Assembly (NCBI GenBank): GCA_026936335.1
Contig: JAPMXV010000046.1
Span: forward strand, 1-64,000
DNA: 64,000 nucleotides
DNA from: Mantamonas sphyraenae STR306
Taxonomy: Eukaryota > Protista > CRuMs
Direction: 5' to 3'
In this document: positions 1 to 64,000 of the stretch, one piece after another
Layout of the letters: the number at the start of each line of letters is the position of its first letter
Numbering within the stretch: position 1 is the stretch's first letter
Translations under genes and position numbers: made by a program
The notes under the pieces: model-generated
What the model was told of the DNA's origin: nothing
Database searches by the model: none
What the model saw: only the letters and a program-made list of their open reading frames with translations

Positions 1-169
1 CCTAACCCTAACCCTAACCCTAACCCTAACCCTAACCCTAACCCTAACCCTAACCCTAACCCTACCCTAACCCTAACCCTAACCCTAACCCTAACCCTAA
101 CCCTAACCCTAACCCTAACCCTAACCCTAACCCTAACCCTAACCCTAACCCTAACCCTAACCCTAACCC
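1..169. repeat. Telomeric repeat array (CCCTAA)n, i.e. TTAGGG on the minus strand; chromosome end
   Basis: About 28 tandem CCCTAA units from base 1, with one CCCTA variant near 60-64. Confidence 0.99.
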
Positions 170-1061
170 GACGCCGTGAGTTGTCTGCATTCCGCCTCAG
201 ACGACCCCGTGCGTATCGATTCGTAGGGACCCTGGAACGTGTCAAGATGTCGCTGCACTATTTGAGTGACATGGGCGTGGTTGATCCCGCAGATCTCCCC
301 ATTCGAAGCCGGCGCCAGTTTCACCAGCTCATATCTGAGCCCGTTCTGAGTGGTGTGCTTCAGATGGTGCTTGAGATGGCAGACTTACTTCCCATCAGAC
401 CCGGTGCGGTTCGCCCAGCCACCAGGCGCGTTGGAGCATCGTTTGGCGCGACAACAAACCGTCTGTCGGCGTGGGTCACACTTCTGAACGGAGTATTGAC
501 GCGGCCTGCAGGGTTTTCAATCAACGACTCTGTGCATTCACGTGCTGCTAGGTACTTGCCGGCGTTTATGCAATGGCTCCGCGCGATACAGGCGGCGAGG
601 GACCACGCAAACGTCGTCAGCCAGTCCGCTGCACCACCGTTGTCGGTCCGCTGGCAGGAAATTGGTTTGCTGTGGTTTCGAGTCCTTGCACAGGTGAACC
701 CTAACCCTCACCCACTGATCATGTATTCGTGGACGAAGCCGTGGACGAAGCCGTGGACGAAGCCGTGGACGAAGGAGGCATTGATTCAGCAACAACCAGC
801 ACGACAAGGTGCAGACCCGATTCTCCTGCCATCACCCTCCCATCTCCGACAACGCCCGTACAACACCAAGATCAACCAATTGACAGTGGGCGACGGTTGG
901 TGGAAAGAGCTCTGTATCTCTCGTTGCGCGAGCAAGACAACCAGGAGCAGGAGCTGTTTCGCCGGCAACGGAGTCGCCATGAGCTGGAAGATGACGGAGA
1001 GGAGGAAGATATGGAGCCTGCTCCGCGTCGGCAGCGCCTGACGTACGAAACAAGCGACTGA
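170..1061 (+). pseudogene. Telomere-abutting, probably 5'-truncated gene of unknown function
   Basis: The frame of ORF 181-1041 is open back into the telomere. The protein-like sequence switches near 700-730 into ORF 729-1061 (DEAV repeats, acidic tail, PRRQRL). Confidence 0.4.
729..773 (+). repeat. 12-bp tandem repeat GTGGACGAAGCC, ~3.8 copies
   Basis: Directly visible; encodes (VDEA)n or (WTKP)n depending on frame. Confidence 0.95.
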
Positions 1062-1110
1062 GGGGTGTCTGAGGCAATGCATGAAAGGAAGGGACGGACG
1101 GAGGTAAAGC

Positions 1111-1465
1111 CCCTTGCTCTCCCAGAGCCTCAATCACTGTTTGATCACATACATCCTGCGTCCACACACGTACAGGCTGCATATTACTGGCGTATGCACC
1201 CACTCTTGTTCACCCCAAGCCCCAGGTGGGTAGATTCCGTGTGTCTGTGGACGAGTGTCCCTTGCTCTCCCAGAGCCTCAATCACTGTTTGATCACATAC
1301 ATCCTGCGTCCACACACGTACAGGCTGCATATTACTGGCGTATGCACCCACTCTTGTTCACCCCAAGCGCCAGGTGGGTAGGATCCGTGTGTCTGTGGAC
1401 GAGTGTCCCTTGCTCTCCCCAGAGCCTCAATCACTGTTTGATCACATACATCCTGCGTCCACACA
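1111..1465. repeat. Subtelomeric 148-bp tandem repeat, ~2.4 copies
   Basis: CCCTTGCTCT unit starts at 1111, 1259 and 1407; the copies are near-identical. Confidence 0.95.
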
Positions 1466-2010
1466 GGCTCATCCCCACATGCACCTGTTCTTGAGGGGTG
1501 TCTGGGTGGGTGTTGAACCTCATGGTGAGGGTGGAATCTTTTGTAGGGTAAAGATCTCACTCACATGCGGTTACCAACCCTTTCACATGCACATGGTACA
1601 CAGCGAACAGCGTAAGACATGCAGTGGACGCGCATGGGAACCTAGAAGGTTGTTCGGTACCTACTCCCCCCCCCCCCCCCCGTTGTTTTGTGGTTTAGGG
1701 TGAACGTTTCCCAATTCTATGTTGTTGTGCGATTCTATCCTTCTTAATTTGATATGTGAATATGCGTTGAGTCCGGTCTATGTCATATGAGTCGTGCTTG
1801 TGTCTGCTGGCGGTGTGGCTGAGGTGGGTGCTGACATGGGGCAGTGGGCAATGGGTGGGAGTGGAAATGTCGCTGGTGAGTGGCCGTCGTCCTGCAACGC
1901 CGCGCAGTCAGCACTGCCCATCCGCTATCAACCAAAACATCTCCAACACCCACAACACCCTCCACCAGTCCAACACAATCCACATACACTCCAGTTCCAC
2001 CACCACCATC

Positions 2011-5000
2011 ATGGACAAGGACTACTCAAGCACTCCGAAGCAACAACACACACCCAACACCTACCCAGCGTGCGTTCTGCCTTTCACTCCGTTTTCTGAC
2101 TGCCCGCTTCTCCCGCTTCCTTGCCTCCTCCATGCTTCCGTCGCTTCCCTGCACTCCTTCCCTGCATCTCCACTTTCCCATCACCACCCCTGCTGTTTTC
2201 TCCGCTCTTATCGGATCCCCTCCCCCCTGTCACTGCCCTCCCCGTTGCCAGTTTCCCGGTCTGCCAATCTCCTCCGTTTTTCCCTCCCTGCTGGTTCCAG
2301 CCTCCCTTCACCCCGCTTCTGCCCTGACGGCATCCATTCCGCCTTCCGCTCACCGTTTCCACACCGCCCTCCCCCTCCCCGTCTCCCCCACAGCTACGCG
2401 TACATGGTCCCTCCCATGGCTGCCCAGCCGTTTCCGAACATGCTGCCCGCCTCTGGCGTACAAAACCCGTACCAGCACCCACAACCACCCATCATCTGGG
2501 TCCCTGTCAACACCCACTCCCAGCAACACCATGCATATACTCATCAGGGCCACCCATACTACGCCTACCCTCCTCAGCCGCCTCCTCAGCCCGGACAAAC
2601 CGCCCAGATGCACTTCGCTCAGACTTCGTTTCACCCTCCGCCTGCTCAACCCACCACAAACCACAACCGCGTTCCCAAACGCATCAGCCCTGCCTTTGTC
2701 GGCATCACACGGACCACATCCACCACCACGTCGTCCTCCACCCACCAGGCCACACGGCAGGCTGGAGACAGCGACGACGACGACGCGGACCATGACACAC
2801 AAACACATGACACCGGCGACGTGGAGGACCTTATGTTTCTGAACTTTGGCCATCGTGAACCACGGTCACCCTCCAGCAACACAGAGTGGATGACCAGCTC
2901 AGGGATGGAGGCGTACGAAGAAAGCGGCGAGGCAAACGACGCAACCCAGCAGCACGTGGACGACGAGTTGGAAACTCAGGGCGCACTCAGCTTCGCAGAC
3001 ACTGGTGATGCCATGGATGGGGAGTACTTGCCGCAAGACGACAGCGACGACGACACAGACGACATGGAGCAGGAGAGCACGGACGAATGGCAGCCGAGAC
3101 GCACAAGTAGAGGCCACGCACAACGACGAAGAGACCACATCGACCGTCGTACTGGTCCACAAAAGATGAAAGGCAGCGAACAGCGCAGGCTCATGGTCAC
3201 GGCTGGCGGTGTCACAGAGACAGGAACGTCGAGCACACGGGCAAGGAGGGCCAAGAACGGAGACAACGGGACAAAGAAGGGGTCAGGGGCGGAGAAGTCG
3301 AACAAGTTGCCAGAAGGTGTTGTGCGCAAAGGGTGGACAGCAGGACACAGTGACGAGCGCAGCCGCAGCAACAAGAAGGAGCACACGGCACTGCTGAACC
3401 ACATGCACACTCTGGCCAACGAGCATCCCATCAACGACATCCCCGACATCATGACCCTGCAGGCGCGTGTTGTGGTCTGCAATGGCACCCTGCGCACGCT
3501 GGTGCGACAGCTCCTGCTCGCTCTGGGCAACATTCCCCTCTCCCAGGGCGACATGGCACTCTGCCTCACCCTTCTCGGCCTTGACATGGATCAACAGACG
3601 TGCAGAAATGCCATCCACCACGCTGGTCTGGCCCTGGGTATCACAAAGGCTGGGTTGAAGGTGTGCTGGCTGGAGGAACCACACGACCACGGCGACCCCA
3701 ACTACGCCCTCCTCAACCTGCTCATGACAGAGATGGACACTCTCGGCGAATGGCCCCCTCCCACCACCTGGAAGGAGCACGAGCAGACCCAGCTGTGGCT
3801 GCAGAAAGCACGACGCCCTGCTGACAACGACAGCGACCCACACTGGACACAATGCGACTACGACCACCATCTTCCCACCACCAACAAGGTGGACAAGTGG
3901 AATCCCGTGTCTGTGCGCAGTGGCTGGAACAGTGGCCCTACCAGCGACGAGCGTGGCAGCTGCACGGCGCGGGAGTTCCAGACGCTGCTGGCACACATGA
4001 AGGCACGCGCAGCCAAGCACCCTCGCCATATCCACACACACGAGCACCATGCACTGCGTGAGCTGATCAACAACGCCAGCAAGGTGTCCCTTGTGCGACA
4101 CATCATTCTGGCGCTTGGCAACGTTGGCGTGCCGCCTGTCGACCTGGCCTTCTTTTTCCGCCTCATTAGACCACGCCTCACCTACAAGCAGGTTCAACAG
4201 GTCATCAGCAACACCCTCTCGCGCGGTGTCACCGCCCTCTCCCTCAAGATCGCCTGGTTGGACAACCCCCATCCCAGCGACGCCACACTGCACACCCTCC
4301 TCCACACCCTCATCGACCGCATCACACCCCACATCAACACCCGCCCTACCACCACTGACGCGGTCAACGCCCTCGACATCCCCAAGCTTGATCTGCCCGA
4401 GCCAACAGAGGAGGAGAAGATGGCCGTGGAGGATGAACTGCCAGATGGCGTTGTGCGCAGTGGCTGGACGCACTGGCGCAAGAGCGAGCGCAGCCACAGC
4501 AACAAGAAGGAGCACACGGCACTGCTGAACCACATGCACACTCTGGCCAATGAGCATCCCACCGACGACATCCCCGACCTCATGACCCTGCAGGCGCGTG
4601 TTGTGGTCTGCCATGGCAACCTGAACACGCTGGTCCGACAGATTCAGCTCGCTCTGGGCAACATTCCCCTCTCACAGGGAGACATGGCCTTCTGCCTCAC
4701 CCTTCTCGGCCGTGACGTGGATCAAAATGCGTGCTTCCTTGCCATCCGTGACGCTGGTCTGGCCACAGGTGTGACAGAGGCTGGGTTGAAGGTGTGCTGG
4801 CTGGAGGAGCCACACGACCACGGCGACCCCAACTACGCCCTCCTCAACCTGCTCATGACAGAGATGGACACTCTCGGCGAATGGCCCCCTCCCACCACCT
4901 GGAAGGAGCACAAGCAGACCCAGCTGTTGCTGCAGGAAGCACGACGCCCTGATGACAACGACAGCGACCCACACTGGACACAATGCGACTACGACCACCT

Positions 5001-5601
5001 CCTCACCACCACCAAGGTGGACAAGTGGCATCCTGAGTCTGTGCGCAGTGGTTGGATCAATGGTCTCAGCGACGAGCGTGGCAGCTGCACGGCGCGGGAG
5101 TTCCAGACGCTGCTGGCACACATGAAGGCACGTGCAGCCAAGTACCCTCGCCATCAGCATGCGCACGAGAACCATGCACTGCGTGAGCTGATCAACAACG
5201 GCCGCAAGCAGTCTCTGGTGCGACACATCATCCTGGCGCTGGGCAACGTTGGCGTGCCGCCTGTCGACCTGGCCTTCTTTGTTCGCCTCCTCAGACCACG
5301 CCTCACCTACAGGCAGGTGCAAAGTGCCATCACTGGCACCCTCATCCGAGGCGTCACCTCCCTCTCCCTCAAGATCGCCTGGCTCGACAACCCCAAACCC
5401 AGCGACGCCACACTGCACACCCTCCTGCACACCCTCATCGACCGCATCACACCCCACATCACCACCCGTCCCACCACCCCCGCACTCGTCAACGCCTACC
5501 CCATCCCCTCCTTCACCCTGCCCAAGCGCAAAGACCCTTCCTCCTCCTCCTCCTCCTCCTCCTCCTCCTCCTCCTCCTCGAAACGGCAACGCCTCGAATG
5601 A
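2011..5601 (+). CDS. Subtelomeric four-domain (A-B-A-B) repeat protein, copy 1; putative nuclear nucleic-acid-binding protein
   Basis: Exon 1 2011-2069, GT-AG intron 2070-2393, exon 2 2394-5601. P/Q/H-rich, acidic and basic N-terminus; 1131-nt internal duplication (starts 3307, 4438); C-terminal KRK...KRQRLE NLS-like end. Confidence 0.85.
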   Translation: MDKDYSSTPKQQHTPNTYPACVLPFTPFSDCPLLPLPCLLHASVASLHSFPASPLSHHHPCCFLRSYRIPSPLSLPSPLPVSRSANLLRFSLPAGSSLPSPRFCPDGIHSAFRSPFPHRPPPPRLPHSYAYMVPPMAAQPFPNMLPASGVQNPYQHPQPPIIWVPVNTHSQQHHAYTHQGHPYYAYPPQPPPQPGQTAQMHFAQTSFHPPPAQPTTNHNRVPKRISPAFVGITRTTSTTTSSSTHQATRQAGDSDDDDADHDTQTHDTGDVEDLMFLNFGHREPRSPSSNTEWMTSSGMEAYEESGEANDATQQHVDDELETQGALSFADTGDAMDGEYLPQDDSDDDTDDMEQESTDEWQPRRTSRGHAQRRRDHIDRRTGPQKMKGSEQRRLMVTAGGVTETGTSSTRARRAKNGDNGTKKGSGAEKSNKLPEGVVRKGWTAGHSDERSRSNKKEHTALLNHMHTLANEHPINDIPDIMTLQARVVVCNGTLRTLVRQLLLALGNIPLSQGDMALCLTLLGLDMDQQTCRNAIHHAGLALGITKAGLKVCWLEEPHDHGDPNYALLNLLMTEMDTLGEWPPPTTWKEHEQTQLWLQKARRPADNDSDPHWTQCDYDHHLPTTNKVDKWNPVSVRSGWNSGPTSDERGSCTAREFQTLLAHMKARAAKHPRHIHTHEHHALRELINNASKVSLVRHIILALGNVGVPPVDLAFFFRLIRPRLTYKQVQQVISNTLSRGVTALSLKIAWLDNPHPSDATLHTLLHTLIDRITPHINTRPTTTDAVNALDIPKLDLPEPTEEEKMAVEDELPDGVVRSGWTHWRKSERSHSNKKEHTALLNHMHTLANEHPTDDIPDLMTLQARVVVCHGNLNTLVRQIQLALGNIPLSQGDMAFCLTLLGRDVDQNACFLAIRDAGLATGVTEAGLKVCWLEEPHDHGDPNYALLNLLMTEMDTLGEWPPPTTWKEHKQTQLLLQEARRPDDNDSDPHWTQCDYDHLLTTTKVDKWHPESVRSGWINGLSDERGSCTAREFQTLLAHMKARAAKYPRHQHAHENHALRELINNGRKQSLVRHIILALGNVGVPPVDLAFFVRLLRPRLTYRQVQSAITGTLIRGVTSLSLKIAWLDNPKPSDATLHTLLHTLIDRITPHITTRPTTPALVNAYPIPSFTLPKRKDPSSSSSSSSSSSSSSKRQRLE

Positions 5602-5852
5602 ACCACCCTTTCATTCCCACACCCTCCCACTCACCCACCCTTCCCACCCTCTCTCCTCCACATACTCCTCCATCCCACCACACCCAAACATCGCCTCCCT
5701 CTCCTCCCCATTCATCACCAACGCCACCTCCATCGCCTCATCCACCTGTGCACCCCACCCATCTGCCTTCAACCAAAATATCACCAACACCCACAACATC
5801 CCTCCACCAGTCCAACACAATCCACATACACTCCAATACCACCGCCACCACC

Positions 5853-8800
5853 ATGGACAAGGACTACTCAAGCACTCCGAAGCAACAACACCCACCCAAC
5901 ACCTACCCAGCGTGCGTTCTGCCTTCCACTCCGTTTTCTGACTGCCCGCTTCTCCCGCTTCCTTGCCTCCTTCTTGCCTCTGTCGCTTCCCTGCACTCCT
6001 CCCCTGCATCTCCCCTTCCCCATCATCACCTCTGCTGTTTTCTCCGCTCTTTTCCGATCCCATCCCCCCTGTCACTGCCCTCCCCGTTGCCAGTTTCCCC
6101 GTCTGCCAATCTCTTCCGTTTTCCCTCTTTGCTCGTTCCAGCCTCCCTTCACCGCCGCTTCTGCCCTGACGGCGTCCATTGCACCTCCCGCTCACCGTTC
6201 CCACCCCGCCCATCCCCCTCCCGTCTCCCCACAGCTACGGGTACATGGTCCCTCCCATGGCTGCCCAGCCGTTTCCGAACATGCCACCCGGCCAAGTCGT
6301 CCAAACCCCGTACCAGCACCCACAATCACCCATCATCTGGGTCCCTGTCAACACCCATCCCCAGCGGCACCACGCGTATGCTCATCAGGGCCACCCATAC
6401 TACCCCTACCCTCCTCCGCCGCCTCCTCAGCCGCGACAAGCCGCCCAGATGCACTTCGCTCAGACTTCGTTTCACCCTCCGCCTGCTCAACCCACCACAA
6501 ACCACAACCGCGTTCCCAAACGCATCAGCCCTGCCTTTGTCGGCATCACACGGACCACATCTGCCACCACATCGTCGTCCTCCTCCCACCAGGCCACACG
6601 GCAGACTGGAGACAGTGACGACGACGACGCAGACCAGCACACACACACACATGACACCGGCGACGTGGAGGACCTGATGTTCCTGAACTTTGGCCACCGT
6701 GAACCACGGTCAATGTCCAGCAACTCAGAGTGGATGACCAGCTCAGGAATGGAGGCGTACGAAGAAGACGACGAGGCAAACGACGCAACCCAGCAGCACG
6801 TGGACGACGAGATCGAAACTCAGGGCACACTCAGCAATGCAGGCACTGGTGATGCCATGGGTGAGGAGTACATGCCGCAAGACGACAGCGACGACGACGC
6901 AGACGACATGGAGCAGGAGGACACGGACGAGTGGCAGCCGAGACGCACAAGAGGAGTCCGTACACGACGGCGCAGAGGCAACCCCAGCCGTCGTACTGGT
7001 CCACAGAAGATGGAAGGCAACGGACAGCGCAGGCTCAGGGTCACGGCTGACAGTGGCACGGAGACAGGAACGTCAAGCACACGGGCAAGGAGGGCCAAGA
7101 ACGGAGACACCGGCGCAGGGAAGGAAGCAGGCGTGGACAAGACGAATAAGTTGCCAGATGGTGTTGTGCGCAAAGGGTGGACATGGGGGTACAGTGACGA
7201 GCGCAGCCGCAGCAACAAGAAGGAGCACACGGCACTGCTGAAGCACATGCACACCCTGGCCAACGATCATCCCATCGACAATATCCCCGACATCATGGCA
7301 CTACAGGCGCGTGTTGTGGTCTGCCATGGCACTACGACCACGCTGGTCCGACAGATTCAGCTCGCTCTGGGCAACATTCCCCTCTCCCAGGGTGACATGG
7401 CCTTCTGCCTCTCCCTTCTCGGCCGTGACACGGATCAGAGCGCATGCAGCCTTGCCATTGACCACGCTGGTCTGGCCATGGGTGTGACAAAGGCTGGGTT
7501 GAAGGTGTGCTGGCTGGAGGAGCCACACGACCATGGCGACCCCAACTACGCCCTCCTCCACCTGCTAATGACAGAGATGGACACCCTTGGCGACAGGCCT
7601 CATCCCACCACCTGGAAGGAGCACAAACAGACCCAGCTGTGGCTGCAGAAAGCACGACGCCCTGCTGACAACGACAGCGACCCACACTGGACACAATGCG
7701 ACTACGACCACCACCTCACCACCACCAAGGTGGACAAGTGGCATCCCGAGCCTGTGCGCAGTGGCTGGAGCAAATCCCGGGGTGACGCGACCGACGAACG
7801 TGGTAGCTGCACGGCGCGGGAGTTCCAGACGCTGCTGGCACACATGAAGGCACGCGCAGCCAAGCACCCTCGCCACCAGCACACACACGAGCACCGAGCA
7901 CTGCGTGAGCTGATCAACAACGGCAGCAATCAGTCCCTGGTGCGACACATCATCCTGGCGCTGGGCAACGTTGGCGTGCCCCCTGTCGACCTGGCCTTCT
8001 TTGTCCGCCTCCTCAGGCCACGCCTCACCTACAAGCAGGTCGCACCTGCCATCAACCACACCCTCACCCGCGGCGTCACCTCCCTCTCCCTCAAGATCGC
8101 CTGGCTCGACAACCCCAAACCCAGCGACGCCACACTGCACACCCTCCTCCACACCCTCATCGACCGCATCACACCCCACATCACCACCCGTCCCACCACA
8201 GTCGATGCAGTCAACACCCTCGACATCACCGAGCTTGTTCTTCCCGAGCCCACAAAGGAGGAGAAGATGGCCGTGGAGGATGGACTGCCAGATGGCGTTG
8301 CGCGCAAAGGTTGGAAACTGGGGCCCAGTGACGATCACAGCCACAGCAACAAGAAGGAGCATACGGCACTGCTGAAGCACATGAACACCCTGGCCAATGA
8401 GCATCCTATCGACGACATCACCGACCTCATGACCCTGCAGGCGCGTGTTGTGGTCTGCCATGGCACCCTGACCACGCTGGTCCGACAGATTCAGCTCGCT
8501 CTGGGCAACATTCCCCTCTCCCAGGGCGACATGGCCTTCTGCCTCACCCTTCTCGGCCGTGACATGGATCAACATGCGTGCAGCGTTGCCATTCTCAACG
8601 CTGGTCTGGCCATGGGTGTGACAAAGGCTGGGTTGAAGGTGTGCTGGCTGGAGGAGCCACACGACCACGGCGACCCCAACTACGCCCTCCTCCACCTGCT
8701 CATGACAGAGATGGACCGTCTCGGCGACAGGCCCCATCCCACCACCTGGAAGGAGCACGAGCAGACCCACCTGTGGCTGCAGGAAGCACGACGCCCTGCT

Positions 8801-9442
8801 GACAACGACAGCGACCCACATTGGACAAAATGCGACTACGACCACCACCTCACCACCACCACGGTGGACAAGTGGCAATCTGAGTCTGCGCGCAGTGGCT
8901 GGAGCACACACCCGCACAACGACGAGCGTGGCAGCTGCACGGCGCGGGAGTTCCAGACGCTGCTGGCACACATGAAGGCACGCGCAGCCAAGCACCCTCG
9001 CCACCAGCACACACACGAGCACCGAGCACTGCGTGAGCTGATCAACAACGGCAGCAATCAGTCCCTGGTGCGACACATCATCCTGGCGCTGGGCAACGTT
9101 GGCGTGCCGCCTGTCGACCTGGCCTTCTTTGTCCGCCTCCTCAAACCACATCTCACCTGCAGGCAGGTGCAAGGTGCCATCAGCGCCACCCTCACTCGCG
9201 GCGTCACCTCCCTCTCCCTCAAGATCGCCTGGTTGGACAAACCCAAACCCAGCGACGCCACACTGCAAACTCTCCTCCACACCCTCATCGACCGCATCAC
9301 ACCCCACATCACCACACGCCCTACCACAGTCGCACTCGTCAACGCCTACCCCATCCCCTCCTTCACCCTGCCCAAGCGCAAAGACCATTCCTCCCCCTCC
9401 TCCTCCTCCTCCTCCTCCTCCAAACGCCAACGCCTAGAGTAA
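5853..9442 (+). CDS. Subtelomeric four-domain repeat protein, copy 2
   Basis: Exon 1 5853-5911, intron 5912-6234 (323 nt; splicing restores frame), exon 2 6235-9442. Internal duplication starts at 7151 and 8285. Confidence 0.85.
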
Positions 9443-9792
9443 CACTCACCCGTATCACACGCACCTTTGTCCTCAGTGGCGTGTGCGAAATTCCACTCAC
9501 CCTCACCTGCCCAACCAACGTTTCCAACAACAACTTCTCACCATTCACAGCAACACCAGTTCCCCCTTCCGCTCATACCATCCCTACTCCGTGTAAGTAC
9601 CCTCCCATGTTTCGCATCTCCGGTTCCGTCAACCGTCCTTTGCACACACTTGCCGCTCCATCCGCCCTCAAAGGTCCCTCGTTGCGCCCAACCGTCCACG
9701 CTATGCTGACCATCCTCCAACCTTCACGCACATGCATCATTACACGCCCATCCCAACCTACCCCCTATCGTGTTCCACTCAGTTTCGGTCCA

Positions 9793-12734
9793 ATGAACCT
9801 GCAAGGAGGCTACATTCCTCGGCATCATCTTTCCCCACCCGGCTACGCGTCTCCACAGAACTCCATGCAGTCCTTTGTGTGGGTTCCCGTTCTGTTACAC
9901 TATCCGAACCGCTTCCACACATACACCACTCCTCCCCCGCCGCCTCCGCCGCTGCGCCCAGCAACATAACCAGCCATTCCTCCGAACGCTTCAACGAGCC
10001 TGGAACGCTGTATGTGGACACCACACAACCCGCAGGGCGCTTCTACCGCTTCCACGACACCGATTGGATGACTCAGGATGACGTGCTCCGGTATGTCGAG
10101 GCGAGCGACGAGGCCTGGGCTCAGCCCGTCTCGCAAGACCACACAGCCACGACCACAACGTCAACAACCACTATAGATGGGGATTCCATACCTGGGGACA
10201 ATAGCGATGACGACACAGACGACATGGAGCAGGAGAACATGGATGAACAGTCGCTGCCCAAACGAAGCAGTCGCCGCACACGACAGAGGGGCCGCAGCGG
10301 ATGTCGCTCTGGGACACAAAGCAGCACATGGACTGGAAATCACGGGCACAGGGTCACGACTGGCAGTGGCACGGAGACAGGAACGTCGAGCACACGGGCA
10401 AGGGGGGCCAAGAACGGAGACAACGGTGCACGGAAGAAAGCAGTCGTGGACAAGACGAACAAGTTGCCGGATGGAGTTGTGCGCAAAGGGTGGAAAGTGG
10501 GACCCAGTGACGAGCGCAGCCACAGAAACAAGAAGGAGCGTACGGCACTACTGAACCACATGCACACCCTGGCCAACGAGCATCCCATCGACAACATCCC
10601 CGACCTCGTGACCCTGCAGGCGCGTGTTGTCGTCTGCCATGGCACCACGACCACGCTGGTCCGACAGATTCTGCTCGCTCTGGGCAACATTCCCCTCTCC
10701 CAGGGCGACATGGCCCTCTGCCTCACCCTTCTCGGCCTTGAAGTGGATCGACGTGGGTGCAGCCTTGCCATCCTCAACGCTGGTCTGGCCATGGGTGTGA
10801 CAAAGGCTGGGCTGAAGGTGTGCTGGCTGGAGGAGCCACACGACCACGGCGACCCCAACTACGCCCTCCTCCACCTGCTCATGACAGAGATGGACACTCT
10901 CGTCGACAGGCCCCATCCCACCACCTGGAAGGAGCACAAGCAGACCCAGCTGTTGCTGCAGGAAGCACGACGCCCTGCTGACAACAACAGCGACCCACAC
11001 TGGACACAATGCGACTACGACCACCATCTCACCACCACCAAGGTGGACAAGTGGCATCCCGAGTCTGAAAGCAGTGGCTGGAGCAACACCGCAGACGAGC
11101 GTGGCAGCTGCACGGCGCGGGAGTTCCAATCGTTGCTGGCACACATGAAGGCACGCGCAGCCAAGCACCCTCTCCATCAGCACACACACGAGCACCATGC
11201 ACTGCGTGAGCTGATCAACACTGGCAACAAGATGTCCCTGGTGCGACACATCATCCTGGCGCTGGGCAACGTTGGCGTGCCCCCTGTCGACCTGGCCTTC
11301 TTTGTCCGCCTCCTCAGGCCACACCTCACCTACAAGCAGGTACAAGGTGCCATCAAGAACACCCTCACCCGCGGCGTCACCTCCCTCTCCCTTAAGATCG
11401 CCTGGCTCGACAACCCCCAACCCAGCGACGCCACACTGCACACCCTCCTCCACACCCTCATCGACCGCATCACACCCCACTTCACCACCCGTCCCACCAC
11501 CGTTGACGCAGTCAACACCCTCGACATCCCCGAGCTCGTTCTGCCCGAGCCCACAGAGGAGGAGATGGTGGCCGTGGAGAATGGACTGCCAGATGGCGTT
11601 GTGCGCAGTGGCTGGACGTCATGGCGCAAGAGCGAGCGCAGCCGCAGCAACCTGAAGGAGCACACGGCACTGCTGAACCACATGCACACTCTGGCCAACG
11701 AGCATCGCATCGACGATATCCCTGACCTCATGACCCTGCAGGCGCGTGTTCTGGTCTGCCATGGCACACTGAACACGCTGGTCCGACAGATTCAGCTCGC
11801 TCTGGGCAATATTCCCCTCTCCCAGGGTGACATGGCCTTCTGCCTCACCCTTCTCGGCCGTGACATGGATCAACATGCGTGCATCCGTGCCATCGACAAC
11901 GCTGGTTTGACCATGGGTGTGACAAAAGCTGGGTTGAAGGTGTGCTGGCTGGATGAGCCACATGACTACGGCGACCCCAACTACGCCCTCCTCCACCTGC
12001 TCATGACAGAAATGGACACTCTTGGCAACAGGCCCCATCCCAGCACCTGGAAGGAGCACGAGCAGACCCGGCTGTGGCTGCAGAAGGCACGACGCCCCTC
12101 CAACAACGACAGCGACCCACACTGGACACAATGCGACTACGACCACCTCCTCACCACCACCGAGGTGGACAAGTGGCACCCTGAGTCAGTACGCAGTGGC
12201 TGGGCAACGCACAGTCCCAACGACGAGCGTGGCAGCTGCACGGCGCGGGAGTTCCAAACGTTGCTGGCACACATGAAGACACGTGCAGCCAAGTACCTTC
12301 GCCATCAGCACACATACGAACACCATGCACTACGTGATCTCATCAACAACGGCAGCAAGCTGTCCCTGGTGCGACACATCATCCTGGCGCTTGGCAACGT
12401 TGGCGTCCCGCCTGTCGACCTGGCCTTCTTTGTCCGCCTCCTCAGGCCACAGCTCACCTACCAGCAGGTACAACCTGCCATCAGCGTCACTCTCACCCGC
12501 GGCGTCACCTCCCTTTCCCTCAAGATCGCCTGGCTCGACAACCCCCAACCCAGCGACGCCACACTGCACAGCCTCCTCCACACCCTCATCGACCGCATCA
12601 CACCGCACATCAACACTCGCCCAACCACCATCGCACTCGTCAACGCCCACCCCATCCCCTCCTTCACCCTCCCCAAGCGCAAAGACCTTTCCTCCTCCTC
12701 CTCCTCCTCCTCCAAACGCCAACGCCTCGAATGA
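9793..12734 (+). CDS. Subtelomeric four-domain repeat protein, copy 3; divergent N-terminus, start uncertain
   Basis: ORF 9732-12734 has the same A-B-A-B core (starts 10464, 11586). The homologous 'WVPV..PPPP' N-terminal part lies in another frame (ORF 9481-9969), implying a frame break near 9930-9965. Confidence 0.75.
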
Positions 12735-12930
12735 ACGCATTCATTCCCACTCCCTCCCACTCACCCACCTCTCCCCACCCACCCAATCACCCTCTCCATC
12801 ACCTCATCTGGCAGTGTCACCCACCCTGCGCCCTCCCGCCTCCACACGTCATCCATCCCTCCACACGCAAACATCACCTTCCTCTCTCTCTTCCCCGTTC
12901 ATCACCAACGCCACCTCCATCGCCCCATCC
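12731..12930 (+). repeat. 3' flank of copy 3, homologous to the 3' flank of copy 1 (5598-5745)
   Basis: Shared TTCATTCCCAC..CCTCCCACTCACCCACC and TTCATCACCAACGCCACCTCCATCGCC blocks. Confidence 0.85.
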
Positions 12931-12939
12931 ACCACCCTA

Positions 12940-13190
12940 CTCCACCCGATCCAATGCCACGCCTTTCTCCACCCTGCCTCCCTCACCAGCTCCACCGTTT
13001 CCATCCTTGGCTTAGCGCCCCACGCTCGCAACATCTCCACAATCCTTTCATCCTCCTCCCTCACCCCCCTCTCCAACGCATTCTCCTTCCCCCCTTCTCC
13101 TGCAAACGTGTCGACAGGCACACCCCACTCTCTCAACCTCATCTTTTCAACATCACCACACTCCACAAACTCCACGTGCTTCTTGCAGCT
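12940..13190 (-). pseudogene. Ankyrin-repeat gene fragment
   Basis: Translation GDVEKMRLREWGVPVD...NALERGVREEDERIVEMLRAWGA fits the ankyrin consensus. No credible start; the 3' end runs into the repeat flank. Confidence 0.5.
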
Positions 13191-13222
13191 GATAAGTAAG
13201 GAAGCCTCGGCGAACTCGATGA

Positions 13223-13360
13223 GCAGAAGGAGCAGCAGCACTAGCGCAGGCACTGAATGAGAACAGCAGCTTGCAGGCACTGGACCTCAGCACCAACCTG
13301 ATCGCGGCAGATTGAGCAGCAGCGCTGAAAAAGGCTGTGGCAATCGCTCTTGCTGGACGT
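13223..13360 (+). pseudogene. RNI-like leucine-rich-repeat gene fragment with in-frame stop
   Basis: Translates AEGAAALAQALNENSSLQALDLSTNLIAAD*AAALKKAV. The TGA at 13313-13315 sits where Gly is expected. Confidence 0.7.
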
Positions 13361-13464
13361 GTGAGGGCGTCTACAGTGACATTTTGCAGTTGCTGGTGGA
13401 GAAAAACAAGAAGTCGACGCTGCGCCCGGGCGCCGCCATTGAAAAAAAAAAACCCCGACTCAAC

Positions 13465-16400
13465 ATGAGAAGAGGATTCGTCACAGCCGTGCTAGCTGTG
13501 ATGCTCGTGGTTGCTGCCGCAACCAACATCGATCTGGACGATACGTTTGGAAAGACCAACCTGTTTGACAACGACAAGGTGCTCACGCAGCAGCAGCTGC
13601 GTGAAGTGTTCAAGACACCCGAGGTCATCGCTGACCGAGAGGAGGTCGTGCACATGAAGGAGGAGGAGGTGTCTGAGGACGACTTCTTCCAGGAGGCGCG
13701 TGACCCGTCGATGGACCTCGAGGGCAAGACCGCCATTACGCCGACGGGCGAGCTCACGGATGCAGAGAAATCTGCAATTGGCGAGCCCGACGAGCACGCG
13801 ACCGAGTTTGGCAAGGGCTACCATGTCAAGACTTACCTGCGTGGCGACGTCAAGGTGCACCCGAAGTTTGTGGCCATCGCTGATGAGCACCACAAGGAGT
13901 TCGTCATGGACAAGGCCCCGACCAACGACATCAAGGACGACGATCCCATCAACCTGATGCAGAAGCATGCCGGCCGACTGTTTGAGCGCATGCAAGATCA
14001 GGTCAAGGACGCCGCTGTCGGTGAGACCGTGCACATGGAGCACGAGGACCTCGTGGACGACCAGGACGTGAACCCGCACCTCATTTCTGGAAAAGGGTGG
14101 GACGACGATACCCAGAACAACCCGAACAACTTCCAGCGCGAGGGCAGCGAAGAGGGTAAGTGCTCTGCCAGCCCGTTTTCCCCCTCTGTGACGGCGACGC
14201 GCGTGTGTTTGCGTTTTTTCCGCGCCCCTGCAATTTTTCCCTCCCAACCTCTGGCCGCTTGAACCGCGCCACCGCGGCGCTGGATGACGCCAGCCTCCAT
14301 CGAATGGGTCTGTGCAGTGCTCCCAAGCATGTGTGTGCCTACTGTCATGGTTTGCATGTGTCTGCATGATCCCCTATGCCTGCTTCTCCGGGAAACCTTC
14401 CAATTCCGCCGACGTGCTTCGACAATCTTCTCAGCATGTCGTGGCCCCGTTTCAATCTGAGGGATGCTCGTGTGCCGTTGATTCCGGCTGGCAAGTCTTT
14501 AGCACGCCTTCCGACGTGCATTGGACACGGCCGCGAGCTGACTGGCCCTCTGTATGACTGCCTGGTGTCCAAAAACGACACGGCGCGATTCTCCGTTGGC
14601 CTCCCTTTTTTTCTCCAGCTTGTTCGCGGCCCCGTTTCAATCTGAGCGATGCTCGTGTGCCCTCGAGACCGGCTGGCAAGTCTTGAGCACGCCTTCCGGT
14701 GTGCATTGGACACGGCCGCGAGCTGGCTGGCCCTCTGTATGCCTGCCTAGTGTCCAAAACACGTCCCGGTGCGATTCTCCATCCAAGCGTTTTCTTTGTC
14801 GACGCTCCCCTTCCGTCCTTCCTTCCCAACGGCTAACACCCGATGGTCCTCACTGAACGTGTGTTGATACTGCGCAGCTGGAGCCGGTGCCTTCCTGGCG
14901 TCGCGCCACCTCGTCGAGAAGTACAACCTGGAGGCGGGTTCTTACTTTGCCATCCACACGGGTCTGTACAAGGTGCTGCACGTCAAGACCGACACGCTGG
15001 ACGCCATGGTGCGTCTGCACTGTCGACGTGCGGGTCTGGCCGAGGTGATTGAGAACGGTGAGGTGCGCACTGTGGTGCAGGGCACGCCGTCGATGGTGCA
15101 GGATTCCGAGACCGGCGAGGTCGAGGATCTGCGCACCCATGCCACCATGGCCAAGGACAAGGAGCTTGTGCAGCAGATGTACACACGCCTGCGTGCCACG
15201 CACCAGGCCCACCTGGACGAGGAGCTCATCGAGGAGCGCCTGGCGACTCTGGACAAGAAGCTGTGGAAGGAGGTTTCCAACGGCATGCCCAAGTCCATGA
15301 TGACCGCCGAGATGATCCCTCAGCTGCGCGACGCCACCGAGGAGCTCAGCAAGGACATGAAGGACAGCGTGCGCCAACGCTTTGTCACGGCTGCCCACGA
15401 GCACGTCATGCAGGCGGCTCAGGAGCAGGAGTACGACAACATCCCCGACTCTGACGTCGAGGACGAGTACGCCGACGACGCGCCTGTCGCCGACACTCCC
15501 GAGACCGAGACCGATGAGTTTGCACAGGACAACATGGAGGACGTCGAGGACGAAGACGAAGACTCGGAGCAGCTGCCCCAAGACTCGCTGGAGGACGACG
15601 TCGAAGACGATGACGACGAGGAGATGGAGGACGTGCACGACACCGAGCGCAACCGCTGGGGCCGTGTGGGTCGATTCTTCCGCCGTGTGGGCCGCGGTAT
15701 CAAGCGTGGCTTCCGTCGCATTGGCCGCGGCATCAAGCGCGGCTTCCGCCGTGTCGGACGTGCCCTGAAGCGCGGCTGGCGCGCTGTCAAGCGCTTTGGC
15801 CGTTCCATCGCGCGCGCGGTCAAGCGTTTTGCCGCCAAGGTGTGGCGTGCGTTCAAGAAGATTGCTCGCGGCTTTGTTTCGTTCCTGAAGAAGGTAGGCC
15901 GTGTGCTCGCCAAGATTGGCAAGGCCATCGTGGCTGTCGTCAAGAAGCTGGGCAAGATTGTTGTCTTCCTGGCCAAGCTGCTCACCGGCACCATTGATGT
16001 GGACTACACCAAGGGTGTGCGCGCTGGCAAGCGCATCGGCGAGAAGGACCTGTTCAAGAAGCGCAAGGGCAACCTTGCGGTGCTGTTGCGCCTCGTGCAC
16101 GCCACTGCCACGTTCCACCCGCGCTTCGAGTTTGCGCTCAACGTGAAGCACTTCAAGCTGAAGAAGTTCAAGACGGTGCTTGCGGGTGACCTGAAGCTGG
16201 GCATGGAGCTGCTCATCCAGCTCTCGCTGCAGTACCAGAAGACCAAGGACAAGCAGCTGCTGAGCTACCGTGTGGCCAGCATCAAGTTCATGGCCGGTCC
16301 CGTGCCGGTGTGGATCAGCGTGCGCTTCATCCTGAAGGCCGGTGTGACCGTGAACATCACCGCCGGTATCGAGACCCGCTTCGGCGGCAGCGTGGCCACT

Positions 16401-19400
16401 GGCATTTCGCTGGGTCTGGTGTACGACGGCCGCTGGCGTGGTATCTTTAAGCGCTACTTCAAGAAGGAGCTCAAGGGCCCCAAGGGCCTGAAGCCGTGCG
16501 GTGGCATCACTGTGGAGGTGTTTATGACGCCCAAGCTTGCGTTCCTGCTGTACGACGTGGCTGGTCCCACGTTCGCTCTGGAGCCGTACCTGCAGCTGAA
16601 CTTCCACCCGAAGGGTGTGCAGCACTGTGTGCAGGTCGATGCCGACGAGAAGAAGAAGGACAACAAGAAGAAGGGTACCCGCGTGCGCGATGGCACCCCG
16701 ACTCTGATGCACTTTGACGAGGCCGGCAACGGCGTTGTCCTGGATGCCGACAGCAACGCCGACAAGGCTATCAACATCAAGTGGGAGCTGCGTCTGGGTC
16801 TGCGTGGTAAGGTTGGTGTCCTTGTGCAGCTGCTGGGCAAGGAGCTCGTCAGCTACGAGAAGGATGTCTTTGACAAGAGCAAGGTCGTCGCCACGGGCTT
16901 CTTCAAGATTGGCCGCGACGTGCAAGACGACGAGGAGGTCAGCGAGGACGAGGACCTGCTGGAGACGCAGGCTCTGGTCGCCGACTGGGACGAGCAGGAC
17001 AGCCTGCTCAACGTCGCCAACAACCAAGAGAGCGACAGCGAGAGCGAAGAGGAGCTCGAGGACTCCGACTCGGAGTCCGACTCGGCCTCTGACATTGAGG
17101 ACGATGACGAGTCTGCAGGTGAGTACGACGAGCTGAGCAGTGTCGACTCTCCTGTCGCCTCTGCCTCAGAGAACGTGGCCGACAAGGACATGTTCATCCG
17201 CAGGATCCGCCGCGCCGTCCGCCGTGTGTCGAGGAGAATCCGTCGCGCCGTGCGTCGTGTGCGTCGCCTCCGCGTCCGCCGTGTGGTTCGCCGCGCTCGC
17301 CGCTTTGTGCGCCGTGCCGTCCGCCGTGTGCGTCGCGTCCGCGTGCGCCGTGTGGTTCGCCGCGCTCGCCGCTTTGTGCGCCGTGCTGTCCGCCGTGTGC
17401 GTCGCGTCCGCGTCCGCCGTGTGGTTCGCCGCGCTCGCCGCTTTGTGCGTCGCGCCGTCCGCCGTGTGCGTCGCGTCCGCGTCCGCCGTGTGGTTCGCCG
17501 CGCTCGCCGCTTTGTGCGCCGCGCTGTCCGCCGCGTGCGTCGCGTCCGCGTCCGCCGTGTGGTTCGCCGCGCTCGCCGCTTTGTGCGCCGTGCTGTCCGC
17601 CGTGTGCGTCGCCGTGTGCGTCGCCGCACCACTCGCCGTCGCCGCAGCAGCCACAAGAAGTTGTCGTCCGCCGAGAAGCGCAAGGGTCGCCGTGAGATCC
17701 AGAAGCTGCTCCGCAGGAAGGAGGCCAGGAAGATCCGTGCTACTGCGGACAAGGCCCGTCAGGCTCGTGCCGATGCCAAGAAGACCAGCGCCGACCTGAA
17801 GAAGGTGACGCACATCAGCGCCTCCAAGCGCCGTGAGGCCGAAACTGCCTGCCGTAACACCATGAAGACGTCCCAGAAGGCTCTCAACAAGGAGTTTGAG
17901 CTCGACGCAAAGATCAAGCAGCTCGCCAGGAAGTATTCTCTGCGCGCCTCGGACTTTATCCGCAAGCGCAAGGCTGTTGTCCGCCGCCGCCGTGTGGTTC
18001 ACCGTCGCCGCCCGATCCGTCGTGTGCGCCGTGCCATCCGCCGTGTCGTCCGCCGTCGTCGCCCGGTCCGTCGTGTGCGCCGTGCTATCCGCCGTGTTGT
18101 GCGTCGTGTCGTCCGTCGTCGTCGCTTCGTCCGCCGTCGTCGCCCGATCCGTCGTGTGCGCCGTGCTATCCGCCGTGTTGTGCGTCGTGTCCGTCGCCGC
18201 ACCTGCTTCAGGAACATCAGGCGCTGCTTCCGCATCCGCAACCGCCGCCTCTGTAGGAACGTGCGTGTGCGCACTGCCTGCCGCCGTGGCGTGCGCCGTG
18301 TCGTCCGTCGCCGTCGCCCGATCCGTCGTGTGGGCCGTGCTATCCGCCGTGCCATCCGCCGTGTCGTCCGTCGCCGTCGCCCGGTCCGTCGTGTGGGCCG
18401 TGCTATCCGCCGTGCCATCCGCCGTGTCGTCCGTCGTCGTCGCCCGGTCCGTCGTGTGCGCCGTGCTATCCGCCGTGTTGTGCGTCGTGTCCGTCGCCGC
18501 ACCTGCTTCAGGAACATCAGGCGCTGCTTCCGCATCCGCAACCGCCGCCTCTGTAGGAACGTGCGTGTGCGCACTGCCTGCCGCCGTGGCGTGCGCCGTG
18601 TCGTCCGCCGCCGTCGCCCGATCCGTCGTGTGGGCCGTGCTATCCGCCGTGCCATCCGCCGTGTCGTCCGTCGTCGTCGCCCGATCCGCCGCCGTGGTGG
18701 TTTCTTCCGCAAGATCCGCAAGGCAGGCCGCCGCGCAGGCCGTCGTGTCCGCAAGGCGATCCGCCGCTTCCGTGGCCGCCGCCGACGCCGCCGTGGTGGT
18801 TTCTTCCGCAAGATCCGCAAGGCTGGCCGCCGCTTCCGTGGCCGCCGCCGACGCCGCCGTGGTGGTTTCTTCCGCAAGATCCGCAAGGCTGGCCGCCGTG
18901 TCCGCAAGGCGATCCGCCGCTTCCGTGGCCGCCGCCGACGCCGCCGTGGTGGTTTCTTCCGCAAGATCCGCAAGGCAGGCCGCCGCGCTGGCCGTCGTGT
19001 CCGCAAGGCGATCCGCCGCTTCCGTGGCCGCCGCCGACGCCGCCGTGGTGGTCGCAAGACCCGTCGCCGCCGCTTCTCGGTAGGTCGCACCCTCAAGGCC
19101 ATCGGTCGCATGGTGAAGCGCCTGCACCGCAAGCGCTTCGCCGCTCTGCACCGCGCCATCAAGGCTGTCAGTGCTCAGGAGCGCGCTCGCATCAGCAAGA
19201 TCCGTAAGCGCCTGCGCCGCCGCGCTAGCCAGCTCAAGCGCAAGATGTGCCTCAGGACCACCCGCAAGTGCCGCATGGTCCGCTTTGGCCGTGGCAAGCG
19301 CCGCATCTGCTCCATCAAGAAGCAGCGTGTGCCCTGCAAGTCCCTCCGCCGCCGTGCACGCCGCTTCCGTCGTCTGGCCCGCCGTGGCCGTCGCCACCCG

Positions 19401-19724
19401 CGCCGCTTCCTGCGTCGTATCCGCAAGGTGATCCGCCGCAAGACCTTCAGGCGCAACTTTGCCCGCACCGCCAGGAGACTCAAGCGCGCCCTGCGCTTCC
19501 GTCGCCGCCGCCGTCGCCACCCGCGCCGTGCTGCCAAGAAGGTGCGTCGCATCCTCCGTCGCTCTGTCGGCCGCCGCGCTCTGCGCCGCAAGGTCGTCCT
19601 GAGCCGTCGTGGCCGTTGCCCGGCGATCCTCCGCAAGACCCGCGCTAAGCTCGTCGCTCTGCGTCGTCTTGTTGCACGCCTGCGTGCATCCCTGCGCAAG
19701 CGCAACGCTCGCCGCCGCTTCTAA
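13465..19724 (+). CDS. Large secreted precursor (~1850 aa): signal peptide, acidic regions, cationic amphipathic helix, beta-rich domain, ~840-aa Arg-rich repetitive C-terminus
   Basis: Exon 1 13465-14155 (MRRGFVTAVLAVMLVVAAA), intron GTAAGT...GCAG 14156-14877, exon 2 14878-19724 in frame with ORF 14973-19724. Strong C/G third-position bias. Confidence 0.88.
14443..14780. repeat. Two diverged direct copies (~150 bp, ~185-bp period) of a hairpin-rich element inside the intron
   Basis: GGCCCCGTTTCAATCTGAG...GCGATTCTCC at ~14443-14595 and ~14628-14780. Confidence 0.9.
17245..17615 (+). repeat. 69-bp coding tandem repeat x5 (RRAVRRVRRVRVRRVVRRARRFV)
   Basis: GTGGTTCGCCGCGCTCGC recurs at 17283, 17352, 17421, 17490 and 17559. 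Confidence 0.95.
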
Positions 19725-19831
19725 GTCAAGTGCGCGCCGAGCCGAGGCAAGAGCAAACTTGAAAAAATGAAAATGTTTGCCCCTCCTCCCCCACCCAAAC
19801 CCTCTTTTGGAATCCATCCCCACAAACAACT

Positions 19832-20550
19832 ATGCGCACCTCTGTGTCCATTGCCGTCACCCTCTGCATGCTCGTGGTCCTTGCTGCGGCCACCTGCCCG
19901 ACCCCGCCCACTGTCCAGGACGCCAATCTCGCCGACTTTTTCAGTGGCCGCTGGTACGAGCTTGCCAACGCCATTGACAGCAGGCGAACCATCGAAAGTG
20001 GTATGTGGCCCACCCGGAGCTTTTTCCGAATCAGATCCAAATTTTGCGAACGGCGACTTTTGCTCACCCCGCCCCCCCTTTCCCCATCCCACCCGTCGCG
20101 CCCCTTTCCTAAACCCCCCCACCCCCACCAGATCTCGTGTGCTCCACCGCAAACTACACCCTCGATGCCTCCACAGGCCTCGTCCGCATTCTCAACGAAG
20201 GCCGTGTCGGCAGTGTCAACGGGACCTACAAGCGTGCCCACCTCAAGGGCAAGCAGGTTGCCCCAGGCAAGTTTGAGGTCTTTACAATCCCCGAGATCAC
20301 CAGCCCGCTCTGGCTCCTCCAGCTCTATGGCGAGGCCAGCAATGGCTACGACGCTGCCGTCGTCTACGCCTGCATCGACCCGCTCGGTCTGCTCCAGTAC
20401 GAAAACATGTGGGTGCTCAGCCGTACCACCTCCCTCCCTTCCAACCTCTCCTTCGACGAGATCTACGCCGCCGCCGCAAAGATGGGCATCGACGTCGACC
20501 ACCTCCAGATGAAGCCCGAGGTCCAGGGTCCCGACTGCGACTACCAGTGA
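19832..20550 (+). CDS. Secreted lipocalin (apolipoprotein D/Blc-like)
   Basis: Signal peptide, F-SGRWYE SCR1 motif, C..ANY, WVLSR SCR3. Intron 20001-20131 joins the frames. Confidence 0.9.
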
Positions 20551-20568
20551 TCCAGAAACAGTCATACA

Positions 20569-21429
20569 TCACTTTCCTCCCCCACACACCAGACACCCTT
20601 CCTTCACCTCGCCCACCCACGAGTCCATGCTAAAGTTCAGCATGTAGAAAAACACCCGCGACGGAATCTCGTCGCTCGCCCCCATCACGTACTCGTTCAT
20701 GATTGCGCTCATCAGATGCGCACACATTGCACAGCTGTACACACAGCTGCCGCCTTCCCGCCCCATGTCCTCAATCTGCAGATCACGAGGCAAAAAGTCC
20801 AGCTTTTCCAGCTCCATGATCTTCCCTTGGCTCATCTTGCTCATCACCTCCTCCTCCAACGTGTCCGTCTGGCACCCAAAGCACGGTCCCTCATTCGGCT
20901 TCTGGAACAGCACTCCGCACATGTGTCCCGAAGACGGCTCCGTGCCTCCGTCCACCAACGGCACCCCGAGCTCCCGCGCCAGCAGCGCCAGCGCCCCGGT
21001 AAAGTGATCACTAAAGTCAATCGAGTTGAAGATGCACGTCACGTCCTCCTTGGCCAGCCCAACCAGCCGCTGCCACTCCTCGCACGCGTTGCTCACCTCC
21101 ACGTCCACAATCTCCGTCTGCAGGTTGTGCAGTGACTCCAGCGTCTCGATTGCACTCTTCACCTTGCTCTTCCCAATCATCGACTTGTTGTACAGAATCT
21201 GCCGGTTCAGGTTGTGGTCGTCCACCACGTCCATGTCGATCAAGTAGATCTTTTTGTATCCCAGCCGGCAGCAGTTCTGCGCAATCGTCGTACCCAGTCC
21301 TCCCACCCCAAAGATCATCGCCACCTGTTTCTCCACCGCCTCCTTGTTCCACACGCTCGTATTGTTCTGTCGCTTGAAAAAATCAAACCCAACGCCCTCC
21401 GTCCCTTCTTGCTGCTGCTCAACGCTCAT
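20569..21429 (-). CDS. ThiF/MoeB/E1-like adenylating enzyme
   Basis: GVGGLG, DMDVVDDHNLNRQ, and CFGC/CLVC Zn pairs. Likely start MSVEQQ at 21429. Confidence 0.9.
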   Translation of the reverse strand: MSVEQQQEGTEGVGFDFFKRQNNTSVWNKEAVEKQVAMIFGVGGLGTTIAQNCCRLGYKKIYLIDMDVVDDHNLNRQILYNKSMIGKSKVKSAIETLESLHNLQTEIVDVEVSNACEEWQRLVGLAKEDVTCIFNSIDFSDHFTGALALLARELGVPLVDGGTEPSSGHMCGVLFQKPNEGPCFGCQTDTLEEEVMSKMSQGKIMELEKLDFLPRDLQIEDMGREGGSCVYSCAMCAHLMSAIMNEYVMGASDEIPSRVFFYMLNFSMDSWVGEVKEGCLVCGGGK

Positions 21430-21783
21430 GCTGCGCACAACCGATCCACACCCAAAACACAACCCAGCCCCGGCCAGCAATAAAGGAAAACACACCCCCA
21501 AAACACACGTGTCAGTTCCCAACCCGCACTTCTTCCACGCCATTTCCCCAAACTTCCCTCTCTCACCCCGCCGTGCTCGCAAACCCACCCCACCCACTGC
21601 CCACCTTCAAACCCCCATTCCTCTCCACAGCCCCCATCCACCCTTGCCTCACCCCCGCTCCCCCAAGCCCCTCTCTCCACCACGCCCCACGTCACCACTC
21701 CCTTCTCTCTCCTTCGCGCACCTTCTTTGCTTGCTGTAACCGTGGCTCCTCCAGCGCACCCACTCCATCCACGCCCAACAGCC

Positions 21784-23202
21784 ATGGCCAACCTCTGCTT
21801 CGTGTCCACTTTGGTTGTCATCCTCGCCCTCGTCTCCATACAGCGCATCTACCCGTCTGGCGAACTCTACCAGCAACACGCTGGCCGCTTCCGCGACTGG
21901 AGCCGCTTTCACAAATGGAAGCCCGAGTACACCCACTTTCCCTCCACACTCGACGAAATCACAAACCTCGTCAAGAACGCCGGCTACAACAAGCAGCGCA
22001 TCCGCGTCATTGGCGCCGGCCACTCCTGGAACGGTAACCAGGTCTCAGACTCCGTCCAGATCTCCCTCGACGACTACAACGCCGTCCTCCACGTCGACAA
22101 CACCACCCGTCTCGCACACGTCCAGGCTGGCATCCGCCTCAAGCATCTCACCCGCGCCCTCAACCGCCACGGCCTCGCCATGTGCACCCTCGGCTCCGTC
22201 TCCCACCAGAGCATCGCTGGCGCCATCTCCACCGCCACCCATGGCACAGGCTCCACCGTTCAGAACATCCCTTCTTTCGTCGAGCACCTTCAGCTCGTCA
22301 CTGCCTCCGGCGATGTCCTTGAGCTCGACAAGTCCCACAAGGACTTTCCCGCCGCCCTCGTTGCATTTGGCACTGCTGGCATCATCACAGAGGTGAAGCT
22401 CCGTGTCTGCGACCGTTTTCGCCTCAAAAACACAGAACGATCCACAAACTTCACCTGGATCATGGACAACTGGGACTACGTACGACACGCCGCACAACAC
22501 GTCAAGCTCTGGATTCTCCCGCACACAAACGGCCACACACAGCTCTACATGTACAACCGCACCACACAGCCCGCAAACGTACCCCATCCCATCGTCGACT
22601 GGTTCACAGAGGAGTTTCTCGGCCAGCACGTTGCCCAGTTCCTCATGCACATCTCCCAGTCCAACCCCTGGCTCGGATTCAAGCTCAACAAGCTCCAAGC
22701 CCTCCTTGGTTTCTCAGACCGCGAGCGCATCGACGAGTCCCACCGCATCTTCAACGTGCCCGTCCACATTCGCCGCCATCGCGAAATGGAGTACGCCCTG
22801 CCCATTCACAAGTGCAAGGACACCCTGCGCACCCTCGTCGAGTGGCTCGAGGACTCTCCCAACAACGACAACCTCTTTGTCAACTTTCCCATCGAGGTTC
22901 GCTTCGTCAAGGCCGACAACATCTGGATGAGCCCCGTCTACAAGCAGGACTCCTGCTACATTGGCGTCATGATGTACATGCGCGATCAAGAGTATCTTCG
23001 CTACCGCCGCTTCGCAGAGCCCCTCCTCCTCGCCGCCGGAGGCAGGCCCCACTGGGGCAAGATCTTTGACATCCGCGGCCCCGACCTCATCAACCGCTAC
23101 CCGCGCGGCCAAGACTTTCTCGCCACCATCCAACGCCTCGACCCGCACGGCATCTTCCGCAACGACTGGGCCAACTCTGTCCTCGGCCTCGAATCCTCGT
23201 GA
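21784..23202 (+). CDS. L-gulonolactone/D-arabinono-1,4-lactone oxidase family flavoprotein
   Basis: GAGHS (FAD-linking His), SIAGAISTATHG, EMEYA, FPIEVRFV, GRPHWGK; hydrophobic N-terminus. Confidence 0.93.
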   Translation: MANLCFVSTLVVILALVSIQRIYPSGELYQQHAGRFRDWSRFHKWKPEYTHFPSTLDEITNLVKNAGYNKQRIRVIGAGHSWNGNQVSDSVQISLDDYNAVLHVDNTTRLAHVQAGIRLKHLTRALNRHGLAMCTLGSVSHQSIAGAISTATHGTGSTVQNIPSFVEHLQLVTASGDVLELDKSHKDFPAALVAFGTAGIITEVKLRVCDRFRLKNTERSTNFTWIMDNWDYVRHAAQHVKLWILPHTNGHTQLYMYNRTTQPANVPHPIVDWFTEEFLGQHVAQFLMHISQSNPWLGFKLNKLQALLGFSDRERIDESHRIFNVPVHIRRHREMEYALPIHKCKDTLRTLVEWLEDSPNNDNLFVNFPIEVRFVKADNIWMSPVYKQDSCYIGVMMYMRDQEYLRYRRFAEPLLLAAGGRPHWGKIFDIRGPDLINRYPRGQDFLATIQRLDPHGIFRNDWANSVLGLESS

Positions 23203-23235
23203 TTCCTCGTCCGCAAAAAGCACAGCTGCACCCCT

Positions 23236-23445
23236 TCATCCCATTTTCCCAACACTTCCCGCCCCAATCACCTTCCACGTGTCCTTCCACACACGCGACA
23301 GGCTCAAATACACACGCAACCGAGGTTGCAGCAACTCGCATATCTCTTCCGTCGCATCCACCACCAGCCTCTGCCCGCGCTTGTCTTCCAGCGTCTCCAA
23401 CAGCTCCATCATAAACGCGTCCTCCTCCACCTTCCCAGCCCCCGA

Positions 23446-23483
<38 letters not shown>

Positions 23484-24359
23484 TACATGCTTTAACCCGC
23501 CCTTCTTGCCCGTTTCCTTCTCCCGGGCGTACACTATGTCTTCCCCCACAACCACAAACTCCTCATCCTCCACATGCACCTGGGCCACTACAAAGTATCC
23601 CTCTCTCGTCTCGTTGTTTGAAAACTCCAGGTACGGCCTGTTGCGCTCGCCCAGCTCTTGCAGCATCGCCTGCAGGTCCTGCTGCCTCGGAAGATGCGCA
23701 AGATTGAACGCCACGCTCTGCACACAATCCGCCAGTACCTCTCCGCTCACCCACGCCATCACCTCGTCTTGTTGCTGCAGCCACTCCAGCAGTGCGTACA
23801 TCACCATCACGCTCTGCTCCATAAGGCCCGAGCCTACAAGCACTTTGTTCGGCAGGTAGTATTCGCAAAACACAAGCACCAGCAGCGGCAAATGCTCCGC
23901 CCCACACGTCGCCAGAAACCCGTCACTGTCGTCCAATTGCCCTTGTTCCTCCGTATCCAGCCCGATCTCCTTCCCCTCCATTCCACTTGCTGCCAGCGAC
24001 GCCAGCAGGTGTTGTCGCCCCACCCCCACACAGCACGCCGGAAACATCACCGACAACACTGCCGACAGCATTTCCTCCTCTGCATCTTCCGTTGCTGTGT
24101 CTCCGGCTTCCTCTGCCCCTGCCTGCTCGCGCACATGCTCTCCAAACGCCCCTAGTGCCTCCGCCACGCTCACTCCGCTCGCATTGAGCCGCCCACCCTC
24201 CTCCCCGCCCCGTGTCGACAACGATGCCTCCACCATCGACACCAGCCGCATCTGCATCCCCTCGTCCAGGCTTTCCGTCTCAAACTCATACTCTGGCAGC
24301 TCTGCCATCTGCTTCCTCTCCGCCCGCCCTTTAGCCTCCAGGCCGTCTTCCAAGTCCAT
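23236..24359 (-). CDS. Hypothetical protein; frame break or short intron near 23431-23486
   Basis: ORF 23409-24359 has acidic, globular-looking sequence. A protein-like continuation lies in ORF 23236-23430. Confidence 0.6.
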
Positions 24360-24650
24360 CCTTTGGTCCCTCCCGCGCGACCCTCCTTGACCTCACCCAC
24401 AACTTTGCAACCCCGTCTTCCCCGTCCCCGTTTCACTCGGCACGACTCAGGCTCAGGTGCGAAAAACGACACCTTCCACCTTTTTCCTCAAACTCGCTGA
24501 CCAACTGTCCACAATCCACTTTGCATCTTCATTGCTTCCCTCCGTACCCTCTCCAACCGTTCCTCGTTTCTTATTGTCGTCTCACGCCCCGTTCGCCTTG
24601 CTGCGGCACTCCACGCGGCATTTTCCCTGTCCCTTCCCCCTTTGTCCCGT

Positions 24651-25305
24651 TCACAGCAACACACATCGACATCCCTGCCCTGCCCCATCTCCTCCCCTTC
24701 CCTGTCCGCCCGCACCACCTGTTCCATTGCCACCACCACCCCCCTGGCGCCCTCCTCCTCCGCCCCTCCTGCCTCCTTGTTGCTTCCCGCTCGACGCCTT
24801 TCCTATTGACAAGTGCATCGACACAGGCTGAATCTGCATGTTGATATCCATATCTGTCGCACGAAACCCACCACCCCACTCTGCGTCAGCCCGCCTGGTT
24901 CCGTTCCAATTCCCTTCCTTCCCATCTCCTTCCCTCTTCCCCCCCCCGTCCACACCTGCGCCCGCAATCGTGCCTTCTCTACAACCCTTGTATCCTTCCT
25001 CTGCTTTCCTACCTTTCAGCATCGTCTCGTCCTCCAGAAAGCGGCCCCTGTAAATCACTCGGATTTGCTCCGTCGACTCCACCGGCATCCCTGCGCTAAC
25101 CCTCCTCTGCGTCAGCCCCTGTGCCCTCCTCCCCATCTTCTCTCATTTCCACGCTCGCCGACTCGCCTTCTTCTCCCGCCCTCTCTTTCCACGTCGAAAA
25201 CACAAACGCTCTCAGAGCCGCCACGTTCGTTGCATCCAGGTCGAAATCGCCCCCAAACTCCTCCTTGCCTGGCTGCAAGAAGCGCACCGCAAGCGTGTTG
25301 GACAT
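24651..25305 (-). CDS. Membrane-anchored ubiquitin-fold protein (MUB/UBL3 family)
   Basis: Three exons (25305-25167, 25090-25013, 24853-24651). IRVIYRGRFLED..L, MHL, Gly-rich linker, C-terminal CaaX CRCVLL. Confidence 0.85.
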
Positions 25306-25500
25306 TCGGCTGTACTTGCGACTCGTGATCTTGCTGGGATGGCTGCAAACGCTTGGCCCACCCAACGCGCACCCCGCTCTCTCACACCACGCTCCACCAC
25401 TCCCATCCTCAACAACACCTGCTTCCCTTGCCCTTGGGCGAGAAAGGATGGTTTTTGGCGGGAGACTCACCCCCCCCTCCTCCCCCAGCCCACCCAACCC

Positions 25501-28500
25501 ATGTCTTCCAGTAGCTCTGCAGGTTCCAGCTCCTTGTCCGACGGCATCCAGCGTCAGCAGGGGCTCATGGTACGCTGTCCACAAGCCTCTCCCTCATTCT
25601 CTTGACTCCTACTTACCACCTTCCACCCCACTCTCTTTTCAACCTCCCCCGTTTCCCTCCCCACAGCGTCAAGTAGCGCTCGTTCCCGCCGGCTGCCAAT
25701 TGTGGAACCCCAACGTCGTCGACACAGCCCACGGTCGCTTTGCCTACTGCTCCACCCTCGCCATCTACGTCTACGACAGCACCTCCTTTGAACTCCAACA
25801 CATCATTGCTGCCCACGAAAAGATCATCATGGGCATCTGCTGGTCTGTTCTCGCGACTTCTCCTCCCCCCCATTTCCCGCGTTCTCACTTTGCACACTCT
25901 ACCTCTCATGTCTCTTCCCCTTCCTCTCCGCCCCCCTCCTCCCCTCACACGGCCCACTGCTCCCTTTCACACGCATTCAGGTCTCCCTTTGATCCCGATC
26001 TGCTCGTCACCGTCTCCTTGGACTGTTCCTGCGTCGTTTGGCGCCTCAGCGACGAATCCGCACTCCACACCTTCCACACAAACGACTACCCAGTCAGCGT
26101 CGACTGGTGCCCCTCCTCCGACAGCCTCATTGCCATCGGAACAGACAGAGGCACTGTCCATCTTTGGAACTACCTCACGACGAGAACACCACTGTGCGCG
26201 ACAGTTCCTCCCGCGCCCTCGAGGCTGTCCGCTGGAACCCCAAGGTCTCTGGCCTCCTCGCCTGTGGTCTCAAGGACGGCTCTGTTTCCATGCTCACCAG
26301 CAAGCGCATGCGAAAGACGGGCTTCAAGGCCTCTGGCGCCGTCGTCGACATTCGTTGGGACCCGCTCTCAGACAACTACTTCCTCGTCGGTGCCGACGAC
26401 GGAGGCATGTGGCTGGTTGACTACGACACAGGCAACGCCATGACCACCTTTGATCTCCAGCCCGGTGGCCTGCGTTCCCTCGCCTGGCACCCGTCCGTTC
26501 CGGGCCAGTTTCTCACCACCGAGGATCGAACGGGCGTCGTCAAGTACTGGAACGTCGCTTCTTCCACACCCGTTGATTCCTTCAAGATCACTCGCTCCGG
26601 TTTCCGCAACCTCCGTTTTCTTGACAAACAGCACCAAGCTCTCTGCACCTTTCAGGACGGCTCCGTCGGTGTCTACAATCTCCAGGCACGCAAATTCGAC
26701 TATCAGCCCCAGAGTGGCCACTGCGAAACCATCTTTGACTGCCGCTTCAAGCCCACGTAAGTCCTCCCACCTCTCTTTTCCCGCCTCACCCGCTCCCCAC
26801 CCACTAACTTCCTCCTCTTCCCATCCACCCAGCAATCCAAACATCCTTGCTACCGGATCCTACGACGGCTCCGTCAAGGTGTGGGACATCGCCCGCATGG
26901 AGTGCTTGGTCGACCTCCATGGCGCTGAAGGCATCATCTATGCCGTCGAGTGGCATCCCGAGTCCGATCTCCTCGCCGCATGCACTTCCGAAGCCATGAT
27001 CTACATCTGGGACACCTCTCGTGGCTCCCTCAAGGTCAAGTACAACGCCCACACGTCTGCCATCTTCCGCCTCAGTTGGCACGACAACGGCAAGTGGCTT
27101 GCCTCCTCTTCCAAGGATGGCACTCTCGTCGTCACAGACATCAACGACCAGTCCAACGTCTACTGCATCAAAACTGCACGCGAGCTCTACGGCAACGCCT
27201 GGAGCCCCTTCCACCAGAACCGCATTGCCGCAGCCTGCTCCGACGGCGTCATCCGCGTCTACGACCTCGACCTCGGCACCGCATGCACATTCACTCTCAA
27301 AGCACACCGCAAGCGCTGCTTCCAGGTCGTCTATTCACCCCTCCTTCCTGACGTTCTCGCCACCGGCTGCGACGACAACACCATTTCCGTCTGGAACGTC
27401 GCCGCAAACGTCAAGAAGCCCATGCAGCTGCTCCAAGGACACACCTCAAAGGTGCGAGCCCTTGTGTTTTCCCCCGAGCTCCCTCATATCCTCCTCTCCG
27501 GTTCCTGGGACGGCACCATCCGCGTCTGGGATATCTACGACGGCTCCTGCCTCCAGGTCCTCCACGACCACCACGCCGACGTCTACGGCCTCACTTGCCA
27601 TCCCATGCGTCCTTTCGTCTTTGCCTCCTCCAGCAGAGACACATCTCTTCGTGTCTGGTCCCTGGAGTCCCTTGTCGCACCTCTCAAGGTCGACATCCTC
27701 ACCACCCAGCGCTGGACGTCGTCCCTTGGCCAAGCCGAAGACGTTTTTGCCAACCACGACGTCAAGCTTTGCGGCATCGCCGCCTCTCAGGCCGCTCAGG
27801 AGTACGAGGCCGCTTCCACTCTCGCCGACAAGTTCCAAACCCTCTTTGCATTCTTCAGCCCTCCTCACGGCACGGTCAATCTCTGGGATCTTGCTGTCGC
27901 CGAAGCAAAGCGCTCCTGTGAGCCTGTCGACGGTCCCATCCAATTTGTTGAGCAGATTGGCACCCAAAAGGAAACCACTGTCGATGCCAAGCTCAAAGCA
28001 CGTGGCATCGGCCGTGGCAAAAAGGCCGACCGTCTCCGCGCCGCTGCCGAAGGCTACCTCCAACTCGGTAAGATGCGCGAATTCTGTGACATCATGTGTG
28101 ACCTGGACGAGTGGGACAAGGCCATCAGCTTCGCCCCAGCCGTGTCCCTCGACTACTGGCGTGAACTCTGTGCTCGCCGCGGCGAGCTCCTCAGCCAGGC
28201 CGAGGATCCACAGGCCGCCCAGTACTACCTCGCCAGCGGCCAGCCGTCCAAGCTCCTCGAATTTCACCTTGATCGCGCCGAGTACAACGACGCCCTCTTT
28301 GTCGCCCAAAGCATCCAAGAAGGACGCTATTCGTCCGCGTCCTCCTCCTCCTCGTCCTCCTCGTCCTCCACAACCACAAACACTACCAACACCACCAACG
28401 CCTCGGTCTCCTCTGTCATCGAACATCTTGTCCAACACTACTACGCTCGCTCGCTACCCCTCCACGCTGCCTGCGTCTATCTCTCCAACCACGACGTGCC

Positions 28501-29551
28501 CAACGCCGTCCGCGTCCTCCAACAAGGCTCGGAAATCGAAATGGCCTACGCCCTCGCCACCTCCCACAGCCTCCCTGGCCATCTTTACCTCTTTGAGGCG
28601 TTTTCTCTCCACTGCGAGGCGCGTGGCCTCTGGAAACAGGCCATCGATGCCATGCAGCAGCTGCCCGACGCAGGCATGAAGGTCATGGAAGTGTGTGCAC
28701 GTGTCAGCCAAGGCGGCAACGTTGCCCTGTCCGAAGCCCTCGACTACGCCTCCCTCCGCACTGCCTCCTCCTTCGGCGACGTCGCACAGCCCACGCTCAA
28801 GGAAGGGCGAATTGCACGCGGCGTCATGTACCTCATTCTCAGCGGAGACAGCGCCGAGGCAGTCAAAGTAGGCGTCAACGCACTGGTCGAGCGTATGAGC
28901 GCCAACCAGACCGGCTTTGATGAGGCAGAGGCCCTCGACATTGTACATGCCCTGCACTGCGTCTCTACAGACGCTCTCGACGGCCACCCCAAGCGCAAGC
29001 AATTCTATGCCCTCATGGCCTACTTTGCCTGCGTAAAGGCCGTGGACAAGGGCTTCACTTCCATTCTCATGACTGCGCGCAACCATTTTGCAACTCTGGC
29101 CGCAGATGTCCTCTTTCCCGTCCCGCCCGTTCTCATTGACCTGCGCGCTGCCGAGCTCGCCCTTGAGGTCCGCTCACCAGACCTCGCTCGATGGAGCTCC
29201 ATCCTGCAGGACGCCGCTCTGTCCTCCTTTGTCGACTCCGACCTCCAGGAACGAGCCACCCTCCTCAACGCGCGCATTGTCCGGGCCATCGGCGAAATCG
29301 GTCACGCCATCGATCCCACATACGCCCGCTTTGCCGCCTCCCACCACATCACAGTCCGTGGCGCCCACCTGCCCGCAAGCACGAACCGCATGTATCCGGT
29401 CACCTCCATGGTCACCAACAACGCCATCAAGGGCCCAACGTTTCTACTCGAAGACGGCAAGACGGCCATGAGTCTCGCTGAAGCCCTCATGTGGCGATCC
29501 ATCAACGCATTTTCCCCTCTTGCGTCAGGACAGCGAATGAATCCTTTCTGA
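25501..29551 (+). CDS. WDR17: WD repeat protein 17
   Basis: RQVALVPAGCQLWN..RFAYCSTLAIY N-terminus, GHCETIFDCRFKP, many WD40 repeats, SPLASGQRMNPF end. Introns 25570-25666, 25843-25980, 26757-26832; one-base frame break near 26175. Confidence 0.92.
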
Positions 29552-29557
29552 GGACCT

Positions 29558-31174
29558 TCATTCCAGCGAGTCTTCTTTCTCCACCATCCCGCCCACGCCA
29601 CGCGATCGTTCTCCCCAGCTCAGACACTCGGCCAGTTTGCTGAACCAGTCTGCTGTTTCGTTGTTGGGAGCAATGCACGGCACAGGCATCGTCGACATGC
29701 GCACCACCACAGAGTCTGTCCGTCGCAGACTCATCCTTCCACGGCCGTCAAACGACACTGTTGCGTCATCTGCTCGCGAGTCCTTGGACAAACGGATCCT
29801 CAGTTCGATGTCATCGGGCAGCACAATCGGTCGAAACGCAAGCGAGTGCGCGCAGATCGGTGTCAGCAGTATTCCTGGCACACTTGGGTGCAGAATCGCC
29901 CCTCCAGCACTCAACGAGTATGCCGTCGAGCCTGTGGCACTCGACACAATCATTCCGTCCGCTTGGAAGTTGGTGATAAAGTGGTTGTCGCACATAAAGT
30001 CAAAGCTGCTCATGATGGGGTTTGTCCCGCGATCAATGACGATTTCGTTCAGCGCAAGTACACGTGACCCAGCCACAACCTCCCCGTCGGCATTCTCCAC
30101 ATGGCAGCTCAGCCGTGAACGCAGCGAAATGTAAAACTGGTCTTCCAGCACGCGCGTCAAATCCCTCCTGTAGTTCACAAACTCAAACGACGTCATGAAG
30201 CCCAGCGTGCCCAGATTGAACGCGATCACTGGCGGCATGTACTTTGTAAACAGCGACGACGCGTGCAGCACTGTCCCGTCTCCGCCCATCGTCACAATCA
30301 AGTCCACGCGTTCGTGCATCGACGCAAGTTCCTCCGCGTCAAACGCCCGCAGCTGCGGGTGCTGTTCAGCAATCCCTGGCTCAATCAGCACCGTCATGCC
30401 CATTTCCTCCTGCAGCCAATCAGCAACCTCGTCCATCAACCCTGCGATCCGCTCCTCCAGCTTGCGCACAAGCAGCACCGTTGTCGGCGGCGACTCCCAC
30501 ACAAGGTGCATCTTGGAGTTGGTATAGTGTGTGCGGATCATCGCATCCAGCACCGTCTCACTCCACTCAAGCTCCGGATCGCTGCGAATCAGCTTAAACG
30601 GAGCCTTGGTTGGTGTGGAGGATGAAGACGCCGCGCTCGAGCTCGACCCAGAACGAACCACCCGCTGTACGCTTGGCGGCGACCACGCTCCTCCTCCACC
30701 ACCACCACCACCACCACCACCACTATTACCACCTCCTCCTTCTGCAATCTCTTGAGGTGGCCCTTCCTCCACGATCACAAACTCCTCACGGACACCACTT
30801 TCCCCTCTCCCACTGCTGCTACCCCCAGCTTCTCCAACTCCTCCTCCTCCCCATCGGCCATTTCCCCCGCCCCTCCCTCGCAAAAATACTGTGTAGCCTC
30901 GCTGCTCCGTGCCCGCGCCGGTCTCTCCGACTTCTCCAGAACGCTCTAGGACGAATCCATCGCTCGCCGAGTCCTTCAGCTCGGTGCGCACGTCGCTTGA
31001 CAACGGCCACACCACTCCTTCCTCGTCACACAGCTCCATTTCGTCGATATCCACGCCAAAGAACCGCGTTGCCTCTCGCAGCAGCTGTCGAAAGGTAAGA
31101 TTCGACACCAACCGGAACGCTTGTGTTTCCTCGCCAAACTCCACGTACACCCGCTTCTGTTTCCTTCGCGCCAT
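29558..31174 (-). CDS. NADK: NAD(+) kinase with N-terminal ubiquitin/PB1-like extension
   Basis: GGDGT, LGTLGF, LNE, ADG...TGSTAYSLSAGG, TPICAHSLAFRP. Confidence 0.93.
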   Translation of the reverse strand: MARRKQKRVYVEFGEETQAFRLVSNLTFRQLLREATRFFGVDIDEMELCDEEGVVWPLSSDVRTELKDSASDGFVLERSGEVGETGAGTEQRGYTVFLRGRGGGNGRWGGGGVGEAGGSSSGRGESGVREEFVIVEEGPPQEIAEGGGGNSGGGGGGGGGGGAWSPPSVQRVVRSGSSSSAASSSSTPTKAPFKLIRSDPELEWSETVLDAMIRTHYTNSKMHLVWESPPTTVLLVRKLEERIAGLMDEVADWLQEEMGMTVLIEPGIAEQHPQLRAFDAEELASMHERVDLIVTMGGDGTVLHASSLFTKYMPPVIAFNLGTLGFMTSFEFVNYRRDLTRVLEDQFYISLRSRLSCHVENADGEVVAGSRVLALNEIVIDRGTNPIMSSFDFMCDNHFITNFQADGMIVSSATGSTAYSLSAGGAILHPSVPGILLTPICAHSLAFRPIVLPDDIELRIRLSKDSRADDATVSFDGRGRMSLRRTDSVVVRMSTMPVPCIAPNNETADWFSKLAECLSWGERSRGVGGMVEKEDSLE

Positions 31175-31462
31175 TCCTCCCCACGGCTTCGGCGATTTGA
31201 CGTGCTGCACTCGTGCCCACGCGGCATCCCGTCCCGTCCCTTGTCAGTGTCTCCAGTCCGCGTCCAACGCCTCCCATCCCGGAATCCCGAAACTCACAAA
31301 CACCTCACCGCCCACACTACGGCTTTGTTGCAGTTCTCCCAGGACACCCAGCGTGTTTTCCTCGTCCTCATCCTCATCCTCAGTCCTTCCCCTCGCACCG
31401 GGCACGCTGATGGCCTTGCTAAGCGCCGATTCGCTCATGGCACCTCAAGAACACCAACAAAA

Positions 31463-32134
31463 ATGTTGGCAGACTGGGTGCAGGACCAACTCACCGACTT
31501 TGGCGTCGACAAAGACATGCAAGAGTATATCCTCGGCTTGCTCATCGAAGACGACGACGACCCTGCCTCCCTCGACCAGGACGTCCTTGACGAACGGGTC
31601 GCCACAGCGGCCGAGTTTGTCCAAGGCACCGTCGACCTCGACGACGACACAATGGCCACTTTTTCCTCGGCGCTCATGCAACACATGCAAGCACATGTGC
31701 GCAGCATGGAGAAACACGCTGAGCATGCCAAGAAGGAAGCACGTGCCGCCGAAAAGGCTGCCGCAGAGCAGCGCCGACTTGCTGCCCTCCAACAGCAGAA
31801 GGAGGAGAAGAAGGACGACACAAGCCTTGCAGAGAAGCGTCGCATTGCTCGCCTCGTCGAGAAATACTCATACGTGCCCGAAGACACTCTGGACGACGAG
31901 GGAAACATCATTGCCGCTGACGTCGACTCCTCCTCCTCCTCTACGGGCACAGGCGGCGTCAACGTCAACAAGCTCAACGCCCAGTTGGCCCAACAGCAGC
32001 AGCGGGACAACATGGCCAACAGCAAGGCCGACAAGCAGGCTGCACGAGAACAAACCAAGGAGCTGAAAGCCAAGAAGGAAGCCGCAAAGGCCAAGCGGCA
32101 GGCCAAGACAGCCCGCAAGGAGCGCAGGCGGTGA
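31463..32134 (+). CDS. CCDC43: CCDC43-like protein
   Basis: N-terminal PWI-like W..DQL..FGVD...EYILGLL, coiled coil, basic C-terminus ending KERRR. Confidence 0.75.
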   Translation: MLADWVQDQLTDFGVDKDMQEYILGLLIEDDDDPASLDQDVLDERVATAAEFVQGTVDLDDDTMATFSSALMQHMQAHVRSMEKHAEHAKKEARAAEKAAAEQRRLAALQQQKEEKKDDTSLAEKRRIARLVEKYSYVPEDTLDDEGNIIAADVDSSSSSTGTGGVNVNKLNAQLAQQQQRDNMANSKADKQAAREQTKELKAKKEAAKAKRQAKTARKERRR

Positions 32135-32232
32135 TCCAGACCCCAAATCCACAAAGGGCACAGTCGCAAGCAAGCATTCCCTCCCCTCGAATTCACTGTA
32201 ATCGCACCCGTGCGTCCAATCCAACGACCCCG

Positions 32233-35200
32233 ATGGCCGGCGACAACGTGGAGCCTCTGGCGTTGGACGCGACGCAGGGAAATGTAAACAATGAAACCGA
32301 AGCAGCATACATGTCCGACAATGTCTCTGTGGACGACGAGGATGTCCACGGCATCGAGGTGGACGACGTCGAGCTCGATGCCCAAAACGACGCGGCCGAC
32401 TCGCCCAAACCCACCTCCAGTCTAGGCTCCATGGAAGGCAGTGGCACCTCCCTCTCCATGGACATCAGTGACATGAGCGCGCACATGGCCGACGTCGTCG
32501 TAGCTGCCCAGCAGAAGCAGCTCGATGACGGCGAGAAGCCCTTTGTGAGTGTGCCAACGATTTCCCGCCCAGCCTCCGCCTTTCCTTCTTGGCCTCCCAC
32601 CCCCTACACTGCGCCACTCCTGCCCCTCTGTCCCGTTTCCTCGACCTCATTCCTTCTGCCTTCCACCCTCCCCCTGCTTGCACCTTTTCTCCCTTGTGTG
32701 CCTGTCCCCCTCGCGGCCACCCGGCCCTGCTTCGAGGGCAAATCCGAGAATGCAACTTCACCGCAAACTTTCCGCTGACACCTGTAAAAACACACCGGCC
32801 GCCATTACTCCCGCCCCTGCCTCGCCCACTTCAGACCACCGAGTACTATGCCGCTCGCTCCCTCTACCTGTTTCCTCTCGAGAACCCGTTCCGCAGGCTT
32901 ATGATCCGTGTGTCGGAAAGCACCCGTTTCGACCAGCTGATCATCTTTTTCATCCTCGCAAACTGCATCTTCCTCGCGCTCTTTGACCCCCTTGACAAGG
33001 ACCCAAACTCGGAGCTCAACCGAACCCTTGACATATCCGAACAGATCTTTGCCGTCGTCTTTCTCATTGAGGCCGTCATCAAAATCATCGCCTTTGGCTT
33101 TGTCATGGACAAAAAGAGCTACCTCCGCGATCATTGGAACAAGCTCGACTTTGTCATCGTCGTCACCGGCATGTTTGTCTTTACCTCTCTCGAAGGCAAC
33201 TACACAGCCCTCCGCACCTTGCGTGTGCTCAGGCCCCTCCGAACCATCACACATGTCCAAGGTACGACCTCGCCCACGCGCAATTCGTCCTGCCTTTCCC
33301 TCCCGCTTCCAGTCCCACCCTTCACCCAACACACGTCGCACACACCTCCTAACCCACACTCACGCCTGCGCTTCCCGTCCATCCCTCCATCCATCCCCAT
33401 TGTCCATCTCTCCCACAGGCATGAAGGTCCTCGTCAACTCGTTGCTCGGTTCCTTGCCCATGCTCGCCGATGTCCTCATCCTCTGCGCCCTCCTTTTCTT
33501 TGTCTTTGGCATCCTTGCCATCCAGCTCTTTAGCGGCAAACTCCTCTACCGATGTCAGGATGTCAACACAGGCGCGTGGATCGACGAGGATCGCACATGC
33601 AACCCCAACCCCAACGAAGAAGGGTACAAGTGCGGCGGCGACCCTGCCCAGCGCTGCGCCTACTACGGCTCGAACCCCAACTTTGGCATCACAAACTTTG
33701 ACAACATCGGCTTCTCCTTCCTCACCATCTTCCAGTGCATCACCCTCGAAGGCTGGACCGATGTCATGTACCTCACCATGGACGCAACCTCCGACTTTGC
33801 CTTCCTCTACTTTGTTCTCCTCATCATCATCGGCTCCTTCTTTGTCATCAACCTCGCCCTCGCTGTCGTCAACTCCACCTTTAGCGATCTGCAAAAGACC
33901 CGACGTGAAGAGGACGCAAAGGCCGCCGACAGCTCCGCCGCACAGGAACAGGACGAGTCATTCATTGGCAAGGCCTTTGCCAACATCGCCTGGTACTTCC
34001 GCCCTCCCGACAAGGATCACACCTTTTGGCTCAAGGAAAAGGCTCCCGTCCTCGTCCAGCGCACACGCGCCCTCGTCGACTCGCGCTTCTTCCAGACCTT
34101 TATCATCGCAAGCATCCTCCTCAACACCCTCACCATGGCTATGCAGTACTACGGCCAGCCCAAGGCATATGGTGAAGCCCTCGAGGGCGTCAACCTCTTC
34201 TTCACCATCGTTTTCATGTTTGAAATGGCCATCAAGCTCGTCGCCATGGGCCCTCACGAGTATGTCAGCGACTCCTTCAACCTCTTTGATGGCACCCTCG
34301 TCATCATCAGCATCATCGAACTTGGCGTCAGCGGAGGCCAAGGTGCAGGAGGCCTCGGTGTCCTCCGTACCTTCCGCCTCCTCCGCGTCTTCAAGCTCGT
34401 CCGCTCCTGGGAAGGCCTCAACAAGCTCCTCAACACCATCGCAAAGAGCCTCGGCGCTCTCGGCAACTTCACATTCCTCCTTCTCCTCTTTATGTTCATC
34501 TACGCCATCCTTGGCATGCAGCTCTACGGCGGCACCTTTGTCTTTGAGGGGCAGGAGCCCAGCCGTGCCAACTTTGACTCCCTCCTCTGGAGCTTTGTCA
34601 CCATCTTCCAGGTTCTTACCGGTGAGGATTGGCAGACTATCATGTGGGATGGCATCCGTGCCACCGACCTCTCTGCCGTCATCTACTTTGTCTCCCTCTT
34701 TGTCCTCGGCAACTACATGATCTTCAACCTCTTCCTCGCCATCATCCTCGACGAGTTTGCTGAGCAGCAGCGCATCGAGGCCGAAGAAAAGAAGCGTCTG
34801 CGCGAGCTCAACCCGCCTGCACGCAAGAAGAAGCGCAGCCTCGTCAACAAGCTCCGCAGCAAGGGCTCCTCTGCTTCCAAGACGGCCCAGCCACAGTCCC
34901 TCGAAATGACACGCATCGGCGAGGCCGACACTCCCGTCACCTCCACCCTTGACCAGCCCGAGGCCTCCTCCGACCCGTCTGCCGACAACGACGACGAAGT
35001 GGACGACAACGACAACGACGACGCCTCTGACTCGGCCGACGTCGACGCTTCCCCCTCTGCTTCCCCCTCTGCCTCGCCTCTCCCTGCACACATGCGTGCA
35101 GAGCGCGACTCTGCCAGGTATTCCCGTTCCTCCTCGACTGCCTCGGACGCCTCGGGAAAGCCTTCCAACCACCTTGGCAACCTCTCCCGCTCCAGCACCT

Positions 35201-37758
35201 CCTCCTCCCTCCGTTCCGCAGCAGACGATTCGGTCGCTGCCTCCAGTGCCAACGACCTCCTTCGATACCCTCCCCCTTCGGGCAAGGCCTTCCTTGTCAT
35301 CCCTTCCGACTCGGTTGTCCGCGAGTATGCCTACCGCATCGTCAAGCACAAGTACTTTGAGTGGCTCATCTTTCTCTTTATCTTTATCTCCAGCATCAAC
35401 CTCGCCATCGAAAACGTACGTGCCCCGCCCCGCCCCGCCCATCCCACCTCCCCTCATCCCCACTTTCCCACTCCCGTCCGTTCCCTCCGGCAACCTTACT
35501 AACCCCCCTTCCCTCCCTCCCCCTCTCCTTCCCTTTCCCAACAGCCCGCTTTCGACCCCGCTTCACCAGTCATGCAGGCCCTCCGTGTCATGGACATCAT
35601 CTTCATCATCGCCTTTGTTATCGAAATGCTGCTAAAGATGATCGCCTTTGGCTTTGTCCTCGGCGAAAACTCCTACCTCAGGGACAACTGGAACAAGCTG
35701 GACTTTTTCATCGTCATCATCTCCATCGTCTCGTTCTTTGTCTCCTCGGGCGAGCTCAAGGCCTTCCGTGCACTGCGCGCCCTCCGTGCTCTGCGTCCCC
35801 TCCGCCTCGTCGCCCGCTCCCAGGGCATGAAGGTTGTCGTCAACGCACTCATCCTCTCCGTGCCCAAGATCACAAACGCAGTCGCCGTCTCCCTCCTCTT
35901 CTGGCTCATCTTTGCCATCCTCGGCGTCGAAGTCTTTGGCGGCCGCTTCTATTCCTGCAATGACGACTCGGTCATGAACCGTGCGCAGTGCACAGGCACC
36001 TTTGGCGCAGACAACACAACTCGTGTCTGGTCAAACCCGCCGTACTCATTCGACAGCACTCCGGTCGCCATGCTTACTCTTTTCGAAATCTCCACTCTTG
36101 AGGGCTGGCTCGAGGTCATGTACAGCGGCGTTGACGCCGTTGGCGTCGACCAACAGCCGCAGAAGGACCACCAGGTTGGCTTTGTGTTTTTCTTCATCGC
36201 CTTCATCATTGTCGGTTCCTTCTTCATCGTCAACATCTTTGTCGGCGTCGTCATCGACACCTTCAACCGCATCAAGGGCGAGATCGACGGCAACCTCCTC
36301 CTGACTCCGTCTCAAGCAGAGTGGCTCAGCGCACAGAAGCAGGCCTGCCGCATGAAGCCCATCAAGTTCAAGAAGCCGCCCCGCGACAAGTGGCGACAGC
36401 CGTTCTTCCACTTCCAGAACCACATTTACTTTGAGTACTTCATCATGGGCTGCATTGTCGTCAACGTCATTGTCATGGCCTGCGAGCACTACCCCATGAC
36501 CAAGCAGTTCCAGCAGAGCCTCAACGACGCGAATCTCGTCTTCAGCTGCGTCTTCATCGTCGAGGCCGTCATCAAGCTCATCGGCCTCTACCCCAAGCGC
36601 TACTTCAGCGACGGTTGGAACCGTTTCGACTTTTTCATCGTCGTCACCTCCATCATTGACATGGCCGTCGACGTCGGCGTCGGCGCTTCGCTCTTGCGTG
36701 TCATCCGCATGAGCCGCGTCACACGCATTTTCAAGCTCGTCCGCTCCCTTCAAGGCCTGCAAACCCTGCTCAAGACCCTCTACTTCTCCCTGCCCTCTTT
36801 GTGGAACGTCGGCTCCCTTCTCTTCCTGCTCTTCTTCATCTTTGCTGTTCTCGGCGTCAACCTCTTTGCCGGCATCAAGCACGGCGACGCTCTCAACGAC
36901 CACGCAAACTTTGACACCTTTGGCACCTCCATGCTCACTCTCTTCCGCGTCTCCACCGGCGAGGCATGGAACTCTCTCATGGTCGACATGCGCGTCCAGC
37001 CTCCGGACTGCGACCCGGCCGCAAACAACTGTGGCTCGGAGCTCGCCCCTGCCTACTTCATTGTGTTTATCATCGTGGTCTCCTTTGTCATGCTCAACCT
37101 CTTTATCGCCGTCATTCTCGAGCGCTTCGATGACACCCAAGACGCCGAGAACAGGATCATCAAGGACGACGATCTGGAGAACTTCCGTGAGAACTGGGCC
37201 AAGTTTGACCCCAAGGCCACAGAGTACATCGACTGTACTGTGCTTCCGCACTTTCTGCGTGCTCTTGGTCCGCCTCTTGGCGTGCCCAAGAACGCAAGCG
37301 AAAAGACTTGCCTTCGCGTCGTCGCCAACCTGCAGATCCCGGTCAACATGCAGAACAAGGTCACCTTTGTCGAAGTCCTGCAGGCGATGATGGCTCGCGC
37401 CTACCCGTCCATGGATATCGCTTCCATTAGCGACCTCAGCTCCGTGAAGGAGGTGATCACACTGTTTCAAAAGATGGACAACCGCGAAGAGAAGCAAGCC
37501 TTTGACGCAGCCACCATCCATGCTGTGGCCATGCTCCAGAAGGCTTGGCGCAAGCGCAAGGCCATGCGCTCTGGATCAGCCTCCCAGGACGAGGACAAGG
37601 TGCCTATCATGACTGACAACGGCGTCGTCATGATGACCCTCCAAGAGGCAGAGGAGTACAAGATGTCCCGCCGTCGTAGCATCATGCCTCGTCGCATGTC
37701 TGTCCGTCGCGACAACTCGGGTGCAGGCACAGGAGCCGGCACTGGAGCAGCAAAGTGA
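32233..37758 (+). CDS. Four-domain voltage-gated Ca2+ channel alpha-1 subunit (EEEE filter)
   Basis: Exons 32233-32544, 32835-33261, 33419-35415, 35545-37758. Four S4 Arg repeats; pore loops TLEGW/TGEDW/TLEGW/TGEAW; EF-hand-like region and IQ-like LQKAWRKRK. Confidence 0.96.
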
Positions 37759-37808
37759 GCGAAAAAATTGAATCCACATCCAGTTTTCTTTCTCCATCCC
37801 GTTCCACC

Positions 37809-39215
37809 TCAATCGCCGTCGATGCTCACGCAGTACGTAATGGCCTTGAGCAGCTTGTCACGCATCACCTCCTCTGTCGAGTACTCGGGCAAGTCCAGCG
37901 TAAAATAGCACGTGTGTGCCTCTGGCAAACTTTCGTCCGCTCCGTACAAGTTGCTGATCTCCATTTTGTCGCTCCACGATGCGTCTGCGGGTGGCAACGA
38001 AGTGCGCCCCCATACAAAGCGCAGGTACTGCTGGCGTTGTTCAGCGGTGAAACTGGCCAACACACGCCAAAAACGCTGAATCACGGGCGAGTTGGCACTG
38101 TATCCACTGTACCGCGTGTGTTGTTTCAACAGCGCCAGATCCACGTCTGCTTTGCCCACCACCAGACTGCACAGATCGCGCCACGTCAGCAAAGAGAAGA
38201 ATGTGATCGGCACAATCATCGCAATGCCCCTGCGCACAGCCTGAACCTGTGCGTTGAATTCGTTCAAGCGCACCTGCACGCTTCGCTCAACAAACTCCTC
38301 CCTGTTGGCCAAGGTCACACGTCGGGTCGCTCCATGAGGCACCAGCTCCTGCACGCTGCCGTCACTCAGAGTCACTGCAAACACCTCTGTGATCATCTCT
38401 CCAAACTCCTCCTCGCTCACGCTGCTGGCGTCCACCTCCAAGATGCCCCGGTGGCACTGCACCAGCATCTTGTCGTACGTCTCCAGGTCTCGTGCTTCCA
38501 GCTGTTCGTCCACAAGCAACTTGTACATCACAGGCGCCAGGCTGATTTCAATCGGGTTTTGCGTCCTCAGGCAAATGCCCAGCAGGACTCCTACCGCCTG
38601 AAACATCTGCAGATGCTCTTCAGACCGCAGGCTCGGGTTAAACACAAATGCCTCCTGGTGCAGGCCCTGTTTGAACTGTTGGTTGGGCGACGGGATCAGA
38701 AGGTTCACGTGTTCGCTCTGCAGCTCCTTCACCAGCATTGTCAGCGACTCACGGTACGGACCTCCTTCGTCAATACTGTGCTCTCCAACAAAGTCCACCT
38801 CCCACGCGCGCCTCGATCCGCGCCATTTGCGCATTTTGCTCCCGTTGCTCAATAACGACTTTGTCAGCTGCCCGATCAGCGATGCGCGCAGCGTCTCCTC
38901 GCTCGCCTCCTTTTCCTGTGCCTCATTGGCTGCAATTCTGTTCATCACCACGCTCGGCCGTCCTCCGGACCCCTTGGTTGCCTTCAATGCAGTCTTCCAC
39001 AGTTTCAGCTTCAGCTGCGGAAACAACATCCCGCGCAGTTGTTCCAGCGAGTGTGCCATGCTTCCTTCCGATGTGATCTTGGAAAAGTCCACAAACTGCA
39101 CCACGCTCTCCACGCTCTGATTCAGCACTTGCAGAATCGTCAGGCGTTCCTGCACAAACTCGTGCCCATTCACCCGTCCCACAGGCGTCCCTCTGTCGCA
39201 TCCACCGCCGTCGAG

Positions 39216-39271
<56 letters not shown>

Positions 39272-42200
39272 TGACGACGCCTCAGCCGCATCCACTGCCC
39301 CGCTCATTCCAAACAGCCGCAGGAGCTCCGATCCGCCTCGCAGGAGTTGCTCGTTGCTTGGTGTAAAGGACGACGCGTCCACCATCATCAAATTCACATC
39401 TCCTTCATCGATCAGCTTCTTTTGGTCCTGATCCTCTTGAACAGCGTTCTCTTGCTCTTCCAGAAGCTGTTCAAGGTAGAACCGCTGAGCGCATTGGACG
39501 AGAGCTTCATCTGCAGCAGCACTCACCTGCATGTGCCGCTCCACAGCAGCTTCGTATTTGCTTCGGTTCATCGATTGCATCTTTTCCGCTTCAGCGTCTG
39601 TGAGGCTCAATGGTGTCGCCACCAAGTGCATGCCAAACTCCTTCCCGCGTCCAGCCTCGTCCATGCGCATCGATGCCATTGTCATTCCCTGCACCTGCAC
39701 AGTGTCGTCGTATTGGTACACCGTCGCCGCAGGGTACAAATCCTGCGCATTCAGCTTTGCGTCTGCGTTGCGCATGACCGAGTCGAAAATGCCCGGGAAC
39801 GGCGTTCCGTTCACGCTCACTCGCACTTTGTTCTTGTTCATGTCCAGTGTCATCACAACCTCCTTTCGCCTGTCCGATTCGAAGGTGCACTTGCTCTTCC
39901 ACTTTGTCTTGCCCTTCACCATCACCTTGCCCGACCCGAACCCGATGCCCATATTGCCACGGTCGCGTCCCAACTGCTTTCCGCGCTTGTGAGCCAGCGT
40001 GGTGAATCCCACTGCCACGCTGCTCGAAGTCGCTTCCACAATGAACTTGACACTGTGCACGCCATCGCGAGGCAACGGCTCTTGACACACCCCCATCATG
40101 TACGAGTAGTCGTAGTCGTCTTCGTTGTTGTGGCGAATCACGTTTCCGCCTTGCTCGATCGTCAAGCCACTGTAGCCGCCGTGCGCACCGCCCGAGGACA
40201 AATTGGCATCAAACGTAAGTGTGCTGCGGCAGGGAAAGTGCACGTATGCGCGCGACGACTCCACCAACAGCTTTCGCTTCTCCGCTTCGCTGCTGTCCAA
40301 ATCCAACGAACCCAGAATCTGAGATCCGGCCTTGTCCAGCGACACACAAGCAAATACTCCCTTGTCCGCCATGCTCTCCTTCTGCAGCTCCAGGGTCATT
40401 GTGCGAGCACCTTTGATGGCCACCGCATACGTGCGTGTGCGTTTGATGTACGGGTGGGCGCTGTGGATTTCGCTGCGCATGCGATGCAGGTATTGCTTGC
40501 CCAGTGCAGAGCCAATCACCTGCAGAGACAACTTGCGATCGTGTGCCAGCGAATGCATCATTTGACTTGCTTCCTGCACCTGTCGGAACCACAGTCCCAG
40601 TTCTGCGTCCATGCTCGCTGCCTGCGACATTTTCTGCTCCAGCGACTTTCCTGCCGCCACATATCCACTCAAAATCTGCAGCAGCGGTGTCATCTTGTTC
40701 TTCTTGTTGAATCGCGAGTACTCGGTCTTGACCCGTTCCTGCATGTGACTCAGATCCACACCCTCCGCAACAAATTTGCGCCCGCTTGATGCTTCGCCGT
40801 CCTCCTCGTCCTCCTTGCTCTCCTTTGCGTTCAACACGTACAGCGGACTTTCGCAAAGCACCTGCACATGCGCCATGTTTGCTGCACGTGTCATCAACAG
40901 CTGACCGGCCGTCAGCAGACTCAGATACACGTCTGACAATTCGTCGCCGCTCTTGTCCAGTACCTGCGACATCAGCACACTCAAACTGTTCAGCACCAGC
41001 CGCATATGTGCCTCGTGCATCACCCGTGCTTTCAAAAGGACGTGCACCAACCAGTCTGCAAACTTCCAACTGGGCTCTTCCAATGCCTCCAGCTCGTTTG
41101 CCTTCAGGCTTCGCTTCTCCACACTCTTCAGGTATCCTTCTCCCACCAAGCGGTTCACATTGGTCTTGGGGTCTTGCAGCAGCTGCGATGGTCCTTCTTT
41201 CATCGCAATGGCAGCACGCCTTGACGCCATCACCTCCCGCAAGCGCCAATCGCCGCAGACAATCCCACCCGACCCGGGCGTTTGGATGTCATATGCTGTA
41301 CCGAGCATATGTGCACAACACTCGCCCACCACCAAGTCTATCATATTGGGTCCCGCCTGTTGCAATCGAGCAACGAGTACCTCTTCCAAGTCGTTCACCA
41401 TAGTTTCTGTGCCATCTGCCTCGCGCACCGCGTACTTGGCCCGCGACAGCTGCATCTCCAGCTGCACCTCTCCACCCGAATCTGCGCTTACCTTGCCCAC
41501 CACCACCTTGCACACATTCAGCAGCGCAGACGGCGAGCTCAGTTCCACCTGTTGTTCCGTATCGCGCTTGTTCAGCAGACGCACAAGAGCCTCACGCGCT
41601 TCCAGCGCGTGTTGGTCCAACAGCAGCTGCGCATACGTTGCACGGCTGCACATGAGCCAGTCGCCCGCCGGTGCACGCAGCCGCGCCTCCAACTGTTTCA
41701 CAACTTGACTCCCAGCTCGTGCTTTGACAAAGGTGTTGACCATTGCAAACGCAGGCGCCTTGCCAAGCCTCTTTAGCGACTCGTCCGACCCTTCGCCATC
41801 GCTGTCCTCTTCGCTTTCTGACTCGTCGCTTTCGCTCGAAGAGTAGTCGCTTTCAGACTCATCACTGTCCTCGTCCGAGTCGTCCTCGTCGTCGCTTTCC
41901 GAAAAGTCCTCGCTCTCCGAATCATCGCTGTCCTCGTCATCATCTTCCGAACGCTGGTGTGCTCGTTCCAAACTCTTGTCCTTTCCCTTGGCGATTGCGC
42001 TCTCTGCGATCCCGTCTGCGATCCCATCTGCAGCCGACACTTTGTCGTCGTCACCTGCCACAGTCGCTGCCAGTTCAGCCAAGCGCGCCTCGACCTCCTC
42101 CACCATATTTGCGTGCTTAACACCCACCCGTTCTTCCACTGTGGACAAGGCCTGCTGAACAAACCCAAAATCAAACTTTCCGGGGAGACCTTCCCTGCGC

Positions 42201-45200
42201 CTCGCCATCAGCTCCTCGCCAATCTCTGTCCACAGCGCATCTCCCACCAACTCTTTCACCAGCACACAGTCCGCCATGGAGTCAAGGTCATCTCCTGCGC
42301 GCACATCCATGGTCAGCTCGGTCTTCTCGGCAACACTTTCCGCTTTGTCGTCGTCGTCGTCACTGTTGTACTTCCTGATGCGCTTGCCCCTGGACTTTTT
42401 CTTCGCCTTTCTGAACTTGCTTCCTCGGCCACTCTTGCTGTCATCCATTGAGTCGTTCGTGCTCAAGTCCACGTTCACCTTGGCCTTGCCCTTCTTGTCA
42501 GCGTCCTTGGCCGCCGGCTCTTCGCTTTCCTTTGTGTACATCGCCCTGCCCATTGACTTGCCATCCAACTCCACCCACTCAGTCGCGCCACTAAGCCAGG
42601 TCTTGAACGACCCGGGCGTGCTCAATAGCTGGCCAGAGCCCTCCGAGAGCGTGAGGTGTAACCCTGCGCAGGGCATAAACAGGGCCGCCGACACGTCCAC
42701 CTTGTCCACGCCTGCGTGCTCTGCGCCTCTTTCCACACGTACCTCGTCCACTATCACGCGTCCTTGCACTCCCTGGCGTACTCGCGTGTTCTGCATTCCT
42801 GCGGGCAGCTCGGATTCATGTGCTTCCTCGCCCTCGTTGCTGGATGGCGCTGACGAAGACGACGACGACGCACCTGCATCACCGACATCCTCGTTCTCAC
42901 CGTCTTTCAACTCGAGAACGTTCACCGTCTCCTCCTCCTCACTCTTGTGTTCATCGCCTGCCGCATCTGTCGGCTCAGAGAGGCCTTTGGCCTCATCTTT
43001 CGTGTCGTCCTTGGCCTCATCTTTGGTCTCGTCCTTGGCCTCATCGTTGGCCTCGTCCTTGGCCTCATCCTTGGCGATATCTGCGGCAACCTCCACTCCA
43101 CCAAGGACCCAGGTTCGATCAAATGTGCCGATGCATTGTTTGCATGCTTCGCTGGAAGCACTCGTCCCATTCACGGACAAATGCCACTTCTCATCTTCAT
43201 ACACACACGCAACATGCAGCCACTGACCCAACTGCTCCTCTTTGAGCTCCACACAGGCGGTCGCAGCCGTGGCTCCACTTCCATCCTGCTCCGTTTGCTT
43301 CTCCGCATCCTGCTGGTTGTTCGCATCCGCTTCCTTGGGCTTGGTCTCATCAGCCAGACTCCCCTGGGTCTGCCCGTCCGTTTCCTCTTCATGCACCTCG
43401 TGCCCCTTCACAGAAAGTACTTCGTTGCCACCCACCACAAAGCCGTTCTCGATGCGCACAAAAACACGTTCGTTCTGGTCTACGTCAATCTGGCTCAGCA
43501 CGTACTGCGCCTCCCGACACTCCAGCACCGACTTGTCCTCAATGCAGATGCGCACCTGCATGCACATCGGCTCGTCGTCACCCGTTCCATTCTGTCCCTT
43601 CGCCAAGTCAGGTTGCACAACCGCGTACGTGTCCTCGCCCGTCAGAGCCACGCCATACCATTGCTGGTCATCTACAACCACTGTACTCTCGAATCCATCA
43701 CCGCTGGTCAGCGAAAGCCTGCCGGTGGCGTCTGACAATTGCAGCAGCACATCACACTCAGGCTCCGGCAGCACCCGCACATTGTGGTGCACACATTCCC
43801 CAATGTAGGTCATGTGCATCTCCTGGTTGCTTTGCAGTTGCACCTTCTGCGTGCCCCCTTCGTCCTTGAGGACCATGCGCGATGCTTCCAGCTTTCCGCT
43901 TCCTTTTCGTTGCACGTACACACGCACACCGTCAATGCCCCTTGCCTTCATGCGGCTCCACGTATCCAGATCACGGGCTTCGAAACCTTCTGTGCCCAAG
44001 GCATCACCTCGAACTTCGCTCAGCATCACGTGTGCTGGTGTTGCGTGTGTTGACGCCGCTTCCGAGGCTGTGGTCACCACCCCTGCCACACTGCGGCCTG
44101 CACATGTCTCAAGCTGGTACGTGATCAGTGGGCTGGCCACACTTCCGTTCACCGTGATGTACATCCACATCAAGCTTGGTTCCACAACAAAGCCCACCAC
44201 ATCTCCGACCTTCCAAACGGGCAGGCGGGGCTCATCCAGATCTGTTCCAGCGAGCCCACTCGCACTGCGGTACCCCGGGCCACACAGCAGGCGCCCGTCG
44301 CTCGAATACATCACGTCCACCTGACTGCTGGCCTTGTTATCCTCCACCTCGCCGTACATGTTGCCCACCCATGCAATCCAGGCCGTCTGTTCGTTGCCCA
44401 CACTCAACTCATCCACACGCACTTGGACTTGGACGCGTGTGCGATTCATCCACTCTACAGGCGATCCCATGTCATAGTCGGCAGTCGCGACGTGGGCAGC
44501 GTACTGCTTGCGGCTGCGCTCCCAAATCCTGGCGTACCAACACGTGAAACCGTCCGAGCCCTTGCCCTTTGGCACGTAGCACAAGTCATCTGCTTTGTGG
44601 AAACGTCGTGCACACGTTTCGCAGACCACGCCCATCAGTCGGGATGAATAGTACCCGCTGGGCAGCTTGCGTTCCTGCGAATCCTTTGCTCCGTTACCAG
44701 GCACCACACCCACACACGCATCAGCGTACACATCCCTCACAAGGACATCCATGGTCACAGGCACATGGGAACTCCAGTATGCGCTCGTTGCACAGTCTGA
44801 CGACCCACTATCCGCGTTGTCCCCTTGCTGGGCTGCCTTCCACACGCCCGACGCAACTTTGCACATCTCGCGATCCCACTTGCCATGTTCCATTACACGC
44901 AGCATGTACCCATCCTCAACTGTGTGTCGCATGCGTTCTCCACATTCCCCCATGACCCGTTGCAGCAGCACCACCTCCCTCTGAAGGGCTTCGGTCTCTG
45001 GAAATGCGTCCGTGCCCACGGAACACACTGCCAACCCTGCAAGCACGTCGGCCACGCCTTCCCGTACCAACAATTGCATGTTTCCTTGCAGTTCCAACAT
45101 CGCGGTTACCACGCCAATTGCTGCTCGCTGCTTCACCAGCAGCTCCAAATCAACCGCGGCCTCATTCAAACACGCCACGGTGTCCCACGCGATCGGTTTG

Positions 45201-48200
45201 TGCACGGCGTTGCCCTTAGCATTGCCAAGCAGAGCCAGGAGGGCGTGGACCTCACCTGCGGTGAGCTCAAACGTAAGCGCGGATGCCCCAACTTGTTCGG
45301 CCACACGCACCGAGCTCAGTGGCACTGTCACAGCCTCCACGTGCACACTTCCATACTTGGCCACCGTGCACATACCCTCCTGAGCCATCATCTCCACAAT
45401 CAGACCCAGTCGTTGCCCGCCATCCATGCGTACAGCCGCTCCCAGCCGCAGCACTTCGTGATGTCCTCCCAGCACGGCCAAGGCACCCAGCTGCCTTGCT
45501 ACAATCTCGCTCGACCCACCATGATCATCCATACCTCCCAAGTACCTGTGCAGCGTCTCATCCACAAGCACACGCCATTCGGACGCCGGGCCGTCCTGCA
45601 ACAGTCGTCGTACGGTTGCCACCAGATCGCACGCAAGCGCAACACGCTCCGCGCCATTGTGCATCATGGGTGTTTGCGGCGTTTCAGACGCACTCATCGG
45701 TGCAGAGGCTTCCCCAATGCGCTCCAGCATCCATGTCACGATCGGTGTATCGATTCCGCATGCATCCAGGGCCTGCTGAGCTTGATCCACGTCCACAACA
45801 CGCAATACATCACCCAACACACGCAACGCGACGTGTTTGTCCACGTGAGCGATGCGGTTGCTGACCACAACGCGCACCACCAGCTCCAGGTGCTTTGCAC
45901 TCGTCACGAGCTTCGCACCCTCGGGCGTGCACGTGCACTGGCGCATCATGCTCAGGGCACTCCAAAGCCTGTCCAAATCCACGGGTTCGTCCCGCATTTC
46001 ATCTCCCACAGCAAACGGGCTTTCCTCAACGATGCTCTTTGCCAACGCGACCACGTCCGACTTGCTCATGCCCTCATCTTTGTGGCGCCGCATTTCCACG
46101 TCGTATACCATGCCAACAAAACCGGCCGCCACCTCGGGTGAAGACGTGTCTGAGAATGGGTCCACACGTGTCCCCACGTACAATGGTGCCTCTTGGCGCT
46201 CCAACCGCCTGGCCTCCACCGCCTGCGCACCCGGTTTTGACTTTTTGATGCGCTTCTTCTTGTGTGAGCGACCGTTTACACACACATGCAGACTTTCTCC
46301 CAGCAACACGCACACGTGGTTGAACTTTTGTGCGGTCACGCACGTCAAGGCCACCGAAACGCTGCCGAAACTGACCGCCAGTGAGCTGCCCTCCAGTGTG
46401 ACCTGCAACAAGCGGGCCTTCTGGTGGGGAAGCCCCAAACTGAGCACATGTCCTTCGTGTCCGCTCCCATGTCCCGTTCCGCCCGCAGCCAGCCAGAAAG
46501 AGATCAACACGCCACGTGTGCCGTGGCGATCCGCGACACCCATTGCACCGGGGATTACACGGCCCAGATTCTGGCTGCAAGCCACCGAACCAGCCACCAG
46601 TTTCTGATTCACAGCATCACCTCGTTCGTCCGTGGTGGTGGTCGTGACATTCGCCACATCGGTACCCGTCTGGGTTTCGTCGCCGTCTCTGTCTCCAAGC
46701 GCCTTACATGCTTGCTTGAATGCCAGGTCAAACAGGCCGTGCTGCAGTTTGTTCAATTGGACACGGTCCACGTCATCCTTGCTGTACCTATGGGTTGTCT
46801 CGCCGTCCAGGGTGGTGGCCGCCGGCGACCACCCGCGCAGCGACTCCAACAGCAGGTACTTGTGCAGCGTCTCGACTTGCAGACGCATGGCGCTGCGCGG
46901 CTCCTGTGAGTCTTCGGACGAATCCAGCAGCTCCAACAACATGTTGACAATGCCCGCGTCATACAGAGCGTCCTTGTCTTCAGCAAGCATTGTTACCACG
47001 CACTCATTCAAAACCATGGCCAGCACGCGCTTGCTGTTCTGCACAGCCACACTCGAAGACTCGTACTTTCGAGTATCTTGATATTGCCGTTGTGCCAGGC
47101 GCACGATCTGACGCATGTAGGCCAGCCACGCGTTCTTGAGTTCACTTGCAATGCGTACGCCACACAACCTCGCCTCGTGCAGGTAGTGCATACGTTGACC
47201 CTTGTCGTTGCAAAGCCTTTGCAGTGCACTCATCAGCGCCTGAAGTTCGGCCTGTTCGCCGAAGCGTTCGTCCTGCATGAGCAGCTGCAACAATTCAGTC
47301 AATTGAGCGTAGCTACGACTGCGATGCAGGGCACGCATCTGAGCTGCACGCACCAACTTGCCCACCTCGTTGGGTGTGACGTCGAAATCCAGGGCAAACG
47401 CGGCCACCAGCTTGCTCGGTGCGTTGTCCTCCTTGGTCATGCGTTTCTGTGCCAACAGAGCCTCCTTGCGCGCGGCCAGCAGGTCTTTCAGCACGGATAC
47501 GCTGCTCAGACCTGCACGCACCTTTGACCACGACGCACTGCTCGTTGACGAGGCACTATCAGGCCGATCGTCCACATCATCCACGTATGCCTGCGGCCCA
47601 TTCGCCTCTGCCTGATGACTCGTGCTTGAGCTGCTACCGCTGCTGGTTGCAGACGTAGCTTCGGACACTGTGCGAGCGAAGGATTTGGTGATGAGCAGGT
47701 TGGATGGCGTGTCGCTTGACGGGGCAAACATATGCAGAAACTGAACGCGCTCGAGCACTGAGTAGACCAGCGCTTCAGCGGATAATCCGTCCTCGTTCTT
47801 TTTGCGTTCCTCGTTCAACTGCTTTCCCATCCCAGAAACAACAGACACACTGCTTGTCCACAGGGTAAGAACGGCAGCCCAGCCGTCTTCGTTGTCGTCC
47901 GCCAAATCTGTCGCGCCACCAGCGACCGCTGCGTCGAGGGCCATGGCCGTGTGCATCATGTTCTCCATTTTGAGCATACATGCAAACACAGTGCGCACGG
48001 CACACTCGACATCGTTGCTCAAAGCTCGCAAAGCCGCGCCTGTACGGCGCAGTGTCTTGGCGACGCTCTTGCGCTCCTCCAACAGCCGCAACAAGGCCAC
48101 GTCATTGCCATCCACAATGGCTGCACTGAAGGTCTCAATCTCTACAATCGACGACACCGAGCGATTGAGGAGCGGAGAAGCGCGTGCCTTGGCACCCAGA

Positions 48201-51200
48201 GCACTTCGCCCCTTTCCGGCATCTGCCGATGGCCCTTGCACGTCCTCCAGCGAGATATCCATGGCCGGTTCTTCGTAGCCACCAGAAAACAAGCTGTTTT
48301 CAAGATATCGGTGCAGTTTGATCTCCAGCGCGTTGCGTGCTGGACCGCGCACACCTTGAGCCATGCACATTCCAGCAAACGAGGCACACATCGACGCAAA
48401 CGTCGACACAATCTCCACCTCCTTGGCCAGGTACATGTCTACGAGAACCAACGAGACAGTGACGGCAGCCGAGCCTTCCAAACGCACCAACCCATCCTTG
48501 CCCACAACCACCAGCCTGTCGACTCCCTGCACGTTGGTCGACATACCGTTCGCATGAACAGTGATCATCACTTCTGGTGTGTTCACCTTTGCCTCTTCCT
48601 CCTCGTCAACCTCGATCGTTTCCACTTCATCGTCAAATGTCTCGGTTTCCTCGTCCTCGTCCGCATCTTCGTCCTCCTCCTCCTCATCATCATTTTCGTC
48701 CTCCTCCTCATCATCATCATCCTCGTCCTCATCATCCTCGTCCTCGGATTCATCTTCTTCCTCATCCTCGTCATCATCCTCGTCCTCCATCCAGGTCTCT
48801 TCCACTACGTCCACATCCACATCATCATCCGACATTTCGCTGGCTGATGACGATGACGAGTTGCTTTCTGATGATTCGCCCTCGTCCTCCTTCTCATCCT
48901 CCTCAAGTTCCTCGTGCTCCTCGTCGATGTCGTCGTCCTGCTCCTCGTCTGAGCTGCCATCGCTTTCGTGGTCGCTCGTGGCGGATGTGGAGTCGTGATC
49001 GCTCTTTGCAGGGGCCACCGTCACGCGAAGTGTCTTTGCGTACGGAAGAAACAGAACGCGTGCGCTGGTCTCCTCTTCTGGAAGCAGCGTGATCTGCGGC
49101 AGCTCGAGGGCAGACTGGTAGGCAGGGAGCCCCCGCGGGAGGTGCTTTGTGACGAGGCTGACGTTCCGCACCAAAGTGCACGCAGCATCGCGCAGAGGCG
49201 AAAGAATCTGCGCTTGCGACGTTGGCAACGACATCAGACTCTGAAGCAGAAGCGCACCCAATTGTGGCAACCAGCTGCGTGCCAGTAGACAAAGCACCTT
49301 GTGTTGCATAACGTCCTCAGGACCCTGAGATGGCAACAGAGTCACCTCTGTCGATTCTGCCACAGCCGGTGAAAGGCTGTTTTCGCCGCCGCTGCTCTCA
49401 TGAGCGTCTTGCACCATCTGCAGCGTGTCGTTTGCCATGCTCAGGACCGCCTTGGCAACCACGGCGGCCACTTCTTGCAACACTTGCAAGTGGGACGTGC
49501 TCGAATTCTTTCCTTCTTCCTCATCGCTTGCGTCTGGATTGGATTGGCTGGCTCGCTGCAGTCCTCCGATGAGCTGAGTCAGGGCTGCAAACAGCATCCG
49601 CTGAGACTCGCTCTCGCTTTGACGCACAAAGGCGAGCGAGTCTGCCTCGCGCATTTCCATGTTGGAGTCCACGTACGCTTCAGTCTCTTCCATCAAAGTG
49701 GCTGTGACACATGCAAGGAAGCGATCAATACTGGACACGGCGTCCACGGACTCCAGGTCTGCCAGAAGAGTGTGCCAAAGCTCGGTAGTGCGCAGCCGCT
49801 GCGACAGCGAGCGAAACAGCAACGTTTCACCCGCATCCAGCTTGTTTGCGTTCTCCACACACTCTACAAACTGATCCAACTGCTCGGGAATGCTCGCAAA
49901 GAAGACAGCCGGCAGAGCGCACATACACTGCACTGCCTGCAGGCGCACCGCTTCCACAGCGTCCAGTCTGCTTTCGAACCTCTCGATTTGGACAAAGGCC
50001 GGGTCGTGTTTGCGCAGGTCGTGCACCGTCTTTGTCAGCGCCTGCTGCAGATCTTGTGGGATGTGTGTGTGCTTCCGCTGGGCCATGCTCAGACTGCCCG
50101 AGAGCATGCGCAGCGAGGCCACAAGCATGTACACAAGGGTCATGAATCGCTGCGAGGATATCTGCTCCAGAGAGTGTGGATCTGCGTAGAACACAGCCAC
50201 GGCGTGCTCGTTGACCACCTCGTTCAGCAGAGCGATCCCCGCTGCCGAATGGTCGGTCCAGCCTGTTCCAGCGACCTGGTTTACATCCAGTGCCTGCTCG
50301 TCCTTTTTGATGAGCTGGTTGCGCGCGTCGTTCACGTCAAAGCCACCGCTCAAACGGTCCAGCTCTGCGAAAAGCCGTACGCTGATGTCCAGACCGGAAG
50401 GAGCGGCGACAGCAACAGGAGTGCTGCTAGAACTAGAACTGCTGCTGGAATAGCTGTTGCTGTCGCCGGAACGCATGTGGATCGTCGACGCGGACGTTTG
50501 TGCCTCGGGAATAAACAGAGCACATCCGGCAACAGAGCCAACTTCTCCGTGTTGGGGCATGGACAAGTTGGCGTGTTGCTGAAAGTGGAGCTGTTCGTCG
50601 CGCTCTTGGTGGCACCAAACGGTGTTGCGGGTGGCATCGTAGCAAAACGTACTGGATTTGTCCGTTTTCACCACTTGCTGGAAGCACAGCCTGCCCGAGT
50701 CGAGATCAAACAGGGAAACGATCTCCGAGTTGCTTGAGAGTTTGCCAATGCGACTGCGTACGAGCTCATCATGACGCTCAACCGGCAGCACCAGCGCCAG
50801 GTGGTGTCCGTTTGTAAAAGTGCGCGCTTGGCCAGTCAGGTCTTCGTTGTGCATGATGGACAACGTGTCAGCGACGTCTACATCATCCACACATGTGACG
50901 AGAATACCGTTGACAAACGCGCAGTTGGCTTTGCTGACGTGCGATGCACTGACGCGCACCTCGAGTGAGAGACCGGGACTGCTGCGCACCTGCACCGGAA
51001 ACTGGATGTCCACCGCGCTGTGAAGCGAGCGAGCCACGTCATACACGTCAAAGGAACTGGCCACCAACCTGCCGTTGGCATACACGTCCAGCGGCACGTT
51101 GTACTTCTCCTCTGCGCTGACTCCTTGGAACTGGCTGAATTTGAGTGTGACGACGTAGCAGCCTGGTGCCAGCGGCAGTTCGTAGCGCAGTGGCTGGTTG

Positions 51201-53037
51201 GCGTAGCGGTAGCTTGCGTACAAGTCAGAATCTCGCGTTTCGTCGACTTTGCCCAAGTACTTGGCGGAGAAGGAGCTGTTGAAGTAGTCGTCAGCTTGGT
51301 ACTGGATACCCTCCTGCGAGAGGTAGGTCAGACCCCCGCAGTTGATGGCCAGGCTGATGGAGCCCGTGAGGTTGTGCTTGGAGTCACGGGGCTTTGGCAT
51401 TCCGAGGAGAGGGACCACGCGCGTGAGTTCCATCTCCTTGTCCGTATCAAAGGCGCGCACGAAAAAGCCGTCCTCTTCGGTGCCAGTGACCTCGTAGAGG
51501 AAGCGGCCGTGCGATGTGACGGGCTTGCACTTCTTCGCTGGAGCCTCGTCCTCAACCAGCTGCTTCGGCTTGGAGACCGCCTGCAGATTCTGGCGGTTGA
51601 TGCTGACGAAGCCTGCATGGGTGCCAAAGAACAGAGTTGCGCCCACAAAGCAAAGCCAACCGTCGCCAGGTTGTCCAACCTCGTCCTGGAAGGTGGCGTT
51701 GTGGCTGTACACTTTGCCTGCTGTGGTCTGGGTGCCCGGGTAGCCCGTGCCAACTTTGAGGAGTCCAAACTTGGCGGCATGAACATACAGATGACGCCCA
51801 TCGCATGCGATGGCCACCTTTTGGTCCTTGAGACTCTGTTCGGCGCCGACGGCAAAGTCGACGGGGAATGATTGGACGAGGAGAGACGAGCCAGCAAGGG
51901 AGAGCAGGCGCAGGTTGGCTGGCATGGCAGCCAGGCGAGCCACTGCGGGGGACAGGTCCAAGGCTTTGTCGTTGAGAGGCTCACGAGCGAGGAGCTGGAC
52001 AAGGCGTATGAGGTTGGTCATGGAGCGGCGGGCGACGGCGAGGTCGAGGAGCAAGACAAGAAGGGTCTGGACGTACTGTGTCCATTGGGAGGCCGAGACA
52101 GAGATGTCTGCGTCCGGTATGTTGGCTGTGATTGTCAATTGTGCAAGGAGGGCGTCAAAAAGCTGGTCGAGGGCCGTGGCGATGAACGGCGGGAGACCGA
52201 GCTTGGAGGTTGTGATCAACGAGAGGGTGTCTTGGACGACGTCGAGAACCTGCTGCATGCTGGCCGTGTTCTCCACGCCCAGAGTGCCGAGCATGATCAT
52301 GGCCACGCGGATGGAGGCCTTTGCGAGTTCAGCCATGGGGTCGACTGTGCCCTGTGCGCTTGCGGCCTGTTTGTTTGCCTCCTGGCGCTTGTGCGTTTGA
52401 GCCAAGGCCAGCGATCGATAGTGGGCGACATGCACTCTGCGCACTGTATCCAGACGTTTGCGAAGCGAAGTCACCGCAGCTTCAGCCATCTTTGGTGGGA
52501 GGGCGAGGGAGTCAGGTCAGGTCAGAATTCCAATTGTGTGTGCATCTGGCTCCTACGTGTGCCCGGCTGGGTTGGTGCGTGCCTGCAACCACGAAGAACC
52601 TACAGCAGCGCGCGATGTGTTGGAAAGCAAGGATGTTCGCAGGATCTGCAGTTCGTCAACATCGTCTATGGCCAAGGCGTCGAGGAGCCGCTGCTTCGGC
52701 TCAGCCGCAATTTGCTTGTCAACGTTGTCTGCGGCCTGTTGCCAAGCTGACACGTTGTGAAAAGACACGAATGAGGCGTGAGTATGGTGTGTGTGTGTGT
52801 GTGAGTGTAGGTGTGTGGAGGGTGGGCATAGACTAGACACGTACTGTTTGGGCTCTCAAAAGTCGGGTCTAGCGCAGGCGCACTTGAGTCAACGTGGCCA
52901 GCCAGTTCCCAAGCGCCCAACGGCTGGTTGATCCACACACTGTCGCTTTGCTGTGTGGCCTTGACGTCCGACGCAAGAAAGTCCACAACTTGACCTGGAC
53001 GATCAAAGTACTCCGTTTGGATCGGCGTCAACGACAT
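37809..53037 (-). CDS. Giant HECT E3 ubiquitin ligase (~5000 aa) with malectin, LamG-like, SPRY and Zn-finger-like modules
   Basis: Two short 5' exons from ATG 53037, main ORF 52489-39170, frame break near 39185, HECT ORF 39182-37809 (F.GE.S.D.GGPYRE; LPEAHTCYFTLDLPEYS). Confidence 0.92.
39217..39278. repeat. (GATGAC)n coding microsatellite encoding poly-Ser on the minus strand
   Basis: Directly visible. Confidence 0.95.
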
Positions 53038-53145
53038 TTCGGTGGGTTTGGCAGCGCCAACAGGTGGAATGGAGCAAGGTGCATGTCTCTGAGAGAGGAA
53101 TGTGGAGAGAGGGAGAGTGTGTGTGCTAGTTCTGTCTTCAAATGC

Positions 53146-53857
53146 TCATCGACGTCCACCCTTGCCACGGCCTCGGCCACGACGGTTGTCGTTCTTGTTG
53201 CCGCCTCCAATGCGGCCGCGACCCCTTCCACGTCCACGGTTCTTGTTGTCAGAGCTGCGCTTGTGGTCTACCTCCTTTTGCACCTTGTCGACGACCTCGT
53301 CCGGAATGCAGAGGTACTTGATGGTGTTGCCGCGAATGTAGCACTCGGGAAGCTTCCAGAATTTGTCTCCACCCTGCGTGGATGGATGTAGGTAGGGGAT
53401 GTGCAGTGTCAGTGGTGCTCGGCGGCGAACAACGGCTTGCAGACATGGAAACAGCGGCGCTAGGGACCAACTTCCGCCGACTCGCGCGGCACGCGGGACG
53501 TTGTCCCTCTTTTCGTCCTCACCTTGGACGTGCAGATCACCTCGCTCAAGTTGATGTTCATCCAGCTGTCGCAGTTCACCAGCATTCCGTTGTACGTCTC
53601 GCCGTTCTTCAGTTCGACCAGCTGTGTGTGTGGGGTTAGCGTCGATCCAGCCCGCAGCCACCGCTCGCGACGTTCCGGCCGTCCACTTACCATGCCATGG
53701 CCTTGGGCAGCGCGCAGCAGCGACAAAGGGAGCTGTGGGGAGACATAGGAGGCGTACATGGTGTGAGGTTTGGCGCAAGGGTGAGCATGCGTGAGTGCAG
53801 CCACGCTGCGGGATGGTGCCTCGGCTTTCGTCGAAAGCACTCGCTTCCACGCACCAT
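53146..53857 (-). CDS. LSM4: U6 snRNA-associated Sm-like protein LSm4
   Basis: ATG-only first exon (53857-53855, then GTGCGT), [38 protein letters not shown]-repeat tail; three introns. Confidence 0.96.
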
Positions 53858-53984
53858 TTTCCAGTGCCTTGCCGTTCGCACCCCTGTGTGTCACTGCACA
53901 CCTGCCACGTTGGAATCCACACAGGACAAAGTCTCTACACACAGGAACAGCCGATTGAACATGGTTTTATGGATCGTGCCCGCT

Positions 53985-54749
53985 TCAGAAGCCATCAGCA
54001 CCCACCCGGTCTCGAGGAATCAGCCGCAGCTCCGAGCCGTACTTCAGAAACACGGATGCAGCATCTGTTTTCGGGTTGATACCCACGCCATCTGTATGGG
54101 ACAGTTTGTACATATGTGCCAACGCCCCGTGTCTCTCTGTGTCAGCGTCTCACAACCTCTCGACGGGCTGCGACGTGGCCATTGGCCACGTGCAACTTCG
54201 CCTTTCCTTCTCCCTTGCGTGTGTGTGTGCGGACGGTCAATCCCATTTCCGTCCCCCTTTTGCAGACACAATGTCCTAGGCAGCCTTTGGAAGCACTCAA
54301 CGTACCGTTTGTGATCACAGCAGAGGTGGACGAGTCGACGTCAAACTGCGTCCGCGTTGAGAACAAACACGCCCCCCGGACAGACCCACGACCAGGACCA
54401 TGTCAGCGTCAACACCGCTGTGTACAACACACTCGTTCACGTTTCGTGCTCTTCCATCGCTGCATCCAACCCACCTCCTCGGCCACAAACTTGATCACCT
54501 GTGTAAACGGCGTCTCCTCAGGCACGCTCACACTGAACCCCACCCTTCCGAGTTAGTTCTGCCTCTTTTGCTCCCGCCTTCGCCACGCGCTCTCCTGTTC
54601 CACACACACACACACACACCCTGTCGTCCCTGCAAGCGGAAGCACACCATTTGGTCCCGTCTCCTCACCCGCAAAACCTACACGCGGTACGGCAACTTTG
54701 GGTCGCTGGTGAGCGTGATCTTGAACGTCACTTTCTGGCTCGTGCTCAT
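53985..54749 (-). CDS. UFM1: Ubiquitin-fold modifier 1 (four exons; absent from the ORF track as a whole)
   Basis: Spliced: [62 protein letters not shown]...[22 protein letters not shown]. Confidence 0.96.
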
Positions 54750-54875
54750 TCTTCTGCGCAAAAAGCACACACAAACACGCGTGTCATACAGAGTTAGATG
54801 CCATGCTTTCCCCATTTCCTTTCCTCACTCTTCGTCCCGTTGTGAACCAACCAAACAACGACGGGGTGATTTCCA

Positions 54876-56549
54876 ATGGGTGGGTCATCGCAATCCAAGC
54901 TCGAGAAAGCCCTCGGAGATGATACCACCGGCACCGAGAAGTTCTTTGGCTACGAAAATGTGTGTTTCTCACGCCTGGGTTGCCCTTTGTGGTGCCATTT
55001 CCGCCTCTCCCGGTTTCCCACTCGCCTTCCAAGCTCTGCTGCACATGCGCGTCCTTACAGGTCTTCTTCCACTGTCCATCTTGTTTTTATCTCATCCCCC
55101 TCTCTTTCTGCCTTCCACTCACCTCATCGCGACGTGCGACCCCTTCGTGGACGACCAGTTTGGAAACACCTGCTACTGCAACTCCGTCCTTCAGTCACTC
55201 TACTTCTGCGACGGCTTCCGCGAACATCTCATCGAGTACTACCATGCAAACAAATCCAGTGACAAGCGTACGTTGTCCTTGCCTCTCCTCCACACGTTTA
55301 CCCGACTCTGCTCGGTCCTCAGCAAAGCCGCTCACGCGTCCGACCCCTCCCACTCGCAGTACAAGTCGATGACGAAGAATACACCTTGCTCGCTGCCATG
55401 GCCGAGCTCTTTGCCAACGTGGCCTCACAAAAGAAGCGCTCAGGCAGCCTGGCACCGCGGAACTTCATCCAAAAGCTGCGCTACGACAATGGTTCGTCTC
55501 CACCACGCCTCCGCACGTTTCCCGTCCTCTGCCCGCCAACGCGCTCACCGCCCACTCCTCCTGCACACAGAAATCTACCGCAGCACAATGCATCAGGACG
55601 CCCACGAGTTTCTCAACTACACACTCAACAGCATGGCCGAGCAGCTCGAGCGAGAGAACGAAGCCGCTGAGGCAAGCAACGAATCGGCTTCCCGTTCCTC
55701 CACATCTCGTCTGGGCAAGCTCAAGCGGCTCAAATCCTCCTCAAACAAGGCATCTACCTCCACATCCTCCGACTCCACCGTCTCCAGCAGCACCAGCACC
55801 GACAGCTCACACAAAACATGGATTCACGAACAGTTTGCAGGCGTCCTCACAAACGAAACCATCTGCCTGGGCTGTGAAAGCGTATGTGCTCATCCTTTTT
55901 GCATGCCATGTGTCCTTCCACCCTTTCCTGGCCCTCGTCTCACACCGCCTGCACCGCCTACACCCCCGGCCCCGTCCATCCCATTCCCGTAGCGCACGGA
56001 ACGCGAGGAGAATTTCCTCGATCTCAGTATTGATGTGGAGAAGAACAGCAGTGTAACGGCCTGCCTTCGCAAGTTTTCATCCACAGAAACGCTCAAAAGC
56101 GAGGAGAAGTTTCACTGCGACACCTGCAACAGCTTGCAGGAAGCAGACAAGCGCATGCGCATCAAGAAATTGCCAAAGGTCCTTGCCTTGCATCTGAAGC
56201 GCTTCAAGTACAGCGAAGAGCTGAATCGCATGAAGAAGCTCAACTGCCGTGTGGTGTTTCCTTTTGACCTGCGCCTGCCCAATGTTACCGACGACCTGGA
56301 CGACGTCCTGTACAAACTCAAGTCCGTGGTGGTGCACATTGGCAGTGGCATCTACCAGGGCCACTACATCTGCCTTGTCAACTCGAACGGCCGTTGGGTG
56401 CTCTTTGACGACGACGAGGTCGACCTCCTCGACGAAGACCGCGTCCCCTTGTTCTACGGTAGCACTCACGACACAGCACAATCCACCGAAGCTGGCTACC
56501 TGCTTTTCTATGCCCGTGAAGAGGAAGACGAGGAGGAGGCTTGGGTTGA
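54876..56549 (+). CDS. Ubiquitin-specific protease USP12/USP46 family; stop codon uncertain
   Basis: MG...SKLEK, EN/FGNTCYCNSVLQ, HQDAHEFLN, LHLKRFKY, GHY, GYLLFY. Five exons; no in-frame stop before the next gene. Confidence 0.92.
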
Positions 56550-56625
56550 ACAAACGTTCGTCGCGCTCCCACGACAACCCCCATCCAAAACTTGCTTTCT
56601 TCTCTCTCCCGCCACCCAATTTCAC

Positions 56626-58024
56626 ATGAGCAACAGCAGCAGTACCACTAGCAGCGAGCCCATCCATCTCTGGCTCAGAGCGGAAACAAAGGCGAACGAG
56701 CGCCGCACGCCGCTGACTCCAGAAAACGCCAGGCGTCTGGTGGAGGCAGGGTTCCAACTGTCTGTCGAACGCAGCACTGAGCGTCCCTCAGCCTATTCGG
56801 ACGAGGCATACGAGGCAGCCGGGTGCACACTTGTCGACTCGCTTTCCTGGCACACCGCTCCGGCTGACGCCATCATTCTGGGCTTGAAGGAACTGCCTGA
56901 GGTCGACGAAGACGACGAGCAGTTTGCATTGACGCACACCCACATCTTCTTTTGCCACTGCTTCAAGGAGCAGGACGGGTGGCAAAAGGCCATGCGCCGC
57001 TTCGTCGATGGCAACGGACTCCTCTACGACCTGGAATTCCTGACGCACGAAAACGGAAGGCGTGTGGCTGCGTTTGGCCGCGCGGCTGGCTTTGCAGGCG
57101 CTGCGCTCAGTCTTAAGGTATGTTGGACCGCGCAACCACCGAAAACAAGAGCCTCCGAAATCGATTCGTCGGGAATCCTTCCACGTTCCCGCGAACCACT
57201 GACCCCGTGTGCATCTACTCGCCCTCGTCCACCGGCCTCCTGATCCCCATTGCCCATGTCCCCTATTGAATGGCGCGCGTTGCACTGTCAACCAACAGTA
57301 CTGGTGCGTGAACGAGCTCGCTCGCCTCGAAGCGGACTCGGTGCCCGCCGTCAACACGATGGGCGCAGCCAGCGCGTACGACGACCAGCAGCAGCTGGTC
57401 GACGAGCTGAAGGAACTTCTGGACCAAGTGGCCCAGGCACGCAAGGAGCGAGGCATGGACATCGTCAAGCCGTCTGTGATGATCATGGGAGCGCGCGGAC
57501 GCTGCGGTTCCGGGGCGCGCGATCTTTGCACCCTTGTGGGGCTGGGTGACGACGACGTCGTTGCCTGGGATATGGAGGAAACCAAGCAAGGTGGTCCATT
57601 CCCTCAGATTTTGGAGTCCAATGTGTTCATCAACGCCATCTACCTGCAGAACAAGATCCCGCCCTTCCTCGACAACGAGACCGTGCTGGACAACCAGGAC
57701 TCGCGCAAGCTGTCCATCATCTGCGATGTCTCCTGCGACACAACGAATCCCAACAATCCGCTGCCCTTTGCCAACGTCGGCACCACCTTTGACGAACCGG
57801 CAAACCGTGTCCAGGCCCTGTCCACAGACACACTCGAGTTTGACGTCATTTCTATCGATCACCTGCCCTCCCTGCTCCCTCTGGAGAGCAGCAATGACTA
57901 CAGCGACCAGCTCATCGACCACCTCCTCGACCTCCCCTCCGACCCCAATGGCGTGTGGCAGCGAGCCAAGGACAAGTTTGACACCGTGGCATCCACCCTC
58001 CCCGCCCAAGCCGACGCAGAATGA
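56626..58024 (+). CDS. LYS1: Saccharopine dehydrogenase (NAD+, L-lysine-forming), Lys1-type
   Basis: HLWLRAETK..ERR.PLTP, GLKELP, HCFKEQ.GW, LYDLEFL, GRRVAAFG, GA.GRCG.GA, DVSCDTTNP.NP, IDHLPSLLP.ESS. Intron 57118-57298. Confidence 0.95.
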
Positions 58025-58097
58025 TTCTCCAGCTGGGCCAACATCCAATGGACATCACATGTCCATTCCTTCCCTGCAACTACTCATCGACTCATCG

Positions 58098-59186
58098 TCA
58101 CCCCAAGCTCCCGATCCACTCTTGCAAAGCCGGCCCCACCTCTGCGTCCGAAAACACGTCCCGCACCAGCGTGTACACGAGCACATCGTCCAGCCACACA
58201 TCCTCTGGTCCTTCTTTGCTGCATTCGTTGCACAGCCGATGGTAGTGGGTCTCTCGATCCATCCGCGGGCGCTCTTGGCACCGCAAACAAAGCTGCAAAT
58301 TGACCGTGTCGCCCAATCCGAGTGCATCCATCAACTGTGCCACATTCAGCCACTGCAACATGTCCATTTCCACGTGTTTGTACCGTTTTTTGGCCAGAAT
58401 GCCGCTGAAACGCTCGGAGAACTGCTCGGGGAAGCTGAGCAGCTCATCCCGCAGGTCGCCTTCGCCCACGTACATCATAATCAGTGCATACACGCCACTT
58501 GGCCACCAAACATACCGAATTGTGTCTCCTGGTGACTTTTCGTTGGCGTAGAGCAGTTGCACCAGCTGTTCCGAGGTGGAATCCGAAGCCAACCAGCCGC
58601 TCTCCTCCTTCCATTCACGCACTGCAGTCACCTCCACAGATTCGTCCTCCTTGTCCCTCATACCACCTAGAAAGTTGAGTTGCACAGGCCTGTTCTTCCT
58701 CTTCTCTTTCGGCCGTTCCCTGTCGCTCCGTCGCTCACCACCGAGGAGCCCGACCAGCTGGCCCTGGGCGTCGTGAGTCAGGAGAAGGAGCCCACCTCCT
58801 CTATAGCCCAGACGCTCGCTCACGTAACAGCGCGGGCCTATGTACGCAGGAGTGGCCTGGGCAGCTCGTCTGTGGGCTCGCTTGCTCTTCGGCTGCTTGC
58901 CTTTCTTCTTGGAATCCTCCCGTTCGACAAAGTGCCATTCGCCCTCCTCATCACATTGCACGCGATAGTCAAACCCGAGCACATCCACATCCATGGCTGT
59001 CAGCATCTCATCCACCTGTTCCCTCTGCAAGTGCTCGTGCCTGCACTCTTGCCCGAACCTGCACTCGTTGCTTCCGAGAAACGCAGCACACACATGCAAT
59101 CCACGACAATTGCGACTGCCACGCTTGCATCCTCCGGTGAGGTGGAACAGGCACAAACGTGCATCCTCATTGTCGGCCTGGGACAT
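58098..59186 (-). CDS. Tandem CCCH zinc finger plus Nudix hydrolase protein
   Basis: CLFHLTGGC...C...H and CAAFL...C...C.HEH; Nudix box GGMRDKEDESVEVTAVREWKEESG. Confidence 0.85.
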   Translation of the reverse strand: MSQADNEDARLCLFHLTGGCKRGSRNCRGLHVCAAFLGSNECRFGQECRHEHLQREQVDEMLTAMDVDVLGFDYRVQCDEEGEWHFVEREDSKKKGKQPKSKRAHRRAAQATPAYIGPRCYVSERLGYRGGGLLLLTHDAQGQLVGLLGGERRSDRERPKEKRKNRPVQLNFLGGMRDKEDESVEVTAVREWKEESGWLASDSTSEQLVQLLYANEKSPGDTIRYVWWPSGVYALIMMYVGEGDLRDELLSFPEQFSERFSGILAKKRYKHVEMDMLQWLNVAQLMDALGLGDTVNLQLCLRCQERPRMDRETHYHRLCNECSKEGPEDVWLDDVLVYTLVRDVFSDAEVGPALQEWIGSLG

Positions 59187-59378
59187 TTTCCGTGGCTCAC
59201 GTGGCGGACGGGCCCCGCCATGGTTGCTGCTGCCACATTCACTACCCGACTTCCTCTTTCATCACACGCATGCACACGCATTCAAACCCCCCAACCCATC
59301 TTCCTCCTCATCTTTGTCCCTCGGACCACGCCCTCGTGCGCAAGAAAAAACCCACCCCAATCGTTCAAGCAATCGCTC

Positions 59379-62074
59379 ATGGCTGACTCGGATCAAGAGG
59401 AGCAGTACAGCGACTTTGAGGACGAAGAAGACGACGCCTTTTCGTTCTCAGCCGCATCGTCGTTGACACCCATCTCGTCGGCGGCCGAGCAAAGCCCTCG
59501 TGGCCATCATCATGGCCGCCATGGCGGCAGGGTCCTCCAGCCCTCCACATTGTCTGTGGCTGGCGAGATCGAACGGCTGCAGATTGAACTGCGCAAGAAA
59601 GACCTCATGCTGGATAACATCCGCAACGAACATGCCCTCCGGGTGCGCCAGATGGAGGCCAATCTCGAGGATGCCATCCACCAGAAGAAGCTTGCTGAAC
59701 TCAAACTGGACACCGAGCTCAAGCGCTTCCAGGCTCGTGTTCACAGTGTGCAAGAGGCCACTCAGAGCGAACTCAAGCTTGTGCGCGAGAAGCAGGCCCA
59801 GGTCTGTTGGGTGTCGTCGGCCTTTTGTTTGTTGTGCAGCCCCCGTTTTGCGCGCCAAGAACGTTGTCCAAACTGACCCGTGTTGCTTCGCTCATGCCCC
59901 GTGTACCATCACAGCTCCTTGCCCAAAACCCCATCCTACGCGAACGCTTTGAAGATATCAAATCACAACTTGGCGACATGACCATTATGGAGTCCCAGTA
60001 CGTGGCAGCGTGTCTCGCAACATTTCCCGTTTGTCCGAATCGTCCTTTTTGCGCGCCCCTCACCCGTGCAGGAGGCCCCATCGCTCACACCCAACCCCCT
60101 CGCCCCTTGCGTCACCGCAGTTACATCGAACTGAAGGCCATTCCCGAGTCCCGTCAAACGATGCAGCAGTATGTGCTGTGCAAGGTGCACGAAAAGGTTA
60201 CCCAGGCCAAGGAAGAGCGGGACGCCCTCAAACAGCAGCTGGCCAGCACAGCGTAGGTTTTGCCCCCAGTGTGTGGAGCCCATCCAACGGGTGTCCTATT
60301 GCCTCCCCTCGTCTCCTCAACGCGTATCCCTTATCTGTGCACTGACTTTGTGGCCCATTTCTTTGCAGCGAGGCCTTGGAACGCATGACAATGGAAAACA
60401 CTCAGCTGCGCCGCGAGAAGGAGGCGGTGGCCAAGAGCTCTGCCAGTGTGGAGAAGGAGCTCACGCTGGCGCTCAATGTGAGCGAGAGCAAGGTACAGCG
60501 CTTGACTGATCAGCAGCAGCACAACATGCTCCAGGTTGAGGAGATGAAAGCTAAAGTGCAGGTGTTCGACCAAACCGCAGCCTCGCTCAAGGAGTTGCAG
60601 CAGGAAGCATCCAAGCTGCGTTCCGAGCACCACCTGGCCACAGCTCAGCTTGAGGCTGCACAGCGTGAACGGGAGTCCATGGCCGGCCAGCTCACCGAGG
60701 CCCTGCAGAACGTCGAACTCTTGCAGCGCGACAAGCGATACCTCACCAAAGAAGTGGACTCACTCAGCGAAAAGAGCCACCGCGCGATGCAGGAGCTAGA
60801 GAAGGCCAACAAGACCTTGGAGGAGGTCAAGGCGTCGCGCGAGCAGATCTACGAGCGCTTCCTTTCGCTGCATACCGGTAGCAAGGAGGATTTCCAGTCG
60901 CGGCTGGCCAGTGAAATCGCAAAGATCCAGAAGCAGACGGAGAAGGACATTGAGCGCATCCGCAAGGACTCGCGGGAGCTGGCAGATCGTGAAAGTGCTG
61001 CATTGCGTGAGGCGCGCAACGAAGCGCTGCTGGAGAAGGAGAAGCTGATGGCAGAACTGGACGAGGTCAAGTCCAACTATGAAGAACTGCGCGACGAACA
61101 CCGACGCTCGTTGATGGAATTGCGCGGTACGATTGCTGAGCTGGAGAACAAGCTGCGGATCAAAGGGTTCGAACACGACCGTCTGCACATCAGCTACGAA
61201 GACTCCAACCGCAAGGCCCAGGAGCTGGAGTTGCAGGCGGACATGTACAAACAAAAGGTGGAGCTGGTTACGCAGGAGTACTACCAGCAGCAGGCCGACA
61301 GCGCACGGCAGATCGCTGAGCTGGAGGCGCGGCTTGGTGGGCACTCGCAACGCTTGCGTGCGTACGAGGCCCTTGAAGCCGAGCTGGATCAGGCTTTGGA
61401 ACTGGCCGGGGACGACGAGCAGTCACACGATCTGGTTGCGTCGTTGGGTGCCTCTGTGCCCACCAGCAGCAACAGGCGCATGAAGCAGACGGTCAAGTTG
61501 AGCAAGCGGATCGTGCAGCTGGAAAAGGACAACCTCAACCTACGCACGGCACTTAAGAAGGAGGAGGACCGTGCAGTGGGCTTGCTGGAGCAGGTCAAGG
61601 AGAGCAACGCCAAGCTGGAGCGCACACAGCAGCCGTACTCGTATCTTGTGGAGAGTATGCAGCTGCGAGACAACGAGATCAAGGCAAAGAATGAGAGCAT
61701 CAAGACACTGGAGAGCGATCTGGACGAGCTGCAGCGCAAGAACGACGCTCTGAGCAAAGAAAACGCGGAGATGCGTGGCGACCTGGAGCGCTTGTTTGCC
61801 CAACGACAGAAGTTGGAATCGCTGCACCAGAAAATTCTCAGCCAGTCGACAGGAAAACTGTCGACCAAACGCCGGGGCAAGGCCAAAGGCAAGGCAAGGG
61901 CAAGGGCAAGGGCAAGGGCAAAACGGCCGCAGCGACGAGGAAGACATCGATCCGCAGCAAGGATCGCCGCCCAGTGTGTCGGCCAGCACGGGGACAATCG
62001 GGTTGCGCTCGCAGGCAAACAGACGCAAGGCGGATGCGCAGCAGGAGATGCAACCGGCAGCATTTGTGGTTTGA
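59379..62074 (+). CDS. PIBF1: Progesterone-induced blocking factor 1 / CEP90 centriolar coiled-coil protein; C-terminus uncertain
   Basis: IELRKKDLMLDN, YIELKAIPE, LQRDKRYL, VPT...RRMKQTVKL, QQPYSYLVE; three introns between 59.8 and 60.4 kb. Confidence 0.85.
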
Positions 62075-62092
62075 CAGGAATGGAACTTGCTC

Positions 62093-63133
62093 TCATTTGG
62101 GCCGGAACACATCTCGGATGGCACCCCATACGCCCGATGATCGCTTCTTGGCCCCCTCCCAACGCCGCAGATCTTCTTCTCGGTCCACAGGCGTGTACCA
62201 CGACGGGAAGTGTGCCTCGAGGTGTGGGTTGAATCGGTAGTTGAGAAGCAGCTCTGTTTGGTCATCTGTGTCGTGTCCAATGTATCGTGTGGCCACAGAA
62301 ACGACCAAACGCACAGGGATACTCGCTCCAGCAGGGCCAGACGTGTCTACATCGCGGCTGTCGGGCTCAATAAAGTTAATGGAGGGCAACCAGTCCTCCA
62401 GCGAAGCGTCTGGCAACTTTCCAGGTTCAATGTCCAGTGCATAGTTGACCACATTGGGTTGCTCCCCCGCGGGTGGGTGGTTGGCGTACTGGGCTATCGC
62501 AAAGGCGTTGTGAGGCTTGGCGGCGATTCGCTGTGCGAGGCGTGCATTGATGCTTGGCGAGCCATCGTCTTCGTTGTCGTCTTGATCCAGCAGCTGGACA
62601 GCAGCCTGGACCTCTGGGCGGCGATGCGTGGCCCACGCGTTTCCGTCGACAATTGTTCCGTCGTAGCAACTGTAGAGGAAGCCGTTCTCGTCGGCAATGT
62701 TTGGGAAGCCTGGCAGGTGGCGAAACTGGGCTGGTCGAAAGACGACACCGGCATAGAGACCAACGACAGTGCCCTTTTCGGCCATGCCATGCAAGATGAC
62801 GCCCAACCCGGCGTCGGGGATGTCGCTCGGTTGCAAGGAGAGAGAAAAGTCGGACTGGGAGCGCAGGGAACCCAGCTGAGCACAGATGTTTGTGTCAAGC
62901 AAAGCCTTGAGGTCCGGGACAGGCAGTTGCATGATGCGCTTGGACTCGACCTCGACAAAGTGCTGGATGAGTTCGTCGGTGGGTTCGTGTGGGTCGTCAA
63001 GTTTGCTCTGCTCGGCATGAAAAGTGGTGAGCAGACACAGGCGGCGCATGTCGATTTCTTCTTGCAGCGTGCGTGTGGCAAAGCGTCTGTCCACCTCTCG
63101 GGTCACTGCGCGATCCAGCCACCTGCGGAACAT
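62093..63133 (-). CDS. SETD9-like SET-domain protein
   Basis: S.IPDAGLGV...GTVVGLYAG, YDGTIVDG, NAFAIAQYANHP, VATR.I...ELLLNY. Likely start MFRRW at 63133. Confidence 0.8.
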   Translation of the reverse strand: MFRRWLDRAVTREVDRRFATRTLQEEIDMRRLCLLTTFHAEQSKLDDPHEPTDELIQHFVEVESKRIMQLPVPDLKALLDTNICAQLGSLRSQSDFSLSLQPSDIPDAGLGVILHGMAEKGTVVGLYAGVVFRPAQFRHLPGFPNIADENGFLYSCYDGTIVDGNAWATHRRPEVQAAVQLLDQDDNEDDGSPSINARLAQRIAAKPHNAFAIAQYANHPPAGEQPNVVNYALDIEPGKLPDASLEDWLPSINFIEPDSRDVDTSGPAGASIPVRLVVSVATRYIGHDTDDQTELLLNYRFNPHLEAHFPSWYTPVDREEDLRRWEGAKKRSSGVWGAIRDVFRPK

Positions 63134-63187
63134 CGGTGTCGTCGTGGGTTCGCCAGCGCGGCTTGGCACAACAACGGAGTAGAGTAG

Positions 63188-64000
63188 ATGAGCAGCAGCA
63201 GCAGCGACAACAACGGCGACAGCGGGATGCCCGGGAAGATGCGGTGTGTGAGTGTGCTGTACACGGGCAAGGTGCAGGTTCAAGTCAAGGAGGACGGCCA
63301 AGACGGCGAGGTGGAGTGGCGCGTGTTTGACGACGCGTGTGCCACGCAGAGCGTCGAGGTGCAACTGGGAAGCAACCAGTGTCTGCCCGTGCTGGAAGAG
63401 CAGTTGGCCAGCATGGCCGTCGGGGACAAAGGCGTGGTGCGTTGTGCGGCGTCGCTGGTACTGGACAAGGAACGCCGCGAGGCCCTGGGCGTGGCCGAGG
63501 AAGGCGAGGCCGAGTACAACGTGGAGGTGGTGGCAGAGAGGGAAGAACAGGCGGCACGGAAGCCTCAGAGTGCAGACGAGGCAGTGGCCATGGCAGAGGA
63601 GTGGAAGCGGGAAGGAAACACACACTACAACAAGCGAGAATGGAAGCAGGCCGGCAGCATGTACAGGATGGCCCTGATGGCCCTGGAGACAATGGAAAAG
63701 GACAGTGAACTGTCACAGCAGCTGGTTTCGGGTGGCCAGGGAAAGGTCAACAAGCTGCGTGTTGCACTGCTGAACAACTGGAGCACAGTGCTTTGCAAGG
63801 ACGACGCGTGGACGCAGAACAAGGCTGTGTGTGACCGTGTGTTTAAGAACAGCACCCAAGTGCTGCGCATTGACGATGTGTCAGCCAAGGCACTGTATCG
63901 TAGGGGCCAGGTGTATGCACTGCGCGAAGAGTGGCAACAGGCCGTGGACGACCTGGAACGCGCCATGCAGCTCGCTCCAAAGGACTCTGCCATACGCACA
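63188..64000 (+). CDS. FKBP-type PPIase-like domain plus TPR protein; runs off the window
   Basis: Open frame from ATG 63188: VSVLYTG, VQLG...LEEQLASMAVGD, YNVEV, WKREGNTHY, KALYRRGQ. Confidence 0.88.
   Translation, partial: MSSSSSDNNGDSGMPGKMRCVSVLYTGKVQVQVKEDGQDGEVEWRVFDDACATQSVEVQLGSNQCLPVLEEQLASMAVGDKGVVRCAASLVLDKERREALGVAEEGEAEYNVEVVAEREEQAARKPQSADEAVAMAEEWKREGNTHYNKREWKQAGSMYRMALMALETMEKDSELSQQLVSGGQGKVNKLRVALLNNWSTVLCKDDAWTQNKAVCDRVFKNSTQVLRIDDVSAKALYRRGQVYALREEWQQAVDDLERAMQLAPKDSAIRT

Follow-up and report, generated by a model that had tools for sequence, protein, structure and literature searches.

The left end of a contig of Mantamonas sphyraenae STR306 (JAPMXV010000046.1) carries three tandem members of a chromosome-end gene family (at least 142 gene starts across the genome, with 349 or more A-B units) in which diversifying selection is confined to the variable face of a single predicted helix. 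We judge the chance to be about one in two that these proteins are host nuclear, modular, sequence-selective DNA readers that are diversifying in a conflict. The window analyzed is the stretch of 64,000 nucleotides at this end of the contig; the features of the three genes and their surroundings are collected in Table 1.

Table 1. Positions of the three family genes and of the flanking DNA in the window
Feature	Position	Strand	Comment
Telomeric (CCCTAA)n tract	1..169	.	Left end of contig
Single-copy segment, telomere to the family's usual first base	170..1696	+	No counterpart at other ends
Telomere-adjacent upstream DNA common to copies	1697..2010	+	Putative promoter and 5′ UTR
Gene 1 exon 1	2011..2069	+	Short first exon; same start at least 142 times in genome
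Gene 1 intron (predicted)	2070..2393	+	324 nt, GT-AG, 79% pyrimidine
Gene 1 N-terminal low-complexity region	2394..3306	+	P/Q/Y-rich, then acidic, then basic
Gene 1 modules	3307..5508	+	A1 3307-3888, B1 3889-4437 (with linker), A2 4438-5016, B2 5017-5508
Gene 1 C-terminal tail and stop	5509..5601	+	Two basic clusters flanking a poly-Ser spacer, bipartite-NLS-like
Gene 2 exon 1	5853..5911	+	
Gene 2 intron (predicted)	5912..6234	+	323 nt
Gene 2 exon 2	6235..9442	+	N-terminal region, modules, NLS-like tail
Gene 2 modules	A1 7151-7729, B1 7730-8284, A2 8285-8863, B2 8864-9358	+	
Gene 2 A1 variable third helix (example)	7436..7465	+	Variable columns 98, 101, 102, 105, 106
Gene 3 alternative 5′ region	9445..10200	+	Six genome copies, 95-97% alike; likely ATG 9793
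Gene 3 modules, NLS-like tail, stop	10464..12734	+	A1 10464-11042, B1 11043-11585, A2 11586-12164, B2 12165-12659
Gene 3 B2 variable third helix (example)	12459..12497	+	Model residues 99-111, pLDDT about 86-89
3′ flank common to copies	12735..12933	+	Ragged end, without poly(A) or fixed terminus

An earlier note, made from the letters of this stretch, had described three tandem paralogues of two A-B units each (12 domains in all), and this arrangement was recovered in place. The repeat period is ~376 aa with halves of 180–195 aa; 36% identity across 139 aa (E 4e-20) shows A and B to be homologous, and the motifs and helix sequences quoted in the note were found in the domain alignment. Family proteins contain from four up to roughly 16 of these large domains. 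The predicted intron of gene 2 is not a multiple of three in length, and its removal brings exon 1 into frame; relative to gene 1, the introns differ by 1-nt indels, whereas exon 2 differs in length by a 3-nt indel only. Gene 3 is one base shorter after position 9950 than its paralogue L010, a 5′ frameshift that represents either a lesion or an assembly error, and as a result the first ~73 residues of the ORF beginning at 9732 are off-frame. The low-complexity N-terminal region of gene 1 had no match in a Pfam search. At the other end of the protein, the NLS-like character of the C-terminus, also proposed in the note, proved to be a conserved feature: both basic clusters are retained in 30 of 30 loci, with a spacer of varying length, and they would direct the proteins to the nucleus. 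Purifying selection, together with mostly open frames, lends indirect support to the copies being expressed host genes.

The alignment used for variation and selection comprised 60 A and 66 B domains (126 in total). Mean column entropy was 2.1–2.2 bits in the patches versus 0.35 bits in the scaffold; variation is thus not evenly spread, and its clustering, at equivalent positions of A and B as the note had claimed, goes far beyond chance. The entropy profiles of the two halves correlate (Spearman 0.52, p 3e-11). Two particulars of the earlier description require modification. The scaffold was called near-identical even in DNA, and in that DNA the copies are 5–8% different; patch 1 of A does hold one truly hypervariable column, the remainder being mostly a dimorphism between first and later units (GxSD vs WRKS). 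Within helix 3, variability follows a periodicity of ~95 degrees and lies on the side opposite the hydrophobic moment (permutation p, 0.0008 in A and 0.008 in B), whereas polar positions on the other helices are conserved (mean entropy 0–0.8 vs 1.7–2.2). The combination of patches is distinct in all 59 units, distances between segments are essentially uncorrelated, and the segments are freely shuffled among copies.

Two AlphaFold models were examined, one of an A-B unit (pLDDT 47) and one of a single domain, B2 of gene 3 (pLDDT 76, core 86–90). The core helices of the latter (65–75, 83–93 and 99–111; pLDDT 86–89) adopt three-helix HTH geometry, with a spacing that may be ArgR-like. With VIA-align, the top matches of the A-B model included the Hop2 WH domain (Z 9.1, rmsd 1.7 Å over 60 aa), Fur, MecI, ArgR and histone H5, all winged-helix or HTH proteins; the single domain also matched mostly winged-helix proteins (Z 5.4), and superposition of the core on such proteins gave Z 5–9 and rmsd 1.7–3.8 Å over 60–75 aa. 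Foldseek paired the A-B model with MarR proteins (probability up to 0.97, E 0.047) with no hit at E ≤0.001, and returned nothing for the single domain against the PDB and viral libraries; the best TM in the Atlas shape search was 0.39 (by query). These scores are modest and lie in the range of common or unrelated helical arrangements. The region after helix 3, where a wing would be expected, forms a hairpin in each half of the A-B model (pLDDT 38–64) and a helix in the single-domain model (pLDDT 62–75). As modeled, then, an HTH-like three-helix core is present whose third helix is variable and of the recognition type, its variable face lying opposite the hydrophobic one, which agrees with what the note had predicted from sequence. 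In comparison with ArgR, Fur, MarR and the Hop2 WH domain, with which this core superposes in the models, the family adds two N-terminal helices and a C-terminal helix, places four or more domains in a chain, and shares no sequence similarity.

From these data we propose that each module of ~150–190 aa would form an HTH core, probably winged, with helix 3 displaying five variable residues on the side exposed to solvent; fine adjustment of the contact may come from two further variable sites close by, one where the first HTH helix begins and the other in an N-terminal loop. The protein would start with a constant disordered segment, acidic and rich in P/Q, that would serve to recruit an effector, and at least two A-B pairs in series would follow. 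Through exchange among chromosome ends the frame would be homogenized, the patches shuffled and the number of units altered; selection would preserve a diversity of helix faces, most plausibly tracking changing foreign or mobile DNA. In favor of DNA reading are the fold matches, the position of the helix-3 face, the codon excess described below, the polar and basic nature of that face, the conserved NLS-like tail and the shuffling; counted against it are the modest scores, a wing in only one model, the acidity of module A, hydrophobic residues on the face, and the fact that sequence searches link the family to no HTH family.

For many winged helices the ligand is protein or RNA, those of ESCRT-II and the cullins being examples of the former. 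It is conceivable, though we think it unlikely, that the family consists of diversifying receptors for proteins (such as those of viruses, parasites or transposons within the nucleus), in which a helical scaffold would present the three patches as a variable interface comparable to those of NLR, WD40 or LRR proteins. The variable helix is the one with which HTH proteins read DNA, and K/R/H/N/Q/S/T make up 67% (A) and 75% (B) of its variable face, acidic residues only 4–8%; yet this face also takes Leu, Ile, Phe, Pro and Asp (hydrophobic share in A, 21%), which would suit a protein interface too. The strongly basic nature of module B (pI 10.1) counts against this reading, whereas the net acidity of module A (pI 6.1), the missing wing in the better, single-domain model and the occurrence of ESCRT-II among the structural matches of the A-B model are points for a protein ligand.

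The search for paralogues at other chromosome ends revealed a family far larger than the three genes first noted, with about 700 modules in total. All family matches listed lie next to the telomere, on its inner side, and are oriented inward; at most ends a family gene comes first, its start codon ~400–550 bp from the contig end. In the window, the single-copy segment contains an orphan ORF (181–1041) and a 148-bp tandem repeat (1111–1465), and the first 100 bp of the shared upstream DNA match positions ~200–330 of several other contigs. The family is not mentioned in the searched passages of the genome paper (PMC10492846), from which it appears that repeat masking ahead of gene prediction may have concealed it.

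Such a position and so high a copy number would also befit a selfish gene in conflict at the telomere, recognizing its own chromosome-end or recombination-site DNA and subject to meiotic drive or to target-site erosion with PRDM9-like dynamics. We regard this as quite improbable: a constant telomeric repeat would not favor many specificities, the telomeres are plain TTAGGG, telomerase is present (its RNA-binding domain is encoded on contig C3), Pfam shows no enzyme domain in the proteins, and the intron and ragged 3′ ends disfavor both a retroelement and a fixed-end transposon. A telomeric retrotransposon was rejected on the intron, the ragged 3′ ends and the absence of poly(A) and of RT or Gag matches. 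The family resembles HeT-A/TART in its head-to-tail copies at chromosome ends, oriented away from the telomere, and differs from them in these features and in the presence of telomerase. Comparison of 3′ ends also led us to reject a DNA transposon, as the boundary ranges from 0 to about 300 bp past the stop and there is no transposase or catalytic domain.

The author of the note did not recognize the family, and neither did the databases. Exon sequences served as queries (exon 1 and exon 2 were joined for the frame check only). Pfam yielded no match of the family proteins to an HTH family, enzyme or catalytic domain; a word search of 5.8 billion proteins with one unit and with gene 2 exon 2, covering proteins of 0.55–1.75 times the query length, gave none, and no homologue was found with a mixed A+B profile in HMMER against 1.84 billion representative proteins, among PDB sequences, in metagenome and viral contigs, or by the ESM Atlas feature search. 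Within the databases searched the family therefore appears to be an orphan, with no match to a known transposon or enzyme family. A relaxase (MobA/VirD2; HUH fold with a five-stranded sheet) was discarded because the Atlas score of 0.83 is below the usable level and absent for the single domain, and the models are mostly helical. The patches are not targets of a diversity-generating retroelement, their heterozygosity being alike for all consensus bases (0.38–0.47) with no adenine bias.

RNA-binding proteins include tandem winged helices, and a Z-DNA-binding domain and SelB were among the structural matches of the A-B model. An array with variable specificity for RNA sequence or structure, built of winged helices of the LOTUS or Z-alpha kind, is nevertheless highly unlikely, given that Pfam offered no match and that the Asn and Tyr which Z-alpha keeps fixed in helix 3 are not fixed in this family.

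Purifying selection acts on the scaffold (pN/pS 0.36–0.43 over the 126 domains), whereas dN in the patches is 3.6 and 5.1 times scaffold dS. At seven codons the heterozygosity of the first as well as the second position exceeds 0.5, where neutrality of all codons would predict 0.08 such codons and eight recombining neutral simulations gave none. This tree-free statistic supports the diversifying selection postulated in the note. The tree-based codon test (branch scale not optimized) gave 2dlnL of 64 for A and 188 for B; it is confounded by recombination and was set aside for A, because neutral recombining simulations reach 28–119, and is valid at most for B. That the patches are merely relaxed surface sites or local mutation hotspots in a repeat that subtelomeric exchange has amplified is the most improbable reading and is largely refuted by the seven-codon excess and the simulations: synonymous diversity is indeed raised in patch codons (pS 0.35 vs 0.13–0.16), and a minimum-allele test, deliberately conservative and biased against nonsynonymous changes, gave an omega-like value of 0.65, yet relaxed sites cannot top neutral diversity, and first and second patch positions average 0.44–0.53 versus 0.11 at 4-fold sites, 4-fold sites neighboring the patches are barely raised, there is no base bias, and codon A102 has T as third base in 53 of 60 sequences while its first two positions show all four bases.

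PRDM9 combines a repeat frame in concerted evolution with hypervariable contact positions. The present family likewise has a homogenized frame and hypervariable positions, but it counts over 140 genes and lacks a catalytic domain, where PRDM9 is one gene and bears SET and KRAB. In the KRAB-ZFPs the DNA-contacting residues are under positive selection (PMC6719617). Common to these vertebrate proteins and the present family are hundreds of paralogues, a constant N-terminal part followed by tandem recognition modules in variable number, and selected helix residues; as in KRAB-ZFPs and PRDM9, diversifying selection is confined to the candidate reading face of the module helix. Membership in either group is excluded by the lack of C2H2 spacing and of Pfam matches to KRAB or SET: the modules are HTH-like domains in A-B pairs spread over chromosome ends, and binding and repression are properties of the KRAB-ZFPs, the family being known here from sequence and models. 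The note's analogy to TALE and zinc finger arrays holds insofar as a constant frame bears few hypervariable residues. Its TALE part is loose, because four (up to roughly 16) large domains with five variable helix positions are a far cry from 34-aa repeats reading one base each in secreted bacterial effectors; the period also rules out TAL effector membership (33–35 aa repeats, RVD). DUX4/D4Z4 and the Candida TLO genes encode nuclear regulators (homeodomain and Med2, respectively) repeated beside telomeres, as the (putatively nuclear) proteins of this family are, with different domains; to our knowledge neither has a hypervariable recognition face.

If the modules read DNA, a deep-branching eukaryote would have arrived independently at the strategy of the KRAB zinc fingers, using an HTH frame, and the ~700 natural variants of one frame would suffice for learning a recognition code and perhaps furnish a new programmable DNA-binding scaffold. 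A more far-reaching version, which we advance tentatively and consider doubtful, is that of a naturally re-programmable DNA-recognition system separate from zinc fingers, TALE and PPR repeats. Selection would diversify its tandem HTH modules at chromosome ends, recombination would assemble them into new specificities, the five helix positions would specify bases in a code that can be read, and the whole would act in genome defense in a lineage close to the root of Amorphea. Even with a protein ligand, the focal diversifying selection acting on an orphan family that comes first among the genes of most chromosome ends is the mark of a strong conflict.

The three tandem paralogues (genes 1, 2 and 3; window 2011-12734) possess two units each, as described in the earlier note, with a unit length of about 376 aa; the homology of the two halves, A and B, is upheld by 36% identity (E 4e-20). 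Genes 1 and 2 share an exon 1 of 59 nt, followed by a pyrimidine-rich GT-AG intron of 324 nt and 323 nt, respectively; in gene 2, this exon comes into frame solely by splicing. The 5′ region of gene 3 is unlike that of the other two and occurs six times in the genome. Compared with the paralogue L010, gene 3 has one base fewer after position 9950, and its listed ORF therefore starts off-frame. The NLS-like C-terminus recurs in 30/30 fetched copies as two basic clusters flanking a poly-Ser spacer of variable length, an arrangement like that of a bipartite nuclear localization signal. Three of the 30 loci (L009, L020 and L027) have a frame break 5′ of the modules, which could mark pseudogenes or reflect misassembly of repeats.

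Features of the window, with coordinates
Feature	Position	Strand	Remarks
(CCCTAA)n telomeric tract	1-169		
Single-copy 1.5-kb segment	170-1696		Includes a 148-bp repeat (2.4 copies)
Orphan ORF	181-1041		Pfam search negative; present once in the genome
Large orphan gene region	13312-19724		No Pfam match; includes an ORF of 1583 aa that has acidic blocks and a repetitive, very Arg-rich tail
ORF within this region	13312-14262		Signal-peptide-like stretch
185-bp duplication	14428-14780		Copies ~88% alike; between two ORFs 3′ of the array
4439-aa open reading frame	39170-52489	(-)	

Variation was measured across 126 domains (60 of A, 66 of B), and is concentrated, as had been claimed, in three patches (column entropy 2.1-2.2 bits) on a near-constant scaffold (~0.35 bits) with pN/pS of 0.36 and 0.43; in the patches, which were chosen after inspection of the data, dN exceeds the dS of the scaffold by factors of 3.6 and 5.1. 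Their positions match in A and B, column variability being correlated (Spearman 0.52). The variable columns of the third helix (A98, 101, 102, 105, 106 and B102, 105, 106, 109, 110) show helical periodicity (i, i+3, i+4, i+7, i+8), and the moments of variability and hydrophobicity point in opposite directions (p 0.0008 and 0.008); in the other helices polar positions are conserved. Patch 1, proposed to be a variable loop, varies in length in B, but in A chiefly separates first units from later ones and has a single hypervariable column. Pairwise distances in one segment show essentially no correlation with those in another, and the combination of patches is distinct in 59/59 complete units, which shows that the segments are shuffled.

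The A-B model, of low confidence overall (pLDDT 47), shows a helix-helix-helix-hairpin in each half. Its best matches are winged-helix proteins, headed by a Hop2 domain (Z 9.1, rmsd 1.7 Å over 60 aa) and including Fur, MecI, ArgR and histone H5; Foldseek returned MarR proteins (best E 0.047). A single B domain, modeled from a mixed A+B alignment (pLDDT 76, core 86-90), has the same three helices and mostly winged-helix matches (Z up to 5.4), whereas a helix takes the position of the wing; Foldseek and Atlas searches with this model gave nothing clear. The HTH-like core suggested earlier is thus likely, given consistent though modest scores from two models which differ in the wing. The variable helix is core helix three, patch 2 is located where core helix one begins, and patch 1 falls in a part without resolved structure. 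The third core helix is the recognition helix of DNA-binding HTH proteins. The tri-helical core of the HTH has been described (PMC4653904).

Our best reading, held at a probability of about 0.5, is that the family represents a repertoire of putative nuclear, sequence-selective DNA readers; that it is a new programmable DNA-recognition system is a more doubtful proposition. A real rival, albeit a less likely one, is recognition of proteins, since module A has an acidic pI (6.1) and its variable face admits hydrophobic residues and proline; against this, polar or basic residues make up 67-75% of the variable face and acidic ones 4-8%, and module B is basic (pI 10.1).

A search of the genome (78 contigs, 25,061,354 bases) found the family at other chromosome ends, with 142 occurrences of the exon 1 start and 349 of a module B 20-mer (reversed controls, 0 each). 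The published genome description (PMC10492846) gives 25.06 Mb in 78 contigs and 59% GC, with 59 contigs carrying TTAGGG telomeres on both ends and 14 on one. Among the matches listed, those at left ends are plus-strand copies and those at right ends minus-strand copies, and the first start codon is typically found 400-550 bp into the contig; one listed match, on contig C29 at 80732, is on the plus strand ~20 kb inside from the right end. Most loci have two units and some three, the longest arrays seen being those of C29 80732-101917, where reading frames stay open over 2172 and 3224 aa (about 5 and 8 units). Neighboring units of one gene have identical A modules in L006 and L027, a sign of recent unequal crossing-over adding units. 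Exchange between chromosome ends would explain the spread better than transposition. The 3′ boundary is ragged and without poly(A), and telomerase is present (RNA-binding domain match at G000:C3:8289-8639, minus strand). This match is found ~8 kb from the chromosome end, directly behind copies of the family. In the window, the DNA between the telomere and the point at which the family usually begins is single-copy and may represent an end that has been captured or healed. A conflict in which chromosome ends or recombination sites are at stake is a less probable explanation than protein recognition, and RNA binding by the modules is quite improbable.

The tree-based mixture test is confounded by recombination: simulated neutral evolution with recombination yielded 2dlnL of 28-119, a range that includes module A (64) but not B (188), where 11 strong sites compare with ≤4 in the simulations. 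Synonymous diversity is elevated in patch codons as well. In a tree-free test, heterozygosity exceeded 0.5 at the first as well as the second position in 7/293 codons, where 0.08 are expected if all codons were as free as 4-fold sites, and eight simulations gave 0. At the equivalent columns A102 and B106, the codon uses all four bases at its second position and three or four at its first; its third position is mostly T. As the tree-free test holds, diversifying selection on these seven codons is well supported. Neutral variation without adaptive diversification is the least likely explanation of all. The variation lacks the adenine bias that a diversity-generating retroelement (DGR) would leave.

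At the sensitivity of the tools used, the family is an orphan, sequence and ESM Atlas searches having found no homologues outside the M. sphyraenae genome; no description of it turned up in the literature searched. Tests of membership failed for the KRAB zinc-finger, TALE, PRDM9, telomeric-retroelement and DGR families. The suggested likeness to TALE or zinc-finger arrays survives as an analogy with KRAB zinc fingers, whose DNA-contacting residues are under positive selection (PMC6719617). As DNA readers, the proteins would recruit an effector through the constant disordered N-terminus and read DNA with tandem HTH modules via the variable helix face. Their parts would be reshuffled through exchange between chromosome ends, and selection would maintain a multitude of specificities, the probable targets being mobile or foreign DNA.

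Follow-up and report, generated by a model that had tools for sequence, protein, structure and literature searches.

The window, by which we mean the whole 64,000-nucleotide stretch of DNA that was analysed, begins in telomere repeats, and 13 kb from the telomere it carries a two-exon gene of Mantamonas sphyraenae whose joined frame is open from the ATG at 13465 to the stop codon at 19722-19724 and encodes a protein of 1,845 residues (Table 1). The subtelomeric setting described in the first-pass annotation thus holds, but the downstream neighbour, which had been taken for a secreted lipocalin, is only lipocalin-like and stays below the Pfam cut-off. Searches of Pfam and NCBIfam gave nothing at or near cut-off for either exon or any segment of the gene, and exon 1 returned no usable match in a feature search of the ESM Atlas.

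Table 1. Features of the gene, with their positions in the window and the basis or particulars of each.
Feature	Position	Strand	Basis or particulars
Exon 1	13465..14155	+	Signal peptide (about 13465-13521) and family-conserved acidic N-region; ORF/sequence
Intron	14156..14877	+	Phase 1, GTAAGT...CAG; carries a local 185-nt tandem duplication, 14428-14780; sequence and TRF
Exon 2	14878..19724	+	Translation without stops until the stop codon
Small N-domain	14880..15134	+	Cys-x-x-Ala-Gly-Leu and Glu-Thr-Gly-Glu-Val motifs; conserved in 13 modules
Helical linker	15135..15419	+	Predicted helices 85-135 and 145-186, pLDDT 60-73
Acidic tract 1	15420..15647	+	Net -37 over model residues 401-480
Junction 1	15633..15665	+	Val-x-Asp then Trp-Gly-Arg; Asp (D254) invariant in 13 modules
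Cationic amphipathic helix, about 113 residues, 11-residue period	15648..15989	+	Net +39; 33-nt repeats
All-beta domain (DUF7223-like), very long strands	15990..16922	+	Model pLDDT 86.6
Acidic/Ser-rich tract 2	16926..17186	+	Net -33; aligns with the acidic tract of P0002
Junction 2	17184..17204	+	Asp-Met-Phe then Ile-Arg-Arg; switch-point list
Arg/Val 23-residue repeats (69-nt units)	17193..17621	+	TRF: 5.2 copies, 95% matches
Non-repetitive basic helical 'mid' region	17622..17972	+	44-46% identity to the L009 tail
Arg-rich repeats with two 4-Cys modules (300-nt units)	17973..18701	+	TRF
Gly-Gly-Phe-Phe-Arg-Lys repeats with Arg runs	18702..19061	+	TRF periods 66 and 87 nt; four copies
Basic C-terminal region with third 4-Cys group	19062..19721	+	Translation, Cys positions

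Searches, folds and alignments were run per exon, while the joined model was used for numbering and composition. The proposed junction 14155^14878, with the donor GTAAGT directly after 14155 and the acceptor AG at 14876-14877, is supported by comparison with relatives: the position of the intron donor and its phase are identical in the closest paralog, L009, and the parts corresponding to the two exons are contiguous both in the ORF of paralog L010 and in the P0002 mRNA of M. plastica, which reads across the junction. Exon 1 shares 45% identity over 229 aa with the upstream exon of L009, and 35% with residues 1-209 of P0002. The duplication within the intron is confined to this place in the genome, and Rfam holds no family that matches it.

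The arginine-rich tail

The first-pass annotation had described a tail of about 840 residues dominated by arginine, and this description is accurate, as the tail comprises 845 residues with 43.7% R, 11.6% V, 8.5% A and only 1.6% D+E. Three properties lead us to judge that it is truly coding, and more than an open frame of low complexity. The tandem-repeat periods found by TRF are all multiples of 3. Codon usage agrees with that of the other parts of the gene, with arginine encoded by CGC/CGT, CGG absent, and lysine encoded by AAG only. Finally, where repeat copies differ, they do so mostly at synonymous positions of the coding frame, a bias absent from the other two frames; there are five synonymous variable sites versus one non-synonymous in the Arg/Val repeats, and six synonymous versus four non-synonymous codon differences in the 300-nt repeats.

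The Arg/Val repeats have a hydrophobic moment of 0.80 at 94 degrees, well in excess of the values for shuffled sequences. A junction of the kind that precedes them here also opens Arg/Val repeats in L015, L025, P0160 and P0005, and a region similar to the 'mid' region comes after the repeats in L015 and P0005. Such tails behind the same junction belong to two separate lineages of the family and occur in both species, and transcripts of M. plastica (P0160, P0005) carry them behind an acidic tract; L025 is a small secreted protein built of such cassettes alone. The cysteine spacing C-x6-C-x8-C-x8-C is common to this tail and to those of L009 and P0001. Other paralogs have diverse tails, which may be His/Arg-rich, Lys-rich or Cys/Trp-rich, and the M. 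plastica isoforms show collapsed tails.

One might suppose that only the N-terminal module is functional and that the tail is a largely neutral repeat expansion, recent, weakly selected, subtelomeric and perhaps heading to decay. The proximity of the telomere, the identity of 87-96% between repeat copies, which marks them as young, the lack of Arg/Val repeats in the closest paralog L009 and the wide variation of tail types between paralogs would all agree with this idea. It is nevertheless difficult to reconcile with a frame that is intact over 2.5 kb, has periods in multiples of 3 and shows an optimal-looking codon usage, with the bias of inter-copy differences to synonymous sites, and with the recurrence of transcribed Arg/Val tails described above. 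We thus consider it quite improbable.

A family of modular proteins and its beta domain

The module was found at at least 17 loci of the 25 Mb M. sphyraenae genome and in five M. plastica transcript clusters, with about 17 loci coding for proteins of 1,000-2,800 residues. Judged by these homology searches, the gene stands at the extreme of a family of giant modular proteins that is specific to Mantamonas and had not been described before. The order of the family module is a small N-domain, a helical linker, an acidic tract with a junction, an 11-period amphipathic helix of 90-175 residues and an all-beta domain. To this, the present gene adds a second cassette, made of another acidic tract, another junction and 845 residues of Arg/Val repeats and 4-Cys basic modules. 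The family had escaped the first-pass annotation, and so had the kinship of the beta domain with prokaryotic proteins described below; both emerged from homology searching.

In total, 20 points at which acid switches to base were listed in 14 proteins of the two species. The conserved pattern of the junction reads Val-x-Asp, a bulky aromatic pair and Arg-Arg, with the aromatic pair present at 16 of 19 switch points. As the exact Asp-Met-Trp-(Gly)-Arg-Arg DNA pattern has just 4 matches in the genome, 3 of them already known, the junction must be degenerate rather than a fixed word. Of the 13 aligned modules, 11 have an acidic tract, and L012 and L013 are almost wholly gapped over that block. 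These alignments support the view that the succession of acidic tract and cationic amphipathic stretch has been conserved as a design.

The abrupt switch to a cationic helix of about 110 residues, noticed in the first-pass annotation, was found essentially as described: the helix is slightly longer, its hydrophobic moment is highest at 100 degrees, where it reaches 0.79 (0.30 +/- 0.04 in shuffles), and TRF detects its 33-nt, i.e. 11-residue, tandem period. It is predicted as a single helix at low pLDDT, and the fold of the whole module (684 residues, 13-row alignment) is poor, with a pLDDT of 54.5, and silent on the packing of helix and beta domain. The amphipathic character of the helix extends to every paralog, barely cationic ones included. 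In some paralogs the helix carries no more than a weak positive charge (+5 to +8), so that cationicity is not what unites the family.

The domain that had been called beta-rich is all-beta in the model, and about 18 copies of it exist in the same genome. A profile of the Mantamonas beta domains retrieved 3006 library proteins at E<=1e-3, of which 724 remain at E<=1e-10. These relatives are prokaryotic, mostly secreted lipoproteins, and lie in secretion-rich neighbourhoods; a profile of the N-domain matches them weakly (E 1e-4 to 1e-3), just upstream of their beta domain. On this profile evidence, the beta domain either came from prokaryotic secreted lipoproteins or is common to them and Mantamonas. 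None of the relatives is solved or named. The Pfam DUF7223 model, PF23865, does not match the beta domain of this gene; it is matched by 11 of 67 relatives, with a best E of 5.5e-7 and with two reported scores (23.9 and 22.5 bits) below the 27-bit cut-off. Since PF23865 is matched solely via relatives, the link to Pfam DUF7223 is indirect. A fungal DUF7223 cluster is nonetheless among the fold neighbours of the domain, and a literature search for 'DUF7223' found no paper.

Comparison of the beta-domain profile with PDB sequences gave nothing below E 0.3, and its fold has no clear match in the PDB, the best Foldseek hit having an E of 5e-3 with a TM below 0.2. A feature search of the ESM Atlas with the domain returned unnamed bacterial clusters only. 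The homodimer prediction scored 0.00, a value that means 'no answer' and speaks neither for nor against dimers. We rejected the fold of the beta pore-formers (MACPF/CDC, aerolysin, haemolysin, gasdermin), for which Foldseek gave a best E of 5e-3 and TM values of 0.08-0.17, matching only extended hairpins of the pore states, and VIA gave Z of 5.7-7.7 at an rmsd of 11-17 A. Nor was a lipid-binder fold recognisable, and the fold matches included no TULIP or lipid-tube fold. Small barrels reached VIA Z of 8-9.5, which is inside the range of chance best matches.

It could be argued that the 11-period helix and the beta barrel together form a lumenal or extracellular lipid binder or solubiliser, acting on prey lipids in the manner of an apolipoprotein or phasin, with the Arg tail as an accessory anchor. 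The barrel core is as similar to small ligand-binding barrels (DUF3224, avidin-like, pigment-binding) as to membrane barrels, the linker helices match phasin PhaP structurally with a Z of 7.6, helices of paralogs give sub-threshold Phasin_2, PhaP and Apolipoprotein matches, and amphipathicity of the helix persists throughout the paralogs, which is what such a role would lead one to expect. Every one of these matches, however, is below the family cut-off or within the chance range of Z. Moreover, the 845 residues of the tail would be left without explanation, and the prokaryotic relatives have no helix at all. A function in lipid handling therefore seems to us distinctly unlikely.

Charge layout, destination and proposed mechanism

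Both acidic tracts recognized in the first-pass annotation are present, and charge is distributed very unevenly over the protein. Model residues 1-487, which include the D/E tract at 15420-15647, have a net charge of -72; residues 488-915 (helix and beta domain) +63; residues 916-1000 (16925-17190) -33; and residues 1001-1845, the tail, +410, so that the net charge of the whole protein is +368. The proposal of a charge-neutralised precursor is hence acceptable for the first pair of acidic and basic parts, which roughly balance, but not for the tail, to which the second acidic tract offers a small counterweight. Nor did the family provide signs of compensation: over 19 modules, the charges of acidic tract and helix were related with a Pearson coefficient of +0.19 and a Spearman coefficient of +0.41, whereas compensation predicts a negative value. 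The unbalanced tail and this lack of co-variation mean that masking, if it occurs, cannot be simple stoichiometric neutralisation.

One explanation that starts from charge is that of a structural polyelectrolyte, such as a gliding adhesive, surface coat, cyst wall or granule matrix, in which blocks of opposite charge would condense as in complex coacervates; the Ser-rich acidic tracts might be phosphorylated, and condensation could take place with each other or with other polyanions. The block-polyampholyte layout with its very large charge, the abundance of Ser-x-Glu/Asp in acidic tract 2, the existence of many giant paralogs with diverse basic tails and the in-frame expansion of tandem repeats, which is typical of structural proteins, are consistent with such a material. 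On the other hand, a net charge so far from neutral would call for an external polyanion, and a bulk material needs neither strict amphipathic helical periodicity nor conserved globular domains. In addition, the texts consulted describe no extrusome, scale or wall component for Mantamonas sphyraenae; extrusomes are unmentioned in its genome paper. We consider this explanation unlikely, although it deserves to be kept in mind. A literature search for arginine-rich proteins with a signal peptide in connection with extrusomes found no paper.

As to where the protein goes, a secretory route is likely. After its ATG, the N-terminus has a hydrophobic core of 15 residues and Ala-Ala-Ala preceding the likely cut, so the signal peptide named in the first-pass annotation is borne out, and signal peptides are conserved in L009, L020 and L025 as well as in P0002 and P0005 of M. 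plastica. Furthermore, 4-Cys modules with conserved spacing in basic tails suggest disulfides, and thereby an oxidising compartment. Arginine-rich motifs are able to bind RNA and DNA, and the tail, with its 44% Arg and its helical Arg-rich motifs, resembles them; it might thus be thought that the protein is an intracellular, protamine- or nucleolar-like nucleic-acid binder whose hydrophobic N-terminus does not work as a signal peptide. The conservation of signal-like N-termini across paralogs and species, the even-numbered Cys modules conserved in the tails and a beta domain common to exported prokaryotic lipoproteins make this very improbable indeed, in agreement with the doubt cast earlier on a protamine role.

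Our preferred reading, which we hold to be quite possible though still short of probable, is that of a protein of the secretory pathway with membranes and polyanions as its binding partners; it possibly has a role in attacking bacterial prey, and this role is to be taken as putative. Such a protein would end up in the lumen of a compartment such as a granule or food vacuole, or outside the cell, where its amphipathic helix and Arg-rich tail would bind anionic membranes or polyanions, e.g. the envelopes of bacteria eaten by the flagellate. The acidic tracts adjoining the cationic stretches could serve as cis-acting spacers or masks, and the conserved junction would be the best candidate site for separation of acid and base. 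Pepsin-type aspartic proteases prefer a bulky aromatic pair, and the pair standing between acid and base fits this preference. The genome does code for enzymes that might carry out such processing, namely at least five A1 aspartic proteases, one C13 peptidase and two proprotein-convertase P-domain loci, yet we regard this as permissive only. Because of the many Arg-Arg sites, a kexin-like convertase that met the tail would shred it, which speaks against defined peptides arising by ordinary dibasic processing.

A bolder version, which we think clearly unlikely but worth stating, is that the cassette of acidic tract, Val-x-Asp, aromatic pair and poly-Arg amphipathic repeats represents a new eukaryotic route to make, store and arm huge arrays of Arg-rich helical peptides in the secretory or endolysosomal system. 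The junction would be cut in the acidic food vacuole, e.g. by a pepsin-type protease, releasing peptides onto ingested bacteria, while the prokaryotic-type beta domain would dock to or insert in the membrane. It has been proposed that helical amphipathic antimicrobial peptides gave rise to organelle-targeting peptides; if the peptide-array reading were true, a lineage near the base of Amorphea would offer a living example for it.

If the preferred reading holds, the deep-branching, bacterivorous Mantamonas sphyraenae, a protist of the poorly studied supergroup CRuMs, would possess a large set of secreted polycationic proteins of its own, unrelated to saposins, defensins and perforins and centred on a beta domain otherwise known from uncultured prokaryotes and fungi. 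It would also mean a new family of natural Arg-rich binders of membranes and polyanions, a candidate new processing or sorting motif in the junction, and a first foothold for understanding a widespread domain of unknown function, present in thousands of proteins. Regardless of function, the family matters for annotation, as low-complexity filters and short-read assemblers will mangle giant repeat proteins; for assembly this is to be expected, since the collapsed M. plastica tails already show it.

Comparison with known systems

Several systems resemble parts of this protein. In naegleriapore B, whose processing yields separate peptides (PMC11542183), and in the Dictyostelium Apl proteins, as in our protein, one secretory precursor of a microbe-eating protist carries several membrane-active units, although membrane activity is putative here. 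Their units have saposin-like folds, while this protein is made of linear Arg-rich repeats, a long 11-period helix and an unrelated beta domain; searches of family libraries found no saposin domain in it.

Helices with an 11-residue period are also known from apolipoproteins, perilipins, alpha-synuclein and phasins, and these share with ours both the repeat and a strong hydrophobic moment. The present helix differs in being far more cationic, in following an acidic tract behind a signal peptide and in its fusion to a beta domain. Autotransporter translocators likewise have a helix directly N-terminal to a barrel-like domain, and in the comparison with outer-membrane and autotransporter barrels those of BrkA, Hbp, EspP and AIDA-I gave VIA Z of 8.4-9.6, within the tool's stated chance range. 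The match covers about half of the domain at an rmsd of 5-6 A and is accompanied by no sequence similarity; moreover, ours is a eukaryotic secretory protein, and its helix is amphipathic and 113 residues long.

Homology proper links the protein to the prokaryotic secreted lipoproteins, through the beta domain and the weakly similar N-domain just upstream of it. Those proteins lack the linker, acidic tract, amphipathic helix and basic tails, and carry FGE-sulfatase, VWA or PKD domains instead.

Closest in layout are the precursors of eosinophil proMBP-1, defensins and cathelicidins, in which, as in this gene, a signal peptide and an acidic region are followed by a strongly basic part, membrane-active in those precursors. 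The propiece of proMBP-1 is thought to neutralise the basic protein in transport and is then cleaved off (PMC11483036). These precursors have no sequence or fold relation to our protein and are of another scale, with +15 against the +410 of the tail described here; approximate charge balance would be expected of a member of this class, but the tail is unbalanced and the modules show no co-variation. For a proteolytic release of the cationic part, this protein offers a candidate junction motif, within a cassette that is repeated in giant multi-domain proteins.

Gene model, genomic setting and reading frame of the tail

The coordinates that the first-pass annotation had assigned to the two-exon gene are all correct (see the table). 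Its frame begins with a signal-like peptide, and the exons, when joined, are in phase and give 1,845 residues. We evaluated the splice by comparison with paralogs and with a transcript of Mantamonas plastica, the homology searches being run per exon. In the closest paralog, L009 on contig C41, the upstream exon, which is 45% identical to exon 1 and has its own signal peptide, stops at an identical position, with GTAAGT following, and the frame is taken up again behind CAG with the phase seen here. The exon-1-like and exon-2-like parts of another paralog, L010, lie 9 residues apart in one open frame, and the transcript-derived M. plastica protein P0002 matches exon 1 up to residue 209 and exon 2 from residue 211. 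This shared splice and these contiguous parts support the predicted joining of the exons at 14155^14878. The intronic 185-nt unit has no other copy in the genome, and no Rfam family matched it.

Features of the window
Feature	Positions	Strand	Remarks
Telomere repeats	1-170		about 28 CCCTAA repeats, one imperfect (CCTACCCTAA at about 61)
Exon 1	13465-14155		ATG at 13465; GTAAGT follows
Intron repeat	14428-14780		185-nt unit x1.9, copies 88-89% identical
Exon 2	14878-19724		preceded by AG (14876-14877); frame open to 19724
Beta domain	15972-16931		within exon 2
Lipocalin-like neighbour	19832-20550	+	about 108 nt past the stop of the two-exon gene; signal-like N-terminus
ThiF-family (E1-like) gene	20569-21597	-	Pfam E 1e-27

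The M. sphyraenae assembly comprises 25,061,354 bases in 78 contigs, the window being positions 1-64000 of contig C46; the published FALCON assembly is described as having 25.06 Mb, 78 contigs, 59.19% GC and TTAGGG telomeres (PMC10492846). As telomere repeats begin the window, a chromosome end is only about 13 kb away from the gene. The downstream neighbour had been called a secreted lipocalin; the signal-like N-terminus is there and its second exon does match Lipocalin_2, but slightly under the cut-off (21.7 vs 24 bits).

For the Arg-rich tail an open frame alone is weak proof, because in this repetitive DNA the other frames are also long. The tandem-repeat periods are all multiples of three (12, 18, 21, 33, 51, 63, 66, 69, 81, 87 and 300 nt), the Arg codons are CGC or CGT (349 codons) and never CGG, Lys is encoded by AAG only, and the upstream part of the gene, which is well conserved, shows the same choice of Arg and Lys codons. 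Among five 69-nt copies the variable sites are 5 synonymous vs 1 non-synonymous, and the codon differences between two 300-nt copies are 6 synonymous and 4 not, against 3/7 and 0/10 in the other two frames. Repeat periods, codon choice and synonymous bias point to this frame as the translated one.

A module family in two Mantamonas species

The gene is not an orphan, as a homology check made clear: its beta domain matches about 18 further places in its own genome (17 distinct at E<=1e-25). The open frames that hold these range in length from 922 to 2,788 residues, two proteins having two copies. An alignment of 13 modules gave a common order of small N-domain, helical linker, acidic tract, long amphipathic helix and beta domain, the acidic tract terminating in Val-x-Asp with an invariant Asp. 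The same module is present in five M. plastica transcript clusters. In the tree the gene is sister to L009 (99/99) with P0002 adjacent, and several M. sphyraenae loci pair with M. plastica transcripts (L015 with P0005 at 100/99, for example); the family therefore diversified before the species split.

The tails of the family vary in type and are basic in every case. That of L018 (contig C24; about 700 residues, ORF residues about 1200-1880) has a very high content of His and Arg, in helical repeats. L015 (contig C69, residues ~820-831) and P0005 (~1163-1181) share a short cluster of Cys alternating with Gly or Arg, conserved in both species and flanked by the acidic tract and a helical region rich in Lys. 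The M. plastica Trinity isoforms P0002, P0159 and P0160 (982, 1044 and 1121 residues) differ only in the Arg-rich tail and run there into apparently frame-shifted text; since short-read assembly collapses repeats, tail length is not readable from them. The 90% cluster of P0002 also holds Vibrio 'D-serine dehydratase' fragments of 36-50 residues, which looks like a database clustering artefact. Two members, L016 (C47:25800-35700) and L017 (C49:371800-381700), are near-identical across >2,100 residues, which suggests either a segmental duplication of recent date or uncollapsed haplotypes. L026 (C12:14000-23900, minus strand), which is of another kind than these, has two adjoining ORFs, one with 27% Arg and Pro-Thr-Arg-Arg-Val-Arg-Arg-Val-Arg-Thr-Tyr repeats, the other Ser/Arg-rich; both come after a Gly-zipper-like segment and are without a signal peptide in the open frame.

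A beta-domain profile built from 15 Mantamonas copies retrieved 3,006 proteins at E<=1e-3 (724 at E<=1e-10) from a library of 1.84 billion. The relatives outside Mantamonas are prokaryotic, among them MAGs of Latescibacterota and Euryarchaeota, lipobox lipoproteins and one neighbourhood in which type II secretion genes occur; at the C-terminus the relatives carry FGE-sulfatase, VWA or PKD domains. Pfam DUF7223 matches weakly in 11 of 67 relatives (both reported scores being below the cut-off), and a literature search for DUF7223 returned no paper mentioning it. As the Mantamonas N-domain profile weakly matches some prokaryotic relatives directly upstream of the beta domain, the two domains are probably an old unit, into which Mantamonas seems to have inserted the linker, acidic tract and helix. 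The fold predicted from a 67-row alignment is all-beta with very long strands (pLDDT 86.6). Foldseek gave no PDB match at E<=1e-3, the weak rows being extended hairpins of pore states. An exhaustive aligner gave Z 8-9.5 to small eight-stranded barrels (OprF, PagL and NspA from membranes, soluble DUF3224) and 8.4 to an autotransporter barrel; by the aligner's own note, best hits reach such values by chance. The nearest shapes in the ESM Atlas were unnamed bacterial clusters, a fungal DUF7223 cluster and a Myxococcota 'secreted protein' cluster.

Charge switches, charge balance and possible cleavage

The net charge of the protein model is -72 for residues 1-487, +63 for 488-915, -33 for 916-1000 and +410 for 1001-1845, the tail consisting of 43.7% Arg, 11.6% Val, 8.5% Ala and only 1.6% Asp and Glu together. 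The hydrophobic moment of the 113-residue cationic stretch, a helix with a 33-nt period, reaches 0.79 at 100 degrees (shuffles, 0.30 +/- 0.04), and that of the first Arg/Val repeat block 0.80 at 94 degrees.

Sharp charge switches, located by an unbiased scan, number 20 and are spread over 14 family proteins from both species. All but one (19/20), including both junctions of the gene studied here, follow the pattern Glu/Gln, Val, x, Asp, a bulky pair within a few residues, and Arg-Arg; the pair is aromatic in 16 of these 19 (Phe-Trp, Met-Trp, Met-Phe, Trp-Phe or Phe-Phe). Arg/Val repeats begin at the same junction in L015, in P0160 and P0005, and in L025 (C54:156500-166400, minus strand, ~160.6-162.3 kb). 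The latter is small and lacks the beta domain, comprising a signal peptide, two cassettes (each an acidic tract followed by Asp-Met-Trp and ten consecutive Arg), the second Arg run leading into Arg/Val repeats, and a short, non-repetitive, Cys-containing C-terminal region. Arg-rich tails are thus a type of element that is both conserved and transcribed, and that is enormously expanded in our gene; that this expansion is largely neutral we consider improbable. Basic 4-Cys modules of equal spacing occur in the tails of our gene, L009 and the protein P0001, which is compatible with disulfides forming along the secretory pathway; a nuclear basic protein is very improbable.

A charge-neutralised stored precursor, cleaved into membrane-lytic or polyanion-condensing modules, had been proposed. 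The first acid-base pair does balance, and the signs are the same in 19/19 modules (acid region net -5 to -41, helix +5 to +43). However, the tail exceeds its acidic tract 12-fold, and the two magnitudes correlate across the 19 modules at +0.19 (Pearson) and +0.41 (Spearman), whereas compensation would give a negative value. The acidic tracts are not stoichiometric counter-ions, though they may serve to mask, space or solubilise the adjacent stretches; if the stored tail is neutralised at all, a different polyanion must be required. A structural polyelectrolyte is another, unlikely, explanation of such a protein, and a lipid-handling unit a slightly less likely one.

With regard to cleavage, the protease genes present would permit processing: there are two proprotein-convertase P-domain loci, a single C13 peptidase and five or more pepsin-family proteases. 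Going by textbook protease preferences, we favour the conserved aromatic pair over the Arg runs as a candidate site, because a convertase specific for dibasic sites would cut the tail to pieces.

Proposed role and known parallels

The gene is real, extreme and conserved; its function is what we infer from the sequence. Our preferred reading, held tentatively and at somewhat less than even confidence, is that the protein enters the secretory pathway and that its amphipathic helix and Arg-rich tail would bind anionic membranes and polyanions, most plausibly those of bacteria eaten as prey. The acidic tracts would serve as masks or spacers in cis, and the junction might be a point of separation between acidic and basic parts. 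It is rather doubtful that this amounts to a new kind of armed polycation system.

Within the texts and libraries searched, neither the architecture nor the family has been described, while the general idea of an acidic region ahead of a cationic, membrane-active part is already known. Two parallels to the proposed role are on record: in proMBP-1 an acidic propiece is thought to keep the toxic basic protein neutralised until the propiece is removed by cleavage (PMC11483036), and amoebae have antimicrobial precursors with multiple units (PMC11542183).
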